A DNA stretch of 64,000 nt from Dehalococcoidia bacterium (GTDB taxonomy: Bacteria; Chloroflexota; Dehalococcoidia; Bin125), in assembly GCA_963555985.3 (NCBI GenBank), contig OY820591.1, positions 320,001 through 384,000 on the forward strand, in the 5' to 3' direction. Shown one piece after another: positions 1 to 64,000 of the stretch (positions are counted from its first letter, which is position 1; each line of letters begins with the position of its first letter). The position numbers and the translations under genes are program-made. Below the pieces are notes generated by a model. It worked only from the letters and a program-made list of their open reading frames with translations. It was not told where the DNA came from and searched no databases.

Positions 1-24
1 CCAACGAACGCAGAGGAGTCACCA

Positions 25-945
25 ATGGCACTCGTCATCAACAGAGGCCGGGCCAGGCGAATCGCCGAGCTGAACGCCGCCTCTGAGGTCGTCGAAACAG
101 CCTCCGGGCCCGTCGAATTCGCCCGCCATGGCGACCCGCCCTACGTCCTGATCATCCACGGCACGCCTCAGGGTCACAACGCGAGCTTTATCGGCGAGCC
201 CATGGAGGCAGCAGGCTTCGGCACGATCACGCCCTCCCGGCCCGGTTACCTCCGCACCCCCCTCGAAACCGGCCCCAGCTTCGAGGCCCAGGCCGACGCC
301 CTGGCCGCCTTGCTCGACGAACTCTCGATCGATCAGGTCGCTGCCTACGCCCTCTCCGGCGGCGGACCGACCGGCATCCAGTTCGCCGCCCGTCACCCCG
401 ATCGTGTCAGGGCGCTGATTCTCGAAGTCGCGATCTCGCAGACCTACAACCCCGCCGTGTCTGGCCTGGTCCTCGCCCTCTTCTCAGCCGGCATCTTCAT
501 CTGGCTTCAGGCACAGATGACGAGGTTCCTGCCCCGGCTCGCTGTGAGCCAGTTCGTTGGTCTCGAAAGCACCCTCGAGCCGGCGGATCGCGCGCGTGTC
601 ACGGCCGACATCCTCGCCTCGCCGGAAAAGATGGCCTTCGTGTGCGACCTGCAAGACAGCGCGCCGCCCATGAACCTGCTCCGCGCTGGATTCGACAACG
701 ACATGGAACGCTTCAGCGCCATCGAGCAACTGCCCATGCAAGACATCCGCTGTCCGACCTTGGTCGTCCACGGCACCCACGACGGCGACGTTCCCTTCAG
801 CCACGCCGAAGCCTCCGCCCAGGGCATTCCCGGAGCCGAACTCTTCGAAGTCGAGAAGGGCTGGCACCTGCTCGCCCTCAGCGACGGCGACAATGCCTAC
901 CAGCAGGCCGAGATCGACTTCCTGCGCGAGCATCTCGCCGGATAA
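25..945 (+). CDS. alpha/beta fold hydrolase
   Basis: IIHGTPQG oxyanion region, ALSGGG nucleophile elbow, HGTHDGDV, GWH catalytic His; GAGGAG RBS upstream. Confidence 0.85.
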   Translation: MALVINRGRARRIAELNAASEVVETASGPVEFARHGDPPYVLIIHGTPQGHNASFIGEPMEAAGFGTITPSRPGYLRTPLETGPSFEAQADALAALLDELSIDQVAAYALSGGGPTGIQFAARHPDRVRALILEVAISQTYNPAVSGLVLALFSAGIFIWLQAQMTRFLPRLAVSQFVGLESTLEPADRARVTADILASPEKMAFVCDLQDSAPPMNLLRAGFDNDMERFSAIEQLPMQDIRCPTLVVHGTHDGDVPFSHAEASAQGIPGAELFEVEKGWHLLALSDGDNAYQQAEIDFLREHLAG

Positions 946-1133
946 CCAGCGTGGCGCAGATGTCGATTAATGCGGCAAGCCGTGCTTGTCACAGAGGTGA
1001 GCGGCAGGGCCTACCCACAATCCTTCCGGTCTGAGCTCGCGCGGCGATCGGCGAGGCGTTGCGGCTCCTTGGGCGATGCCGTCAGCGGCTACATTGCAAG
1101 TACGGTCAGAGCCGAACAGAGGACAACGCAACG

Positions 1134-2027
1134 ATGAGCCAACGCACTAACGCCTTCCCCGAACTCGAACGCGACCTGCGCTTTTTCCCGCTCGGTGTGG
1201 ACGAACCTCGGCATCTGACTACCGATCAAATCCGGCAGTACAACGACAAGGGCTACGTCTTTCCGATCGATATCTTCTCGCAATCCGAGATCGAGGCGAT
1301 CCGCAGCTACTTCGACGAGCTCTTGCCCAAAGCGCTGGACGCGGGCTGGAATAGCTACGAACTGACCAACTGGCATAAGCACTGCCAGGGTGTCTGGGAC
1401 ATCGTGACCGACCGCCGCATCCTCGACATCATGGAGGACATGCTCGGCGACACGGTGATCCTGCGGCACAGTCACTTCTTCGCCAAGCTGCCGGGTGACG
1501 GGATGCGGGTGAGTTGGCACCAGGACGCCTCCTACTGGCCGCTCACGCCGAGCAAGGTCGTCTCCGCCTGGCTCGCGATCGATGACTCTGATGTCGGCAA
1601 CGGCGCGATGCAGGTGATTCCCGGCTCGCACCACAACCCGCAGGCCGCATTCCGCGACAGCACGGCCGAGGAGCGTAACGTGCTCAATCAGACCGTCGCG
1701 AATCCCGAAGACTACGGCGATCCGCCGGTCGCGCTGGAACTGCGTGCGGGCCAGATCTCACTGCACAGCGACTGGGTGTTGCACGGCTCGGATCCGAACG
1801 TATCGAACCGCCGCCGCTGCGGATTGGCGATGCGCTATCTGTCCAAGGACGTCCGCGCTTACAACGGCTGGAACGAGAACTCGATCGTCTGCCGCGGCGT
1901 TGAGCCGACCGGCCACTGGGCCAATCACCCACGTCCGGATGGCGAACTGATCCCGACCAAGGAGGGGCTCGATGCTGTCACGGCGTCGAGTATGGCGCTG
2001 CGTTCGGGCGACGACGCAGCCGAATAA
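1134..2027 (+). CDS. phytanoyl-CoA dioxygenase (PhyH)-family Fe(II)/2-oxoglutarate oxygenase
   Basis: WHQD HxD motif, AWLAIDD..NGAMQVIPGSH, LHGS..N.S.RRR; ATG 1134 follows GAGGA. Confidence 0.85.
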   Translation: MSQRTNAFPELERDLRFFPLGVDEPRHLTTDQIRQYNDKGYVFPIDIFSQSEIEAIRSYFDELLPKALDAGWNSYELTNWHKHCQGVWDIVTDRRILDIMEDMLGDTVILRHSHFFAKLPGDGMRVSWHQDASYWPLTPSKVVSAWLAIDDSDVGNGAMQVIPGSHHNPQAAFRDSTAEERNVLNQTVANPEDYGDPPVALELRAGQISLHSDWVLHGSDPNVSNRRRCGLAMRYLSKDVRAYNGWNENSIVCRGVEPTGHWANHPRPDGELIPTKEGLDAVTASSMALRSGDDAAE

Positions 2028-2038
2028 CGCAGCGACGC

Positions 2039-3826
2039 TCAGTCCAGATCGGTCACGCTCGCCCCGTTGCGCCCCGCCACCGAGTGCTGCGGCCGCACCT
2101 GCGCCACCCAAGCCATCCCTTCCTCGCCGCCCGGCACGCGCGCTCCGTTGCCGCTCGCATTCGCCTCGCTCACGACTGGTATGAACGCCGGCTCGTCAAA
2201 CGTCTGGGCAGGTCCGTAATGGCGATGGTCGACGGGATCCGGCTCGTCGTGCTCTCCGGTGCGGAGCCGTTTCTCGCGCAAGGTTAGGACGGCGACCAGC
2301 GAGATCATGCCGACGCCCACCGAGATCCAGAAGTTGCTCGTGATCGCGACGGCCAGCGCTTCGGGCAGCGTGACGAGAATCTCGATGAATCCTGATTCCC
2401 CGATCTCAGCTAGGAGTCCGGCTCTCGCTTCCTCGTTCAGCAGTTGCGTCGGGTCGGCGTGAGCGGCAAGGTCGGCCGGCAATCGGGAAGCGAGTTCGCT
2501 CGCCAGCCGCCCCGTGACGAGTGCGCCAACCAGCGTCACACCAATGATCCCGCCGATCTCCTGGAAAAACTGGGTCGCCCCGGAAATCGTGCCCAGCATG
2601 GCCTGCGGGAGCGCGTTCTGCGCTGCCGTCATCAGCGACGGGTAGAGCAGCCCCAGTCCGGTACCGAAGATCACCAGCCGCCAGACTACGTCCACCGCCC
2701 CGGATTCCGTGCTCAGCTGGGTCATTAACCAGGAGCCAATCACGATCACGAACGCGGCGATGATCGCCAGGATCTTGTAACGGCCGGTGCGCGACATTAC
2801 CTGGCCGGCGATCGAGGCCATGAACACCATCGAGATAATCTCGGCGCTCAAGAGCAGGCCCGAGGCAGTCGGCGTGTAGCCCAGCACGCCCTGCATGAAG
2901 TAGGCGAGGAAGAACGAGACGCCGAACAGTCCGCCGCCGACCACGGCCATCACCAGCGCTGCCACTCGGAAGGTGTGATTGCGGAACAGCGCGCCGGGCA
3001 AGATTGGCTCCTTCGCGGTTCGCTCTGCCGCGATGAAGGCGATCACGCCCACGCCCGAGACGCCGAACAGCGCCAGGGTCTTGATGTCGAGCCAGGCAGT
3101 CCCGGTCGAGACCAGCGCCAGGGCCAGCATCGCCGGCATCAACATCAGCAGCATCGCGCCGATCCCCAGCCAGTCGATTGTGACTTTGCGCGGCGGCGGC
3201 CGCAGCCAGGGCATGATGAAGGCGATCGAGGCGAACGCCAACACTGCCAGGGGCAGAATTGACCAGAACACCCAGCGCCAGCTCAGCGCGTCAACGATCA
3301 GTCCCCCGAGCAGCGGCCCGATCAACCCGCCGATCCCGAATACGGCCGCGAAGATGCCCATGTACTTGGCGCGTTCGGATGGCGGAAACAGATCGCCGGA
3401 GATCGAGAACGAGTTGCCCATCAGGATCCCGCCGCCGATGCCTTGCAAGGCGCGGAAGCCGATCAGCATCTCCATCGAGGTGGCGAAACCGGCTAAGGCG
3501 GTGGCTCCGGCAAAGATCACCAGGCCGATCAGCAGGAACGGTTTGCGTCCGTACGAATCAGATAAGCGCCCGGCGATCGCGACGGCCGGCATGGAGGTCG
3601 CCATGAAGGCCGACTCCATGAACGCGATCAGATCGAAGCGGCCCAGATCTGCGGCCAGCACCGGCGTCGCCGTGGCGACGATCGAGTGCTGCACCGCAGA
3701 GAGGAACATCGCGACGACGGCGCTGCCAAGAATCAGCATCTTGGTGCGATGCGGCAGTGCGAAGCCGACGGTCGCGGCAGTCGGGGTGAATTCCAGCGCT
3801 GGCGCGTCCGCTGTGGAATGACTCAT
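2039..3826 (-). CDS. MFS transporter, DHA2 (EmrB/QacA-like 14-TM) family
   Basis: GRLSDSYGRK motif A, FRALQGIGGG, many hydrophobic helices; about 70-aa hydrophilic C-terminal tail. Confidence 0.85.
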   Translation of the reverse strand: MSHSTADAPALEFTPTAATVGFALPHRTKMLILGSAVVAMFLSAVQHSIVATATPVLAADLGRFDLIAFMESAFMATSMPAVAIAGRLSDSYGRKPFLLIGLVIFAGATALAGFATSMEMLIGFRALQGIGGGILMGNSFSISGDLFPPSERAKYMGIFAAVFGIGGLIGPLLGGLIVDALSWRWVFWSILPLAVLAFASIAFIMPWLRPPPRKVTIDWLGIGAMLLMLMPAMLALALVSTGTAWLDIKTLALFGVSGVGVIAFIAAERTAKEPILPGALFRNHTFRVAALVMAVVGGGLFGVSFFLAYFMQGVLGYTPTASGLLLSAEIISMVFMASIAGQVMSRTGRYKILAIIAAFVIVIGSWLMTQLSTESGAVDVVWRLVIFGTGLGLLYPSLMTAAQNALPQAMLGTISGATQFFQEIGGIIGVTLVGALVTGRLASELASRLPADLAAHADPTQLLNEEARAGLLAEIGESGFIEILVTLPEALAVAITSNFWISVGVGMISLVAVLTLREKRLRTGEHDEPDPVDHRHYGPAQTFDEPAFIPVVSEANASGNGARVPGGEEGMAWVAQVRPQHSVAGRNGASVTDLD

Positions 3827-3984
3827 GGGCGCTTCTCGTGCGTGTCCACACTAACGGCAGGACTTGCCGAAGCGCTGTGAGATACGTAGCAGAGAGGCGA
3901 TTTGGTTCCGGCGAGTTCGAGTATTGCGCCGCTCAACCGCTGGCCTCAGCCGACGGTCCATCCGGCGGTGTGAGCGAGTCGAGC

Positions 3985-4120
3985 ATGGCATTGCTATTCA
4001 CCGCGGGCGCGCGGTGGCGACGGACGCGCTCGATCGGATTGCGCCGGGAGCCGCCGTCGGAGCTGGCTGCCCGACGCTGGTCGACCCGATCTGCATCCGT
4101 GAGATGGTCGCGTACGCCGC
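3985..4120 (+). pseudogene. collapsed remnant of a YtcJ-like amidohydrolase (N-terminus fused to C-terminus)
   Basis: MALLFT..TDALDRIAPGAAV resembles MELLFTGGRVLTMDALDRIASGVAV (9909); PTLVDPICIREMV resembles PTLVDPTFIREIV (about 13210); upstream GAGTCGA shared. Confidence 0.7.
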
Positions 4121-4141
4121 TTGGAGCCGCCCGGGCGAGTC

Positions 4142-4435
4142 TTAGCCGTCGTAGCCCTGCACCGCTAACACGCTGGATCGCACGGCCCGGTGGCGAAGCT
4201 CATCAAGCGTCGTGTACTCGGCCGAGCTGAGGAACTCGCTGGCCCCATTCGCGCTCTCGAACTGCATGATCACGAGTCGTTGCGGTCTCCAGTCACCCTC
4301 CATGGCCTCCGGATTGCCGCCGCGCACGAGGAACGTACCGCCGTGGGCCGCCAGTGCGTCGGCAATCTTCGCTGCGAACTCCGAGTACGCTTCTTCGTCC
4401 AACGTCTCGGTGTCAATCACGACGTAACTGCTCAT
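4142..4435 (-). CDS. DUF1330 domain protein
   Basis: HGGTFLVRGG..EGDW.P.RLVIMQF.S..S.EY pattern. Confidence 0.85.
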   Translation of the reverse strand: MSSYVVIDTETLDEEAYSEFAAKIADALAAHGGTFLVRGGNPEAMEGDWRPQRLVIMQFESANGASEFLSSAEYTTLDELRHRAVRSSVLAVQGYDG

Positions 4436-4510
4436 CTCAGCAAACCCTTTCTTTGGCAACCGCGCGTTTGGCGCGCAGTTTTCGGCGTGTGGGTCGAGCT
4501 CCGGTCTCGT

Positions 4511-6247
4511 TCATGAACGAAAACCTTCGATCTCGACCGTGACGATGTCGATACCATAATACTTCCGGTGTCTCACCGCCGAGGCGTAGAAGCGCAACAG
4601 GCGGAACGAGATATCGCCGACATCAGGTTCCTCGGCCTGGTCGCTCAAATAGGCAATGCGGTCTTCAATGTTCTCCTCGGAGAACAGCGCTAGGAACTCT
4701 AACTCGACTGAGCCGCTGCCCGGGCGGGCGATCAGCACCAGGCGGGGCGGCTGGTCGGATTCATAATCGTCGCGCAGATGCAGCATCGCGGAAAGGGTTT
4801 CTTCGCCTGCCGCGTGCAGTTGGTCGATCGATGCTTGATTCCAGCGCAGATCGGCGCCGAGTTTGCGCAGGAACGCCTCAATGTCGGGCAAGGCTGAGAG
4901 GTCCAACGCAGTCTCCAGGCGCCGGGAGCGTGAGCCGGTCAGCTCGAGCACCAGCGTCAGCAGAATCGCGGCGAATACGCCGAATACGACGCCGTTGCCC
5001 AGGGTCGCTCCCCAGGTGCCGCCGATGATGTCGGCCAGGATGTTCTGGTTCTGCAGGCCGACTGTGATCGCGAGCGAAACGCCAACAATGAAGGCTCGTT
5101 GCCGGTTGAGTCCCTCGCGCAGGACAGTGCGCATACCTTCGACGAAGAGCAGCCCCATGATGACCATCAGCAACGCGCCGCTGACCGGTCGCGGCATCGT
5201 GAGCAGTATGGCCACGATCTTGGGCAGCAACGCGACCACGATCAGGATCGCGCCGATGACAATGCCGACCCGCCGGGCGGCGACTCCGGTGAACTGGAAC
5301 AACGAGATGGTTGACGGCAGGTAGGCGATGGTGGGCAGGATGCCGGCGATTCCCGACAGCAGGAGCGCGATTCCGCCGACGTTCAAGGTGCGCTGGACGC
5401 CGCGAAAGTCGATGCTGCGCGGTTCGCGCCGGGAGGCCTGCTGGATCGCGGCGCCTTCGCTGCTGGATCTGATCGCGACCACGGCGCTGACGACCAGAAA
5501 GACGAGCAGTAACGCCCAGAAGTCTTCGTCCAACACCGAACCGAAGCCGGGCCAGCCGGAGACCTCGGGGAGATCGAACCAGGGTGCGTCGAGCGCCCGT
5601 TGGATGTCATATACGCCAAGCGGCACGGCGATCGCGCAGCCCGCTACCAAAGCGATCGGCAGGGCCCAGAGGCTCCAGAGGCCAGTTCCGCGCAACATCA
5701 GCAGGGCGGTGATAGCCAGAGTCGCCAATCCCACTCCGGGGCCGGCCAGGTCGCTCACGCCGGCAGGCACGTCGGTGAACCGTTCAATTGCGATCGGCAT
5801 GGCCAGGACTGCGATGATCATGAATGCGACGCCGGAGACGACGGGTGTGATCAGGCGGCGCATCTGCGCCAGTCGAGCCGCTACTGCGAATTGCACGAAC
5901 GATGAGGCGATCACAAGGCTCGACATCATCGCCAGACCACCTTGTTCCACAGCGAGCACACAGGCGGCGAGAAACGGGACTCCCGATCCCATCAGGAGCG
6001 TGTGGCCCGGTCCCAAGCGGCCAATCTTCGATGCGTGCAGCGCCGTGGTCAGGCCGGCAACGATCAGGGCGCCAACAATGGCCCAGGTCACATAGCTGCC
6101 ATCGTCGCCAATCGCGGCAGAAAAGAGCACCACCCAAGTGACCACGTTCGAGACGATCAGGACCGCGCCCTGGAACGCGACATTGAGCGTCAACGGCGGC
6201 GGGACGGTCTCTTCGGGTTCGTAACGGATGTGGTCGTTCGCGGCCAT
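4511..6247 (-). CDS. NCS2 (xanthine/uracil permease) family transporter with C-terminal soluble domain
   Basis: IRYEPEE.P N-terminus, ITPVVSG, TGVAARRVG, PKI...MPRPVSG; about 140-aa soluble tail. Confidence 0.8.
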   Translation of the reverse strand: MAANDHIRYEPEETVPPPLTLNVAFQGAVLIVSNVVTWVVLFSAAIGDDGSYVTWAIVGALIVAGLTTALHASKIGRLGPGHTLLMGSGVPFLAACVLAVEQGGLAMMSSLVIASSFVQFAVAARLAQMRRLITPVVSGVAFMIIAVLAMPIAIERFTDVPAGVSDLAGPGVGLATLAITALLMLRGTGLWSLWALPIALVAGCAIAVPLGVYDIQRALDAPWFDLPEVSGWPGFGSVLDEDFWALLLVFLVVSAVVAIRSSSEGAAIQQASRREPRSIDFRGVQRTLNVGGIALLLSGIAGILPTIAYLPSTISLFQFTGVAARRVGIVIGAILIVVALLPKIVAILLTMPRPVSGALLMVIMGLLFVEGMRTVLREGLNRQRAFIVGVSLAITVGLQNQNILADIIGGTWGATLGNGVVFGVFAAILLTLVLELTGSRSRRLETALDLSALPDIEAFLRKLGADLRWNQASIDQLHAAGEETLSAMLHLRDDYESDQPPRLVLIARPGSGSVELEFLALFSEENIEDRIAYLSDQAEEPDVGDISFRLLRFYASAVRHRKYYGIDIVTVEIEGFRS

Positions 6248-6336
6248 CTTCGCCGGCCTCGTTACCGCTCGGCGCCCTGATCCATCGGTACGCCCGCCAC
6301 AGGCTACGGCCTGGTGCAGCCGGTTCCGAGGCTGGG

Positions 6337-7431
6337 TCAATCGCGAGGTTTCGGTTCGGCGTGTGAGTCGGCCGGGTCCACTGTGTCGGGCAGGAATTGC
6401 CGGTACCAGCGACGCATGGCGTGCACCGGGCCGTCGTCGCGGCAGAGCACGGGACGAGCGCGGTAGACCTTGTTCTCCCAGATCTCGATGTCTTGTTGCC
6501 ACTGGGACACCCAGCCGCCGATCACGTACGAGACCAACAGTCTGGGCGCATGTCGATCAGCGAACCAGTGGAAGTGGACTCTCTGTTCCAGCGGCCCGAC
6601 CGGGAGAAGGGTCTGATACATCGCAATCTCGCCCACTTTGGGGATCGAGAAGCGAAAGATGATCACGCCGCCCGGTCCCCAGAACGACACCCGCGCATGT
6701 ACTTTGACTTGATCGATTCGGCGACCAAACAAGTTGAGCACCGCATCATCGAGTAGATGCATGGCCCAGGGACGCTCGTCATCGAGCATCCAATCGATTG
6801 AGTGTTCGACCTGGATTCCGCGTATGGGGATCGGTGTCCAGGGAATCAGGAACTGACCGTGCAGCGGCTGAAAGTGAGCGGAGTCGGCCACATTCTCGGC
6901 GAACTCGATGATGTGCATCCCTACGCGGCCGCCATCGTGGTGACCGCGATAGACGAAACGGCCGTCGTCCACTTCCTCAATCCGGGGGACATCGTAGGGA
7001 GGCGGGAGATCGTCGCCGTAGGCCGAGCGGTCGTGACGGTGATAGGCGAAGATCTGCCCGTGGACTTCTTGTACGGGAAACGGCCTGGTCAGGACGCCCG
7101 TGGGCGGGTGCTCGCTGTAGGGGATGTGCCGGACGCGACCATCGTTGTCGAATTGCCAGAGGTGGAAGGGGCACTCGATGCAGTCGCCGCGAACGCGCCC
7201 CAGCGCGAGGTTGGTTCCGAGATGCGGGCAGAAGGCGTCCATCAGATGTACGCGGCCGCTGTCCTGTTCGCGCCAGAGGACGAACTGACCGCCGAGGCAC
7301 TCGAGGTAGCGAGTCTGGCCGCGACGCAGCGATGCCGAGGCTGCCAGTCGATACCAGCCCTCGGGGTAGGGGTGGGGGTAGCTCGCCACTCGCGGCGCAT
7401 CGGAGACGCGCGGGGCGCGGCGGCGAATCAT
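6337..7431 (-). CDS. Rieske [2Fe-2S] oxygenase, Neverland (cholesterol 7-desaturase)/KshA-like, copy 1
   Basis: PYPEGWY, CPHLG..CIECPFH Rieske motif, ENVADSAHFQPLH Fe site, DIEIWENK..DGPV..MRRWY C-terminus. Confidence 0.8.
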   Translation of the reverse strand: MIRRRAPRVSDAPRVASYPHPYPEGWYRLAASASLRRGQTRYLECLGGQFVLWREQDSGRVHLMDAFCPHLGTNLALGRVRGDCIECPFHLWQFDNDGRVRHIPYSEHPPTGVLTRPFPVQEVHGQIFAYHRHDRSAYGDDLPPPYDVPRIEEVDDGRFVYRGHHDGGRVGMHIIEFAENVADSAHFQPLHGQFLIPWTPIPIRGIQVEHSIDWMLDDERPWAMHLLDDAVLNLFGRRIDQVKVHARVSFWGPGGVIIFRFSIPKVGEIAMYQTLLPVGPLEQRVHFHWFADRHAPRLLVSYVIGGWVSQWQQDIEIWENKVYRARPVLCRDDGPVHAMRRWYRQFLPDTVDPADSHAEPKPRD

Positions 7432-7496
7432 GGGTCCGAGGGCGACGGCGCGCTATCGACCGCCGGCTTGCGGGCGTCTGGTTGGGCGTTCGTCAT
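7428..7496 (-). pseudogene. 22-codon in-frame scar of a sterol methyltransferase gene
   Basis: MTNAQPD-ARKPAVDSAPSPSDP* resembles SMT start MAKVQPE plus SMT end ARKPPADEETPC*; stop overlaps the Rieske ATG (ATGA). Confidence 0.65.
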
Positions 7497-7543
7497 AGCG
7501 GCAATGTAGCAAGCGTTGCGGTGGTTGGGTGTTTAGCGCCCTA

Positions 7544-8563
7544 CTAGTCCCCCCGGCAGAACGCCGCCACGTCTCGCGCGGTCGCCAGCGCCAGATCGGT
7601 GCACGGTAGGACCATGTTGTCGCCGCCGTGGATCGTGCCCATCACCTGCCGGCAGCGCGCCGACTGACCCGCGCGCAGCAGCAGACGATAGAACTCGATC
7701 CCCTCGTCGCGCAGCGGGTCGCACTCGTTGACGCTGATTACGGTTGTGGGGAATCCCTGGACATGCTCCTCGTTGGCGAACAGCGGCCAGGCCTCGGGAT
7801 CCTGCGCCTCGAACGCATCCATGCCATAGCCCATTCTGCCAAAGTTGCTGTGCGAATCGAGCCAGACTTCGTTGTTCTCGATCGACGAGGGCAGGTCATC
7901 GCGCGGCCTGCTCCCGGCGATGTCGGGGCACATGGCGTAGAGCCCGTTGACCAGCCCCGCATCGCCCTCGCGGGTCAACCGCAGACCAAGCGCGAGCGTG
8001 AGATTGCCGCCCCCGCTCTCGCCCGCGACGAGGATCCGGCTCGCGTCGATGCCGAACTCGTCCGCCTGCGAGATCAACCAGCGCAGTCCGGACACGCAGT
8101 CGTTCAACCCCGCTGGATATGGCGCAATCTCCGGCGCCGACGATGGGATCACGCAGTTGCGGAAGTCGACCATCGCCACGGCCACGCCCTGGTTCGCGAT
8201 CATCCGCCCCCAGGCTTGGTAGCCCAGGTCGAAGGCCGATGTGACCGCCATGCCGCCGCCGTGGATGTGGTACACGCAGGCCAGCGGAGCGTCGGACTTA
8301 GGCCGCATCAGTGAGACCTGAATCGTGTTGCCGTCCGGTTCCGAGACGAACGTCTCGGTGGTGATCGTCAAGCCCTCGGACGGTGCGACAGCCTCCGCCT
8401 CTTCCTCCGTGAACAGCGTCGTCGCGTGCAGGCCCTCAAGCACCTCCGGCGCATTCATCGCCGCAACTAGCTCTTCTCGCGAGTCGAAGTTCGGCAGCGG
8501 AAATGCCGACAGCCCGCCAAACATCTCCTTGATTCGCGGGTCGATTCGGGGGTCCTCAGTCAT
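7544..8563 (-). CDS. HSL-family esterase/lipase (Abhydrolase_3)
   Basis: HGGG, GESGGG, ECDPLRDEG, catalytic H; the upstream ATG at 8605 lies in the MITE terminus, so 8563 is preferred. Confidence 0.85.
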   Translation of the reverse strand: MTEDPRIDPRIKEMFGGLSAFPLPNFDSREELVAAMNAPEVLEGLHATTLFTEEEAEAVAPSEGLTITTETFVSEPDGNTIQVSLMRPKSDAPLACVYHIHGGGMAVTSAFDLGYQAWGRMIANQGVAVAMVDFRNCVIPSSAPEIAPYPAGLNDCVSGLRWLISQADEFGIDASRILVAGESGGGNLTLALGLRLTREGDAGLVNGLYAMCPDIAGSRPRDDLPSSIENNEVWLDSHSNFGRMGYGMDAFEAQDPEAWPLFANEEHVQGFPTTVISVNECDPLRDEGIEFYRLLLRAGQSARCRQVMGTIHGGDNMVLPCTDLALATARDVAAFCRGD

Positions 8564-8599
8564 CCGGCTCACGAGTCGCTCCTGCCTTGATCCTGGCTC

Positions 8600-8988
8600 G
8601 GACATGTTCAGACTGCGCGAAGTGCGTCGGGGCTGTTTGGCGGGAGAATTTCGGAGGGATTGAGCGGATCTCCTGGCGAGCGCTGAGGATCGTGCGTTTG
8701 AGGGTCTGGATTTGTCCAGATTTGTCCAGATCTGTCTGGATTCGTCTGGATTGATCTCGATTCGGGCGGATTTTTTCCAGGCGAATCCGGGCTTGTCCAG
8801 CGCCGTCCGGGTTTGGAGCGAGTCGTTTGTGGGACACAGCGGTCTCCGATTGGATTCGTGCGCGTATATGTTCTGAGCATACCCGGTTTCGGCTCGGTGG
8901 AGGAGGGCGGGGCAGGGAGCGCCGAGGCTCAGTCTCGAGACCAGCGCGCGTGCGGGCCGACCGCGCTCGTGGTTGTGTGAACAGGCCC
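8600..8988. mobile_element. ~388-bp MITE-like element, copy 1
   Basis: Near-identical direct repeat of 28324-28710; ends GGACATGTTCA...TGAACAGGCCC; no transposase. Confidence 0.75.
8704..8763. repeat. 10-bp tandem repeat array (GTCYRGATYY x ~6)
   Basis: gtctggattt gtccagattt gtccagatct gtctggattc gtctggattg atctcgattc. Confidence 0.85.
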
Positions 8989-9777
8989 TCAGACCTCACT
9001 GTGAGCCTCAGCCAGCAGTTCATCGAGCACGGTGTTGTACGCGGCCGGCAGCTCCCAGTAGACCGAATGCCCGCCGGTTGGCACCTCAACGTAGCGGGCG
9101 TGCGGGATCAGCTTGGCCGCCTCCTGCACGATGGCCGGCGGCACCAGTTCGTCCTCGGAGCCGGAGAGCAGCACGACGGGCATGTTGAGATTGCCGAGTT
9201 CCTCGTTGGAAGCGGCTCCGCCCTCGACGCCGAAGCCCGCCCGCACCATCTGATCCAGCGACGGGTTCAGCGCTCGAATCTGGTTGTAGAGGAAGACGCC
9301 TTCGGGCGAACGCTCGCGGTAGGCCGGCCCGACCATCCGATTTTGCTGGAGCACCGCCGGCGCATTTGCGGCCTGTTTCTGGAATTCGGCAACCAGCCCT
9401 TCGTCGCCGAATCCGATGATCGTGCCGGACAACAGCAGCGCTGTGACTCGCTCAGGGTTGCGCACGGCATAGGGCAGGACGCTGAAGCCGCCCAGCGACT
9501 GTCCGGCCAGCGCGGCCCGCCCGATCTCAAGATGATCCATCAGTTCGCCGAGGTCGCGCGGATGAGCTGCGTTGCCCTCGCGGGAGCGATCCTCGCTGCG
9601 CCCGAAGCTGCGCACGTCATAGGTCACGCAGCGAAACCGATCGCTGAAGTGAGGAATCTGGTTCCACCAACTCAGATGATTCCCCCCACCCCCGTGGACG
9701 AACACAATCGCCTCTGGCCCCTCGCCGAACTCCTCGTAGAACAGCGTGCCGCCGGTCACTTCAAGCATTTCGGGCAT
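8989..9777 (-). CDS. alpha/beta fold hydrolase
   Basis: VHGGGG, GQSLGG, GSEDELV, GGHS. Confidence 0.85.
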   Translation of the reverse strand: MPEMLEVTGGTLFYEEFGEGPEAIVFVHGGGGNHLSWWNQIPHFSDRFRCVTYDVRSFGRSEDRSREGNAAHPRDLGELMDHLEIGRAALAGQSLGGFSVLPYAVRNPERVTALLLSGTIIGFGDEGLVAEFQKQAANAPAVLQQNRMVGPAYRERSPEGVFLYNQIRALNPSLDQMVRAGFGVEGGAASNEELGNLNMPVVLLSGSEDELVPPAIVQEAAKLIPHARYVEVPTGGHSVYWELPAAYNTVLDELLAEAHSEV

Positions 9778-9908
9778 CTGGGTCTCCTGTCTCGCTGCCG
9801 ATCCCTTCAGAGGGTATGACTGGGGCTTCGAGCCGATCCATACGGCCGCGTAGATTCGTTAGCCTCGCTTCGCACGGAACATCGCGCTCTGACACGAGGG
9901 AGTCGAAG

Positions 9909-11516
9909 ATGGAGTTGCTCTTCACCGGCGGGCGTGTGCTGACGATGGATGCGCTCGATCGCATCGCTTCGGGTGTCGCGGTGCGCGATGGCCGGATCGT
10001 CGCGGTCGGAGAGAGCGACGAGGTACGCAACGCGGTCAGTCCCGACGCGACCCACGTCGAATTGCAGGGACGCGCCCTGATCCCAGGCTTCTGCGACCCG
10101 CACAATCACTTCTCGATGACGACGTTTGAGCCGCGCTCGGTCGATTGCCGCATTCCGCCGCTGGCAGGGAAGCCGGCTGTGCTTGATGCGATCGCGGTTG
10201 CCGCGGCTGGAAGTCCGGCCGGGCAGTGGGTCTGGGGTCTCGGCTACAGCGCGCGACATGCGAACGGCGGTTGGCTGACCCGCTCCGAACTGGACGACGC
10301 GGCTCCGAACAATCCAGTTTGCGTGATGGACTTCTCCTATCACGCCAGTTACGCCAACTCCGCGGCGATGGCGATTGCGGGGATCAATTTCGAGACTCCC
10401 GATCCGCGCGGCGGCCAGATTCTGCGAGACGAGAGCGGCGAGGCGACGGGGATGCTCTACGAGCGGGCGTCCGATCTCGTCCACCACGCTTCGATGCGGG
10501 CGCACATCGACACGCTCGGACCTGAGGTCGTAGCTGATCTCGTTGAGCAGAACGCGCTGCGTCATCTGTCGCATGGGGTGACTAGCGTGGGCGACGCGGT
10601 GGTCATGCCGGAAAGCGCGGAGATGTACCGCCTCGCCGACGAGCGCGGCAAGCTGCCGATCGTAATTCATCAGATGCGGGGCGGGAACGGCTTCTTCGCC
10701 GCGCCCGAGGCGGCGGCAGGCGGGGCGTTCTTGCAGGACGACGTGTCGGATCGGCTGCGGGGCGGGATCGTGAAGCTGTTCATGGATCCGGTCTATCCCT
10801 CGAACGCGCTGCGCAAGTGCCACGCGGACGGCACGTTTGAGGATGTGGGCGAGCCGTACTACAACCAAGATGAGGTGGATCAGCTCGTGCTGAACGCCGC
10901 TTCGCACGGCTTGCAGACGGCGATTCACTGTCTCGGCAATCGCGCCATTGAGCAGGCGCTCAACACCTACGAACGTGTCCAGCGCGAGATTGCGCGCAGC
11001 GACGCCCGCTACCGGATCGAGCACTTCTTCTTTGCGGATCCGGGTCAGATGGAGCGGGCAGCGTCGCTTGGGGTGATCATCTCGCACCAGCCCGCCTTCC
11101 TCTATTCGGTCGGGCAGGGGTTCGTCGATTTCATCGCGGATGCGGGCCTCACGATCCCGCCGCTGCCCTACCGCTCGTTCCTCGACGCGGGCGTGACGGT
11201 GGCGTCGGGTTCGGATTTCCCCTGCGCGCCGGTCGAACCGCTGCTTGGTCTCTACGGGTTGACCGCGCGTCGCTCGCGCGACGGCGATCTGATCGCAGAG
11301 GAGGAAACGCTTTCGCCGCTCGAAGCGCTGCGCACACAGACGATCAACTCGGCGGTTGCGATGTTCCGCGATCACGAGGTCGGCTCAATCGAAGTCGGCA
11401 AACGCGCCGATTTGGTCGTCCTGAGCCACGACCCGTCGTTGGTGGACGCCGAGTACATCCGCGAGATCGTGGTTCAGCAGACGTACGTTGACGGTGAGCT
11501 GAAGTACGCGGTCTAA
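9909..11516 (+). CDS. YtcJ-like metal-dependent amidohydrolase (Amidohydro_3), paralog 1
   Basis: PGFCDPHNH, AIHCLGNRA, RIEH, GSDFP, GSIEVGKRADLVVL. Confidence 0.88.
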   Translation: MELLFTGGRVLTMDALDRIASGVAVRDGRIVAVGESDEVRNAVSPDATHVELQGRALIPGFCDPHNHFSMTTFEPRSVDCRIPPLAGKPAVLDAIAVAAAGSPAGQWVWGLGYSARHANGGWLTRSELDDAAPNNPVCVMDFSYHASYANSAAMAIAGINFETPDPRGGQILRDESGEATGMLYERASDLVHHASMRAHIDTLGPEVVADLVEQNALRHLSHGVTSVGDAVVMPESAEMYRLADERGKLPIVIHQMRGGNGFFAAPEAAAGGAFLQDDVSDRLRGGIVKLFMDPVYPSNALRKCHADGTFEDVGEPYYNQDEVDQLVLNAASHGLQTAIHCLGNRAIEQALNTYERVQREIARSDARYRIEHFFFADPGQMERAASLGVIISHQPAFLYSVGQGFVDFIADAGLTIPPLPYRSFLDAGVTVASGSDFPCAPVEPLLGLYGLTARRSRDGDLIAEEETLSPLEALRTQTINSAVAMFRDHEVGSIEVGKRADLVVLSHDPSLVDAEYIREIVVQQTYVDGELKYAV

Positions 11517-11553
11517 CAGGCTGAATGAACAGTCTGCGCGTTAGCGCTCATTG

Positions 11554-11602
11554 CTCTCCCCCCGCATTGCGGGGGGAGATGTCCCGTAGGGACGGAGGAG
11601 GG
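11554..11602. repeat. REP-like double-hairpin repeat (family A)
   Basis: CTCTCCCCCCGC-ATT-GCGGGGGGAG followed by GTCCC-GTA-GGGAC. Confidence 0.75.
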
Positions 11603-11677
11603 CGACCAGAACCAGCGCAACGAAATCGCTAGCCTCTGCGCGCCACTGATAAATCCTGCGCAACCGAGGAGTTGATC

Positions 11678-13294
11678 ATGGAACTGCTATTCACCGGCGG
11701 ACGAGTACTGACGATCGATCCGCTCGATCGCATTGTCTCCGGCGTTGCCGTGCGCGACGGCCGGATCGTCGCGGTCGGCGACAGCGATGAGGTGCGCAAC
11801 GCGGTTGGGCCTGACGCGACCCACGTCGATCTGCGCGGCCGTGCGCTCGTGCCCGGTTTCTGCGACCCGCACAACCACTTCTCGATGACCACCTTCGAGC
11901 CGCGCTCGGTCGACTGCCGCACGCCGCCGCTGGCAGGACCGCGGCAGGTACTTGACGCCATCGCGGCGGCGGCGGCCGGCAGTCCGGACGGGCAGTGGAT
12001 TTGGGGTTTGGGTTTCGCCGCCCGCAACTTTGAGCCTTCCGGCGATGATGTGCTGCACCGCCGCGAGTTGGACGAGGCCGCGCCGAACAATCCGGTCTGC
12101 GTGATGGACTCTTCCTATCACGCCTGCTACGCCAACTCGGCGGCGATGGCGCTGGTCGGCATCAACCGCGATACGCCGAATCCGCCCGGCGGCGAGATTC
12201 GCAAGGACGACCACGGCGAGCCGAACGGGATTCTGTGGGAGCGGGCGATGGACCCGGTGCATCATGCCTCGATGCGCTCGTATATCGACACGTTCGGCCC
12301 CGAGGTCGTGGCCGGCTTGGTCGAGCAGAATGCGCGCCGCCACCTCTCGCACGGAATCACCAGCGTCGGCGATGCGTTGGTGATGCCCGAAAGCGCGGAG
12401 ATCTATCGGCTGACCGATGAACGCGGCCAGCTGCCGATCGTGATCCACCAGATGCGAGGCGGGCCGGGCTTCTTCGCTGCGCCCGAGGACGCTGCCGGCG
12501 GCGCGTTCATGGAAGACGATGTTTCCGACCGGCTGCGCGGCGGGATCGTCAAGATTTTTATGGACCCGGTCTGGCCGAGTCCGGCGCTGGAAATCTGCCA
12601 TGCCGATGGGACGACCAATCCGGTGGGCGAGCCGTACTACGGGCAGGAAGAGGTTGATCACCTCGTGCTCGACGCCGCCTCGCACGGGTTGCAGGTGGCG
12701 ATTCACTGCATCGGGAACCGCGCCATCGACCAGGCGTTGAATGCGTTTGAGCGTGCTCAGCGGGAGTATCCGCGCGATGATCCGCGTTACCGGATTGAGC
12801 ACTTCAGCTTCGGTCTGGCGGAGCAGATGGAGCGGGCGCGCTCGCTCGGCGTGATCGTTTCGCACCAGCCGCCCTTCCTGAACGCGATTGGCGAGTACTT
12901 CGAGATGCGGATCGCCGAAACGGGACTGGACGCGATCCCGATCCCCTATCGCTCAATGCTGGACGCGGGCGTCTTCGTCGCCTCCGGCTCCGACTTTCCC
13001 TGCGCTCCGGTCGAACCTCTGCTCGGCCTCTATGGATTGGTCGGGCGGACGGCGCGCGACGGTCATCAGGTCGCGCCGGACGAAACGATCGCTCCGCTCG
13101 AAGCCATCCGCACCTACACGCTCAACTCCGCTACGGCCATGTTCCGCGAGCACGAGGTCGGCTCGATCGAGGTCGGCAAGCGCGCCGATCTGGTCGTGAT
13201 GAGTCACGATCCGACGCTGGTGGATCCGACCTTTATCCGCGAGATCGTGGTGCAGCAGACGTATATCGATGGAGACTTGGTGTATTCGATGTAG
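11678..13294 (+). CDS. YtcJ-like amidohydrolase, paralog 2 (tandem duplicate)
   Basis: Same motifs; colinear and highly similar to 9909-11516; GAGGAG RBS. Confidence 0.88.
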   Translation: MELLFTGGRVLTIDPLDRIVSGVAVRDGRIVAVGDSDEVRNAVGPDATHVDLRGRALVPGFCDPHNHFSMTTFEPRSVDCRTPPLAGPRQVLDAIAAAAAGSPDGQWIWGLGFAARNFEPSGDDVLHRRELDEAAPNNPVCVMDSSYHACYANSAAMALVGINRDTPNPPGGEIRKDDHGEPNGILWERAMDPVHHASMRSYIDTFGPEVVAGLVEQNARRHLSHGITSVGDALVMPESAEIYRLTDERGQLPIVIHQMRGGPGFFAAPEDAAGGAFMEDDVSDRLRGGIVKIFMDPVWPSPALEICHADGTTNPVGEPYYGQEEVDHLVLDAASHGLQVAIHCIGNRAIDQALNAFERAQREYPRDDPRYRIEHFSFGLAEQMERARSLGVIVSHQPPFLNAIGEYFEMRIAETGLDAIPIPYRSMLDAGVFVASGSDFPCAPVEPLLGLYGLVGRTARDGHQVAPDETIAPLEAIRTYTLNSATAMFREHEVGSIEVGKRADLVVMSHDPTLVDPTFIREIVVQQTYIDGDLVYSM

Positions 13295-13308
13295 GGGGCT
13301 GACATGCG

Positions 13309-14418
13309 CTAATCGCGAGTCCAGGCTTGGCCGTCCGTGTCCGCTTTGGGCAGGAATTGTTGATACCAGCGGCGCATCTCGTAGACCGGGCCGTCGTCTC
13401 GGCAGAGCTTCGGCTGAGGGATGTGGACCTTGTTCTCCCAGATGTCGACATCTTGAGGCAACTGCGAGGCCCAGCTTCCGATCACGTACCAGACCAACCA
13501 GCGAGGCAGTCTGCGGTCGGCGAACCAGCGGTAGTCCACCTGCTGTTCGAGCGGGCTGATGGGGAGGAAAGTCTTGTACATGGCGATTTCGCCTCGGCCA
13601 GGGAGGTCGAAGCGAAAGAGCAGCAGGCTGCCGGGGCCGAAGTAGGAGACGCGCACGCGGGCTTCGGTGCGCATGGACAGGCGGCCAAAGATTCGCAAGA
13701 GCACGTAGTCATCGAAGTGCATCAGCCAGGGATGGTCCTCGTCCAGCGTCCACTTGGCCGTGTGCACGATCTCAATGCCCGGGATCGGCACTTGCGTCCA
13801 GGGCACTCGAAACTGCCCGTGCAGCGCCTGGAAGTGGGCCGTGTCCACCGCGTTGTCGGCGATCTCGATGATGTGCATCCGCACGCGGCCGACATTGCGA
13901 TGACCGCGCATGAGGAAACGTTCCTCGTCTACTTCGGGGATGCGCGGGACATCATACGGAGGCGGTGAAGCCTCATCGTCCGATGAACCGTCGCTGCGGT
14001 GGTAGAGGAACAACTGACCGTGGACTTCTTGGAGCGGATACGTCCGTGCCAGGACGCGGTTCGGAGGCAGGTCGCTGTAGGGAATATGCGCGACGCGGCC
14101 ATCTCCGCTGAATTGCCAGAGGTGGAACGGGCACTCGAGACAGTCGCCGCGAACACGTCCGCGAGCGAGGTTGGCGCCCAGATGCGGGCAGAAGGCGTCC
14201 AGCAGATGGATTTCGCCGCTGTCCCGTTCACGCCAGAGGACAAAGCGCTTGCCCAGGCATTCGAGCTCACGAATCTCGCCGGGGCGAATGGAGTCGGTTG
14301 ACGCCAGTCGATACCAGCCCGTGGGGTAGGGATGGGGGTAGCCCTCCGCCTGTTGCGTTTCCCAGCGCGCTTCCAGAAGCGGGGAGTTGCCGTCGCGTCG
14401 GCGCCTGAGACTCAGCAT
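13309..14418 (-). CDS. Rieske oxygenase, Neverland/KshA-like, copy 2
   Basis: YPHPYPTGWY, CPHLGANL..CLECPFH, DNAVDTAHFQALH, QDVDIWENK..DGPVYEMRRWYQQF; start overlaps the SMT stop. Confidence 0.8.
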   Translation of the reverse strand: MLSLRRRRDGNSPLLEARWETQQAEGYPHPYPTGWYRLASTDSIRPGEIRELECLGKRFVLWRERDSGEIHLLDAFCPHLGANLARGRVRGDCLECPFHLWQFSGDGRVAHIPYSDLPPNRVLARTYPLQEVHGQLFLYHRSDGSSDDEASPPPYDVPRIPEVDEERFLMRGHRNVGRVRMHIIEIADNAVDTAHFQALHGQFRVPWTQVPIPGIEIVHTAKWTLDEDHPWLMHFDDYVLLRIFGRLSMRTEARVRVSYFGPGSLLLFRFDLPGRGEIAMYKTFLPISPLEQQVDYRWFADRRLPRWLVWYVIGSWASQLPQDVDIWENKVHIPQPKLCRDDGPVYEMRRWYQQFLPKADTDGQAWTRD

Positions 14419-15473
14419 GGCGTCTCTTCGTCAGCGGGGGGCTTTCGAGCGTGGATGAGGAAGCTGGGGGTGAAGATTTCGAGTTGGCCGGCTTCGACGA
14501 GGGCGTCGGCGGCGATGTTGAGGAAGCTTGCGGTTTCGCTAGTTCCCGCCGGGGCGATGCGCAGCGTTTCGAGGAAATTCGTGACGGCCGCGGTGAAGCG
14601 GCGACCGACGGGCGTCCGCGCCCATGAGCTCAGGGAGAAGTCGCGTCCCTGCAGCGCCATGTACCAGGGCGTGTCGGGGTTGCCGTTGGCGGCCTGCTGG
14701 TCGATGGCCTGGATGATCTCGAAGCCGGCCTGTCGAACGACCTCCACATGCTGTTCGGTGGTGGGCAGGTCGGGCACGGCGTTGGTGGTCTCGATGCGGT
14801 TGCGGATGTCCTGATGCTGGGGATTGTCGGGGTCGAAGCGATCGGTGAGGCACCAATCGACGATCGCCATTTCGGCGCCGGGCTTGAGTAGGCGGTAGAG
14901 CTCGCGGAAGAGGAGCAGGTTGTTGGGGGCGTGGCAGACGGCCTCGAAGGAGTAGATGGCGTCGAAGGTCTCGTCCTCGAGGGGGACGTCCATGAAGTTG
15001 GCGTAGAGGAAGTGGCAGGTTTGTTGCAGTCCGGCCTTGTCGACCATGTGTCGGCCGCGCTCGATCTGGTAGGTGTTGTAGTTGATGCCGGTGATGTTGG
15101 CGCCGGTCGCTTTAGCGATCGTGACCAGCGGCCCGCCGACGCCGCAGCCGAGATCGGCGACGTCCATACCCGGCTTGAGCCGCAGGATCTCTCCGATTTC
15201 TTCGTCGTGCCGTCGCTGGGAGGCGGCCAGGTTCTCTCCGGGCCGGCGGGGCGAGAAGTGGAAGGTCGAGCCCCAGCCGAATTCGTAGAACCGCGTGACG
15301 GCGTCGTAGAAGCGGCTGACCAGCCTGGGCTGTTCGGCGATTCTCGCGGCGTCTTCCTGCGATTCGCTCAGTTCCTTGATCTGCTGGTAGTCGTGCAGCG
15401 CCTCGCGGATTCCGCTGTTCGGGTTGGCTTCACCGCTCGGTGGGGTGCGGGTCTCCGGTTGGACTTTGGCCAT
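14412..15473 (-). CDS. smt: sterol C24-methyltransferase (SMT/ERG6-like)
   Basis: SMT region I YEFGWGSTFHF, II DLGCGVGGP, III YSFEAVCHAP, IV VDWC; C-terminal LVEAGQLEIFTPSFLIHARKP. Confidence 0.88.
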   Translation of the reverse strand: MAKVQPETRTPPSGEANPNSGIREALHDYQQIKELSESQEDAARIAEQPRLVSRFYDAVTRFYEFGWGSTFHFSPRRPGENLAASQRRHDEEIGEILRLKPGMDVADLGCGVGGPLVTIAKATGANITGINYNTYQIERGRHMVDKAGLQQTCHFLYANFMDVPLEDETFDAIYSFEAVCHAPNNLLLFRELYRLLKPGAEMAIVDWCLTDRFDPDNPQHQDIRNRIETTNAVPDLPTTEQHVEVVRQAGFEIIQAIDQQAANGNPDTPWYMALQGRDFSLSSWARTPVGRRFTAAVTNFLETLRIAPAGTSETASFLNIAADALVEAGQLEIFTPSFLIHARKPPADEETPC

Positions 15474-15620
15474 GGCCGCCTCTCGCGAGTCTTTGCGTTC
15501 GAGCCATGATAGCGTCCTGAATATTCACCTCAAATTCATTACAAGAGATTCAGAACTGCAAGCAAGACACGATACCGATCCTCTACCGCTCAATGATCGG
15601 TACAGGTTGACTGTCAGCTT

Positions 15621-16283
15621 CTACGGCTGCCAGATTGTCCCCAGGCGCGTCTTTCCGCGCCAGGACTCTACCGAGATCACGAAGCGACGGATGTCCGGTA
15701 CGGCGTAGTCCACCGTGAGCTCGGCGAGTCCAGACAGACCTTGAGTCGCAGCGCGCTGCTCGATGGATTGAAATGACTCGAAGGAACGCTTGGTGACTTT
15801 GCCGAACATGGGCATGGCGAAGCCGGAGTTGATCGGGCAGACCGTGATCCGCTCCATGTAGCTGTCGACCAAGCCGCGAGTGTCCAAGGTGAGCACGTCG
15901 TGCGGATCGTTCCGGTAGGGTGCTGCGTTGAGCATTCGCATGAGGCGGTCTTCGGAGAGCCAGAGGAACGCCTTGCGATTGAGGAAGCGGTACCACTGCT
16001 CGGGCGTGATGCCGTCCAATCCCTTCGCCAGGTGTTTGGGCGGCATGGGCCATTGGTCGCGGATCACAGCGGTCCCGTGGATTGGATGATTGATCGGTAC
16101 CTTCGCCGGCCGCCACTGTGATTCAAGGCTGGTTCGATCCTTGCCGTCAAGCTCGAACAGATCCAGCAAGGCGGTCGTGCTGAGCAGCCCTTGCTCGCAA
16201 ATGCGCGGCCAACTGCCTGACTCGGCCATGTGGTAGAGGCGCGGATATCGCGCGACGAACTGATCCAGCAGGCGGGAGATCAC
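15621..16283 (-). CDS. hypothetical protein, DUF7002-like (possible DarT/ADP-ribosyltransferase-related fold)
   Basis: LYHMAE.GSWP.I..GLLST, IRDQ.PM, WY.FLN.K.F.W, late PINSG and AEL.V motifs. Confidence 0.55.
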   Translation of the reverse strand: MISRLLDQFVARYPRLYHMAESGSWPRICEQGLLSTTALLDLFELDGKDRTSLESQWRPAKVPINHPIHGTAVIRDQWPMPPKHLAKGLDGITPEQWYRFLNRKAFLWLSEDRLMRMLNAAPYRNDPHDVLTLDTRGLVDSYMERITVCPINSGFAMPMFGKVTKRSFESFQSIEQRAATQGLSGLAELTVDYAVPDIRRFVISVESWRGKTRLGTIWQP

Positions 16284-16516
16284 TGTCCTGGCTCCGATCG
16301 TCTATTGGCTCGCTGGGCGGCTTTGTTGGGCGCGGGCGGGAGTATTTTCGACCGCGCAGCGTGGATTGGCAGTGGAAGGCGGGGAATTGTCCGACAGATA
16401 GTCCGAGATAGTCCAGATTTGTCCAGATCCGTCTGGATTTGTGGAGTGTGTGTGGCCGATTTTGTGGTGTGAATCCGGGGTTGTCCAGCTCTGTCCAGAT
16501 GGGCTGCGGCGGTCAT
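16280..16516 (-). CDS. short leader-like ORF containing 10-bp repeats (QIQTDLDKSG)
   Basis: 78-aa ORF downstream of TATAAT; TGA overlaps GTG of the next gene; repeats at 16401-16440. Confidence 0.35.
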   Translation of the reverse strand: MTAAAHLDRAGQPRIHTTKSATHTPQIQTDLDKSGLSRTICRTIPRLPLPIHAARSKILPPAPNKAAQRANRRSEPGQ

Positions 16517-16557
16517 GGCGGGTTCCGTTGTTGTCGGCGAGGGGGTGGGTGCGGTCG

Positions 16558-16578
16558 ATTATATGTGGACGGGTGTTC
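16558..16578 (-). promoter_or_regulatory. sigma70 -10 box with adjacent LexA-like (GAAC-N4-GTTC) box
   Basis: Minus strand GAACacccGTCC-aca-TATAAT. Confidence 0.55.
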
Positions 16579-16644
16579 GGTGGCGGGCCTTGGCTGTGCG
16601 GGGTTGTTGCGGGGGTGACAGTCGTGTTAGGGGGCGGGTCGAAT

Positions 16645-16811
16645 CCCCTCTGTCACTTCGTGACATCTCCCTCCCCGCCTGCGGAGGGAGATGCCGCGGG
16701 CAGAGAGGGGTCTGGGGTGGTCGCCGTTGCTGTGTGATCCCATCTGGTCAGGCGCAGCGGGGACCCCCCCTCTGTCACTTCGTGACATCTCCCCCCGCAA
16801 GGGGGGGAGAG
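16645..16811. repeat. cluster of REP-like repeats (family A)
   Basis: Two copies of CCCCTCTGTCACTTCGTGACATCTCCC..GGGAG (16645, 16764) plus a partial inverted copy. Confidence 0.8.
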
Positions 16812-16824
16812 GAGAGCGGACTTT

Positions 16825-17001
16825 TGCAAAAAGCACTCTCCCGGCGTCAACTCCGTTGCGGCTCTCAAGAACCATTGTCGTTTCCACCGATGACACAACC
16901 GACAGGCGGCAATCATTCGCAGTGATTAGCGCTTATCTGAGTTCTTCAGCATCTGCTTCTCCCAACAGAATGAATACAAGGACCGAGGTGTCGATGATCA
17001 A
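16825..17001 (-). pseudogene. vapC: truncated VapC (PIN) toxin pseudogene
   Basis: TTG start overlapping the antitoxin stop; MIIDTSVLVFILLGEADAEELR*ALITANDCRLSVVSSVETTMVLESRNG; in-frame TAA at 16933-16935; cut off at the REP cluster. Confidence 0.75.
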
Positions 17002-17255
17002 TATGGGAGTCCATTTTCGTCGTACATCCAGTGGTCGATGTCTCTCTGGGTCATGGGTCGCTTGATCACGGCCTCAATCTCCTCGAAGCCAGATCCAGCT
17101 CGGGACATCTCACGGATCTTCGCCTCGATCGCTTGCTCGCGTTCGATTGCCGACCGCAGTTCCGCTGTGATTGCCTTTTCCGGCGACACGCCGGTCAACG
17201 ACGCAAGTTCGCGTGCCAGTCGGCAGGTCTCTTCGTTCGTGATCGTCAGGCTCAT
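16998..17255 (-). CDS. vapB: VapB antitoxin (Rv0623-like)
   Basis: MSLTITNEETCRLARELASLTG..AIT and C-terminal MYDENGLP. Confidence 0.8.
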   Translation of the reverse strand: MSLTITNEETCRLARELASLTGVSPEKAITAELRSAIEREQAIEAKIREMSRAGSGFEEIEAVIKRPMTQRDIDHWMYDENGLPY

Positions 17256-17343
17256 GCGACACTCGCAGTCCCGTCTTGCAGGGTCCTGATTACGATATCG
17301 CGCTCCGCTAGCCTGAGGGCGCTGGAGACTTGGTTCGGAGGGA

Positions 17344-18567
17344 GTGCGAGTGACTGCTGAACAGCCAACTGCGACGCCGTTGTTGAAGGGCCTCAAAGTC
17401 GTCGAGATGGCGACCTGGCTGTTCGGGCCGATGAGCGCCTGCATTTTGGGCGAGCTCGGCGCCGACGTGATCAAGGTCGAGCCGCATGAGGGCGATCCGA
17501 TGCGCGGGTTGATTCATCGGCTGCATGACGGGGTGGATTGGGTCTTTGAGATTCCCAATCGGAACAAACGCAGCGTGGCTCTGAATGTGCGCACGCCCGA
17601 GGGCATCGAGGCGCTGCGCCGGCTGCTGAGCGACGCCGACGTGTTCATCGTCAATCTGCGGCGGGGCGCGCTGGAGCGGCTGGGGATCGACTATGGGTCG
17701 ATCCAGGCGGAGCATCCGCGTTTGATCTACGCGCACGCGACCGGCTACGGCACGGAGGGGCCGGATATCGACCGTCCCGCCTTTGACGAGCTGGCTTACT
17801 GGGCGCGGGGCGGGTTCATGGAGACGCTCGGCCCGCCCGACAGCGAGCCGATCCGGTTGGTCGGCGCGATGGGCGATTTGCCCAGCGCGATGAATCTCTC
17901 GGCGGCGATCTTCGCGGCGCTGTATCAGCGCGAGTTGACCGGCGAGGGGCAGTTCGTGACCTGCTCGCTTTACGGCGGCGGGATTTGGGCGAACGGCTTT
18001 GCGATCCAGGGTGCGCTGGCAACCGGTCAGAACTTCCCACGCAGCGACCGCTACAGCGCGTTCAATCCGCTGTACAACTCCTATCGAGCGGCGGACGGCA
18101 AGTGGATGCAGTTGGCGATGATCCAGGAGGAGCGCTTCTGGGGTCCGTTTGCGGAAGCGATTGAGCAGCCGATTTTGACGGAGGATGCGCGGTTTGCGGT
18201 CGCCAATGAGCGGCGGAAGCACATCCGCGAGGCGGTGGAGGTGATCGAGCGGCGGATCGGCGAGCAGCCGCGCGAGCACTGGGCGGCGATCTTCGACGCC
18301 AACGACTTTCCCTGGGCGCCGGCGGCGGATTCAGTGGAGATCGCCAATGATCCGCAGGCGGCGGCCAACGGCTACGTGCGCACGATGCAGCATCGGACGG
18401 CTGGCGAGTTCAAGATTTTCGGTCTGCCGTTCCAGCTCGAGCAGGCGCCGGCGAAGACGTTCAGCAGCGCGCCTGAGTTGGGCGAGCACACCGAGCTGGT
18501 GCTGGAAGAGTTGGGCTACGACTGGGACGAGATCGCAGGTATGAAGCAGGCGGGGGTGATTCCTTAG
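17344..18567 (+). CDS. CoA-transferase family III (CaiB/BaiF)
   Basis: LGADVIKVEP.GDP.R, NRNKRSVALN, APELGEHT. Confidence 0.9.
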   Translation: MRVTAEQPTATPLLKGLKVVEMATWLFGPMSACILGELGADVIKVEPHEGDPMRGLIHRLHDGVDWVFEIPNRNKRSVALNVRTPEGIEALRRLLSDADVFIVNLRRGALERLGIDYGSIQAEHPRLIYAHATGYGTEGPDIDRPAFDELAYWARGGFMETLGPPDSEPIRLVGAMGDLPSAMNLSAAIFAALYQRELTGEGQFVTCSLYGGGIWANGFAIQGALATGQNFPRSDRYSAFNPLYNSYRAADGKWMQLAMIQEERFWGPFAEAIEQPILTEDARFAVANERRKHIREAVEVIERRIGEQPREHWAAIFDANDFPWAPAADSVEIANDPQAAANGYVRTMQHRTAGEFKIFGLPFQLEQAPAKTFSSAPELGEHTELVLEELGYDWDEIAGMKQAGVIP

Positions 18568-18587
18568 AGGGCAAGGAATGCCAGAAC

Positions 18588-18642
18588 CCTCACCCCAGCT
18601 CCCCGCCTGCGCGGGGACAGGCTCTCTTCCAGGGGGAGAGGG
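18588..18642. repeat. REP-like repeat (CCCTCACCCC...CTCT.CC..GGGAGAGGG family B)
   Basis: Intergenic hairpin; related copy at 35331-35395. Confidence 0.55.
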
Positions 18643-18659
18643 AGCAAGAAGGAGAGCAG

Positions 18660-19547
18660 ATGCCGGAAATCATTGACTTTCGAGTAACCCTGCCGCCGCG
18701 CGAGTACGCCGATCCGTCGGGCGACGGCGACGAGCGCTTCAGCGACAGCAGCTATCTGTCCAACTACAACCGCATCTACACGCGCGAACGCGGCGGCGGC
18801 GCGGACGCGCAGGCGATGATCGCCGCGATTGCGGAGGCGGGTATCGACCGGGCGGTGCTCCAGGCCGAGTGGGGCGCGGGCGACTATCGGGCGATGAACG
18901 ACGCGGTGCATCGGATTGTGGCGGGGCATCCGGAGATGCTGACGGGATACGTGACGGTCAATCCGGCGGCGGGCGACAACATGGCGGCGGTGGTCGAGCG
19001 AGAGGTGCGCGAGCGCGGCGCGAAGGGCGTCAATCTCCAGCCGTTCTCGTATCGCGTGCTGGCCAACGACAAGCGCTTCTATCCGCTTTACTCGAAGTGC
19101 CAGGAACTGGGCGTTCCGGTCACGATTCATTCCTCGATCAACTTTTCCAACGACCGCCCCATCGAGTACGGCCGTCCGCTGTACCTCGACGAGATCGCCT
19201 GCGATTTCCCCGACCTCGTGATCGTCGCCAATCACGGCGGCTGGCCCTGGGTCAACGAGCTGGTCGCGGTGGCGTGGAAGCACGCCAACGTCTACATCGA
19301 GATCGGGGCGGTCGCGCCGAAGTACATCGGCACGCCGGGGACGGGTTGGGAGACGTTGATGCAATACGGCAACTCGTCGCTACTGAGTGATCGGGTGCTG
19401 TTCGCCACCGACAATATGATTCCGTATCGGCGGGCGGTGCAGGAACTGCAAGAGTTGCCGCTCAAGGATCATGTGAAAGAAGGCTGGCTCGGCGAGAACG
19501 CCGCCCGCCTGCTGGCGCAGGTGGAGGATCGCCTGGCCGTCCTGTGA
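18660..19547 (+). CDS. amidohydrolase family 2 protein
   Basis: YPLYSKCQELGVPVTIH, NHGGWPW, RVLFATD. Confidence 0.85.
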   Translation: MPEIIDFRVTLPPREYADPSGDGDERFSDSSYLSNYNRIYTRERGGGADAQAMIAAIAEAGIDRAVLQAEWGAGDYRAMNDAVHRIVAGHPEMLTGYVTVNPAAGDNMAAVVEREVRERGAKGVNLQPFSYRVLANDKRFYPLYSKCQELGVPVTIHSSINFSNDRPIEYGRPLYLDEIACDFPDLVIVANHGGWPWVNELVAVAWKHANVYIEIGAVAPKYIGTPGTGWETLMQYGNSSLLSDRVLFATDNMIPYRRAVQELQELPLKDHVKEGWLGENAARLLAQVEDRLAVL

Positions 19548-19572
19548 TGTACCCCTACAGAGAGCGCGCGCT

Positions 19573-20004
19573 ATGAGCGAAAGAGACCACGCCCTACGCC
19601 AAAATGCGGAGTCAACCGATCGTCTGCGCGGGATCGTCGGGCGACTCACGGACACAGACCTGGAACGCTCGCTGGGCGGCGGTTGGACGGTCGGGTTCGC
19701 GCTCGTACACCTCGCGTTTTGGGATGCGCGTCAGGTCTTTGCGGTGCAGAGCTTTGCTCGCGGCGACGGCTTCCCGTCCGAGGACTGGATGACGAACGCC
19801 ACGCTGGAATCGATTGCGCCGCTGTTCCGCGCCGACATCGCCGCTGACATGGCTGTCACAGCCGCCGAGCGGCTCGACGCGACACTCGCGAAACTCAGCG
19901 CCGAGCAGCACGCCGCCTTGCGCGAGGCAGGCTTTGCATATGCAATCGAGCGTTGGCCGCACCACGAGGAGCATCTGGCGCAGATCGAGGAGGTCTTGGT
20001 GTGA
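19573..20004 (+). CDS. DinB/MDMPI-family four-helix protein
   Basis: GGWTV..LVHLAFWD, HHEEHLAQIE. Confidence 0.75.
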   Translation: MSERDHALRQNAESTDRLRGIVGRLTDTDLERSLGGGWTVGFALVHLAFWDARQVFAVQSFARGDGFPSEDWMTNATLESIAPLFRADIAADMAVTAAERLDATLAKLSAEQHAALREAGFAYAIERWPHHEEHLAQIEEVLV

Positions 20005-20531
20005 GGGCTTGGGACCTGCGAGCGCGTCGCGTCACCAACCGGCAGTTCGGATGGACTATCGCCTTCATGTTGCTGTTGGGTTCCCTCTGGCTTCTGTCCG
20101 CTGCCTGTAGCGGCGGCGAAGCGGACGCCACTGTCGGTGAGGCGGAGACGGCGGACTACGAGACGAGCGAGGCAACGGAGACGAGCGCTCCTGAGCCGGT
20201 CGCCACAGCCGACGGAGAGCTATCCGATGCGGCTGAGGCGGGCAAGAAGCTGTTCATCGCCAATTGCGCACAGTGTCACGGCCGCCGGGCGGACGGCACG
20301 GACCAGGGGCCGCCGCTGGTGCACCAGATCTACGAGCCGGGGCATCATGGCAACGCCAGCTTCGTGATCGCCGTCACGCGAGGCGTCCGCGCCCATCACT
20401 GGGACTTCGGCAACATGCCCGCCGTCGCCGGCCTCTCCATCGACGATATCCACCAGGTCATCTGCTACGTGCGCGAGTTGCAGGTAGCGAATGACATCAT
20501 TGGTGAGGTGCCGGCGTCAACGCCTTGTTGA
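20001..20531 (+). CDS. cytochrome c lipoprotein
   Basis: Lipobox LSAAC, CAQCH haem motif, HHWDFGNMP; GTG overlaps the upstream stop. Confidence 0.8.
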   Translation: MRAWDLRARRVTNRQFGWTIAFMLLLGSLWLLSAACSGGEADATVGEAETADYETSEATETSAPEPVATADGELSDAAEAGKKLFIANCAQCHGRRADGTDQGPPLVHQIYEPGHHGNASFVIAVTRGVRAHHWDFGNMPAVAGLSIDDIHQVICYVRELQVANDIIGEVPASTPC

Positions 20532-20538
20532 GGGGGGT

Positions 20539-21738
20539 CTAGCCGACGACTCCCGACTCTCGCAGCTGAGCAATCGCCTCGGGCGCGCAACCGATCTCTT
20601 GCAGCAGCGCATCTGTGTCCTGACCTAACTCTGGCCCTAGACACTTCACTCGACCCTGGACGCCATTCGCCCGGATCGGCGAACCCACCGTGGTCAGTGT
20701 GCCGAAGCGGGCGTCCTCGTACCGGACGATGTACTCGTTGGCGGCGGCCTGCTCATCCTTGGCGATCATGGGGTAGTCCTGGATTAGGGTGCTCGGCACT
20801 TCTTCGGCGTCGAACCGCGACGGCCATTCGGCGGCCGGTCGGGTGGCAATCGTCGAAGCGACTTCGCTCCTCAGTTCCTCCAGGTTTGCGTTGCGGTCGG
20901 CGAGTGTGCTGAAGCGCGGGTCGGTGACCAGGTCTTCGCGCTCGAGCGCCCGGCACATCGGTACCCAGCGGTCGGTGATGTAGCCGACGAAGAGCCAGTC
21001 GCCGTCGGAACCCTGCGCTTGCAGGGTGAACATGTTCGAGATGGGCATGTTGCGGGCGGAGGGCACGATGTTGCCGTTGGCGATGGCGTTGATCGCGGGC
21101 GCGCGGCCCCAGATTTGGCTGCCGTAGAGCGATGTCTGCACGAGTTGGCCCTCGCCGCTGCGTTCGCGTGCGACCAGGGCGCTGGCGATGGCAAAAGCGA
21201 AGATCATGCCGCCGGTCTGGTCGGGGTCGGGGGCGGCGACGTTCGCGTATGGTTTGGCGCCATTCTCGCCGCGGACACCGTTGGGCCACATGCCGCCGCC
21301 GGCCGCGCCGGCGACTGAGGCCCATGAGGTCGCGTTCGCTCGCGGCCCCTTCGGTCCGAAGCCGCTGGCGCTCGCGTAGACGAGCTTGGGATTGCGCTGC
21401 TTGAGCTCTTCCCAACCGAGGCCGAGGCGGTCCATCACGCCCGGTTTGAAGTTCTCGGTGACCACATCGACGCGCTTGACCAGTTCGTAGATCAGATTGC
21501 GCCCCTCGGACGAGCGCAGATCGACGGCGATGCTGCGCTTGCCTCGGTGGTGAGTGTGGAAATACTGCGAGAATCCGTCCGCGCGTCTGGCGACGTGCCG
21601 CGAGGGATCGCCAACCTTGAGGCGCTCCACCTTGATCACCTCAGCGCCGAGGTCGGACATCAGCACAGTCGCCGATGGGCCTTGCTGAAATTGCGTGAAG
21701 TCGAGTACACGGATGCCGTCGAGTAGTGGTTGGGTCAT
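20539..21738 (-). CDS. CoA-transferase family III (CaiB/BaiF)
   Basis: LDGIRVLDFT, LGAEVIKVE, RGKRSIAVDL, ENFKPG, PELGQDT. Confidence 0.9.
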   Translation of the reverse strand: MTQPLLDGIRVLDFTQFQQGPSATVLMSDLGAEVIKVERLKVGDPSRHVARRADGFSQYFHTHHRGKRSIAVDLRSSEGRNLIYELVKRVDVVTENFKPGVMDRLGLGWEELKQRNPKLVYASASGFGPKGPRANATSWASVAGAAGGGMWPNGVRGENGAKPYANVAAPDPDQTGGMIFAFAIASALVARERSGEGQLVQTSLYGSQIWGRAPAINAIANGNIVPSARNMPISNMFTLQAQGSDGDWLFVGYITDRWVPMCRALEREDLVTDPRFSTLADRNANLEELRSEVASTIATRPAAEWPSRFDAEEVPSTLIQDYPMIAKDEQAAANEYIVRYEDARFGTLTTVGSPIRANGVQGRVKCLGPELGQDTDALLQEIGCAPEAIAQLRESGVVG

Positions 21739-21818
21739 GGTTGCCGCCTCCGGATCTGGGATCAGTGAGTACGAATATACGCGGCGCTAATCTCTGAGCT
21801 CGGGGAAGGATCAGCGCC

Positions 21819-22925
21819 ATGAAGATTACCGATATCACTTGCACCCCGCTGACGATCGGCAAGAGCCTGCTCAGGGTCGTGACCAACGCCGGGGTCGAGG
21901 GCTGGGCTGAGGTACCGGGCGGCAACTACAACACGAGCTCGAAGGCGGCTGTCTTCCAGGCGTACCTCGAGACCGACATCAAGCGAGCCCTGTTGGGTGA
22001 AGACCCGCGCCTGATCGACCGTCACTGGGAGACGCTGGCGCTGGGTCGGGGCGAACGCGCCTACAAGCTCCCCGGCTGGGTGGTTGGAGTGGTGGACGTG
22101 GCGCTTTGGGATCTGCTGGGTAAGGAGACCGGCCTGCCGGTGCATACGCTGATGGGCGGCGCGCGCCGCACCACCATTCCGCTGTACTGGAGCACCGGCT
22201 CGGGCTGGCGGATGCAGCCGGAAGAGATGCTGGCGCTAGTCGAGGCGGGCAAGGAACAGGGCTACGAGTCCTTCAAGATTCGGATGGACTGGCGCGGCTG
22301 GCGACAGGACATTGATCCGGAGAAGGACTTCCGGATCTTCAAGTTGGTGCGCGAGTACCTAGACGAAGGCCAGTACCTCGGCTTTGACGCCAACAACGGC
22401 TACTCGGTCTCGACGGCGATCCAGCAGGGACGGCGTTTCGAGGAGCTAGGTATCGACCACTTCGAGGAGCCGATCCCGCACTACGATCTGCTCGGGCTGA
22501 AGCAGGTGTCCGACGCTCTGGACGTGGCGGTCTCGGCCGGGGAGCAGGACGCTTACCGCTGGTGGTTCGAGCACCTGGTGCTGCTCGGCAACGTGGACAT
22601 CCTCCAGCCGGACATTCTCAACGCGGGCGGCCCCAGCGAGGTCAAGCGCATCTTCGAGATGGCGACGGTGCTGAACAAGCCGGTGATGCCGCATAGTCCG
22701 CAGGCTGGGATCAACTCGATGGCGTCGTTGCACGTCTACGCCACCGTGCAGAACGCTACCCGTCCGCATGAGTACTCGGAGGAGTTCTCTGGCCCGATTG
22801 ATGACGTGGCTGACCTGTACGGCGAGTCGGTGATTCCGAAAGACGGCTGCATCCAGCTCAGCGACAAGCCGGGCTACGGGATCGAGTTGAACGAGGCGGC
22901 GGTGCAGCGGTTGACGGTGCGCTAG
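21819..22925 (+). CDS. mandelate racemase/muconate lactonizing enzyme (enolase superfamily)
   Basis: DVALWDLLGK, FKIR, DANNGY, FEEP, AGEQ, DILQPD, MPH. Confidence 0.88.
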   Translation: MKITDITCTPLTIGKSLLRVVTNAGVEGWAEVPGGNYNTSSKAAVFQAYLETDIKRALLGEDPRLIDRHWETLALGRGERAYKLPGWVVGVVDVALWDLLGKETGLPVHTLMGGARRTTIPLYWSTGSGWRMQPEEMLALVEAGKEQGYESFKIRMDWRGWRQDIDPEKDFRIFKLVREYLDEGQYLGFDANNGYSVSTAIQQGRRFEELGIDHFEEPIPHYDLLGLKQVSDALDVAVSAGEQDAYRWWFEHLVLLGNVDILQPDILNAGGPSEVKRIFEMATVLNKPVMPHSPQAGINSMASLHVYATVQNATRPHEYSEEFSGPIDDVADLYGESVIPKDGCIQLSDKPGYGIELNEAAVQRLTVR

Positions 22926-23347
22926 GTCGTCTCGTATTCCCACGGGTTGATGATCTCGATGCCTAGTCCCTCGAAGTCGCTCACATTGCGAGTCACGACC
23001 GTCATCTCGTGGGCCATCGCCGTGCCAGCGATCAACGCGTCCGCGATACTGATCGTTCGTCCGCTGCGGCTTGCCCGCGCCCGCAGTACCGCCGCCAATT
23101 CGGCCGCCAATCTGTCCAGTGAAACGATGCGATTCTCGAATGCTGAGAGGAACTGTACGTGTGTGGCATACAGTCGCTCACGGCGGCGACCGTCGGGAAG
23201 CCGTTGCAGTCCGAACTCCAATTCATGCAAGACGACCGCCGAGATCCATTGGTCGGGATGCTCCAGGATGAACGCGGCCACGCGAGGGTTGGGGTCATCG
23301 TTCGCGAGCTCTGAGACGACATTGGTGTCCAGTAGATAGCCACTCAC
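22922..23347 (-). CDS. vapC: VapC PIN-domain toxin
   Basis: YLLDTNVVSEL, DALIAGTA, VVTRNVSDF, INPW. Confidence 0.9.
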   Translation of the reverse strand: MSGYLLDTNVVSELANDDPNPRVAAFILEHPDQWISAVVLHELEFGLQRLPDGRRRERLYATHVQFLSAFENRIVSLDRLAAELAAVLRARASRSGRTISIADALIAGTAMAHEMTVVTRNVSDFEGLGIEIINPWEYETT

Positions 23348-23709
23348 TAGTTGTCCGGATCCGCCGCGTCAAACGCGGCCCAATCCTCTTCTGTCCAGTC
23401 GGCATAGGGAATTGGACGGTTCGACCCTCGTTCGTGCGGAATGTCGTCATAGATCCCGCGCGGCATCATCTGAAGCAAGTACTGACCTATGGACATTTGC
23501 GGCGGCTCGCCCGAGGGCGAGACGTCCTCCGACACTTGGGGCGACGGCTCACGCTCGAGCCAGACCTCCTCTGGCACGACGACATAGCGCTTGCGCCTGC
23601 CGATCCGTTGCGGGCCTTCGCTCTCGGCCAGGCGCAGAATCTCGGACAGCTTGGCCTTCGCTTCGGCGATGGTCCAGACGGGACGTGCTTCATGTTCTCG
23701 AAGGCTCAA
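23347..23709 (-). CDS. Phd/YefM-family antitoxin
   Basis: WTIAEAKAKLSEILRLA..EGPQRI; overlaps the toxin start by 1 nt. Confidence 0.8.
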   Translation of the reverse strand: MSLREHEARPVWTIAEAKAKLSEILRLAESEGPQRIGRRKRYVVVPEEVWLEREPSPQVSEDVSPSGEPPQMSIGQYLLQMMPRGIYDDIPHERGSNRPIPYADWTEEDWAAFDAADPDN

Positions 23710-23786
23710 GGGGCAGCCCTCCGGTATGCACCAAGCCTGTCGGCGTGTCCAGGATGCGACTCCGCTGTCGTTGGCAGCAAGCCGGA

Positions 23787-23831
23787 CCCCCCTCTGCCTT
23801 CGGCATCTCCCCCCGCGGTGCGGGGGGAGAG
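23787..23831. repeat. REP-like repeat (family A)
   Basis: CCCCCCTCTGCCTTCGGCATCTCCCCCCGCGGTGCGGGGGGAGAG. Confidence 0.8.
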
Positions 23832-23855
23832 GAGATCCGGTTTGTTGGGCTGGTC

Positions 23856-25499
23856 CTAATCCGCCAGCACCGGCTCCTGGGCTTCGCTCATGGTGAAGCC
23901 CTCGTAGCTGTTGGCGGCGATTTGGTCGCAGCGCTCGCGGTAGGGGCCGACGCCTCCGGCGTAGGGCATGAAGACCCGGGGCTTGCCGGGGATGTTGGCT
24001 CCGAGGTACCAGGAGTCGGCGAGCATGTACATCGTCTGGTCGGCGATGTCATACACGTGCTGCACCCAGTCGACCTCTGCTTGCGGATCGGCATCGACCA
24101 CGTCGACGCCGCGCTCGCGCAGGTACTCGATGAAGTCGGAGATCCATTCAACGTGCTGCTCGATCGAGACCGGCATGTTGCTCAGCACCGACGGGCTCTG
24201 CGGACCGGTGATCATGAACATATTGGGGAAGTCGGCGGTGGCGAGACCGAGATAGGTCGTCGGGCCGTCGGTCCACTTCTCCTTCAGCTCGCGTCCGTTG
24301 CGGCCGCGGATGTCCATCTTGAAGAAGGTGCCGGTCATTGCGTCGTAGCCGGTGGCGAAGACGATCAGGTCGACCTCGTACTCGTTGCCGTCGGCGGTGC
24401 GGAGGCCGGTCGGGGTGATCTCCTCGATCGGGAAGTGGCGGATGTCGACTAGGTCGACGTTGTCGCGGTTGTAGGTGTCGAAGTAGTTGGTGTCGATCAA
24501 GGCCCGCTTGGAGGCGAAGGGGTGGTCGCGCGGGAGCAGCTTCTCGGCGGTCTCCGGGTCCTTGACGATCTCGCGGATTTTGCCGCGGATGAACTCGGCC
24601 GCGGTGTCGTTGGCGCGGCGGTCGGTGGAGATGTCGGCGTAGGCGCCGAAGAGGAAGTTGAACCCGCCCTTCTTCCAGAGCGCCTCGTATGTCTGGGTGC
24701 GCTCTTCATCCGTCACTTCCAGGGCAGATTTTTCAGAGAACTCGTAAGGCATGCCAGCAGCCGAGAGCTTCGACTTCTGCATGATCTCGGCGTAATTGGC
24801 CTTGACCTCCTTGAGGAACTCCTGGTCGACGGTCTCGTGCCGGGCCGGGATCGTGTACTGCGGCGTGCGCTGGAACACGGTCAGGTGCTTGCATTCGCGG
24901 GCGATCACGGGGATCGACTGGACGCCGCTGGAGCCGGTGCCGATCACGGCGACGCGCTTGCCTTCGAACGAGACGCCCTCGTGCGGCCAGGCGCCGGTGT
25001 GGTGCCAGTCGCCCTCGAACGAGTCGAGGCCGGGAATTTTCGGAATCTGACCGGTCGAGATGCAGCCGATCGCGGTAATCACGTACTGAGCGGTCACGCG
25101 ATCGCCCTGGTCCGTTTCCACCTGCCAGAGGCCGGTGTCGTCGTTGAAGTGGGCGGAGGTCACGCGCGTGTTGAACTGGATCCCGCTGCGCAGGTCGAAG
25201 CGGTCGGCGACGTGATTGAGGTATTCCAGAATCTCCGGCTGCTCCGGATACTTGCCGCTCCAGTTCCACTCCTGGAGCAGGTCGTCGTCGAAGGAGAAGC
25301 AGTAGATGTAGCTCTCCGAGTCGCAGCGCGCGCCGGGGTAGCGGTTCCAGAACCAGGTGCCGCCGACGCCGTCGCCGGCTTCGTAGACCTGGGTCGTCAT
25401 GCCCAGGTCGTCGCGCAGCTTCTTGAGCATGTACATGCCGGAGAATCCGGCTCCAATCACGACGGCGTCGACATGTTTGGTCGTGGCGTTCTCAGACAT
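23856..25499 (-). CDS. type I Baeyer-Villiger monooxygenase (cyclohexanone/steroid monooxygenase-like)
   Basis: GAGFSG, GGTWFWNRYPGARCD, FEGDWHHTGAWP fingerprint, GTGSSG, SWYLGANIPGK. Confidence 0.92.
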   Translation of the reverse strand: MSENATTKHVDAVVIGAGFSGMYMLKKLRDDLGMTTQVYEAGDGVGGTWFWNRYPGARCDSESYIYCFSFDDDLLQEWNWSGKYPEQPEILEYLNHVADRFDLRSGIQFNTRVTSAHFNDDTGLWQVETDQGDRVTAQYVITAIGCISTGQIPKIPGLDSFEGDWHHTGAWPHEGVSFEGKRVAVIGTGSSGVQSIPVIARECKHLTVFQRTPQYTIPARHETVDQEFLKEVKANYAEIMQKSKLSAAGMPYEFSEKSALEVTDEERTQTYEALWKKGGFNFLFGAYADISTDRRANDTAAEFIRGKIREIVKDPETAEKLLPRDHPFASKRALIDTNYFDTYNRDNVDLVDIRHFPIEEITPTGLRTADGNEYEVDLIVFATGYDAMTGTFFKMDIRGRNGRELKEKWTDGPTTYLGLATADFPNMFMITGPQSPSVLSNMPVSIEQHVEWISDFIEYLRERGVDVVDADPQAEVDWVQHVYDIADQTMYMLADSWYLGANIPGKPRVFMPYAGGVGPYRERCDQIAANSYEGFTMSEAQEPVLAD

Positions 25500-25593
25500 C
25501 TTCGTTCTCTCTCTGGTGCGCTCAATCGAGCTGGCTGGACCGGGTGCTCTGTACGGGCGCTCGGTTCGGGGCGCGTCGTTCAGTGCGATTCTA

Positions 25594-26544
25594 CTACCGC
25601 GCAAGCGCGGCATGTTGGACGACGTGGCGGCGAATCGCTTTCACGACCTGCTGGAAGCCGCGTTCGCTGCCCGGCAGCATCAGCAAGGCGAAGAAGGCGT
25701 GCATCTGGCGGTCGTGCCGCTGGAAGTCGACCGGTACGCCGGCGTCTTCGAGCCGCTGGGCATATTCCTCGCCCTCGTCGCGCAGCGGGTCGTGCTCGGC
25801 GGTCAGCACGACGGCCGGGGGGAGACCGGAGAGGTCGGGTGTGTAGAGCGGCGAGGCCTCGGGTTCGGTGCGCCGTGAGACATCGGGGATGTAGTGGTCG
25901 AAGAACCAGATCATCGAGTCCCTCGTCAGCAGGAGCTGGTTCTCCGGGTCGAGGTACGAGGGCCGGTCGAAGTTGGCGTCGGTGACGGGGTAGATCAGGA
26001 CCTGCATCGCGATCTTGGGTCCGTTGCGGTCGCGTGCGCGGATCGCCATGACGGCGGAGAGGTTGCCTCCCGCGCTGTCGCCGGCGACGATGAGCGGCAG
26101 CTCGCGTCCGGCGATCTGGTCCATGTGCGCCGCCGTCCACTCCAGCGCCGCGTACGAGTCATCGACTGCGACCGGGTAGCGATGCTCGGGCGCGAGGCGG
26201 TAGTCGACCAGCACGACCGCGCATGATGTCCGCTCGGCGAGCTTGCGTCCGAGCGCGTCGGACTCGTCAATCGAGCCGACCACCCAGCCGCCGCCGTGGT
26301 AGTAGACGATCACGCCGGCGGGAGGCTCGATCGGCACGAGCACGCGAACCTGGAAGCTCCCATCGGCCTGCTCGATCGTGTGTTCCTCAACCCGGGCCAT
26401 GTTCGGGGCAGGACCGTTGAGCGCGGCCAGGTTCGCGCGGTAGGCGCGCGCGTCTTCCGGAGTGCGCTCGTTCATCGGCCTGGCGTCTTCGCCTCCCCGG
26501 AGCGTTTCTTCGACGAAGAGTGTCGTCGCAGGATCAAGGGTCAC
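25594..26544 (-). CDS. HSL-family esterase/lactonase
   Basis: HGGGW, GDSAGG, AEHDPLRDEG, HAF; directly upstream of the BVMO. Confidence 0.9.
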   Translation of the reverse strand: MTLDPATTLFVEETLRGGEDARPMNERTPEDARAYRANLAALNGPAPNMARVEEHTIEQADGSFQVRVLVPIEPPAGVIVYYHGGGWVVGSIDESDALGRKLAERTSCAVVLVDYRLAPEHRYPVAVDDSYAALEWTAAHMDQIAGRELPLIVAGDSAGGNLSAVMAIRARDRNGPKIAMQVLIYPVTDANFDRPSYLDPENQLLLTRDSMIWFFDHYIPDVSRRTEPEASPLYTPDLSGLPPAVVLTAEHDPLRDEGEEYAQRLEDAGVPVDFQRHDRQMHAFFALLMLPGSERGFQQVVKAIRRHVVQHAALAR

Positions 26545-26763
26545 GCACTGCTCCAATCGTCTGCTGAACGGTCAATGCTGCAAGGGTACAGACGCGGCGT
26601 ACGAGCGCGAGTTGGGCCGCTAGCAGGTCTCCAGCGCCGCGCCAATCCGCGAGCGCGATCGGAGCATTGGCGTCGGCACTTTTCGGCGGCTCGAACACGT
26701 ACGGGTCACAGCAGCCGGTCGATGGGATTGGAGCCATCCGCGCAAACGAAGCTTGGCTACGCG

Positions 26764-27528
26764 CTAGCCTCGCCCGAACAGCGGCATCTTCGTCGCCATC
26801 ACTGTGATGAATGGCACGTTCGCGTCGAGCGGCAGCGCGGCCATGTAGACGATCGCGTCCGCCACGTGCTCGACATCGAAGGTCGGCTCCTGCATTCGCT
26901 CGCCGTTCGGCTGGGGCACGCCCCGGCCCATGCCCGCCGTCATCTCGGTCAAGGCGTTGCCGATGTCGATTTGCCCGCAGGCGATGTCGTACTTGCGGCC
27001 ATCGAGCGCCGTCGACTTCGTCAGCCCGGTGAGCGCGTGCTTGGTCGCCGTATAGGGCGCGGAGTTGGGCCTCGGACGGTCGGCCGAGATCGAACCGTTG
27101 TTGATGATCCGTCCGCCGCGTGGATCCTGCTCCTTCATGATTCGGAACGCTTCCTGCGTACAGAGAAACGAGCCGGTCAGATTGAGATCGACGACCCGCT
27201 GCCATTGCTCCAGGGACAAGTCTTCCAACAGCAGCGGCGGGGCTCCGCCGCCTGCGTTGTTGAACAGCAAGTCCAGTCGCCCGTATTCCTCTCGGACGCG
27301 CGCGAACAGCGCCGCCACCGCGTCCGGATCGGACACGTCGGCGGCGACCGCCAGCGTCCGCGCTGCATCCTCACCGGCCATTTGCTGCGTCTCTTCCAGG
27401 CGCTCCATCCGCCGACCCGTCAGCACCACTGACCAACCCTCCCGCAGCAGCGCCAGCGCCGATGCGCGGCCGATTCCGGTCCCGCCGCCCGTTATCAGCG
27501 CGACTTTCGGCAATTCGGTATCTGTCAT
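26764..27528 (-). CDS. short-chain dehydrogenase/reductase
   Basis: [17 protein letters not shown]; overlaps the hyi stop. Confidence 0.9.
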
Positions 27529-28310
27529 CTTGCTGTCCCTTCGAGTGCCGGCCCGGCCGAGTTCGTCACACCGTAAGGCCGTGCCCAATCCAGCCCGGCC
27601 AGCGTGCCGGCGCGCGGGCGGTACTCGCAACCCACCCAACCGTCGAAGCCCAGTTCGTCGATCAACGACAGCAGGTAGGGGTAGTTGATCTCCTGCTGCT
27701 CGTCGGGCTCATGCCGTCCGGGCACGCCGCTGATCTGGACATGGCCGATCACGTCGAACTGGGCGGCAAACGTCTCCGCCAGGTGGCCTTCCATGATCTG
27801 GAGGTGGTAGAAGTCGCATTGCATACGCACATTCGCACGCGCGACCTGCTCAATGATCCGCCGAGCCTGCGCGCTGCCGGTCAGGAAGTAGCCGGGATTG
27901 TCGATTGTGTTCAGCGGTTCCAGCAGGATGCGGACACCCTGCGCCGCCGCTGCATCGGCTGCCCAGCGCACGTTCTCGATCAACATCGTTTCGGCTGCGG
28001 GATCACCGCTGCGTCCCGCCAGGCAGTGCACCTGCTCGCAGCCCAGCACATCGGCGTACTCCAGCGCCGTCGTCATCCCCGCCCGGAACGCCCGCTCCTC
28101 GCCCGGTACCGCCGCCAGCGCGACGGGCGTGTTGATCAACACCGCCCGCAGCCCCGCGTCGCGCAACCGCTCCGCCAGCGTTGGGGCAGGCTCGGTGTAG
28201 GGCGCCTGAATCTCGACCGCCCGAAAGCCCGCCGCCGCCGCCAGCGCAAATCGATCCGGCAAGGCCGCTTCCTGAAACATCCAAGACAGGCTCGCAGCGA
28301 GGGCTGGCAT
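27525..28310 (-). CDS. hyi: hydroxypyruvate isomerase family (TIM barrel)
   Basis: [42 protein letters not shown]. Confidence 0.85.
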
Positions 28311-28323
28311 GGACTCATGCTAG

Positions 28324-28710
28324 GGCGTGTTCAGACTGCGCGAAGTGCGTCGGCGCTGTTTGGCGGGAGAATTTCGGAGGGATGGAGCGGATCTCCTGGC
28401 GAGCGCTGAGGATCGTGCGTTCGCGGGTCTGGATTTGTCCAGATTTGTCCAGATCTGTCCGGATTCGTCTGGATTCATCTCGATTTGGGTGGGTTTTTTC
28501 CAGGCGAATCCGGGCATGTCCAGCACTGTTCAGGTTTGGAGCGAGTCGTTCACGGGACACAGCGGCCTCCCATTGGATTCGTGCGCGTATATGTTCTGAG
28601 TATACCCGGTTTCGGCTCGGTTGCGGAGGGCGGGGCAGGGAGCGCCGAGGCTCAGTCTCGAGACCAGCGCGCGTGCGGGCCGACCGCGCTCGTGGTTGCG
28701 TGAACAGGCC
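28324..28710. mobile_element. ~388-bp MITE-like element, copy 2, IS5-family-like ends
   Basis: CTAG|GGCGTGTTCA ... TGAACAGGCC|CTAG: terminal inverted repeats with flanking CTAG (or TA) duplication; internal 10-bp repeats at 28427-28486. Confidence 0.8.
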
Positions 28711-28840
28711 CTAGGGCCTGCTCAGATGGCTCTGGCCGGAAGCTGTGGAGGGACTTGCAGAAGCTGCTGATCCCCGTCATGGCCGCTCGCGTCACGTTCC
28801 GCGATCACAGCAGGGTTGCGAGCGGTTATCTTGCCGCCTG

Positions 28841-29536
28841 ATGAATGGACTCGATGGCGTCCGCGCGCTCACATTTGATCTCTTCGGTACTGTGCTGGAC
28901 CTCGACGGGAGTCTGGTACCGCCGCTCGGTCGCTTCTTCGGGGAGCGGGGCATCGCTGTCGACGCGGCGGAGTTCTGGGCGCAGTGGCGCGCCCGCCAGC
29001 GCATTGAGCAGTACCAGGACACGCTCTTGATGCTTGGCCACAGCGGCTATCTGACGACCTGTGAGCGCGCCCTTCGCTACACCCTTCGCCTGCACGGCGT
29101 CGACTTCGACGACGGGACCGACGCTGAGATCATGGCCTTCTGGCAACACTTGAATCCCTACCCGGAGGTTCTCGATGCGCTCGCGCGCCTGTCCGAACGC
29201 TACGACCTCGTCGCGCTCTCCAATGGGAATCCGGGTTTTCTCCAGCATCTGGCCCAGAACCGCATCCGCTGGGAGTTCGACGCCATCATCTCCGTAGCCG
29301 CAGTGGGAGCGTTCAAGCCTCACCCCGCGGTTTACCGCCACGCCGCCGCCAAGCTGGGGCTCGAACCGGCCGAGTGCCTGATGGTCTCGGCCAACTCGTT
29401 CGATGTGCTGGGAGCGCGAGCCTGCGGCTATCGAGCCGCATTTGTGAATCGCCGCGGACTCCCCTACGAGGACTCGTCCCTTCAACCTGACCTCACCGTC
29501 CCCTCCTTCACGGAGCTCGCAGAGGCTCTGCAATAA
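28841..29536 (+). CDS. haloacid dehalogenase type II (HAD)
   Basis: FDLFGT, LSNG, FKPHPAVY, VSANSFDVLGA. Confidence 0.88.
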   Translation: MNGLDGVRALTFDLFGTVLDLDGSLVPPLGRFFGERGIAVDAAEFWAQWRARQRIEQYQDTLLMLGHSGYLTTCERALRYTLRLHGVDFDDGTDAEIMAFWQHLNPYPEVLDALARLSERYDLVALSNGNPGFLQHLAQNRIRWEFDAIISVAAVGAFKPHPAVYRHAAAKLGLEPAECLMVSANSFDVLGARACGYRAAFVNRRGLPYEDSSLQPDLTVPSFTELAEALQ

Positions 29537-29590
29537 CCGTGTCCCTCCCCCGCGCAGGCGCGCGCGTCATAGACCTGACCGGCGGGTGAG

Positions 29591-30115
29591 CTAGTGAGTG
29601 CCCTGGGCGGCCATCACGGTCGGCATGCCCTGCATCCCGCGCAGGGTGTTGATCTCGCCGCGATGGCCGTTGAAGTGCCCCATCATGTGCAGCGAGATGG
29701 CCTCGCCCACGCTCTCGGTACCGTTGCGTGCCGGGATTTGGCGCTCAAGGTCTTCATCGCTCGCGTCGGCGAGGAACTGACGGGTGCGCTCGAAGACGGC
29801 TTCCTGGTAGCCGCCGAGCGCGTCGAGGTCGGTGATCTGAATCTCCTGGGCCTCGTCGTCGGACATGCCGGTGCCGAAGCCCTTGAAGGGCAGGCCGGTG
29901 CGCTCGGCCCACTCTTCGTCCCAGATCGGGGGCTGGCCGCTGACGTTGCTCATGACGAGATCCTCGACGCGCGACGTGTGCCAGAGGCACCAGGCGATCG
30001 AGTGGCTGCCGTGCTCGGGCACGAAATGAAGCTGTTCGTCGCTGCCGTTGCGGGCGTCGATCAGTGCGGCGTGGGCGAAATCGAGGCTGCGCTGGATGAA
30101 TTCGACGGTGCTCAT
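29591..30115 (-). CDS. DinB family protein
   Basis: SIAWCLWH..RVED, H.NGHRGEI..LRG. Confidence 0.8.
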   Translation of the reverse strand: MSTVEFIQRSLDFAHAALIDARNGSDEQLHFVPEHGSHSIAWCLWHTSRVEDLVMSNVSGQPPIWDEEWAERTGLPFKGFGTGMSDDEAQEIQITDLDALGGYQEAVFERTRQFLADASDEDLERQIPARNGTESVGEAISLHMMGHFNGHRGEINTLRGMQGMPTVMAAQGTH

Positions 30116-30277
30116 GGACTCACTCCTCTACTCAAGCCAAGAGTCTAAGCGCATCGCTGCCGTGCTCGGCGACAACGCCGGGAACTGTGCACAGATTGCT
30201 CCCCGCGCGCATCCACGCCGCCGGTGCTGCCTGAGTCGAGCGCCTCTCGTATCGTGAACAGGTTCCTGGAGGCATCC

Positions 30278-31918
30278 ATGAAGACTGAAGTCCACCCTCT
30301 CAGCGGCGCGACCTATACGGAGCTCGGCGACGGCAGGGTGCGCGTCGACAAGGCGCAGAAGTACGGCATCTTCGACTGGGAGGGTCACCACATTGAGGGT
30401 GATCTGCACTACGCCGACCCGCATCTGCTCCAGTGGGTGGGAGGTCCGGAGTTGCCGTCGCGCGCGGCCAAGCGCGATCCCCGGCGCAACAACTCCGCCT
30501 CGCAGATGCAGCGCGACGCCAAAGCAGCCGAGGCGCAGTACACGGGCGGCACTGCCCTGCTGGGCGAAGTCGACGAGAACTTCACCCGCTACACCGGCGA
30601 TCCGGGCCGCGACACGGCGGCCGGGAGGCGCTCATCGGGCATCTCGTTCATGGAACTGCTGGAGCTGGATCAGTTCCCGGAGCGCATCCCCGACACGCTG
30701 AGGATGGAGCGCTCCCTGCCTGGCGGCGTACGCAAGGTGCCGACCGAGCGCTACACCTCACAGAAGTGGCACGACCTTGAGGTCGAGCGGCTCTGGAAGC
30801 GGGTCTGGCAGATGGCCTGCCATGTCGACGACATCCCGGAGGTGGGCGACTACATCGTCTACGACGTGGCCCAGTTCTCCTGGATCGTGGTGCGCACCGG
30901 AGCCGACGAGTTCAAGGCTTACAACAACGCCTGTCTCCACCGCGGCCGCCAACTGCGCGAGTTCGACGGCAAGCAGGCGACCGAGTTCCGCTGCCCCTTC
31001 CACGGCTGGTGCTGGGAGCTGGACGGTTCTCTGCGCGAGATTCCCTCGGAGTGGGACTTCCCCGAGGTGCGCGAGGACGTCGGCCATTTGCCCGAGGCCA
31101 AGGTCGGAACCTGGGGCGGCTTCGTCTTCATCAACCCCGATCCGGACTGCGAGCCGTTCGAGGACTTCCTCGGCTCATTGCCGGCGCATTACGAGAAGTA
31201 CGACTACGAGACGAAGTACAAGCAGGTCCACGTAGCCAAGATCGTGCGGGCCAACTGGAAGGTGAACCAGGAAGCCTTCATGGAGGGCTACCACATCATC
31301 GCCACTCATCCGCAGCTCATGATCTACGGCGGCGACGGGGCTAACCACCAGTACGACTCATTCGACAACTGGTCGCGCGCGGTGACGCTGGCCGTGAAGA
31401 CGAGCGCTCACCTCAATGTGCATCCGCCGCGCGAGGAGTTGAGCGAATCGCGCAACAGGATGGCCAACATGATGCGCGAGAGCTTGCGTGAAACGATCGG
31501 CGAGCGGGTCGATATCTACTGCGACGCCGAGCTGATCGACGGGCAGTACAACAACCTCTTCCCCAATTTCCACCCCTGGGGCTCGTTCAGCCGGATCGTC
31601 TACCGCTTCCGCCCCTACAACGACGACCCCGACATGTCGATCATGGAGGTGATCTACCTCGCTCCCTGGCCGGCGGACAAGCCCAAGCCGCCGGCCGCGC
31701 CGATCCACTGGCTCGGCCCCGACGACCACTGGACCGACGCTCCCGAAATGGGCGGCCTGGCCCGGGTGCTCAATCAGGACAGCTACAACCTGCCCAAGCT
31801 CCAGCGCGGCCTCAAAGCCAAGATCGATCCTCACATCTACTTGGCCGCCTACGAGGAGGGGAAGATTCGCCATTTCCACCACCTCTACGACCAGTGGGTC
31901 GCCTACGACGACGGTTAG
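30278..31918 (+). CDS. ring-hydroxylating Rieske oxygenase alpha subunit with ~125-aa N-terminal extension
   Basis: CLHRG..CPFHGW, ANWK..EAFMEGYH...H, NQD, EE.KIRHFH. Confidence 0.88.
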   Translation: MKTEVHPLSGATYTELGDGRVRVDKAQKYGIFDWEGHHIEGDLHYADPHLLQWVGGPELPSRAAKRDPRRNNSASQMQRDAKAAEAQYTGGTALLGEVDENFTRYTGDPGRDTAAGRRSSGISFMELLELDQFPERIPDTLRMERSLPGGVRKVPTERYTSQKWHDLEVERLWKRVWQMACHVDDIPEVGDYIVYDVAQFSWIVVRTGADEFKAYNNACLHRGRQLREFDGKQATEFRCPFHGWCWELDGSLREIPSEWDFPEVREDVGHLPEAKVGTWGGFVFINPDPDCEPFEDFLGSLPAHYEKYDYETKYKQVHVAKIVRANWKVNQEAFMEGYHIIATHPQLMIYGGDGANHQYDSFDNWSRAVTLAVKTSAHLNVHPPREELSESRNRMANMMRESLRETIGERVDIYCDAELIDGQYNNLFPNFHPWGSFSRIVYRFRPYNDDPDMSIMEVIYLAPWPADKPKPPAAPIHWLGPDDHWTDAPEMGGLARVLNQDSYNLPKLQRGLKAKIDPHIYLAAYEEGKIRHFHHLYDQWVAYDDG

Positions 31919-31921
31919 GCG

Positions 31922-32314
31922 CTACTCGGTCTGGTAGAGCGGCGCGGACGGCGCGCCGGCAGCCGCCGCTTCAGTGACCGCCAGCAGCTCGCGGATGCGC
32001 GCAGCTTCCCGCTCACGCTCCTCCGCGTTGAGCGAATAGGCGTGTGCGGCGATGCCGCCCATGCCGTGCGATCCCCAGGCGATCACTAGGTCTTCGATTT
32101 CATGCAGGACCGGAGCCGGAACCGCCTTGCGCGGCAGGCGCAGTTCCGCAATGCGAGTCCATGCCGCCGCGAGCGCCGGCGCGCTCACCGGCGATTCAGA
32201 GATATCGCCGACCGCATCCCGTAGCCGCTGGAGCGTCGGTTCAAGCTGTTGCGATGTGTACGTCGCGTCGCCGTGCTCGCGGAACATCTCCGGCAGATCG
32301 AAGTCGTCCGGCAT
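31922..32314 (-). CDS. hypothetical protein, probably co-transcribed with the P450
   Basis: 130-aa ORF starting 7 nt after the P450 stop; fills the gap between convergent genes. Confidence 0.55.
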   Translation of the reverse strand: MPDDFDLPEMFREHGDATYTSQQLEPTLQRLRDAVGDISESPVSAPALAAAWTRIAELRLPRKAVPAPVLHEIEDLVIAWGSHGMGGIAAHAYSLNAEEREREAARIRELLAVTEAAAAGAPSAPLYQTE

Positions 32315-32321
32315 CTCTGCG

Positions 32322-33581
32322 CTATGCCCTGTCGAAGAGGATGTGCAGGTCGTTGAGGCCGCGCAGGATGAAACTAGGCACGTGGTTCGGAGTCGGATAG
32401 TCCGGATCGAGACGGAAGTTCGTCATCCGCCCGAGTACCTCCTCGAACGCCACCCTAATCTCTAGTCGGGCCAGGGCCGCTCCGATGCAGTAGTGCGGAC
32501 CCGCGCTGAAGGCGACGTGCCTCGGTGCGTTCTCTCGATTCACGTCGAACTGGCCCGCATTCGCAAACGTGCATTCGTCACGGTTGGCGGCTGCGTAGAG
32601 CAGCATGACCCGCGTCTGCTCCGGCAAATCGACGCCGCCAAGCGTGACCGCCCTGGTCGTGGTGCGGAAGAGCGCCCGAACCGGGGACTCCACTCGCAAC
32701 GCCTCCTCCGCCATGTTGGTGATCAGCGATGGATCGGCTTGCACCGAGGCGAGCTGGTCGGGATTCTCGATCAAGAGCAGCATCGCGCTGCCGATCAGGT
32801 GAGCGGTCGTCTCCTTGCCTGCGACCTGGAGCTGCTGGAGGATGCTCAGGATCTCGTCGTCGTTGAGCGGGCGCGAGCCGTCGTCGGTCTCCAGTTCGGC
32901 GGTCACCAGCGTGGTCAGCATGTCGTCTTGAGGATCTTGCCGGCGCTGCTCGGCTCGTTCCAGGAAGTACTCCTGGAGTTCGATGCCGGCGCGCAGGACG
33001 GCGCGTTCCTCCTCCGGCGGGATGGTTCGCTCGATCCCGCCGATGGCGAAGTCGGCGCGGCGCTTGAATTCGCGCAGCTCCGAGCGCGGCACTCCGATCT
33101 GGTCGGCGATCACGGCCATCGGCAACTCGTCGGCGAACTGCTTGGTGAAGTTGGCCTTACCCTCGTCGATGAAGCCATCAATCAGATCCGTGACGATCTC
33201 GCGGACGTATCCCTCCATGCCCATGATCCGCCTCGGCGCGAGCGCCTTGTCGACCAGCGATCGATAGCGGCGGTGGTAGGGCGGGTCGGCGGCGAGCAGC
33301 GTAGGCACGCTGGCCCGCCCGAAGGTGCGTCGCAGCTGGTCCAGTTCCGCATCATCGCCGCCACCGCTGCGTCCAGGCGTCGCGGCGTTGCCCACGGCCA
33401 TCGCGGACGAGTAGGTCTCGGGATCGTGCACGACTTCCTGTAGCAGGTCATAGCTGCTGACCACGAAGAATGCCATGCCAGGCGCCTCCCACACCGGGGC
33501 CTCGGCGTGCAGCGCCGCGTAGAACGGATAGGGACACTCAAGCGTTTCGGGATCTATCGGGTTGTAATCGCTGAGCGCCAT
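32322..33581 (-). CDS. cytochrome P450
   Basis: DPPYHRRYR, I-helix AGKETT, EEALR (ExxR), FSAGPHYCIG haem Cys. Confidence 0.93.
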   Translation of the reverse strand: MALSDYNPIDPETLECPYPFYAALHAEAPVWEAPGMAFFVVSSYDLLQEVVHDPETYSSAMAVGNAATPGRSGGGDDAELDQLRRTFGRASVPTLLAADPPYHRRYRSLVDKALAPRRIMGMEGYVREIVTDLIDGFIDEGKANFTKQFADELPMAVIADQIGVPRSELREFKRRADFAIGGIERTIPPEEERAVLRAGIELQEYFLERAEQRRQDPQDDMLTTLVTAELETDDGSRPLNDDEILSILQQLQVAGKETTAHLIGSAMLLLIENPDQLASVQADPSLITNMAEEALRVESPVRALFRTTTRAVTLGGVDLPEQTRVMLLYAAANRDECTFANAGQFDVNRENAPRHVAFSAGPHYCIGAALARLEIRVAFEEVLGRMTNFRLDPDYPTPNHVPSFILRGLNDLHILFDRA

Positions 33582-33721
33582 GATCGACTCCCCCGCCCTG
33601 GTCACTGATCGCCGGTGACCCCATTCTATGGGTCGTCCCAGTGTCGACGAGCCAGGCGCACGCGACCGCGACGATTGTGATCCTCGATAATGCCGCCAAC
33701 TTCACCTGAGGGGAGCGGATC

Positions 33722-34858
33722 GTGATTGAATCGCTGGGTATTGAGCACCTGTTCGACCTCACGGCAGAGGAGAAGGTGCTCGCGTTCTTCACTCCGCTGG
33801 TCATCTTCGCGGCGTTCGCTGTCGCCCAGATGGCGATGGCGGCCCGCAAAGTGACCGGGTACGTGGTTAATCCCGAGACCGGGGAGCCGCGCACCTACCG
33901 GCTGAACGGGCTCCTGGTCTTCGCGATCGCGTTGGTCATTTGGGCCACCGAAGCCACCGGGATGCCGCGCGACTGGTTTTACCGGGCGTCGATCTGGTCC
34001 GTGTTCGGCGGCACGGTTTTCGCCGCTATCTTTTCGCTGATCGCCATGTTGAGTCAGCCGCAAGGCGAGGTGCAGAACCCGATCATCGCCTTCTACCTGG
34101 GCCGCAAGCAGGAGTTCTCATTCTTCAACGAGTATTTCGACGTCAAGATGTGGTTCTACGTCGTCGGCGGAACGATGTTGTCGCTGAACGCGTTGTCAGG
34201 CGCGGTCTGGCACCACGAGAATTTCGCCGATGCGAATCTCGGTGTCTACCTGTATGCGGCGATCTACACGTTCTACATCCTCGACTACTTCATCTTTGAG
34301 CGGGTGCAGCTCTATACCTACGACCTGATCCACGAGAACACGGGATTCAAGCTGTTTTGGGGCGGGCTGGTGGTCTACGGCTGGCTGTTCATCCTGCCGT
34401 TGTGGGCGATGGCTGCTCAGCCGGATCCCGGGTTTTCGGCGGCCGCATCGTACGCGCTGGTCGCGGGCGCGGGCGCGCTGTTCCTCGTCGGCTGGACCAT
34501 CTCGCGCGGGGCCAACCTGCAGAAGTACACGTTCAAACGCTGGCCCGAGCGCAAGTTCCTGGGGCTGATTGAACCGGAATACATCGTGGCGGGCGATCGG
34601 AAGATTCTCTGCAGCGGATTCTGGGGCCGGGCTCGGCACTTCAACTACTTCGGCGAGGGTCTGTTCGGGCTGGCGATCGCGCTGAGTTTCGGCCACTTCG
34701 GCAATCCCTGGGCCTGGAGCTACATGCTCTTCGTCGTGACCATGTTCACCTGGCGGCAGATCGAGGACGACCGAGCCTGCGCCGCAAAGTACGGCCCCGA
34801 AAAGTGGGCCGAGTACCAGGAGCGAGTCCCCTGGCGCATCTTGCCCGGCATCTACTGA
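33722..34858 (+). CDS. ERG4/ERG24 (sterol reductase / LBR / DHCR7) family membrane reductase
   Basis: YRLNGL, RGANLQK..F, LCSGFWGRARHFNYFGE, DDRACAAKYG..W..Y..RVPWRILPGIY. Confidence 0.88.
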   Translation: MIESLGIEHLFDLTAEEKVLAFFTPLVIFAAFAVAQMAMAARKVTGYVVNPETGEPRTYRLNGLLVFAIALVIWATEATGMPRDWFYRASIWSVFGGTVFAAIFSLIAMLSQPQGEVQNPIIAFYLGRKQEFSFFNEYFDVKMWFYVVGGTMLSLNALSGAVWHHENFADANLGVYLYAAIYTFYILDYFIFERVQLYTYDLIHENTGFKLFWGGLVVYGWLFILPLWAMAAQPDPGFSAAASYALVAGAGALFLVGWTISRGANLQKYTFKRWPERKFLGLIEPEYIVAGDRKILCSGFWGRARHFNYFGEGLFGLAIALSFGHFGNPWAWSYMLFVVTMFTWRQIEDDRACAAKYGPEKWAEYQERVPWRILPGIY

Positions 34859-34914
34859 GCCGAACACTCACCGGGGCTTGGCTAGACTCTGCACATGCTA
34901 ACCGGAGTCAGTAT

Positions 34915-35275
34915 CTGCCCGGCGGCAACCTGGGACCGCGTTGGCTCGGCGTGCTGCTCGAGCATGGCTTCTCCTACGACAGCTCCATGGCGCCAAACGA
35001 CTTCCAGCCGACCTGGCGCCGAATGGGTGATGTGATCAAGACCGATGGCTCCTTCGAATTCGGCCGCGAAGTCGATCTGGTCGGCCGAGTTCGACTGCCT
35101 CTATCAGCAGGTCGGTTCCGGCGTCTTTGTGCTCACGATGCATCCCCAGTGCATCGGCAAGGGCAGCCGCATGCTCATGCTCGAGCGCCTGATCAATCAC
35201 ATCAAGAGCCACGACGGCGTCCGCTTCCGCACGATGCAGGATGTCGCCGCTGAGTTCCGGGCGGCCGCATCCTGA
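34915..35275 (+). pseudogene. polysaccharide deacetylase 3' fragment with frameshifting internal deletion
   Basis: LPGGNLGPRWL..YDSSMAPND and LTMHPQCIGKGSRMLMLERLI match 55342-56187; about 107 bp missing at ~35082; no N-terminus. Confidence 0.85.
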
Positions 35276-35445
35276 TCCCATCTCCAAAAGGAGACTTGCG
35301 CGCAAGTCGCCGCGACCCGGCTGGGGACAACCCCCTCTCCCGCTGGGAGAGGGGACCGGAAAGGGAGGTTCGCGCAGGTCTCAAGTGGGAGAGGCATGTA
35401 TCGCCCTTACCATCGCCCTGTGTATCGATGAGTGAGGAGTGAGTG

Positions 35446-36846
35446 ATGACCAACACCAGCTACGACCCAACGACGTATCAACTACTTACCTTCCACGACG
35501 CAACGTCTGCCTTCCGCAGCGGCGGCGATACGCCGAGCGCCTACCTCGAACGCTGCCTTGCGACCGTTGAAGCGCGCGAGCCAGTCGTCCAAGCATTCGC
35601 CCACGTTAATCCCGCGTTGGCTCGCGAGGCAGCGGAAGCGAGTACCAGGCGCTGGGCGGCGGGCAGTCCGCGCTCTGCGATCGACGGCATGCCGATCGGG
35701 ATCAAGGACCTGCTGGAGACCAGGGACATGCCCACCGAGTTCGGCTGCGAGGCCTGGCGCGGCAATTTCCCGAAACGCGATAACGCCGCCGTCTGGGCCC
35801 TCCGCGAAGCAGGAGCGGTCATCGTTGGCAAGACCGTCACCGCCGAGCTGGGTGGAGCGCAGCCCGGTCCGACCACCAATCCCTTCGACCCGGCCCGCTC
35901 GCCGGGCGGCTCATCCTCCGGCTCGGCGGCGGCGGTTGGAGCGCGGATGCTGCCGGCTGCGATCGGTTCGCAGGTCGGCGGCTCGATCATCCGGCCGGCG
36001 GCCTACTGCGGCAACGTGGCGCTGAAGCCGACTCAGGGCGGCATCAACAGGGGCGAGCGTCAGGCCACCAGCATGAGCACCCACGGAGTCCACGCCGGCT
36101 GCCTTGAGGACATGTGGCAGGTCGCCATCGAGATCGTCAAACGCGCCGGCGGCGACCGCGGTTGGCCGGGCATCCAGGGCCCCGGCACGACTCCCGCGCC
36201 TCGCAAGCCTACGCGGCTGATCGTGCTTGAGACCCAGGGCTGGAACGAGCTTGACGACGCCAGCAAGACCGGCTTTGCCCAGCTGCTCGAGCAATTGCGA
36301 AGTCTGGGAGTCGAGACCATCGGGCGGCGAGAGCACCGCCTGGCCGAAGCGCTCGAATGCGCTGTCGGCGACGCCCGCGATGTTTGCAACGCGATCACCA
36401 ACTGGGAGAACCGATGGGCGACTCGCAATCTCGTCGATCTGTATCCGGACGCCGTGAGCCGGCGGGCGCAGGAAGCGCTCGCGCAGGCCGAGTCGATGTC
36501 GGTCGACGACTACCGCGCGGCCCTGCTCGCGCGCGACATCGCCCAGCAATCGCACCGGGCTGCGGCAGGCGTCGGTGACGCCATCATCACGCTTGCCTGC
36601 CCCGGTCCCGCGCAGGTCTGGCTCGGCGATCGGCCTGGACAGCCGCTCGACCCGCGCCCGACCGGCGACCCGGTCTTCAACTTTCCCAGCTCGATGCTCT
36701 TCGCCCCCGCCGTCACGATGCCGCTGATGGGTGTCGGCGGGATGCCGGTCGGGGTGCAGGTCTTCGGAGTTCCTCACCAGGACGCGGATATGACCTCGAT
36801 CGCTCGTTGGATGCTCGGAGCCCTGGATCCGGTCACGGTCGGCTAA
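35446..36846 (+). CDS. amidase signature family protein
   Basis: GIKDL, PGGSSSGS, GSQVGGSIIRPAAYCG. Confidence 0.9.
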   Translation: MTNTSYDPTTYQLLTFHDATSAFRSGGDTPSAYLERCLATVEAREPVVQAFAHVNPALAREAAEASTRRWAAGSPRSAIDGMPIGIKDLLETRDMPTEFGCEAWRGNFPKRDNAAVWALREAGAVIVGKTVTAELGGAQPGPTTNPFDPARSPGGSSSGSAAAVGARMLPAAIGSQVGGSIIRPAAYCGNVALKPTQGGINRGERQATSMSTHGVHAGCLEDMWQVAIEIVKRAGGDRGWPGIQGPGTTPAPRKPTRLIVLETQGWNELDDASKTGFAQLLEQLRSLGVETIGRREHRLAEALECAVGDARDVCNAITNWENRWATRNLVDLYPDAVSRRAQEALAQAESMSVDDYRAALLARDIAQQSHRAAAGVGDAIITLACPGPAQVWLGDRPGQPLDPRPTGDPVFNFPSSMLFAPAVTMPLMGVGGMPVGVQVFGVPHQDADMTSIARWMLGALDPVTVG

Positions 36847-36905
36847 CGCGACGCCAATCGACGATCTATCCTCGCCGCACATCGATTCCCCCTGGAGACC
36901 TGACC

Positions 36906-38360
36906 ATGACCACGACCGAATCCCCATCCGCCGCCATCCGCGCCCGCCTCGATCATCCGATCATTGACGGCGACTCGCACATCGTCGAGTTCATGCCGAC
37001 CTTCTTCGACTATCTCAAGGATGTGGGCGGTTCGGAGATCGTCAAGCGCTACCGCGACTCCAGCGTCAGCCGCCGCTGGGCGGCGATGAGCTGGGACGAG
37101 CGCCGGGCCGAGCGGATGACGATCCCGCCCTGGTGGGCGCTGCCGACCGAGAACACGCTCGACCGCGCGACGGCGATGATGCCCGCGCTGCTGCACGAGC
37201 GCATGGACGAGGTCGGGATGGACTTCGTCGTGCTCTATCCGACGATCGGGCTCGGCTTCCCGCACATGCAGGACGATGAGGTGCGGCAGGCGGTCTGCCG
37301 CGCGTTCAACGAGTTCACGGCCGAACAGTACGGCGGGTTTTCCGACCGCATGACGGTGGCGGCGGTGATCCCGCTGCATACGCCCGAAGAGGGCATCGCC
37401 GAACTGGAGCACGCGCACTCGCTGGGCCTGAAGGTGGCGCAGATGCCGGCCTACATTCGCCGCCCCGTGCCCGCGATCGCCGAGAAGTATCCGGAGCTGG
37501 CCAATCAGGTGACCTGGCTGGACGCATTCGCGATCGACAGCGAGTACGACTACGACCCGTTCTGGCAGCGCTGTCTCGATCTGGGCTTTGCGGTTGCTTC
37601 GCACTCCTCCGGCATGGGCTTCATCGACCGCGCCTCGATCTCGAACTACATGTACAACCACATCGGTCACTTCGCGGCTGCGGGCGAGGTGCTCTGCAAG
37701 TCGCTGCTGATGGGCGGCGTGACGACCCGCTTCCCCGAGTTGCGGGTGGCGCTGCTCGAAGGCGGCGTGGCGCACGGCGCGCGGATCTACGCGGACATCA
37801 TCGCGCGTTGGGAGAAACGTAGCCCGGATCGGCTCCGGCGCCTCGATCCCGGGAATATCGACATTGAGCTGGCTCAGGACCTGTTCAGCCGCTACGGCGG
37901 CGAGCTGACCGAGGGCAAGCTGGATGATCTGCCCCGGACGCTGGGCATGACCGCGCCCGACGTTGAGGAGCGGCTGCGGGACAACTTCAGCGAGATGAAC
38001 ATTGAGCGGGCGGAGGACTTCTACGACCGCTTCGTGCCCTCGTTCTACTTCGGCTGCGAGGCTGACGACCCGGTCACGGCCTGGGCCTTCGACGACAAGG
38101 TCAACCCGTTCGGGGCCAAGATTCGGGCCTTCATGAGCACCGATCTCGGTCACTGGGATGTACCCGACATGTCGACGGCCGTCGCCGAGGCCTACGAGCC
38201 GGTTGAGAACGGAGTGATCAGCCCGGAGGACTTCCGCGACTTCGCCTTCACCAACCAGCTTCGGCTCTACGCCCACTCCAACCCGAACTTCTTCAAGGGC
38301 ACGATTGTCGAAGACGCCGCCGCCGATGCGCTGGCGCAGGAGTCGGCGAACGGCGTCTAG
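36906..38360 (+). CDS. amidohydrolase family 2 protein
   Basis: IIDGDSHIVE, DFVVLYPT, YDPFW, RFPELRVALLEGG, FGCEADD, STDLGHWD. Confidence 0.85.
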   Translation: MTTTESPSAAIRARLDHPIIDGDSHIVEFMPTFFDYLKDVGGSEIVKRYRDSSVSRRWAAMSWDERRAERMTIPPWWALPTENTLDRATAMMPALLHERMDEVGMDFVVLYPTIGLGFPHMQDDEVRQAVCRAFNEFTAEQYGGFSDRMTVAAVIPLHTPEEGIAELEHAHSLGLKVAQMPAYIRRPVPAIAEKYPELANQVTWLDAFAIDSEYDYDPFWQRCLDLGFAVASHSSGMGFIDRASISNYMYNHIGHFAAAGEVLCKSLLMGGVTTRFPELRVALLEGGVAHGARIYADIIARWEKRSPDRLRRLDPGNIDIELAQDLFSRYGGELTEGKLDDLPRTLGMTAPDVEERLRDNFSEMNIERAEDFYDRFVPSFYFGCEADDPVTAWAFDDKVNPFGAKIRAFMSTDLGHWDVPDMSTAVAEAYEPVENGVISPEDFRDFAFTNQLRLYAHSNPNFFKGTIVEDAAADALAQESANGV

Positions 38361-38372
38361 GCCGGCTCTGGG

Positions 38373-39998
38373 CTAGGCGAGGCGGAAGCCTTCGTAGCCG
38401 TTGGCGGCGGATTGCGCCAGGTGTTCGCGGTAGCGGAGGGAGCCTCCGGGGTAGATCTGGTAGCGGGTTTGGTCGTGCTTGCCGTGGCCTTCGACGTTGG
38501 AGTTGTAGCCGGTGAACCAGCTTTTGACTTTGCTCATGAGCTGGAACTGGTACATCTCCTGGACATGTTGGAGCCAATCCAACTCGGCTTGCTGGTCGGC
38601 TTCGACGCGGCGATAGCCGTGGTCGCGCATGTAGCTGAGCAGGTCGGAAATCCAGTCGACGGAGGTCTCGATGCCGCGGGGGAAGTTGGTGGAGACGGAG
38701 CCGCCCTGGGGTCCGGTGAGCATGAGCAGGTTGGGGAAGCCGGCGGCCTGCATTCCGAGGAAGGTGTGGGGGCCGTCGGCCCAGCGGTCGCGCAGGGCGA
38801 GGCCGCCGGCGCCGGTGAAGTTGATCCGGTCGAAGGCGCCGGTGATTGCGTCGAAGCCGGTGGCGTAGATGATTAGGTCGAACTCGAACTCCTGGTAGGA
38901 GGTGCGGATGCCGTTGGGGGTGATCCGCTCGATTGGGGTCTCGCTGATGTCGATCAGGTGGACGTTGCCGCGGTTGTAGGCCTCGTAGTAGCGGGTTTCG
39001 AGGGGGACGCGGCGGGTGCCGAAGCCGTGGTCTTTGGGGATCAGCTTTTCGGCGGTGATCGGGTCGTGGACGCGCTCACGGATCTTGCCGGCGATGAATT
39101 CGGAGTACTCGGCGTTGGCTTCGGGGTTGATGCCGACGTCGATGAAGTTGCTCATCCACTTGCTGAAGCCGGGGGTTTCGTAGAGCTTCTGCCAGAGCGC
39201 GAGGCGCTCTTCTTCGGGCACGTCGTGGAACTTGCGCGGATCGGGGGCGTGGATGAAGCCGCCGGCGTTGCGGTGGCAGAGGTCGAAGATCTCGTCGTAG
39301 GAGGCTTTGATCGCGGCCATCTCGGTCTCGTCGATGGGGCCGTTGTGGAGCGGCGCGCACCAGTTGGGTCGGCGCTGGAAGACGGTCAGATCGCCGACCT
39401 TATCGGCGATCTCGGCGATCACCTGGACGCCGGTCGCGCCGGTGCCGATCACGGCGACGCGCTTGCCCCCCATGTCGACCGGCTCGTGGGGCCAGTAGTA
39501 GGTGTGCCAGGCTTCGCCTTCGAAGCTGTCAATGCCCTCGATCCGGGGCAGGGTGGCGGCGGAGAGCATGCCGATCGCGGTGAGCAGGAAGCGGCTGGTG
39601 AGTTCGCGGCCGTCTTCAAGGTTGACCCTCCAGAAGCAACCCTGCTCGTCGAACGAGGCGCCGGCGACCTTGCAGCCGAACTGCATGTGGCGGCGCAGAT
39701 CGAACTTGTCGACGACGTGGTTGAGGTAGCGCAGGGTCTCGGGCTGTCCGGCGAAGTGCTCGCTCCAGTCCCACTCGTCGAGCAGTTCTTTGGAGAAGGA
39801 GTAGCCGTAGGTGTAGCTCTCGGAGTCGAAGCGGGCGCCGGGGTAGCGGTTCCAGTACCAGGTGCCGCCGGGTCCGTCGGCGGTTTCGAGGACGGTGGCT
39901 TCGATGCCGAGTTCTTGGAGGCGGTAGAGCTGGTAGATGCCGGCGACGCCGGCGCCGATGATGATGGCTTCGTGCTGGGGTTGGTCTTGATCGGTCAT
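38373..39998 (-). CDS. type I Baeyer-Villiger monooxygenase
   Basis: GAGVAG, GGTWYWNRYPGARFD, FEGEAWHTYYWP, GTGATG. Confidence 0.92.
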   Translation of the reverse strand: MTDQDQPQHEAIIIGAGVAGIYQLYRLQELGIEATVLETADGPGGTWYWNRYPGARFDSESYTYGYSFSKELLDEWDWSEHFAGQPETLRYLNHVVDKFDLRRHMQFGCKVAGASFDEQGCFWRVNLEDGRELTSRFLLTAIGMLSAATLPRIEGIDSFEGEAWHTYYWPHEPVDMGGKRVAVIGTGATGVQVIAEIADKVGDLTVFQRRPNWCAPLHNGPIDETEMAAIKASYDEIFDLCHRNAGGFIHAPDPRKFHDVPEEERLALWQKLYETPGFSKWMSNFIDVGINPEANAEYSEFIAGKIRERVHDPITAEKLIPKDHGFGTRRVPLETRYYEAYNRGNVHLIDISETPIERITPNGIRTSYQEFEFDLIIYATGFDAITGAFDRINFTGAGGLALRDRWADGPHTFLGMQAAGFPNLLMLTGPQGGSVSTNFPRGIETSVDWISDLLSYMRDHGYRRVEADQQAELDWLQHVQEMYQFQLMSKVKSWFTGYNSNVEGHGKHDQTRYQIYPGGSLRYREHLAQSAANGYEGFRLA

Positions 39999-40040
39999 CG
40001 TTCGCTCCTTCGCTCAGGCAAGGCAGAGGCTAGTCCGCGA

Positions 40041-40341
40041 GGGGTTGTTCGGCAACGAAAAAAAATCGTTGGCGTTCAGGTGTTCAGGGACAATTTTTTT
40101 CTGGGGGCCTTTGCGTGCGAATCTCCGGTAAAACACTGGAGATCGTGTGTTCGGTCGTTCAGCTTTGTTCAGGTTGGGGTGTTCGATTGCGTTCGATTTC
40201 GTTCGGCTAGGTTCGCGGGTGTTTTTCGGTGTGCTGTCAGGTTGTCCGGGGTTCGTCCGGATGGCGGCGATGGTCATGTTGGCTGCTTGCGGATGCGGGT
40301 TTGCGGGTTGGGTGGGATCGATTATATACGTATGGATGTGC
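40041..40341 (-). repeat. dispersed ~270-300-bp element, copy 1 (homologous to 47425-47700)
   Basis: Shared GGCGTTCAGGTGTTCAGGGACAATTTTTTT(T)CTGGGG..CGAATCTCCGGTAAAACACT core; GTTCG repeats every 10 bp at 40181-40220; TATAAT at 40321-40326 on the minus strand. Confidence 0.8.
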
Positions 40342-40472
40342 TGTTAGAGTGGGGGGGGTTGGCTGAGAGTGTCGGAGGCGACAGTCGTCATGGCGGAGAA
40401 GTGGAGGCGCGGCGCATCTTGGCTGAACGCAGTACCGTCGTTCGGAGCCGGACCCGCCTGGGAGCTGACGCC

Positions 40473-41456
40473 ATGTTGCCGTCGATCCGCATCGACAGCT
40501 GGGACGATTGGACTCGGGTCTACAACGACGTCTCCGTCTGGCGGGGTCTCATCGACGCGATTTGCGTGCGGGAGGGCCTCGGCTACCGGCAAATCCATCC
40601 GGCCAGCGCGAACACCAACGCCGTCTTCCTCCTCGACCGCGCCTACGCACTCAAGATTTACAGCCCGTTTTGGGACGAGTTCGAGTTTGAGTGCGCGCTG
40701 CTTGACGCGCTCGGGCCTAACGAGGAAATTCCCACTCCGTACCTCGTCGGCTCCGGACAAGTCAGCGATGCTGCCGGAGTGGCCTGGGACTATCTGATCA
40801 CCCGCTACTGCGCAGCCCGACCCTACTCGGAGCTTCGCCAGCAACTTTCCGAAGATGACGCCTTGTCGATCGCCGCGCAGCTTGGCCCGACGCTGCGCGC
40901 GCTGCACGAATTGGATCTGAATCTGGTTGCCAACGCGGCGACCGAGCGGGCCTGGACCGATGTCGTAGCCGAGCGCCGGCGCAATGCGCTCAATGAGCTC
41001 ATTCAAGCAGGAGTGCTGAGCGCCGCCATTGTCAGTTCCCTCGAATTCTCGCTTGACGATGCGATCGCGGCGGACCGGCAAGAGTCTCGCGTCATCGCGC
41101 ATGGCGACCTCGGCGCCGATCACGTGCTTTGCGCGCCAACCGACAACGGCTGGCAAATCGAAGCGCTGATCGACTTCGGAGACGCCAAGATCGGAACGTG
41201 GGAATACGAGTGGATGCCGCTGTGGCTGGGCTGTTTCGCCGGCGAACCTGGCTTCGCCCGCGTTTTCCTCAACGCCTACGATCCTACCCTTCTAGAAGAT
41301 CCCGAATTCCCCAGGCGAGCCGTCGCCTGGACTCTCCTCCACGACTTCGGCGCCGACGAGATCAAGAGGCTTTGGCGAGAGCAGGGTGCGGTTGGGCCGA
41401 TTGAGTCGATCGAAGTGCTGAAGCAGTTGCTCTGTCCAGAATCGATCTTGCCGTGA
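40473..41456 (+). CDS. aminoglycoside phosphotransferase (APH)/choline kinase-like family protein
   Basis: NAVFLL..YALKIY, HGDLGADHV, LIDFGD; ATG 40473 after GGAG. Confidence 0.8.
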   Translation: MLPSIRIDSWDDWTRVYNDVSVWRGLIDAICVREGLGYRQIHPASANTNAVFLLDRAYALKIYSPFWDEFEFECALLDALGPNEEIPTPYLVGSGQVSDAAGVAWDYLITRYCAARPYSELRQQLSEDDALSIAAQLGPTLRALHELDLNLVANAATERAWTDVVAERRRNALNELIQAGVLSAAIVSSLEFSLDDAIAADRQESRVIAHGDLGADHVLCAPTDNGWQIEALIDFGDAKIGTWEYEWMPLWLGCFAGEPGFARVFLNAYDPTLLEDPEFPRRAVAWTLLHDFGADEIKRLWREQGAVGPIESIEVLKQLLCPESILP

Positions 41457-41501
41457 CTCAGGCGTGTTGGGAGACCACGAGCAGACAATAGGGCCACTCT
41501 C

Positions 41502-42173
41502 TTAAGGAATCTGTGATAGGTTCCTGGCTACACTTGCTAAGTTCCTAATAGCAGATGGCAATTCTCTAAACGTAGCGACCTTGGCAGTTGCTTTGGACAA
41601 GTCGTGGGCTGCAGTGAACTCGTTGGCAACCACAATACAGTCAATGCCCGCCGCGATTGCTGACTTCAATCCCCTCGCCGAGTCTTCAACAACAACCGCT
41701 TCAGCGGCAGTCGCGCCAAAGCGTTGGAGCCCTGTCAGATAGGGTTCGGGATGTGGTTTGGCTCGCCCATAATCCTCTACTGTCAGATAGAACTCCATGT
41801 AGTCCAGGATGGAGCGATGTTCATGTATCAAGGCGAAGTCAGGTCGTTTGGATGTCGTAACTATGCCCATCCTATACGTATCTGCGAGTTTGGCTAACGT
41901 TTGCAGAACGCCCTTGATCTCGATGTCTTCGGTCATCAGGTATTCCTGATAGTATCGGTTTCTTAGTTCTCGGCCACGTTTAATTTCAGATTCGGATATT
42001 CCTGAGGCTCGCGCCGCTTCCCAGGCGGAAACTCCATTGGCCATGTTCACCAGGTATGCGTCTCGTGGGAGATCAATGCCGAGAGATTCCAGCGCTCGTT
42101 TGTTTGCCAGGTAATACCAAGATTCTGTTTCGACTAACACCCCGTCATGGTCGAAGAGAATGTATCTTTTCAC
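41502..42173 (-). CDS. HAD-superfamily phosphatase (HAD-IA)
   Basis: LFDHDGVLVET, VTTS, KPHPEPY, VEDSARG; visibly AT-richer than its neighbours. Confidence 0.88.
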   Translation of the reverse strand: MKRYILFDHDGVLVETESWYYLANKRALESLGIDLPRDAYLVNMANGVSAWEAARASGISESEIKRGRELRNRYYQEYLMTEDIEIKGVLQTLAKLADTYRMGIVTTSKRPDFALIHEHRSILDYMEFYLTVEDYGRAKPHPEPYLTGLQRFGATAAEAVVVEDSARGLKSAIAAGIDCIVVANEFTAAHDLSKATAKVATFRELPSAIRNLASVARNLSQIP

Positions 42174-42319
42174 TTTTGCGCTCCGTTCGATTCGTCCGAA
42201 GTCTGGGTCTGCCTGGTACGCGAATGGTATCACAAGGCGGTATTGACTCTGATTCGCCGACGCAGTTCACACATCCATGCTCTCGACCAGGCGCACGGCC
42301 TGGCGTTCTTCGTTGCTGA

Positions 42320-42396
42320 TGGGGGCCCCTCTGGGACGCGAACCTAGGACCTTCGGATTGAAAGTCCGGTGCTCTGGCCGACTGAGCTCAGAGCCC
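42320..42396 (-). pseudogene. degenerate tRNA (Lys-like scaffold, anticodon now TTC)
   Basis: GGGCTCT-GA-GCTCAGTCGGCCAGAGC-A-CCGGA CTTTCAA TCCGA-AGGTC-CTAGG TTCGCGT CCCAG-AGGGGCC-C-CCA; G at position 8, T-loop A58>C, stem mismatches. Confidence 0.7.
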
Positions 42397-42518
42397 AGAG
42401 CCAGTTTACGCGGGTTTCGGGCAGGCGGGGGCTGGGTAGGCTTTGGTCATGCTCTCTCAACTGATGTTGGGAGGCGGTCTGAAGGCAAGAGCGGCGGCAG
42501 CGTACACGGGGATACGAC

Positions 42519-42685
42519 ATGGGCAGAGTGTTCGTGAATATCGAGTTGAGCCTCGATGGGTACATGGTCCTGGCGGGGATGGATGTGGTGCACTGGGATG
42601 ATCCCGCATACCTGAACTGGGCCGCCAAAGGGGGCTGATGGGCTGGATTTTCGAGCTGGAGCACTTCCGCGCCAACCTCGGATAT
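42519..42685 (+). pseudogene. dihydrofolate reductase/RibD-C family N-terminal fragment
   Basis: MGRVFVNIELSLDGYM..HWDDP.Y.NW, frameshift into LMGWIFELEHFRANL, then truncated. Confidence 0.6.
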
Positions 42686-42708
42686 CGCACCCGTGCTATA
42701 TTGGTTCA

Positions 42709-43071
42709 ATGCCAAAGGTCAGCTACTTTCGGGACGACGATGGTTCGGTACCCGTTGCCGACTACATCGTCTCCCTGGACCGGGCTGGCCGCAGCGCGGA
42801 GGCCGCGCGCATACTGCGCGACATCGACCTACTGGCTGAGCATGGCATGGCCGGAGCGCAGCAATTGGGCACTCAGTTCAGCCGAATCATCGATCGCGAT
42901 CTGAGAATCTGGGAGTTGCGTCCCGGCGGGCATCGGATCGCCTATGCCGCCATAGGTGACGAGCTTGTGCTTTTGCACGCGTGGAGAAAAGCGACGGGGC
43001 GACTCGATCCAAGGGCCTTGCGGCGAGCGCAGCGGAACTATCGGCGCGAAGTCGAACGGACGGGCTCGTAG
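42709..43071 (+). CDS. RelE/ParE (Gp49/HigB-like) toxin
   Basis: YFRDDDGSVPVADYI, IWELRPGGHRIAY, LVLLHAWRK. Confidence 0.8.
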   Translation: MPKVSYFRDDDGSVPVADYIVSLDRAGRSAEAARILRDIDLLAEHGMAGAQQLGTQFSRIIDRDLRIWELRPGGHRIAYAAIGDELVLLHAWRKATGRLDPRALRRAQRNYRREVERTGS

Positions 43072-43096
43072 GGGTCCGAGCGGAACGGACGAAACC

Positions 43097-43438
43097 ATGG
43101 CTGATCAACAAGGACTGACTCACGCTGAGGTGCGCGACCGGTTGCTTCGCGAGGGCAGTCAGGAACTACGCGAAGAATACGCCCGGCTCGAACTCCGCAA
43201 TGCCGCGATTGGCGCGTTGCTGCGTGCGCGGCGGACGCGCAAACTGACTCAGCAGCAGCTCGCCGAACTTGCCGGTGTCAGCCAGGGCGTGATCAGTCGC
43301 CTCGAGAGCGGCGAGCACAGCCCCAAGCTGGAGACACTCGACCAAATCGCACGGGCGATGGATTACCGCTTGGAGATCAAGCTCGTCGACAACCGCAGGA
43401 GCCGAGCCGCCCAGCATCGACGCAGGGTGTCCAGATAG
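43097..43438 (+). CDS. XRE-family HTH antitoxin (HigA-like)
   Basis: LTQQQLAELAGVSQGVISRLESG..PKLETLDQIA. Confidence 0.85.
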   Translation: MADQQGLTHAEVRDRLLREGSQELREEYARLELRNAAIGALLRARRTRKLTQQQLAELAGVSQGVISRLESGEHSPKLETLDQIARAMDYRLEIKLVDNRRSRAAQHRRRVSR

Positions 43439-43626
43439 CATCACGCTTCGCTCCCCTCCGCTGTGCAGGGCTGGCCGGTTGGCGGTGTCGCGCACAGGTG
43501 ATCGGTTCGACGGCCTGGGCGCTGACGCCGCTGCGGTTCTGCTATGTTCGGCTTGATTGCGACCGGTGTCGTTGGCGCTCTGGGTTGGGCGCGGACGGCC
43601 GGGATGCTAGGGATTGGAGGCCTGAG

Positions 43627-45021
43627 ATGTCTGGGGAGCGGCTGGAGTTGATGGCGCATTTGATGCGCCGGGTTGGTGTTGGGGCTCGGCGGGACGAGCT
43701 CGAGGCGCTGGCGGCGCGGCCGTATGCAGAGGTGGTTGAGGAGCTGCTGCACCCGGAGGCGTTCAGCGATCCCGACCAGGATGTGATCGAGCGCTACCTG
43801 CCGACCTCCACCTCGGTCGAACTGTTGACGGCGCCGGCCTCGCGCTGGATTTACAACATGGCCAACGGTCCGCGGCCGCTGCGCGAGAAGATGGCGCTGC
43901 TCTGGCACCAGGTCTTCGCGACCGCGTACTTCAAGGCTGTCCACGCGCGGACGATGGACGCGCAGATCGAGCGCTTCCGCGAGAACGGGCTGGGCAGCAT
44001 GCGCCAGATTCTGCTCGACCTCTCGCGCGACCCGGCGATGATCGACTGGCTGGACAACTCGGAGAATCACGCCGACTCGATCAATGAGAACTACGGGCGC
44101 GAACTGCTGGAACTGTTCTCGCTGGGGATCGGCAACTACAGCGAGGACGACGTCAAGTCGGCGGCGCGGGCGTTTACCGGTTGGACGATCGTGCCGGGGC
44201 CGCCGATCAACCCCTACGAGATGAATGACGGGAAGTTCCTCTTCGACCCGGACGACCACGACAGCGAGGAGAAGATGTTCCTCGGTGAGACGGTCGTCAG
44301 CGGCGAGGACGTGATTGACGTGATCGTCGGGCAGGAAGCCTGTGCGCGCTTCATTGCGCGTCATCTCTACAACTTCTTCGTCGCGGACGAGCCGCCGGTG
44401 CCCTCGTGGCATCAGACGCCGCCGCGCGACCCGGAGGCGATCGAGGCGCTGGCCGCGACCTTCCTCGAATCCGAGGGCGACATCCGCGAGGTGATGCGGA
44501 CGCTGCTCAACTCCGACTTCTTCAAGGCGGCGCGGTTCCAGCGGGTCAAGAGTCCGGTGGAGTTCGTGGGCGGGGTGATCAAGCTTGCCGGAGCGCCGCA
44601 GTTCCCCGACCTCTCGCTGACGGAACTGTCGCGGGCGGCGGAGTTGATGGGCCAGAAGCTGTACGACCCGCCCTCGGTCGAGGGTTGGCACACGGGCCAG
44701 GAGTGGTTTGACTCCGGCACGCTGACGCAGCGGGTCAACTTCGCGGTGGAACAGGTGATGGACACCTCCAAGCCCGGGATCGCCCAGATCGTGGAGCGAG
44801 TCGCCGCCGAAGGCGACGCCAGCCCCGAGCAGCTCGTCGACCGCTGCCTCGAACTCTGCGGTCCGCTCGAGGTCAAGCCGCAGACGCGGGCCGAGTTGAT
44901 CGAGCGTGCGCAGGAGGGCGGGACGCTCAGCTTCGGCAACGGCGCCAGCGCCGAGGCCGAGAACCGAATCGGACGGATGGTGCAGCTGATCGTGGCTGCG
45001 CCCGAGTATCAGTTTGCCTAA
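43627..45021 (+). CDS. DUF1800 domain protein
   Basis: HLMRR.G.G, LREKMALLWH, DPAMIDWLD, NENYGRELLELFSLG, ARAFTGW, PPSVEGW. Confidence 0.9.
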   Translation: MSGERLELMAHLMRRVGVGARRDELEALAARPYAEVVEELLHPEAFSDPDQDVIERYLPTSTSVELLTAPASRWIYNMANGPRPLREKMALLWHQVFATAYFKAVHARTMDAQIERFRENGLGSMRQILLDLSRDPAMIDWLDNSENHADSINENYGRELLELFSLGIGNYSEDDVKSAARAFTGWTIVPGPPINPYEMNDGKFLFDPDDHDSEEKMFLGETVVSGEDVIDVIVGQEACARFIARHLYNFFVADEPPVPSWHQTPPRDPEAIEALAATFLESEGDIREVMRTLLNSDFFKAARFQRVKSPVEFVGGVIKLAGAPQFPDLSLTELSRAAELMGQKLYDPPSVEGWHTGQEWFDSGTLTQRVNFAVEQVMDTSKPGIAQIVERVAAEGDASPEQLVDRCLELCGPLEVKPQTRAELIERAQEGGTLSFGNGASAEAENRIGRMVQLIVAAPEYQFA

Positions 45022-45042
45022 GTCCCAGAGGAGGGACCGACC

Positions 45043-46212
45043 ATGACGACAACCGCAGCCAAGCCCCCGGTGCTGGTGGTGATCCAGCTCGCCGGCGGGC
45101 TCGACTTTCTCAACACCGTGATCCCCTACCAGAGCGGGATCATCCGCGATGCGCGGCCGACCGTGAGCGTGCCGGTTGAAGAGACCTTGCCGCTCAACAA
45201 CGAGCTGGCCTGGCACCCGTCGCTGACGCCGATCCAGGAGCTCTACGACGCCGGCAATGTCGCCGTCGTGCAGGGCGTCGGCTGGGAGCACCAGGACGGT
45301 CCCGGCGCGGACCGCTCGCACTTCCGCGCGACCGACATCTGGCACACCTGCACGCCCGACAAGATCTCGACCGAGGGCTGGCTGGGCAAACTGACGCGCG
45401 AGTTCGACCCGCAATCGCAGAACCCGGTCACGGCGGTCAACTTCGGGCTCGGATTGCCGCGCGCGCTGGCCGCGCCGGGGGTGACCGTGACCTCGGTGGA
45501 CTCGCTCGACCGGTTCGGTCTGATGACTGAGATCGAGTTGGAGCAGGAGCGGGCCAAGGATCTGGACAGCTTCAAGCGGATGTATACGCCGGTGGTCGGT
45601 ACCGCGATGGTGCAGGAGTACCTGGCCAAGACCGGTCTGAGCGTGCTCCAGAGCGCGGAGATCCTGGCCGATGCGCCGAGCCAGTACGCCTCCGAGGTGG
45701 AGTACGGGAGCAGCCCGCTCGCGCAGTCGCTGCGCGATATCGCGCGGGTGCACACCGCCGGGCTGGGGTCGCGCATCTTCTACACCCTGCAGCGCGGCTA
45801 CGACACGCACTCGGGCCAGAACGACCAGTTGCCCGTGCTGCTGACCCAGCTCTCCGAGGCGATCCGCGACTTCATCCAGGATCTGCGCAACCACAATGCG
45901 TCGGAGGAGGTCACGATCCTCGTCTACACCGAGTTCGGACGGCGGATCCGGGACAACGGCTCGGGTACCGACCACGGCTCCGGCGGCGGCGCCTACATCA
46001 TCGGCGACGGCGTGCGCGGCGGCCTCTACTCCGAGTACCCCTCGCTCGAACCGAGCGACTGGCTCTACGGCGAGGACCTCTCGCACACGATCGACTTCCG
46101 CAGCGTCTACAGCACGCTGCTCGAGCAGTGGCTGGGCGTTGACCCGACCGAGATCGTGGGCGGCACGTTTGAGCAGATTCACCCCTACCGCGAGCCGATC
46201 GGAGTGGGCTGA
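45043..46212 (+). CDS. DUF1501 domain protein (no Tat leader)
   Basis: VVIQLAGG.D, RSHF, GYDTH, TEFGRR, GTDHG, DFRSVY. Confidence 0.9.
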   Translation: MTTTAAKPPVLVVIQLAGGLDFLNTVIPYQSGIIRDARPTVSVPVEETLPLNNELAWHPSLTPIQELYDAGNVAVVQGVGWEHQDGPGADRSHFRATDIWHTCTPDKISTEGWLGKLTREFDPQSQNPVTAVNFGLGLPRALAAPGVTVTSVDSLDRFGLMTEIELEQERAKDLDSFKRMYTPVVGTAMVQEYLAKTGLSVLQSAEILADAPSQYASEVEYGSSPLAQSLRDIARVHTAGLGSRIFYTLQRGYDTHSGQNDQLPVLLTQLSEAIRDFIQDLRNHNASEEVTILVYTEFGRRIRDNGSGTDHGSGGGAYIIGDGVRGGLYSEYPSLEPSDWLYGEDLSHTIDFRSVYSTLLEQWLGVDPTEIVGGTFEQIHPYREPIGVG

Positions 46213-47285
46213 TGACTGTCGAGACGAACGGGGCCAACGGGGCCAGCGCCAACGGCTCCTACGCAGTGCTGCTGCGGGCCGGCTTCCCCTATGAGCAGAC
46301 GCTCGGGCGGCGGCTGGTGACATTCAATCCGATTGACCTTGCGGTCGGCAACAACGGGCGGATCTACACGCTCGGGCGAGGACCGTTCGACACGGGCGGC
46401 CCGGTGCGGATCACGAACTGGGACGACGAAGACCTGGGCGTGGTCCGCCGCCGGCCGGCGGAGCCGACCGATCGGCCCGCCGAAGTGGACTGCGGCTGGG
46501 TCTGGCCATCCGGGATCGTCTGCGATCCGGACGAGCGGATCATCATCTCCGACGAGGCCGACCACACAATCACCATCGTTGCGAACGATCATGAGCAGGT
46601 GGCGCGTTGGGGCGAGCACGGCAGCGGGCCGGGCCAGCTTGATCGTCCGGCGCACATGGCGATCGACGACGAGGGACGCCTGCTCGTGGTGGACACGATG
46701 AACCATCGCGTGCAGCGCTTCACGCTTGAGGGTCAGTACATCGACGGATTCGGCAGCCATGGCAGCGGGTTGGGCGAACTCGATATGCCATGGGGGATCG
46801 CGCTCGACGCGGAGGGCTGCATCTACGTCGGCGACTGGCGCAACGACCGGGTGCAGAAGTTCAGCGCCCCGGGCGAGCCGCTGATGACGATCGGTTCCAG
46901 CGGCAGCGGCGACGGGCAGCTCAACCGTCCGGCGGGCGTGGCCGTCGACCAGCACGGCGACATCTACGTCGCCGACCGCGGTAATCACCGGGTGCTGCTG
47001 TTCAACCGCGAAGGGCGCTACGTGGAGAAGTTCATCGGCGACGCGACGCTCTCGCCGTCGGCGCGGCAGATGGTGCTTGATAGCCCAATCTTCCTGCGCC
47101 AGCGCGATCTGACGGTGCTCGAGGACGAGAAGCGGCTGCGATCGCCCGCCTCGGTGCGGATCGACGGCGAGCGGCTGTTGATCGCCGACTTTGGCTACAA
47201 CCGGGTGCAGGTCTACCGCAAGGAGGCCTATCCGGTGAGCGAGGATCAGGTCGCGCCGATCCCCGCGCGTCCGGCCCTGCGCTAG
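46212..47285 (+). CDS. NHL-repeat beta-propeller protein
   Basis: Repeated GSGxGQLxxPxGxAxD..YVxDxxNxRVQxF units; 1-nt overlap with DUF1501. Confidence 0.9.
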   Translation: MTVETNGANGASANGSYAVLLRAGFPYEQTLGRRLVTFNPIDLAVGNNGRIYTLGRGPFDTGGPVRITNWDDEDLGVVRRRPAEPTDRPAEVDCGWVWPSGIVCDPDERIIISDEADHTITIVANDHEQVARWGEHGSGPGQLDRPAHMAIDDEGRLLVVDTMNHRVQRFTLEGQYIDGFGSHGSGLGELDMPWGIALDAEGCIYVGDWRNDRVQKFSAPGEPLMTIGSSGSGDGQLNRPAGVAVDQHGDIYVADRGNHRVLLFNREGRYVEKFIGDATLSPSARQMVLDSPIFLRQRDLTVLEDEKRLRSPASVRIDGERLLIADFGYNRVQVYRKEAYPVSEDQVAPIPARPALR

Positions 47286-47424
47286 GCCGTCGCCGTTCGC
47301 GCGAGTGTGGCCTGTCGTCCGTTCCTGCACCCACTGCCTGCGTGCGCGCGATGTCCCAGGATGGCGAAGCACAGTTCGAACTCGCTGACGGCGATGTTGA
47401 GGTCGGGCATGGCCGCTTCGCGCT

Positions 47425-47791
47425 GGGGTTGTTCGGCAGTGAGGGAGCTTGTCGGCGTTCAGGTGTTCAGGGACAATTTTTTTTCTGGGGCCTTTGCGGG
47501 CGAATCTCCGGTAAAACACTGAGGATCGCGTGTTCGGTCGTTCAGCCTTGTTCAGGTTGGGGCGTCCGGATCAGTCCAGATTCGTCTGGATCTGTCCAGT
47601 TTTCGGGGGTGTTCTTCTGCGTGGCGCCAGGTCATTCCAGGGTTTGTCCGGATGGTGGGGATGGTTCATGTTGGTTCCTTTCGGATGCGGGTTCGGGCTT
47701 GTTCGATTCCGTTCGGCATTGGGCGTGTGGTTCGGGCGATGGTCGGGCTGGTGGCTGTGTCGGCGAACGGGTTGTTGCCCACTCAACTCTA
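47425..47791 (-). repeat. dispersed element, copy 2 (homologous to 40041-40300) carrying both 10-bp repeat types
   Basis: Core identity with 40041; GTCCAGAT-type repeats 47564-47603; GTTCG repeats 47691-47720; GAAAGGA RBS before ATG 47669. Confidence 0.75.
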
Positions 47792-47940
47792 CCATATTGT
47801 CTCGACTGATCTGCCACGCTTTCGCGGCTATGATGGCTGCATTCGACCACGCCTCGGCCCGCATCGCAGTGAAAACAGACCTCGCTAATGGCGGCTGATG
47901 CCAAAACCGAGCCTCTCCAAGTTCCTCCAGGAGCGTCGCC

Positions 47941-49770
47941 ATGAGAATCGAACTTACAGAACCTCACAAGTCCATCGCTTCTTTATCGGCCGAGGGCATC
48001 TCCGACTTTGCCCTTCTGATCGGTCGCAACGGAGCGGGTAAAACCCAGATTTTCGAGGCCCTCGGGGAAGGGCATGCATCGATTGCCGGCATTGAGACAA
48101 AAGACATCGAGATGTATCACATGGGCTCCTTTCGATCGTCCGACACGGGCCGCGCGGATCGCTACGCCAACAAATTTGCCAATGACACTGCCGACGCCTA
48201 CCTAAACCCCCGTGCTTCTGGTCCGCGACCTATCGAGGCCGCGGAGGCGATCTTCGTCCGGTTTACCGACAGGATCGAACAGAGGTCCGGGATCGAAGCG
48301 CGTGAAGAATTCGTACGGAACCTATATGGCGGCCTTGAGCGCCTTGCAGATTTTAGAATCTTCGCCGAGAGTACACGCTCTGCATATGAGCAGGAACTGT
48401 TTCAGCAGGTGCTGGAACCGCTAACACCGAAAGATCGTCACGGCACCAGGGTACAGAACCAGTCCACCGTCAACTTTGGAGGCGACCAAGCTGCATTGCT
48501 CAGCACGGCGATGAAGCTAGCAGGAAAGCTCCCTCACGAGTTGACCCGCGACGACATCATGCGCGCCGGGCGATATGAGGGGAATACGCTCCAAAACTCT
48601 CTTAGCGAAGTCTTCACGACCTATAGGGTCGAAGAGTTCATCTGGGCACATAAGCGGATCGAAAAAGAGCCTGTCAGCTTCGGCAGCCTCATTGCGCAAT
48701 ACCGCTCCGAGCACCGTCCACCATGGGTGACTCTGCGTGAGATTTTATCCGAGATGCGCGACGCTACAGGCCACGACGGGCTCTTCGAATTCGATTTCTC
48801 CGATCCTGAGGACCTCGAGCTTGATATGGGTAACTACGAGGAATTCACTTTCAGGGCCGAAATGACGAATCGATCCACTAGAAGCCAGTACGAGATTAGC
48901 TCTCTATCGTCAGGCGAGACGGTGCTTATGGCGCTTTGTATCGCCTCCTTCAACCAGTATCTTGGGCGACGCGTCCCAAAACTGCTCTTGCTCGATGAAT
49001 TAGACGCGGTGCTCCATCCCTCCATGGTTTCGGCGCTAGTCAGCACGCTTAAGACCCTGTTCCTGCCGCAAGGCACGAAGGTTCTCATGACTTCTCACTC
49101 GCCTATGACGGTCGCGGCGCTGGACGAAGCCGACATCTTCCGCGTCGCTCGGACTGGCGATCATGTCAACGTCTCTCGCACCACGAAGGCGGAGGCGATC
49201 GAAGAGTTGGCAGAAGGACTCGCTACCGTGGACGTCGGCCTTAGGATTGCCGCGTACGACGAGGCTAAGGTGACGATCCTCACAGAGGGACACAACACCA
49301 AGCACCTCAGGCGATGGGCAGATCTGAATTTTCCGAACCAGGTGCGAATATTCGAACAGCTTGAACAACACACGAGCGATAGTCAGTTGCTTGACTATGG
49401 CCGACTGCTTGGAAGGATGGACACGAACACACACTTCGTCATTGTGTGGGATTGTGACGCTGTTGGCAAGGCCGAGAAATTGAGGCAGGATCTGAGCGGC
49501 ACTGCAAAGGTCACTCCATTTGCGTTTGTCAGGCGACCGGAAAACAAGATCTCCCATAGCGGTATCGAGAACAACTACGACGAGTCGGTTCTGGAAAGCT
49601 TTTCGATCAAGCAGGTAGACAACGACGGCACGTTATTGAGTAGTTACTTGCCGGGGAATCGAAAATCAGAGTTTGCTGACCACATCCTGCAACATGGGAC
49701 GCCTGAGGACTTTAGGCATTTCCAAGGTCTTCACGCCGTCATCGAAAAGATCCTGGAATTGGGCGGTTAG
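47941..49770 (+). CDS. ABC-type ATPase fused to a TOPRIM-like domain (OLD/AAA_21-like candidate defence nuclease)
   Basis: Walker A GRNGAGKT, signature LSSGE, Walker B LLLLDE..LHP, TSHSP; C-terminal LTEG and WDCD; lower GC. Confidence 0.75.
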   Translation: MRIELTEPHKSIASLSAEGISDFALLIGRNGAGKTQIFEALGEGHASIAGIETKDIEMYHMGSFRSSDTGRADRYANKFANDTADAYLNPRASGPRPIEAAEAIFVRFTDRIEQRSGIEAREEFVRNLYGGLERLADFRIFAESTRSAYEQELFQQVLEPLTPKDRHGTRVQNQSTVNFGGDQAALLSTAMKLAGKLPHELTRDDIMRAGRYEGNTLQNSLSEVFTTYRVEEFIWAHKRIEKEPVSFGSLIAQYRSEHRPPWVTLREILSEMRDATGHDGLFEFDFSDPEDLELDMGNYEEFTFRAEMTNRSTRSQYEISSLSSGETVLMALCIASFNQYLGRRVPKLLLLDELDAVLHPSMVSALVSTLKTLFLPQGTKVLMTSHSPMTVAALDEADIFRVARTGDHVNVSRTTKAEAIEELAEGLATVDVGLRIAAYDEAKVTILTEGHNTKHLRRWADLNFPNQVRIFEQLEQHTSDSQLLDYGRLLGRMDTNTHFVIVWDCDAVGKAEKLRQDLSGTAKVTPFAFVRRPENKISHSGIENNYDESVLESFSIKQVDNDGTLLSSYLPGNRKSEFADHILQHGTPEDFRHFQGLHAVIEKILELGG

Positions 49771-49861
49771 TCATATAATGCGGCGCCCGTGAACCTGTGC
49801 CAATCAGCGCTTTCGGCTTGGATATGCCGGGCAAGCGCCTGCGATACTCGGACCGGATCGC

Positions 49862-51139
49862 CTAGTCGGCCATGTAGCCGCGCTTTGCGTTTTCCCGGCG
49901 CAGCCCGCTGAGTGTGTAGATGTTGCTCTTCAGCTTGTTGCACGGCCCGCAGAGCAGCACGCGGTTACTCACGTGGTTCAGGCCGCCGTCGGCTCGCGGC
50001 GTGTTGTGGTCAAGCTCCAGGTACCTGGCGTCGTCGAATTGGCGGTCGCAGCCCTGGCAGACCGAGCCGTTCTGGGTGATCAGGAAGTCGTACATCTTGG
50101 CGCGGCTCCAGCGTGGGCCGTCCGGCTCGGCGACGCGCTCTTTGACTCGCAGGAACGGCGCGGCGCTCTCTCCGTCGTCCGTGCGCTCCGGGACGGCCTG
50201 CGTGAGCTTCACTTGCCCGAACAGCCCGGTCGCCTCGCGCAAGCGTTTTTCGACCAGTCGGTGTGCGCCATCCCAGATGTCCATGCCGATCCACTGACGC
50301 TCAAGACGTTCAGCGGCTACGAGGGTCGTAGCGCAGCCCGCGAACGGGTCTAGGACGATATCGCCGACGTTCGATGATGCTTCGATGATCCGTTCGTAGA
50401 GGGCGAGCGGTTTCTGCGTCGGGTATCCCATGCGCTCCTTCGAGACATTGCGAACAGGCGCGATATCCCACACGTCGGCGACGGCTACGCCAGCGTCGGC
50501 GTAGTAGCGATTGCCCGCCTTGACGTAGTAGCGGCGGCCATCATCATCGGTCAGGTTGAATCGTGCCAGATCGCGTGATGTCTCACGCGGCAAGTCAAAG
50601 ACGTAGGAATCCGACTTTGAGTAGAACAGCAGATTGTCGTGCTTCCGCGCGAACCATCGGCGACTAATCCCACCAGTCCGATACTGCCAGATCACCTCGT
50701 TGCGGAATTGCTTCCAGCCGAAGATCGCGTCCATGACAGCCTTAAGGTAGTGGGAGGCCGTTGGGTCGCAGTGGAGATAGATTGATCCCGTCGATTTGAG
50801 CACGCGCCGCATTTCGAGCAGCCTGACCGCCATAAAGCACATGTAGGCGCCCATGCCGTCGGAGTGCGCGTAGCGGGCGCTCTCAATCGCCTCCATCAGG
50901 CGCGGGTAGTCGTCGGTGATCTGGTCTACCCAGTCCTGATGCACGTCGCGCTCCCACGACCAGCGGTCTTGAAACTTGGCACCGGCGGCGAGGCTGTCCG
51001 GCGTCGCGTGGAAATCGCGGCCCTTGTTGAACGGCGGGTCGGTGGCGATCAAGTCGATGCAGTCGGAATCGATGCCGCGCAAGAAGTCGAGGTTGTCGCC
51101 GTGGAAGAGCGTGCGATTGTCGAAGTTCGGGTTGACCAT
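49862..51139 (-). CDS. beta-class N6A/N4C DNA methyltransferase fused to a C-terminal HNH endonuclease domain
   Basis: DPPF (motif IV), YPTQKP, DPFAGCATT (motif I); CQGC..LELDH..NH..N..LLCGPCN. Confidence 0.85.
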   Translation of the reverse strand: MVNPNFDNRTLFHGDNLDFLRGIDSDCIDLIATDPPFNKGRDFHATPDSLAAGAKFQDRWSWERDVHQDWVDQITDDYPRLMEAIESARYAHSDGMGAYMCFMAVRLLEMRRVLKSTGSIYLHCDPTASHYLKAVMDAIFGWKQFRNEVIWQYRTGGISRRWFARKHDNLLFYSKSDSYVFDLPRETSRDLARFNLTDDDGRRYYVKAGNRYYADAGVAVADVWDIAPVRNVSKERMGYPTQKPLALYERIIEASSNVGDIVLDPFAGCATTLVAAERLERQWIGMDIWDGAHRLVEKRLREATGLFGQVKLTQAVPERTDDGESAAPFLRVKERVAEPDGPRWSRAKMYDFLITQNGSVCQGCDRQFDDARYLELDHNTPRADGGLNHVSNRVLLCGPCNKLKSNIYTLSGLRRENAKRGYMAD

Positions 51140-51240
51140 GCCGTTCACGCTACCCGTCGATTGGGCGTTTGTCAGCCTACCTATGTTCTTCCCGGCCTGT
51201 CCGGGAAGCTGGCCTGAGTAGACGGAGGCCGAGCGGGAAC

Positions 51241-51268
51241 GAGATTCCCAGGCAAGCTGGGAATGACG
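51241..51268. repeat. REP-like palindrome (family C, GATTCCC..GGGAATGAC)
   Basis: GAGATTCCCAG-GCAAG-CTGGGAATGACG; related to 63012-63040. Confidence 0.6.
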
Positions 51269-51496
51269 GATGCTGGGTGTTTCAGCACACTATCGGTGGC
51301 TGGTGCGGGGACGGTGATTAGGGCGGGGAGGGTGTTGGTTGGTTGATCTTCGTCCTGGGGGTTGGCGACTGCGTGGTAGCCGGCTCAGTGGTGGGACATC
51401 TGGGACTTGACCCCAGGGCTGCGGCGGTTTCGGGCTGGCGGGGGGTGCTACCTTGCCGCCACGGGGTTGGGCAATTCAGCGGAGAGTGGGTGCAGG

Positions 51497-52435
51497 ATGC
51501 GTGTCGCAGTGCTGGGCGGGAGCGGCTTTATTGGGCCGCGCGTGATGCGGCGGCTGGTCGAGCATGGACACGAAGTCCACTGCATGGACATCAATCCCAA
51601 CGCGCCGGTGCTCGACCCGCTGCGCGACCGGATCGAGATCTCCCACGGCGACATCACGGTGATGGACGATGTGGTCGAGGCGCTGGTCGCGGCCAAGCCC
51701 GAGCGCGTGCTCAACCTCGCCTATGTGCTCGGCGCGTCCGAGGCCGACCCGCATCCGCAGGTGCGGATCAACATCCTGGGCATGGACAACTGCTTTGAGG
51801 CGGCGCGCCTGCTCGATATCCGCCGCGTGATCTACGCGAGCTCGCTGGCGGTCTACGGTCCGCAGCGATTGCACGGCGACAAGATGGTGACCGAGGACGA
51901 CCTGTGCCTCGGCCGGGGCATCTACTCGGTCTCGAAGCGATTCAACGAGCACCAGGCGGACTGGTACAACCGCGCCTACGAGATGGCGATCACGGGCATC
52001 CGTCCGGCCAACATCACCGGTCCCGACAAGGTGCGCGGTTCGATGAATCACGTCCAGTGCCAGGTGCTGCCGGCGCGCGAGGAGCCGGTCAGTTTCCCGC
52101 ATCGGGACACGATGACGCTGCCGCTGCATGTGGAGGACATTGCGGAGGTCTTCGTGCGCGTGACGCTCGCAGAGGAGACTGCCCACGCGATCTACAACTC
52201 GGGCGGACACCCGACCAGCATGGGCGAGCTCGCGGATACGGTGCGCGAGTTCCTGCCCGAAGCGGAGATCACATTCGACGCGGACGAGGGCGGGCACGAC
52301 GCCTCGGGGCTCTACCTGATGGACAACTCGCGCCTGGTTGAGGAGTTTGAGGTCGAATACGCGCCCTTCGAGCAGCGCGTGCTGGAGACGATCAACGAAG
52401 TCCGCAGCGGCGAAGGGCTGCCTGCGGTCGGCTAG
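51497..52435 (+). CDS. NAD-dependent epimerase/dehydratase (extended SDR)
   Basis: GGSGFIG, ASSLAVYG, YSVSK. Confidence 0.88.
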   Translation: MRVAVLGGSGFIGPRVMRRLVEHGHEVHCMDINPNAPVLDPLRDRIEISHGDITVMDDVVEALVAAKPERVLNLAYVLGASEADPHPQVRINILGMDNCFEAARLLDIRRVIYASSLAVYGPQRLHGDKMVTEDDLCLGRGIYSVSKRFNEHQADWYNRAYEMAITGIRPANITGPDKVRGSMNHVQCQVLPAREEPVSFPHRDTMTLPLHVEDIAEVFVRVTLAEETAHAIYNSGGHPTSMGELADTVREFLPEAEITFDADEGGHDASGLYLMDNSRLVEEFEVEYAPFEQRVLETINEVRSGEGLPAVG

Positions 52436-52518
52436 CAGGCTGCATCGCCTGTTCCGATACCCTGCCCGGCGATGCCCGTCCGAGCTCCCGGGCGGCTGAG
52501 CAGAACGAAGCGCCCGCT

Positions 52519-53646
52519 ATGCCAAAGCAAATCCGCTCCAAGATCACCAGCGACGGTCAGCTTGAGCTGTCGCTCGCTGAGGTTGAGATCCCCGCGCCCG
52601 CTCCCGACGAGGTTGTTGTGCGGGTCGAGGCCGCGCCGATCAACCCGTCCGACCTCGGCCTGTTGATCGGCCCCGCCGACATGAGCCAAGCGCAGGTCTC
52701 GGGCACGCCCGCTGCTCCGATCGTGACCGCGCCGATCCCGCCCGCGCTGCTGGCGTTGCAGGCCGACCGCTTCGATCAGTCGCTGCCTGCGGGCAACGAG
52801 GGCGCGGGCGTCGTCGTCGAGGCCGGTTCCAGCGAGGCCGCCCAAGCCTTGCTCGGCAAGACGGTGGCGCTGATCGCCCGCGAGATGTACTCGCAGTACC
52901 GCGTGGTCGATGCCGGCCAGTGCCTCGTGCTGCGGGAGGGGACGACTCCGGAGCAGGGCGCTTCCTGTTTCGTCAATCCGCTGACGGTGCTGGGGATGGT
53001 CGAAACGATGCGGCTAGAGGGCCATACGGCGCTCGTGCATACTGCGGCCGCTTCGAACCTCGGGATCATGCTGCAGAAGGTCTGCATTGACGAGGGGATT
53101 GATCTGGTCAACATCGTGCGCAGGCCGGAGCATGTCGAGCTGCTGCGCGGGATCGGGGCGCGCTATGTCTGCGACACCAGCTCGCCGTCGTTCGAGGATG
53201 ACCTGACCGCGGCACTGATTGAAACCGGTGCCACGCTGGGATTTGACGCCACCGGCGGCGGCCGTCTGGCCGGGCAGATCCTGAGCTGTATGGAAGCCGC
53301 CGCGAAGGCCAAAGAACCCGGCTTCAGCCGCTACGGTTCCAACGTCTATAAGCAGGTCTACATCTACGGCGGTCTCGACACTTCGCCGACGGTGTTCCAA
53401 CGTAACTTCGGTCTGGCCTGGGGACTCGGCGGCTGGTTGCTGACGCCCTTCCTGGAACGAGTCGGTCCGGAGGCGGCCGAGCGCCTCCGCCAGCGCGTCG
53501 CCGACGAGATCACGACCACCTTTGCGAGCCAGTATGTGAGGGAGATCTCGCTCGCCGAGGCGCTCGAGCTTGAGCACATCGCGGTCTACAACCGGCGCGC
53601 GACCGGTGAGAAGTACTTAGTCAACCCGAACAAGGATATCGGCTGA
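52519..53646 (+). CDS. MDR-family (zinc-independent) oxidoreductase, 'NADH oxidase'-like
   Basis: AAPINPSDLG, GNEGAG, FVNPLT, TAAASNLG. Confidence 0.85.
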   Translation: MPKQIRSKITSDGQLELSLAEVEIPAPAPDEVVVRVEAAPINPSDLGLLIGPADMSQAQVSGTPAAPIVTAPIPPALLALQADRFDQSLPAGNEGAGVVVEAGSSEAAQALLGKTVALIAREMYSQYRVVDAGQCLVLREGTTPEQGASCFVNPLTVLGMVETMRLEGHTALVHTAAASNLGIMLQKVCIDEGIDLVNIVRRPEHVELLRGIGARYVCDTSSPSFEDDLTAALIETGATLGFDATGGGRLAGQILSCMEAAAKAKEPGFSRYGSNVYKQVYIYGGLDTSPTVFQRNFGLAWGLGGWLLTPFLERVGPEAAERLRQRVADEITTTFASQYVREISLAEALELEHIAVYNRRATGEKYLVNPNKDIG

Positions 53647-53662
53647 GCTTTTCAGCACGCCG

Positions 53663-55222
53663 CTACGGGCGGAAGGTCGGGCCGGAGCCGGGGCCGAGTT
53701 GGGTTTTGATCACGCCTTGGGCTAGCTCCACGAAGTCGCAGAGGCGGGCGCGTGTTTCGCGGGGGTCGATTAAGTCGAGGCCGCTTGCTTCGGCGGTGCG
53801 GAAGGGTGAGGAGATGCGCTGGAAGGTCTCTTCGAGTTCCTGCCGCTTCGCCTCCGGGTCGGGGGCGGACTCGATCACGCGGCGGAAGGCGGCGCTGGTG
53901 CCGCCTTCGATGTGCATCGATCCCCAGTGGCCGGAGACCCAGGCGAAGCGGCGGTAGAGGTGCGGTCCGGGGCGGTACTGGAGGCTGCCGGCCAGACCGA
54001 ACGACTGTCGGCAGATGAACGAGATCCAGGGCATTTTGCTATGCACGATGGCGTGCACCAGGCGCGAACCGGCGCGCTCGATGCCCTGCTCTTCGGAGGC
54101 GGGACCAACGAGGAAGCCGGGGTCGTCCATGAGCACGACCATGGGAATGTGGAAGGTGTCGCAGAGTTGGACCAAGCGCGTTGACTTCTCGGCGGCGGCG
54201 ACATCCATTGAGCCGCCCCGCTGGTAGGGGTTGTTGGTCATCACGCCGACCGGATAGCCGTTGGCGCGCGCCAAGCCCACGATCCGCGACATCCCGTAGT
54301 CCGGCGCGATCTCGAAGAACGAGTCTTGGTCGAGCACGCCCTCGATCATCACGCGCGCGTCGTAGGGCCGACGCTTGTTGCGCGGAATCAAGGTGAGCAG
54401 GCGCTCGTCGCGGCGGTTGGGATCGTCGCTGGTGTCGCCGCGCGGCGGCAGCTCCCAGACGTTGTCGGGCAGGTAGCTGAGGAACTGTTTGACCTGTTCG
54501 ATGGCGTCCGCTTCGTTCTCGGCCGCGTTGTCGACGACGCCGCTGATCTTGGTGTGGATCGCGTGTCCGCCCAGCTCATCCTTGTCGATCTCGAGTCCGA
54601 GCGCCGCTTTGACGACCGGCGGGCCGCCCGGGAAGACCTGTCCGGTGCCCTTGGCGATCACGCTGAAGTGACTGAGGCAGGGCAGCGGCGCGAGTCCGCC
54701 GGCGGCCGGGCCGAGTACCGCCGAGACCACCGGCACGACATTCAGCATCTTGCAGGCCTCCTCGAACTGGCCTCCGTCCGGGATATAGGTGCGGCCCAGG
54801 TCGGAGAACTCGGTCACGCTGCCGCCCGCGCCGTCGATCAGGTTCACCATTGGGAGCTGCAACTCGCTGGGGGTGGGATGCCCATGCCCGATGTCGACGC
54901 CGCCGTCGTCGGTGCGGGCGGAGCCGCCGCGAATCGTGAAGTCCTGCCCGCGTACGTAGACGCGGCGGCCGTTGACTTTGGCCAACCCGCGCACGCTGCT
55001 GACTGGGGTGAAGGAGACCAGCTCACCGCGTTCGTCGTAGGTGGCGCGACCCTGGAGTTTGCCGAGCTCGTCGAAGCTGCCCGGATCGGCCAGCAACTCG
55101 ATTCGCTCGCGCACCGTGAGTTTGCCTTGCGAGTGCTGCCGTTCGATTCCGCTCGGACCACCCATCGCCTCTTTCAGCGCATGGCGGCGCGCCAGTTCGT
55201 CGATCTCTTGTTGCCAACTCAT
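53663..55222 (-). CDS. acyl-CoA carboxylase carboxyltransferase (beta) subunit
   Basis: GKLTVRERI, DFTIRGGS, GGPPVV, CDTFHIP..D.PGF.VG, IDPRETR. Confidence 0.88.
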   Translation of the reverse strand: MSWQQEIDELARRHALKEAMGGPSGIERQHSQGKLTVRERIELLADPGSFDELGKLQGRATYDERGELVSFTPVSSVRGLAKVNGRRVYVRGQDFTIRGGSARTDDGGVDIGHGHPTPSELQLPMVNLIDGAGGSVTEFSDLGRTYIPDGGQFEEACKMLNVVPVVSAVLGPAAGGLAPLPCLSHFSVIAKGTGQVFPGGPPVVKAALGLEIDKDELGGHAIHTKISGVVDNAAENEADAIEQVKQFLSYLPDNVWELPPRGDTSDDPNRRDERLLTLIPRNKRRPYDARVMIEGVLDQDSFFEIAPDYGMSRIVGLARANGYPVGVMTNNPYQRGGSMDVAAAEKSTRLVQLCDTFHIPMVVLMDDPGFLVGPASEEQGIERAGSRLVHAIVHSKMPWISFICRQSFGLAGSLQYRPGPHLYRRFAWVSGHWGSMHIEGGTSAAFRRVIESAPDPEAKRQELEETFQRISSPFRTAEASGLDLIDPRETRARLCDFVELAQGVIKTQLGPGSGPTFRP

Positions 55223-55341
55223 GGATGACTCCCTTGGTGATGTCTGACCGGCGGCGAACCGCAGTCTCCCGCTAGGTTACGGCGGAAACGTTGATGCCCG
55301 CCGACGAATGATGGCGATGCATACGCTGGTAGGCTGCCCAC

Positions 55342-56187
55342 ATGCTTGATGGTGTGAGCGTCTGCCTCTCGTTTGATCTCGACGCGATCTCGGTCTGGGT
55401 CGGTCCCAGGCGATCGAGGTCTCCGAACCTGATTGCGCGCGGCGAGTTCGCCACGGTCGGGACGGAACGCCTACTCAAACTCCTGGACCAACGCCAGATT
55501 CCAACGACCTGGTTCATCCCCGGCCATACGATCGATACCTACCCCGATACCTGCCGTAACGTCGCCGCCGCCGGGCACGAGATCGGTTACCACGGCTATT
55601 GCCACGAGGCGCCCTCGTCGGGGCGCGGCGAGACGGAGGAGCGGGCGATCCTGGAGCGCTCAATCGAGTGCATCGAGCGAATCGCCGGCCGGCCTCCCGT
55701 TGGGGAGCGACTGCCGGGCGGCAACCTCGGGCCGCGTTGGCTCGAGCTGCTGCTGGAGTACGGATTCTCGTATGACAGCTCGATGGCGCCCAACGATTAC
55801 CAGCCGACGTACTGCCGCGCCGGAGACGTTGCCAGGACGGACGGCCCGCACGAGTTCGGATCCGAGGTGGATCTGGTCGAGCTTCCGTTTGATTGGAATC
55901 TCGACGACTGGCCGCATTTCAGCCATGAGCCTCGAACCGGAGTCGAGGGCTTGCGCTCGCCCAACGAGGTTTACGAGATCTGGGCGGCCGACTTCGACTA
56001 CCTCTACCAGCGGGTTGGATCGGGTGTGTTCGTGCTCACGATGCATCCCCAGTGCATCGGCAAAGGCAGCCGGATGCTGATGCTGGAACGGCTCATTGAT
56101 TACATGAGCAGTCACGACGGCGTGCGCTTCCGGACGATGGCAGACGTAGCAGCCGAGTTCCGCGCGACCACGCCTCTGGGCGGCTGA
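55342..56187 (+). CDS. polysaccharide deacetylase (CE4, PuuE/HpPgdA-like)
   Basis: LSFDLDA, HEIGYHGYCH, YDSS, LTMHP. Confidence 0.88.
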   Translation: MLDGVSVCLSFDLDAISVWVGPRRSRSPNLIARGEFATVGTERLLKLLDQRQIPTTWFIPGHTIDTYPDTCRNVAAAGHEIGYHGYCHEAPSSGRGETEERAILERSIECIERIAGRPPVGERLPGGNLGPRWLELLLEYGFSYDSSMAPNDYQPTYCRAGDVARTDGPHEFGSEVDLVELPFDWNLDDWPHFSHEPRTGVEGLRSPNEVYEIWAADFDYLYQRVGSGVFVLTMHPQCIGKGSRMLMLERLIDYMSSHDGVRFRTMADVAAEFRATTPLGG

Positions 56188-56223
56188 ACGACGATCCAAG
56201 CCACTGCGCCCGGCTATACCCCG

Positions 56224-56440
56224 CTGAGCTTCCATGTTGAAGACATCGTCGAGGTCTTCGTCCGCGTCACTCTCGCCGAAGAGACCGCCCACCCGATCGA
56301 CAACTCCGGTGGCCATCCGACTAGCGTCGGCGACCTCGTAGATACGGTGCGCACGTTCCCGCCTCAGGCAGCAATCACCTTCGATGAGGACGAGGGCGCC
56401 CACGCCCCTCCAGCCTCTACAGGGTGGACAACTCGCGCCC
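56224..56440 (+). pseudogene. fragment of NAD-dependent epimerase (degenerate copy of 52118-52336)
   Basis: HVEDIVEVFVRVTLAEETAHPIDNSGGHPTSVGDL matches HVEDIAEVFVRVTLAEETAHAIYNSGGHPTSMGEL. Confidence 0.85.
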
Positions 56441-56557
56441 GACCGGCCGAGATCGCGTCTGTCAGCGCGCTTACCGAAAAGTGGAACTCGGAACCCTGTA
56501 CTCTGGTGTTCGCCGTGACGCGTGAGGCACGACGTCCGGCTGGAGAAGGATGTAACG

Positions 56558-58534
56558 ATGGCAGAGCGAAACTACTGGCAGCGAATCCGGCGGAATCGGA
56601 TGACGAGGCGGTCGCTCTTGCGCGCGTCGGCCCGGGCGGGAGTTGGCGCGACCGGTCTCGCGCTGGTTGGCTGCGGGGATGACGATGACGACGGTCAGCC
56701 AGCTGTCGCTCAGGCGCAGCAACAGCAGCAACAACAGCAGCAAGCGATGCAAGAGCAGGCGCAGCAGCAAGAGGCGATGCAAGAGCAGGCCCAGCAGCAG
56801 GCGATGCAGCAACAGACCCAGCAGCAGCAAGCCGAACAGCAGGCCCAGCAAGCCACCCAACAGGAAGAGGTGGCCGAGGAGATTGCCGAAGGAGCCGGCG
56901 AGGTCGAAGAGGCATGGTCGATGCCGCTTCCGCTGGACCAGGTCGATCTGGACGCCGAGATTGTGATCGCCGTGCCCTCCGACTCCGGCGGGCTGGACCA
57001 TCACCGCACCGGCAGCGCGCAGAACTACATCAGCCACGGCGCCGTCTACAGCGGGCCGCTCGACCGCGATCCGCGCGACAACTCGATGCACGCCGGCCTG
57101 GCGACGCCGGAGTGGATCGACCCCGTCACGCTGCGGCTCGACATCATCCCGGCCAAGTTCCACGACGGCTCGACGCTGGTCGCCGGAGACATGGTCTTCA
57201 GCTACGACCGGATGGGCGGCTTGGCCGAATATCACAACGGCGGCGAGACGTCGGATCATCCCGGCGGCTGGGTGCCGGCCTACCCGGCCCGCAGCGCGCT
57301 GAACTGGGTGCGCAATGAAGCGCCCGACGACCGCACCTGGTCGATCGAGCTGCCCGGGCCCGACGCCGGCTTCCTGACCGTCAACATGGACGGCTCCGGC
57401 GAGGTGACGATCCACTCGCAGGCGGACACCGAAAGCCGCGGCGATCTGGCGCTGGACCAGGAACCGATGGGCACCGGCCCGTTCCGCTTCGTCAGCCACA
57501 CCGACGATGAGAACTTCATCTTCGAGCGCTTCGACGATCACTACAACCCGATCGATCACCCGCTGCGGGTCACGCACGTGCCGCACCACAAGCGGCTGAT
57601 CGGCTTGGTGCGGCCTGAGCTGCAGTCGCGCCTGGCCGGCCTCGAAGCCGGCGAGATCGACGTGATCTCCGAAGGCGTCGGCGTGCAGGCGGCCAAGCCC
57701 TACATCGACGATCCCAACTACACCGTGCAATATCAGCCGGGCGCCGGCTGGTCGGTGCACAACATCTACCCCAACCTCTGGCAGCAGACCACGCCCGACG
57801 GCGATCCCAATCCGTTCCTCGACATCCGCGTGCGGCAGGCCGCCAACCATGCGATCAACCGCCGTGCGATCATCGACAACCTGTTCCTGGGGGTCGGCGA
57901 AATGTCGATGCTCGTCTACAGCGGCGTGCCGGGCTATCCCAGCCCGGAGCAGAAGGCGGAGGTGGAATTCGATTACAACATCGAAAAGGCGAAGCAGCTC
58001 ATGGCCGAGGCAGGCTATGAGGACGGGATCGATGTGCCGCTCTACTACACGCCGGACTGGGGCGGCGATGTGGTCGCCGATCTGGTGCTGGTCGCGATTC
58101 AGGATCTCGCTCAGATTGGCATTCGCGTCACGCCGGTGGCGACGCTGGGCTCTGAGTACTTCACGCCGCAGTACTCCAGCGGCCGAGACGCAGCCCCCTG
58201 GGGCCTCTACTGGTTCTACGCCAACGCCGTCCCCGACATCGGCTCGATGTGGGAATGCTGCGGCAGCGCCGAGGGCTTCTTCACGATCTCCCCGCCGCAG
58301 GACCCGCGCCTGCAGGAGCTCTACAACCAGCAGCGGGTCGAGCAGGACCCCGAGCGCCGGCTCGAGCTGATCTCCGAGCTGCTGCTCGAACACACCCGCC
58401 AGGCCACCTTCATCTTCATCGTCGAACCGCCCGACACGGTCGTCACCCGCGCCGACATCAACTACCCGAAGGGAGGCCGGGTCGGCAACCTGAACTTCCT
58501 GATGACCTTCGCGATTCAGAAGATCAAGACCTGA
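56558..58534 (+). CDS. ABC transporter substrate-binding protein family 5, Tat lipoprotein with Gln-rich linker
   Basis: TRRSLL twin-arginine, LVGC lipobox, poly-Q linker, KFHDG, GTGPF, DIRVRQA.NHAINR. Confidence 0.9.
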   Translation: MAERNYWQRIRRNRMTRRSLLRASARAGVGATGLALVGCGDDDDDGQPAVAQAQQQQQQQQQAMQEQAQQQEAMQEQAQQQAMQQQTQQQQAEQQAQQATQQEEVAEEIAEGAGEVEEAWSMPLPLDQVDLDAEIVIAVPSDSGGLDHHRTGSAQNYISHGAVYSGPLDRDPRDNSMHAGLATPEWIDPVTLRLDIIPAKFHDGSTLVAGDMVFSYDRMGGLAEYHNGGETSDHPGGWVPAYPARSALNWVRNEAPDDRTWSIELPGPDAGFLTVNMDGSGEVTIHSQADTESRGDLALDQEPMGTGPFRFVSHTDDENFIFERFDDHYNPIDHPLRVTHVPHHKRLIGLVRPELQSRLAGLEAGEIDVISEGVGVQAAKPYIDDPNYTVQYQPGAGWSVHNIYPNLWQQTTPDGDPNPFLDIRVRQAANHAINRRAIIDNLFLGVGEMSMLVYSGVPGYPSPEQKAEVEFDYNIEKAKQLMAEAGYEDGIDVPLYYTPDWGGDVVADLVLVAIQDLAQIGIRVTPVATLGSEYFTPQYSSGRDAAPWGLYWFYANAVPDIGSMWECCGSAEGFFTISPPQDPRLQELYNQQRVEQDPERRLELISELLLEHTRQATFIFIVEPPDTVVTRADINYPKGGRVGNLNFLMTFAIQKIKT

Positions 58535-58561
58535 GTCTGCGGGTTCCGGTGCTTCCCTTCT

Positions 58562-58683
58562 CTCTCCCCCCGCTCTGCGGGGGGAGATGTCCCGCAGGGA
58601 CAGAGGGGGGTCCGCCTCACTCTCCAGCGCCGACCAGACCCCCCTCTGCCTTCGGCATCTCCCCCCGCAGAGCGGGGGGAGAG
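58562..58683. repeat. inverted pair of REP-like repeats (family A)
   Basis: CTCTCCCCCCGC..GCGGGGGGAGATGTCCCGCAGGGACAGAGGGGGG and an opposite-orientation copy between the SBP and permease genes. Confidence 0.8.
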
Positions 58684-58766
58684 GGAAACCCGTCCTCCGT
58701 CAAGAAACTCCGAGTCTGGGATTTCCGTAGACTGCGCCAACCACAGCGTGCCCGACCTGAGATCTG

Positions 58767-59705
58767 ATGCAGTTCTGGAACTACCTCATCATCCGGCTGA
58801 TTCAGGCGATCTTCGTCACGTTGTTGGTCGTCACGATTGTCTTCTTCGTTTCGCGCAGTGTGGGCAATCCGGAGGAGTCGCTGCTGCCGCCGCTGACGAC
58901 GACGACGGAGGACAAGGCGCGCTTTCGCGAGCTGCTGGGGTTGAACGATCCGCTCCACGTCCAATACGGCAACTTCCTGCTCGACTTGCTGCAAGGCGAC
59001 TTCGGGACCTCCTGGCGGGGCGGCGGTACGTCGGCGATCGATTCGATCGGCGAACGGGCGCTGAATACGGTGCAGTTGGGAGTGGCCGGCGTGGTCTTCG
59101 CGTTGGTGTTGGCGGTGCCGCTGGGGATCATTGCCGCCTTGAGACGCGGCACGGTCACTGACTGGCTGGCGCGCTTTGTCGCGGTGGTCGGCCAGGCGAC
59201 GCCCAGCTTCTGGCTGGGCCTGATGATGATCTTCTTCTTTGCCGTGCAGCTTGGCTGGTTCCCGACCGGCGGCGCGAATGACGGCTTCCGCTCGCTGATC
59301 TTGCCTGCGATCGCGCTCGGATTGTTTGAGATGGTCGCGATCATGCGCCTGACCCGCTCGGGCATGATCGAGGTGATGGATACGGACTTCGTGCGTACGG
59401 CGCGGGCCAAGGGTTTGAGTGAGCGGACCGTGATCTGGCGTCACGGCGTGCGCCACGCACTCTTGCCTGTGGTCACGATGCTCGGTCTCTCGCTCGGCCG
59501 ATTGATCGGCGGAACGGTAATCATCGAGATGGTCTTCGCCTGGCCCGGCATCGGGCGGCTGATCATCGATTCGATCCTCAAGAACGACTTTCCGATGGTG
59601 CAGGCCTCAATCATCGTGCTGGCTGCGTCGATTGCGATTGTCAACCTGGTCGTTGACGTGTCGTATCGCTTCATCGATCCGCGGATTCGGGCGGGAGCGG
59701 CCTGA
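58767..59705 (+). CDS. dppB: dipeptide/oligopeptide ABC permease (DppB-like)
   Basis: LGLNDPL..QY, GDFGTS, PSFWLG, DFVRTARAKGL, FAWPGIG, DPRIR. Confidence 0.9.
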   Translation: MQFWNYLIIRLIQAIFVTLLVVTIVFFVSRSVGNPEESLLPPLTTTTEDKARFRELLGLNDPLHVQYGNFLLDLLQGDFGTSWRGGGTSAIDSIGERALNTVQLGVAGVVFALVLAVPLGIIAALRRGTVTDWLARFVAVVGQATPSFWLGLMMIFFFAVQLGWFPTGGANDGFRSLILPAIALGLFEMVAIMRLTRSGMIEVMDTDFVRTARAKGLSERTVIWRHGVRHALLPVVTMLGLSLGRLIGGTVIIEMVFAWPGIGRLIIDSILKNDFPMVQASIIVLAASIAIVNLVVDVSYRFIDPRIRAGAA

Positions 59706-60598
59706 TGGCGGAGAGCGCGGCAGCGACGGTCGAGGTAGCGCTAGGCAGGCGGCGGCGCCGGATTCGTTGGCGGCGTTATCTGGGATTGTCGGTACCCGCG
59801 TTGATCGCGCTGGTGGTGATCGTGGCCGGGATCTTCGCCGAGTTGCTCCAGACGCACGAGCCGGAATTCATCGACCTGGCCGCGCGCCTGTCGCCGCCCA
59901 TCTTCGACGGCGGGACCTGGGACCATCCCCTCGGTACCGACGAGTTGGGGCGCGACATCTACAGCAGGCTGCTGCACGGGGCGCGCGTGTCGTTGATCGT
60001 GGTGGGGATCGTCGTTCCGGGCGCGGCGCTGTTCGGGACGCTGATCGGCCTGGTCTCCGGTTGGGTCGGCGGCATGACCGGGCAGATTCTGATGCGGATC
60101 GTGGACGTGCAGCTGGCCCTGCCGGCGATCCTCTTCGCGGTGCTGATGGCAAGCCTGGTCGGGCCGAGCCTGACCAACGTGATTGTGATCCTGTTGATCT
60201 GGACTTGGCCCTCGTATTCGCGGCTGGTGCGGGCGGATGTGCTCTCGCTGAGGGAGCGCGATTTCGTCACGGCATCGCGGTCGGTAGGCGCGGGCCCGTG
60301 GTGGATTATGCGTAAGCATCTGTTCCCGAACGTGCTCAACACGATCGTGATCATCATGACCCTGGAAGTGGCGCTCGTGATCCTGGCCGAAGCAGCGCTC
60401 AGTTTCCTCAGCGTTGGGGTGCCGCCGGGCACGTCGTCGTGGGGCGCGATGATCTCGGAGGGCCGCGACACGATGAATGTCGCCTGGTGGCCGATCTGGT
60501 TGCCGGGCCTGACCTTGCTGATCATCTCGCTGACCGGCAATCTGATGGGCGATTGGCTGCGGGATGCGTTGGATCCTCGGTTGCGCAACTTGCGTTAG
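59705..60598 (+). CDS. dppC: dipeptide/oligopeptide ABC permease (DppC-like)
   Basis: HPLGTDELGRDIYSRL, RERDFV.A..GA, EAALSFL, GDWLRDALDP. Confidence 0.9.
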   Translation: MAESAAATVEVALGRRRRRIRWRRYLGLSVPALIALVVIVAGIFAELLQTHEPEFIDLAARLSPPIFDGGTWDHPLGTDELGRDIYSRLLHGARVSLIVVGIVVPGAALFGTLIGLVSGWVGGMTGQILMRIVDVQLALPAILFAVLMASLVGPSLTNVIVILLIWTWPSYSRLVRADVLSLRERDFVTASRSVGAGPWWIMRKHLFPNVLNTIVIIMTLEVALVILAEAALSFLSVGVPPGTSSWGAMISEGRDTMNVAWWPIWLPGLTLLIISLTGNLMGDWLRDALDPRLRNLR

Positions 60599-60617
60599 AC
60601 AAAGGGTTGCGCGATAT

Positions 60618-61703
60618 CTAGAGCGCCTCGGCGATTGCGGCGCCGAGGTCGGCGGTTGAGGCGCGGCCGCCGATGTCGGGTGTGCGGGGCGCGCCGCTTT
60701 TGGGGTCAAGCACGGTCTCGATTGCGCCGAGGATTGCGTCGTGGGCGCGTTGGTAACCGAGGAAGTCGAGCATCATCGCGCCGCACCAGATCTGACCGAT
60801 CGGGTTGGCGATGCCCAGTCCGGCGATGTCGGGCGCGGAGCCATGCACTGGCTCGAAGAGGGAGGGGAAGGCACCCGGTGGGTTGAGGTTGGCGCTGGGC
60901 GCGATGCCGATCGTGCCGGTGCAGGCCGGTCCGAGGTCACTGAGGATGTCGCCGAAGAGGTTGCTGGCGACGACGACATCGAAGAAATCGGGCCGCTGGA
61001 CGAAGTGGGCAGTGAGGATGTCGATGTGGAACTTGTCGACCTCGACCTCGGGATAGCTTGAGGCCATTGCCTCCACGCGCTCATCCCAGAACGGCATCGT
61101 GATTGCGATCCCGTTGGACTTGGTGGCGCTAGTGAGATGCCGCTTGGGGCGCGACTGGGCGAGCTCGAAGGCGTACTTGAGCACCCGGTCGACGCCGACG
61201 CGGGTCATCACGGTCTCCTGCATCACCATCTCGCGCTCGGTGCCCGAGAAGATGCGGCCGCCGATGCTGGAGTACTCGCCTTCGGTGTTCTCGCGCACGA
61301 TGTACATGTCGATCTCGCCCGGCTCGCGGGGGCTGCCGTCGCGGCGCACGACTGGCGCGATGATGCCTGGCATGAGGCGCGCAGGGCGCAGATTGATGTA
61401 CTGGTCGAACTCGCGCCGGAACTGGAGCAGTGAGCCCCAGAGCGAGATGTGGTCGGGGATCCGCTCAGGCCAGCCGACCGCGCCGAAGAAGAGCGCGTCG
61501 TGTCCGCCGATCTGGTCTTTCCAGTCGTCGGGCAGCATCTGGCCGTGCTGCTCGTAGTAGGGCCAGGAGGCGAAGTCGAAGTAGTCGAAGGTCAGATCGA
61601 GCTCGAACTTGGTCGCAGCTGTTTCGAGCACGCGAATGCCCTCCGGCACGACTTCCTTGCCGATACCGTCGCCTAGGATGACGGCGATTCGCTTTGTACT
61701 CAT
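60618..61703 (-). CDS. ttuC: tartrate dehydrogenase / D-malate dehydrogenase (decarboxylating)
   Basis: GDGIGKEV, DHISLWG, RENTEGEY, ATKSNG, NLFGDILSDL, EPVHGSAPDIAG. Confidence 0.88.
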   Translation of the reverse strand: MSTKRIAVILGDGIGKEVVPEGIRVLETAATKFELDLTFDYFDFASWPYYEQHGQMLPDDWKDQIGGHDALFFGAVGWPERIPDHISLWGSLLQFRREFDQYINLRPARLMPGIIAPVVRRDGSPREPGEIDMYIVRENTEGEYSSIGGRIFSGTEREMVMQETVMTRVGVDRVLKYAFELAQSRPKRHLTSATKSNGIAITMPFWDERVEAMASSYPEVEVDKFHIDILTAHFVQRPDFFDVVVASNLFGDILSDLGPACTGTIGIAPSANLNPPGAFPSLFEPVHGSAPDIAGLGIANPIGQIWCGAMMLDFLGYQRAHDAILGAIETVLDPKSGAPRTPDIGGRASTADLGAAIAEAL

Positions 61704-61789
61704 CGTGACCAGTCCTTTGCCCGCGCTGTCGGAATGCTCAGCAAGCTAGCGTGTCCTCTAGCCTGCGCGGGACGGTGAGGAGCGATGGC

Positions 61790-62479
61790 ATGGCTACGTT
61801 TGTATTGATTCACGGCGCGTACCAGGGCGGCTGGATTTGGTCGCCGGTGGCGACTCGGCTGCGCGACGCCGGCCATCGGGTCTATGCGCCCTCGCTTGAC
61901 GGCTGCGCCGAGCGTTCGGCGCAAGTGCGATCAGGAATCACGACGGAGACGCAGGCCGACGAGCTCGCGGAGTTGCTGCGCTACGAGGATCTCTCTGAGG
62001 TCGTGCTGGTCGGCACCTCGTCGGGCGGGATGGTGCTGGCGCGGGTCGCTGAGCTCGCCCGCGAGCGGATTCAGCGGATTGTGTTTGTCGATGCGCTTGC
62101 TCTCTATAGCGGCGAGACGATCCGCGACATCGTGTCGGGAGCGGCTGTGAACGCCGACGAGGTGGCGACCGGTCCGGCGCCCGGTGCAATGTTTGACGGG
62201 CTGCGGGCGAGCATGGAGCCGGAGTTGGCGCAGTGGGCGGCGGATCGCTTCGGGCTGCACCCGGTCGCGGCGTTTAACAGTCCGGTCGTGTTGGAATCGT
62301 TCTGGGAGCAGGCCTGGGATACGTGTGTGATCTGGTGCCGGCAGGCGCCGAATCCGGGCGAGGCACATCAGCGCCGCTGCGCGGAGGCGCTGGGCGCGCG
62401 CTGGCACGAGCTCGACACGGGCCACTACCCAATGCTGAGCACCCCCGACGAGCTGACGCGGTTGATCCTCGAGGGCTAG
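61790..62479 (+). CDS. alpha/beta hydrolase (esterase)
   Basis: FVLIHGAYQGGW, GTSSGG, DTGHYPMLS. Confidence 0.85.
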   Translation: MATFVLIHGAYQGGWIWSPVATRLRDAGHRVYAPSLDGCAERSAQVRSGITTETQADELAELLRYEDLSEVVLVGTSSGGMVLARVAELARERIQRIVFVDALALYSGETIRDIVSGAAVNADEVATGPAPGAMFDGLRASMEPELAQWAADRFGLHPVAAFNSPVVLESFWEQAWDTCVIWCRQAPNPGEAHQRRCAEALGARWHELDTGHYPMLSTPDELTRLILEG

Positions 62480-62666
62480 GCGTTCCCGCCGTGGATCGTT
62501 TCCGACGAACTGTCCGTCAGCGCCGCGCGATTACTCTCCGAGAGGCGCTCGCTACCTGGGGCTCCTCAACGCTCTACGCGAAGCCGGGCGGCGCGATCGC
62601 GCGAGTCCGGTCAGTAGCTCACGGGCGGATCAGCGCAGAAGCAAGGCGTTCTCTTGGCGTGACGGT

Positions 62667-62743
62667 TGGTAGGGCATAGGGGATTCGAACCCCTGATCTC
62701 CGCCTTGAGAGGGCGGTGTCCTTGGCCGCTAGACGAATGCCCC
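62667..62743 (-). tRNA. tRNA-Glu (CTC)
   Basis: GGGGCAT acceptor, CCGCC-CTCTCAA-GGCGG anticodon arm, GGTTCGAATCC, encoded CCA. Confidence 0.95.
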
Positions 62744-62769
62744 ACGCGCTTCGGCCGACGACTTTTGAG

Positions 62770-62843
62770 TGGCTGGGGATGGAGGATTCGAACCCCCGCT
62801 AACTGATCCAGAGTCAGTCGTCCTACCACTAGACCAATCCCCA
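62770..62843 (-). tRNA. tRNA-Gln (CTG)
   Basis: TGGGGAT acceptor, ACTGA-CTCTGGA-TCAGT anticodon arm, GGTTCGAATCC, encoded CCA. Confidence 0.95.
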
Positions 62844-62949
62844 ACGGGGTCAGATTATCAAGCGCGGGCAAGGGCGGCAAGCGGAGGTCGGTGCGCTGTG
62901 TTGTCTAATGCCCGTTCACTTTGGCCCGAGTCTGATCTACGACACTCCG

Positions 62950-63040
62950 TCATTGCTGCGCTCCGACGCGGCAATCTCGCCGTGGGAGCGACGACGGTGC
63001 AGATAACAGCGAGATACCCGCGACAAGCGCGGGTATGACG
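62950..63040. repeat. REP-like composite palindrome (family C)
   Basis: GTCATTGC..GCAATCTCGC ... GCGAGATACCCGCG-ACAAG-CGCGGGTATGAC. Confidence 0.65.
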
Positions 63041-63099
63041 ATCCTTGATTTACGCCACGGTCTCCGTTCGCGGGTATGACGGAGGAGGCGGAGGTTTGG

Positions 63100-64000
63100 C
63101 TAATCGTCGGGGCGGGCCAGGCGTTCGGCGGCGGCGTTGAGGCGCTCGACGGCGGTTTCTTGTCCCAGGACCTCCAGGGTCTCGAAGAGCGGGGGGGCGA
63201 TTCGTTTGCCGGTGGCCGCGATTCGGATTGGGGTGAAGAGCGCGCCCGGGCGCTCGCCGCGTTCGCCGGCGAGATCGCGCAGGGTTGTCTCGAGGGTTGC
63301 CGTTGTCCACTCGGCAGCGGGGAGTTCGCGCAGGGTCTTGAGCGCCGCTTCGACTGCCTCCAGCGCCGCCCAGGGTTTGTTGCGGTAGGCGCGTCCCATG
63401 AGCTCCGAGTTGTTGTACTCCAGCGGCCCGCGCCGGTAGAAGAAGTCGGTGTAGTCGACGAACTCCGGCATTAGCTTGACGCGCTCCTGGATGGCGGGGG
63501 CGATTGGGAGGAGGCGGGCGGTATCGACCGACTCCCCCAGAGCGGCTTCGAGGTAGGGGCGGCCGCGTTCGAGGAAGTCGGCGGGCTCGAGACTGCGGAT
63601 GTAGCGGGCGTTCATTTCGCGCAGGCGCTCGATGTCGAACATGGCGGAGGCGAGGCCGAGTCCGTCGAGATCGAAGGCGGCGACGATTTCGTCGCGCGAC
63701 ATGATCGTGGTGGTCTCGTCTTTCGACCAGCCGAGCAGGGCGAGGAAGTTGAGCAGAGCTTCGGGCAGGTAGCCCTCGACGGCGTACTGGCGGACGCTGG
63801 TCGCGCCGTGGCGCTTGGAGAGTTTGCCCTGGTCGGGGCCGCGAATGATGGGGAGGTGGATCCAGACCGGCTCGTCGTAGCCCAGGGCGGCGTAGGTCTG
63901 CACGTGGCGCGGGGCGGAGGAGAGCCACTCGTCGCCGCGGATGACGTGCGTGATCGCCATCTCGTGGTCGTCGACGACGGAGGCGAGATGGTAGGTGGGG
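63100..64000 (-). CDS. gltX: glutamate--tRNA ligase (5' part outside the window)
   Basis: PTYHLASVVDDH, ITHVIRGDEW, KLSKRHG, NFLALLGWS, RIAATG..PPLF. Confidence 0.95.
   Translation of the reverse strand, partial: PTYHLASVVDDHEMAITHVIRGDEWLSSAPRHVQTYAALGYDEPVWIHLPIIRGPDQGKLSKRHGATSVRQYAVEGYLPEALLNFLALLGWSKDETTTIMSRDEIVAAFDLDGLGLASAMFDIERLREMNARYIRSLEPADFLERGRPYLEAALGESVDTARLLPIAPAIQERVKLMPEFVDYTDFFYRRGPLEYNNSELMGRAYRNKPWAALEAVEAALKTLRELPAAEWTTATLETTLRDLAGERGERPGALFTPIRIAATGKRIAPPLFETLEVLGQETAVERLNAAAERLARPDD

Follow-up and report, generated by a model that had tools for sequence, protein, structure and literature searches.

The locus, from an uncultured bacterium of Chloroflexota type, lies in a window of 64,000 nucleotides, the whole stretch of DNA that was analysed, and comprises two overlapping open reading frames on the minus strand. 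The first (positions 14412–15473) encodes a sterol C24-methyltransferase (SMT) of 353 aa and the second (13309–14418) a Rieske [2Fe-2S] non-haem-iron oxygenase of the KshA_C/Neverland-like family (369 aa); Pfam matches for both proteins confirm the families to which an earlier note, made from the sequence alone, had assigned them. Direct reading of the sequence likewise confirmed both reading frames and the 7-nt overlap described there (ATGCTGA, 14412–14418, minus strand), which holds the SMT stop and the Rieske start. The overlap implies that the two genes are co-transcribed and probably translationally coupled, and no terminator-like site was found between them. Alignments with Chloroflexota homologues begin at residue 1 of the Rieske protein, which supports its start at 14418. 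A weak sigma-70-like promoter match (15506–15533, minus strand, 9/12 by consensus scan) lies 5′ of the SMT start, and the scan gave 2 sites against 0.5 expected. At E ≤ 0.001 the SMT has 1308 relatives and the Rieske protein 404, with top matches at 60–81% identity, placing both genes far beyond chance. Among the sequencing runs surveyed, the full stretch was present in only four DNA-type runs, all from one study, and in no RNA sequencing run.

The SMT exhibits the domain order that defines the family, a class I SAM methyltransferase domain (Methyltransf_11, residues 107–203, 9.3e-19) followed by Sterol_MT_C (residues 282–345, 1.2e-21). The four signature regions are readable in the sequence (Region I, YEFGWGSTFHF; Region II, DLGCGVGGP; Region III, FEAVCHAP; Region IV, KPGAEMAIVDWC) and, with the C-terminal domain, bear out the earlier description of all four regions and an ERG6-like C-terminus. 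Twenty-five residues, including E195 of Region III, are conserved in all functional SMTs (Brown & Welander 2025 preprint). The protein carries the expected residue at all 25 positions, including GWGxxFHF, DxGxGxxGP and E195, with residues mapped by constant offsets from the motif numbering of the preprint and not by alignment to yeast ERG6; each position is kept in 23–26 of 26 relatives. Region IV reads VDW rather than YEW, and the earlier note had seen in its VDWC a peculiarity that might shift specificity or the number of methylations. That view did not hold, as VDWC is the norm of the clade (V in 18/26, D in 21/26 and W in 26/26). Moreover, G217 is the sole Region IV residue conserved among functional SMTs (Brown & Welander 2025 preprint), and YEW is thus no defining feature of the enzyme. 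The label "eukaryote-type" also had to be dropped, since the protein falls within a large bacterial SMT clade. Position 249 in yeast numbering, mapped by offset only, is asparagine in 26/26 sequences and mutants with G249N yield C28 and C29 sterols but none of the C30 class (Brown & Welander 2025 preprint), so propylation by this SMT seems unlikely.

The oxygenase contains the Pfam domains Rieske (2e-20) and KshA_C (6.5e-25). Its N-terminus, YPHPYPTGWY, and its C-terminal block, DIWENK...DDGPVYEMRRWYQQF, which aligns to KshA5, match the PYPxGWY motif and the KshA/Neverland-type block that had been reported for it. The Rieske ligands C77/H79/C96/H99 and the mononuclear-iron ligands H195/H200/D323 are invariant in 32 sequences and align to KshA5. 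The closest named relatives are protist proteins (272–289 bits, 39–40% identity; Gefionella protein, 39%) and a barnacle "cholesterol 7-desaturase nvd-like" protein (163–166 bits, 32% identity), with KshA only slightly further away (KshA5, 4qdc; full-length alignment, E 1.2e-40, 142.7 bits). In FastTree phylogenies, which included no labelled KshA, the clade of Rieske proteins of the pair type joined the protist and barnacle nvd-like sequences (support 88) and stood apart from a clade at ~32% identity. Among the matches listed, 7 of 120 Rieske homologues bear the JGI name cholesterol 7-dehydrogenase or 7-desaturase. Trees and scores therefore place the protein with Neverland-like proteins rather than with non-steroid oxygenases. 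Of the phylogeny against Nvd, DAF-36 and KshA that the earlier note had called for, the grouping with Nvd-like proteins stands; the separation from KshA is less firm, because the trees lacked labelled KshA and the margin is small (163 versus 143 bits for animal Nvd and KshA5). For the same reasons the enzyme may act at C9, by hydroxylation, or at another position.

Two further ideas about the Rieske protein were rejected. The first was that it is SdmA, the 4β-methylsterol monooxygenase, which with SdmB carries out C4-demethylation and is also a bacterial Rieske enzyme acting on sterols, present in relatives of this organism. The NCBIfam model for SdmA scored 46.5 bits against a cut-off of 600 and matched only residues 35–204, the true SdmA genes of the relatives carry VanA_C and not KshA_C, and trees place SdmA at the root, outside all of the KshA_C proteins. 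The second was a link by gene fusion to the SMT: none of 25 long Rieske-family representatives (518–805 aa) contained a methyltransferase domain, and their N-terminal extensions had no Pfam match.

A survey of 80 SMT loci in metagenome-assembled genomes (MAGs) showed that the pair is a conserved unit across bacterial phyla. The Rieske gene lies directly 3′ of the SMT gene on the same strand in 39 loci, and four more have variant arrangements, with one gene in between (2), the Rieske gene upstream (1) or the Rieske gene broken (1). These 43/80 loci come, by their record titles, from Chloroflexota, Acidobacteriota, Actinomycetota, Gemmatimonadota, Pseudomonadota, Myxococcota and Spirochaetota, a seven-phylum spread that rests on MAG bins in which contigs may be misplaced. 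Other metagenomes contain six further pairs, with an SMT just 40% identical to that of the window. The Rieske tree mirrors that of the SMT, and the distances within the two families co-vary (Mantel r 0.91, 49 pairs, r reached by 0/2000 permutations). The gene families that flank the pair vary from phylum to phylum, and a conserved third gene was sought and rejected, since none is retained across the phyla. The synteny blocks of Acidobacteriota (gamma-glutamyltranspeptidase, TonB-dependent receptor and amidohydrolases) and Chloroflexota (permease, amidohydrolases, PhyH and MFS) are lineage-specific. Unpaired Rieske relatives in metagenomes had only housekeeping or unrelated genes as neighbours. 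The SMT does not need the Rieske protein, as a gammaproteobacterial SMT clade of 22 members has no adjoining Rieske gene and, among the 25 chromosome-level genomes, 8 yield no match to the Rieske protein at E ≤ 1e-40 and another only a distant one (35% identity). No paper describing an SMT paired with a Neverland-like Rieske protein was found in the literature searched, in keeping with the earlier remark that the pairing is not a characterised unit.

We propose that the two genes form a conserved sterol-tailoring unit of two enzymes that couples C24 alkylation to a likely ring oxidation, most probably C7–C8 desaturation, and we assign this reading a probability of roughly 0.6. The SMT would add carbon at C24 of the side chain of a Δ24 sterol, and the Rieske enzyme would oxidise the ring system, most probably by desaturation at C7–C8 to yield Δ5,7 sterols, both presumably acting on the same molecule. 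Family membership, together with the activity of related bacterial SMTs, which methylate desmosterol and 24-methylenecholesterol in vitro according to the available text of PMC10070321, points to a sterol as the likely substrate. For the Rieske enzyme, the regiochemistry, including the Δ7 chemistry, is a prediction from protein sequence. In this genome the sterol would come from outside, probably from a sponge host.

Several known systems resemble parts of this proposal. The Neverland/DAF-36/Tetrahymena DES7 group shares the Rieske and KshA_C domains, the N-terminal motif P-Y-P-x-(G/A)-W-(Y/F) and the C-terminal block, and the identities to the barnacle (32%) and protist (39%) proteins extend over the full length. 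The members of that group act on sterols that have been taken up, as proposed here, whereas the window protein is bacterial, is encoded in an operon with an SMT, lacks an N-terminal membrane anchor and is shorter (369 aa versus ~420–470 aa). Capsaspora owczarzaki co-induces an SMT, a Rieske C7-desaturase and a C22-desaturase and thereby converts exogenous cholesterol that it takes up to ergosterol, as set out in the accessible part of PMC4967820. The first two of these chemistries are the ones proposed here; the organism is a eukaryote, its genes are co-regulated without an operon, and a P450 C22-desaturase takes part as well. Coxiella burnetii Stmp1 offers a case of a eukaryote-like enzyme acting on host sterol in a bacterium without sterol synthesis; it differs in being a single gene of the sterol reductase ERG4/24 family in an intracellular pathogen (PMC8787468, available portion). 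The SMTs described from uncultured and sponge-symbiotic bacteria (PMC10070321, in its accessible portions; Brown & Welander 2025 preprint) have the same Methyltransf_11 and Sterol_MT_C domains, the same conserved residues and similar source organisms. They were found clustered with homologues of oxidosqualene cyclase (OSC), erg and sdmAB genes, and de novo synthesis was argued for them, whereas in our survey a Neverland-like Rieske gene is the constant partner and an OSC is missing from more than half of the SMT genomes. The words "Rieske", "Neverland" and "desaturase" are absent from the main text and searchable supplements of PMC10070321.

Whether the sterol is acquired or made by the bacterium itself bears on the first alternative, in which the pair acts late in de novo sterol synthesis by the bacterium, the Rieske enzyme replaces a eukaryotic di-iron desaturase (ERG3, for example), the missing OSC reflects an assembly gap or a very recent loss, and no host sterol is involved. 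Close Chloroflexota relatives that carry the pair or the SMT also have a full sterol island, consisting of SdmB, SdmA, ERG24, a P450 and a fused squalene epoxidase–OSC, and in bacteria the Rieske enzyme SdmA already does the work for which eukaryotes have ERG25 (PMC10202945, as far as its text was available). In the present genome, tblastx found no counterpart of this squalene epoxidase–OSC/CYP51/ERG24/SdmAB island, which is missing from the 3.15-Mb main contig and from the 10 small contigs; no squalene epoxidase and no SdmA were found, and the only cyclase is SHC-like (266 bits versus ~750 bits for the OSCs of the relatives). Completeness is 96.4% and contamination 7.5%, values at which an island could still be missing from the assembly. 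Against the de novo alternative, the pair lies outside the island in the two relatives examined, and the lineage of one genome (G033) has kept it beside a split OSC. Among 74 other SMT genomes, an OSC was not found in 44 and was split or partial in 3; for the 25 records titled "chromosome: 1", the corresponding figures were 16 without and 1 split. The pair-bearing genomes include 14 with an intact OSC, 27 with none (10 of them "chromosome: 1" records) and 1 with a split OSC. One pair-bearing genome, G039, has neither a cyclase nor an ERG4/24 gene. On balance we regard a purely de novo role as an unlikely alternative.

An enrichment of the pair in OSC-less genomes was rejected (Fisher p 0.63 for all 74 and p 0.10 for the 25 chromosome-level genomes). 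The pair thus occurs equally with and without an OSC, as expected of a general sterol-tailoring unit; it is not specific to scavenging and also sits in sterol-making genomes. The suggestion in the earlier note that acquired sterols are remodelled is therefore upheld in part, in that this genome lacks the de novo island of its relatives, and weakened in part, in that scavenging is not what sets the pair-bearing genomes apart (14 with and 27 without an OSC). The occurrence of the pair in seven phyla, in many cases without sterol-synthesis genes, suggests that it likely reshapes sterols from a host such as a sponge. A broader version of our proposal, which we put forward only tentatively, is that a mobile module of two genes, shared by symbiotic bacteria that belong to seven or more phyla and for the most part cannot make sterols, converts host Δ24 sterols to 24-alkyl Δ5,7 sterols. 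If so, part of the alkylated and Δ5,7 sterols of sponges such as Ircinia would be made by bacteria from host sterol, "sponge" sterane biomarkers would be partly owed to bacteria acting on host sterol, and the C7-desaturase of animals and protists would have its prokaryotic counterpart, or even its origin, in the bacterial Neverland-like enzymes.

SMT chemistry requires a Δ24 olefin, which mature host sterols mostly lack. A second alternative, which we consider quite improbable, accordingly has the Rieske enzyme act on the side chain (C24/C25 or C22), either generating, from cholesterol or other saturated host sterols, the olefin that the SMT requires, or processing the SMT product. Its tight coupling to a side-chain enzyme fits such a role, as do two loci (L025 and L026) in which an FAD oxidoreductase and an FA_desaturase-like gene join the pair, and genome G039, where the pair is the sole recognisable sterol gene set. 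No direct evidence for side-chain oxidation was found, however, and the characterised relatives Neverland, DAF-36, DES7 and KshA act on rings B/C, at C7–C8 or C9 (in part from PMC4967820, accessible text).

It is very unlikely that the Rieske protein is a KshA-type 9α-hydroxylase of steroid degradation whose gene stands next to that of the SMT by chance or for regulatory reasons. The KshA/KshB system of actinobacteria shares the Pfam domains and identical metal ligands, the full-length KshA5 match and the catabolic-type genes of the window, including a P450 with CYP125-type matches, speak for this possibility, and Neverland-like proteins nevertheless outscore KshA. No KshB-type reductase (FNR-like with a plant-type 2Fe-2S domain) was detected in a scan of the whole genome (96.4% complete), where the sole PF00175 (NAD_binding_1) match, at 26 bits, lies at C1:843503, far from the pair, and no dedicated reductase was found near the pair. 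This argues against a KshAB degradation system, in line with the remodelling rather than degradation proposed in the earlier note. Furthermore, the partner is an anabolic methyltransferase whose adjacency is kept across seven phyla with co-varying divergence, and methylating a sterol ahead of its degradation would make no metabolic sense. Still more remote is a non-sterol substrate such as the cell's own squalene, hopanoids or another olefinic lipid, which the SHC-like cyclase of this genome and the squalene-methylating SMT-like enzymes of Botryococcus might suggest, given that six chromosome-level pair-bearing genomes (G018, G039, G050, G058, G066 and G070) have no cyclase match, that Sterol_MT_C and all 25 functional-SMT residues are present, and that related bacterial SMTs use sterols in vitro.

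Returning to the sterol-tailoring unit, its distribution bears on biomarker work. Side-chain-alkylated steranes serve as fossils of early animals, a reading already complicated by bacterial SMTs. Our survey adds that bacterial SMTs are usually accompanied by a second sterol enzyme of Neverland/KshA type, in a unit that moves between phyla. As more than half of the SMT-carrying genomes have no recognisable OSC, these bacteria would edit the sterols of others rather than make their own, and a metagenomic SMT match would take on a different meaning. Animal Neverland enzymes are hard to express, and the bacterial relatives provide soluble, anchor-free counterparts for biochemistry and structural work.

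The pair is also a candidate origin of the abundant Δ5,7 24-alkyl sterols in some sponges; in cultured Ircinia muscarum cells, ~90% of the free sterols are Δ5,7, including ergosterol and 7-dehydrositosterol (PMC4210886, available portion). We infer a sponge habitat for the present organism from names and one marker rather than from metadata. The marker is a GPP34–P450 fusion encoded in this genome, an architecture reported only from sponge symbionts in the accessible text of PMC11706023; the literature on the Candidatus names held nothing decisive on habitat.

Elsewhere, the window is rich in genes of catabolic type, including Baeyer-Villiger-type monooxygenases, esterases, CoA-transferases and a P450 that has CYP125-type enzymes among its best solved matches. 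It also encodes a paralogous KshA_C Rieske oxygenase of 364 aa (6337–7431, minus strand; ORF and Pfam), which is 62% identical to the paired Rieske protein, falls inside the Chloroflexota subclade of the pair-type Rieske proteins and is possibly a second sterol oxidase. One relative (L016) has a second Rieske copy as well, 3.2 kb downstream of its pair.

The sterol C24-methyltransferase (SMT) gene and the Rieske oxygenase gene form a real and conserved gene unit with a predicted role in sterol tailoring. Both lie on the minus strand, with the SMT ORF at 14412–15473 (353 aa) and the Rieske ORF at 13309–14418 (369 aa), in a window with a G+C content of 64%. The ATG start codon of the Rieske gene falls within the 3′ end of the SMT gene (...ACG CCA TGC TGA), resulting in a 7-nt overlap (14412–14418). 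The SMT product matches the Pfam model Sterol_MT_C (1.2e-21) and several class I methyltransferase models, while the product of the Rieske gene matches Rieske (2e-20) and KshA_C (6.5e-25). One sigma-70-like site, a weak match, is located 5′ of the SMT gene, and no terminator-like site was found between the two genes. The earlier note had proposed a two-gene operon here, and every checkable detail of its description proved correct.

The SMT alignment was scanned against one genome per GTDB species, yielding 265 relatives. The 80 best loci, all from metagenome-assembled genomes (MAGs), were retained. The pairing, whose conservation the earlier note had left to a neighbourhood survey, recurs in 39 of these 80 loci as a near full-length Rieske orthologue (43–76% identity, tblastn) directly downstream on the same strand. 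Pair carriers span seven phyla according to record titles and NCBI taxonomy, neighbouring gene families are conserved within a phylum only, and the pair appears to move between phyla. A four-gene version, in the order SMT, FAD oxidoreductase, Rieske and FA_desaturase-like membrane protein, is present in a Myxococcota MAG (L025:9971–14802) and a Spirochaetaceae MAG (L026:2209–7160). Elsewhere the Rieske gene lies upstream of the SMT gene (L077), is broken into three pieces (L069:11105–12101) or persists as a 62-residue C-terminal remnant just upstream of the SMT gene (L020:9789–9974); locus L080 ends too early to be scored. Across 49 pairs, the SMT and Rieske distances gave a Mantel r of 0.91, a value that none of 2000 permutations reached and to which shared host ancestry contributes; the Rieske tree is mirrored by the SMT tree. 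On these comparisons, the pairing appears to be ancestral with scattered losses. One gammaproteobacterial SMT clade of 22 members is entirely unpaired. A close Rieske orthologue is present somewhere in the genome in 16 of the 25 other chromosome-level SMT genomes; one has a distant Rieske only, and eight have no match at E ≤ 1e-40. The reverse scan, with the Rieske alignment against JGI metagenomes, returned 80 loci, about 60 of which fall in a Rieske clade at 32% identity. In six of the 80 (L110, L112, L113, L114, L116 and L120), a distant SMT sharing 40% identity with that of the window lies directly upstream of the Rieske gene, and the closest unpaired Rieske relatives (e.g., L097–L103, L108, L109 and L111) are flanked by unrelated genes.

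The SMT of the pair belongs to a bacterial family that is already known. Of the 1308 relatives recovered by a word-indexed search, the best 120 are 60–81% identical to the window SMT, the named ones among them being labelled 'MAG Chloroflexi/Chloroflexota', 'Gammaproteobacteria' or, at JGI, 'sterol 24-C-methyltransferase'. No close solved structure was found, the best match being MitM (7e-26). A preprint (Brown & Welander 2025) describes 25 residues conserved in every SMT active in vitro, which we mapped by constant offsets from its numbered motifs (for example, 84GWGxxFHF91 to 66–73 and 125DxGxGxxGP133 to 107–115). By this mapping the window SMT has all 25, each conserved in 23–26 of 26 relatives. 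The VDWC motif flagged in the earlier note is the clade consensus (V 18/26, D 21/26, W 26/26 and C 23/26), not a trait particular to this SMT. Position 249, mapped by offset only, is Asn in 26 of 26 sequences, and the G249N mutants of the preprint retained synthesis of C28 and C29 sterols while yielding none with C30; propylation by the window SMT therefore looks unlikely.

Residues 7–358 of the Rieske protein align with Rhodococcus KshA5 (4qdc) over the full length (E 1.2e-40, 142.7 bits), and the Rieske ligands and His-His-Asp iron site are conserved relative to KshA5 and invariant in 32 relatives. Identity with SdmA, the Rieske oxygenase of bacterial sterol C4-demethylation, was ruled out by the NCBIfam equivalog score (46.5 bits; cut-off, 600), and the true SdmA genes of relatives have VanA_C. 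When 1.84 billion representatives were searched exhaustively with HMMER, 10309 matched at E ≤ 0.001, of which 418 reached E ≤ 1e-30. Among 20 representatives looked up, the named or eukaryote-sourced proteins are from Gefionella (39–40% identity, 272–289 bits), Leptophrys (39%, 283 bits), Heterolobosea sp. (34%, 218 bits), Rhodelphis (32%, 173 bits) and a barnacle ('cholesterol 7-desaturase nvd-like'; 32–33%, 163–166 bits). The JGI name cholesterol 7-dehydrogenase/7-desaturase is attached to 7 of 120 homologues among the matches listed, and the nearest ESM-Atlas clusters are auto-named likewise. In a FastTree phylogeny of 158 sequences, the pair-type Rieskes, Gefionella and Leptophrys form a 95-row clade (support 97) whose sister is a 41-row clade with the barnacle, Rhodelphis and Heterolobosea proteins; the 95-row clade is separate from the ~32%-identity clade and from SdmA. 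Because this quick tree has many long branches and includes no labelled KshA sequence, and the score margin of Neverland-like proteins over KshA is small, we assign the Rieske protein by homology to the KshA_C/Neverland superfamily as a whole.

Most likely, the SMT would methylate a Δ24 sterol and the co-translated Rieske oxygenase would oxidise the nucleus of the same sterol. A precedent for this chemistry is Capsaspora, which converts cholesterol that it has taken up by co-inducing an SMT with a Rieske C7-desaturase and a C22-desaturase (PMC4967820). The sponge I. echinata contains 9α-hydroxy-5,6-epoxy-7-ene sterols, among them a compound known earlier as a product of 7-dehydrocholesterol under radical oxidation (PMC6267468). 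The Neverland-like affinities, Capsaspora and this sponge chemistry bear on a putative C7–C8 desaturation by the Rieske as correlations.

The genome containing the window (3.33 Mb, 11 contigs, 96.4% complete, 7.5% contamination) encodes one cyclase, which scores 266 bits on the oxidosqualene cyclase (OSC) model compared to about 700–770 for the OSCs of relatives. It carries a DVDDTA motif, the squalene-hopene cyclase signature. Neither squalene epoxidase nor SdmA was found in this 96.4% complete genome, and its only ERG4/24 member is low-scoring. Two chromosome-level relatives (G004 and G011) carry, at different places, a sterol island of SdmB, SdmA, ERG24, a P450 and a squalene epoxidase-OSC fusion in one ORF of 1115–1255 aa (L087:8834–12181 and L088:8016–11783), and tblastx found no counterpart of the island in the window's genome. 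In many other genomes, too, the OSC match lies within an open frame of ~1130–1480 aa. Among 74 other SMT genomes, OSC is intact in 27, split or partial in 3 and absent from 44 (14/1/27 in pair-bearing and 13/2/17 in pair-less genomes); its association with the pair is not significant (p 0.63 for the 74 genomes, p 0.10 for 25 chromosome-level records). One pair-bearing genome (G039) lacks both a cyclase and an ERG4/24 gene. In sponge-type Acidobacteriota, OSC ranges from intact (G026) to split (G033) to absent (G034, G038, G060 and G070) with the pair kept throughout, which suggests decay of sterol synthesis with retention of tailoring. The two OSC pieces of G033 are adjacent (C1:1403043–1405061), a sign of gene decay also seen in the Rieske genes of L069 and L020.

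Three indirect points suggest that the carriers are sponge-associated. Their genus names include Candidatus Poriferisodalis; SMTs are reported from Aplysina and Ircinia symbionts by Brown et al. (PMC10070321); and the window's genome encodes a GPP34-P450 fusion, an architecture found in sponge symbionts only according to Ferreira et al. 2025 (PMC11706023). The openly accessible literature searched contains no description of a bacterial SMT-Rieske pairing. None of the papers searched joined 'cholesterol 7-desaturase' with sponge symbionts, and Neverland/DAF-36 is absent from the bacterial-sterol papers among the matches listed. In the 2023 SMT paper (PMC10070321), the main text lacks 'Rieske', 'desaturase' and 'oxygenase', and the supplements, except one scanned PDF, lack 'Rieske', 'Neverland' and '7-desaturase'. 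In the text searched of 'De novo cholesterol biosynthesis in bacteria' (PMC10202945), the term Rieske is used for SdmA only. As far as searched, neither the constant presence of a Neverland/KshA-like partner nor the frequent lack of OSC has been described.

Within 6337–8605 on the minus strand, the window encodes another KshA_C Rieske of the pair type, which is 364 aa long, shares 62% identity with the paired Rieske and is adjoined by an Abhydrolase_3 esterase/lipase-type gene (7544–8605, minus); that this esterase frees sterols from steryl esters is pure speculation. In a relative (L016), the second Rieske copy lies 3.2 kb downstream of the pair, and the two Rieskes were therefore probably once a single locus. 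Another cluster comprises an ERG4/ERG24-family gene (33722–34858; 112 bits, 30% identical to the island ERG24 of relatives, MaSR1 4quv 1e-31), an adjoining P450 (32322–33605), for which reconstructed CYP125 ancestors and CYP142 steroid C26-monooxygenases are among the best matches of solved structure, and a Rieske/Ring_hydroxyl_A protein (30224–31918). This low-scoring ERG4/24 class recurs in many SMT genomes, and the gene is a candidate that could encode a Δ24(28) or other sterol reductase. Outside the window, a third, divergent KshA_C Rieske is located with the GPP34-P450 fusion (682 aa) and an 814-aa MMPL transporter with a sterol-sensing/Patched domain (G000 C1:2688108–2694119, equivalent to L096:4109–10119). 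In G011, the same two genes, for the P450 fusion and the transporter, lie directly beside the sterol island and another SMT. Sterols are not mentioned in the paper defining GPP34-P450 as sponge-symbiont-specific (PMC11706023), so a sterol-linked role is a possible lead; the transporter could equally be a hopanoid exporter. Two stretches of the window, 40001–42000 (0.58) and 48001–51148 (0.56), have a lower G+C content than the overall 0.64 and are possibly acquired DNA, the second being adjoined by a DNA methylase-HNH endonuclease gene (49862–51148). A PIN/Phd toxin-antitoxin pair is located at 22922–23709.
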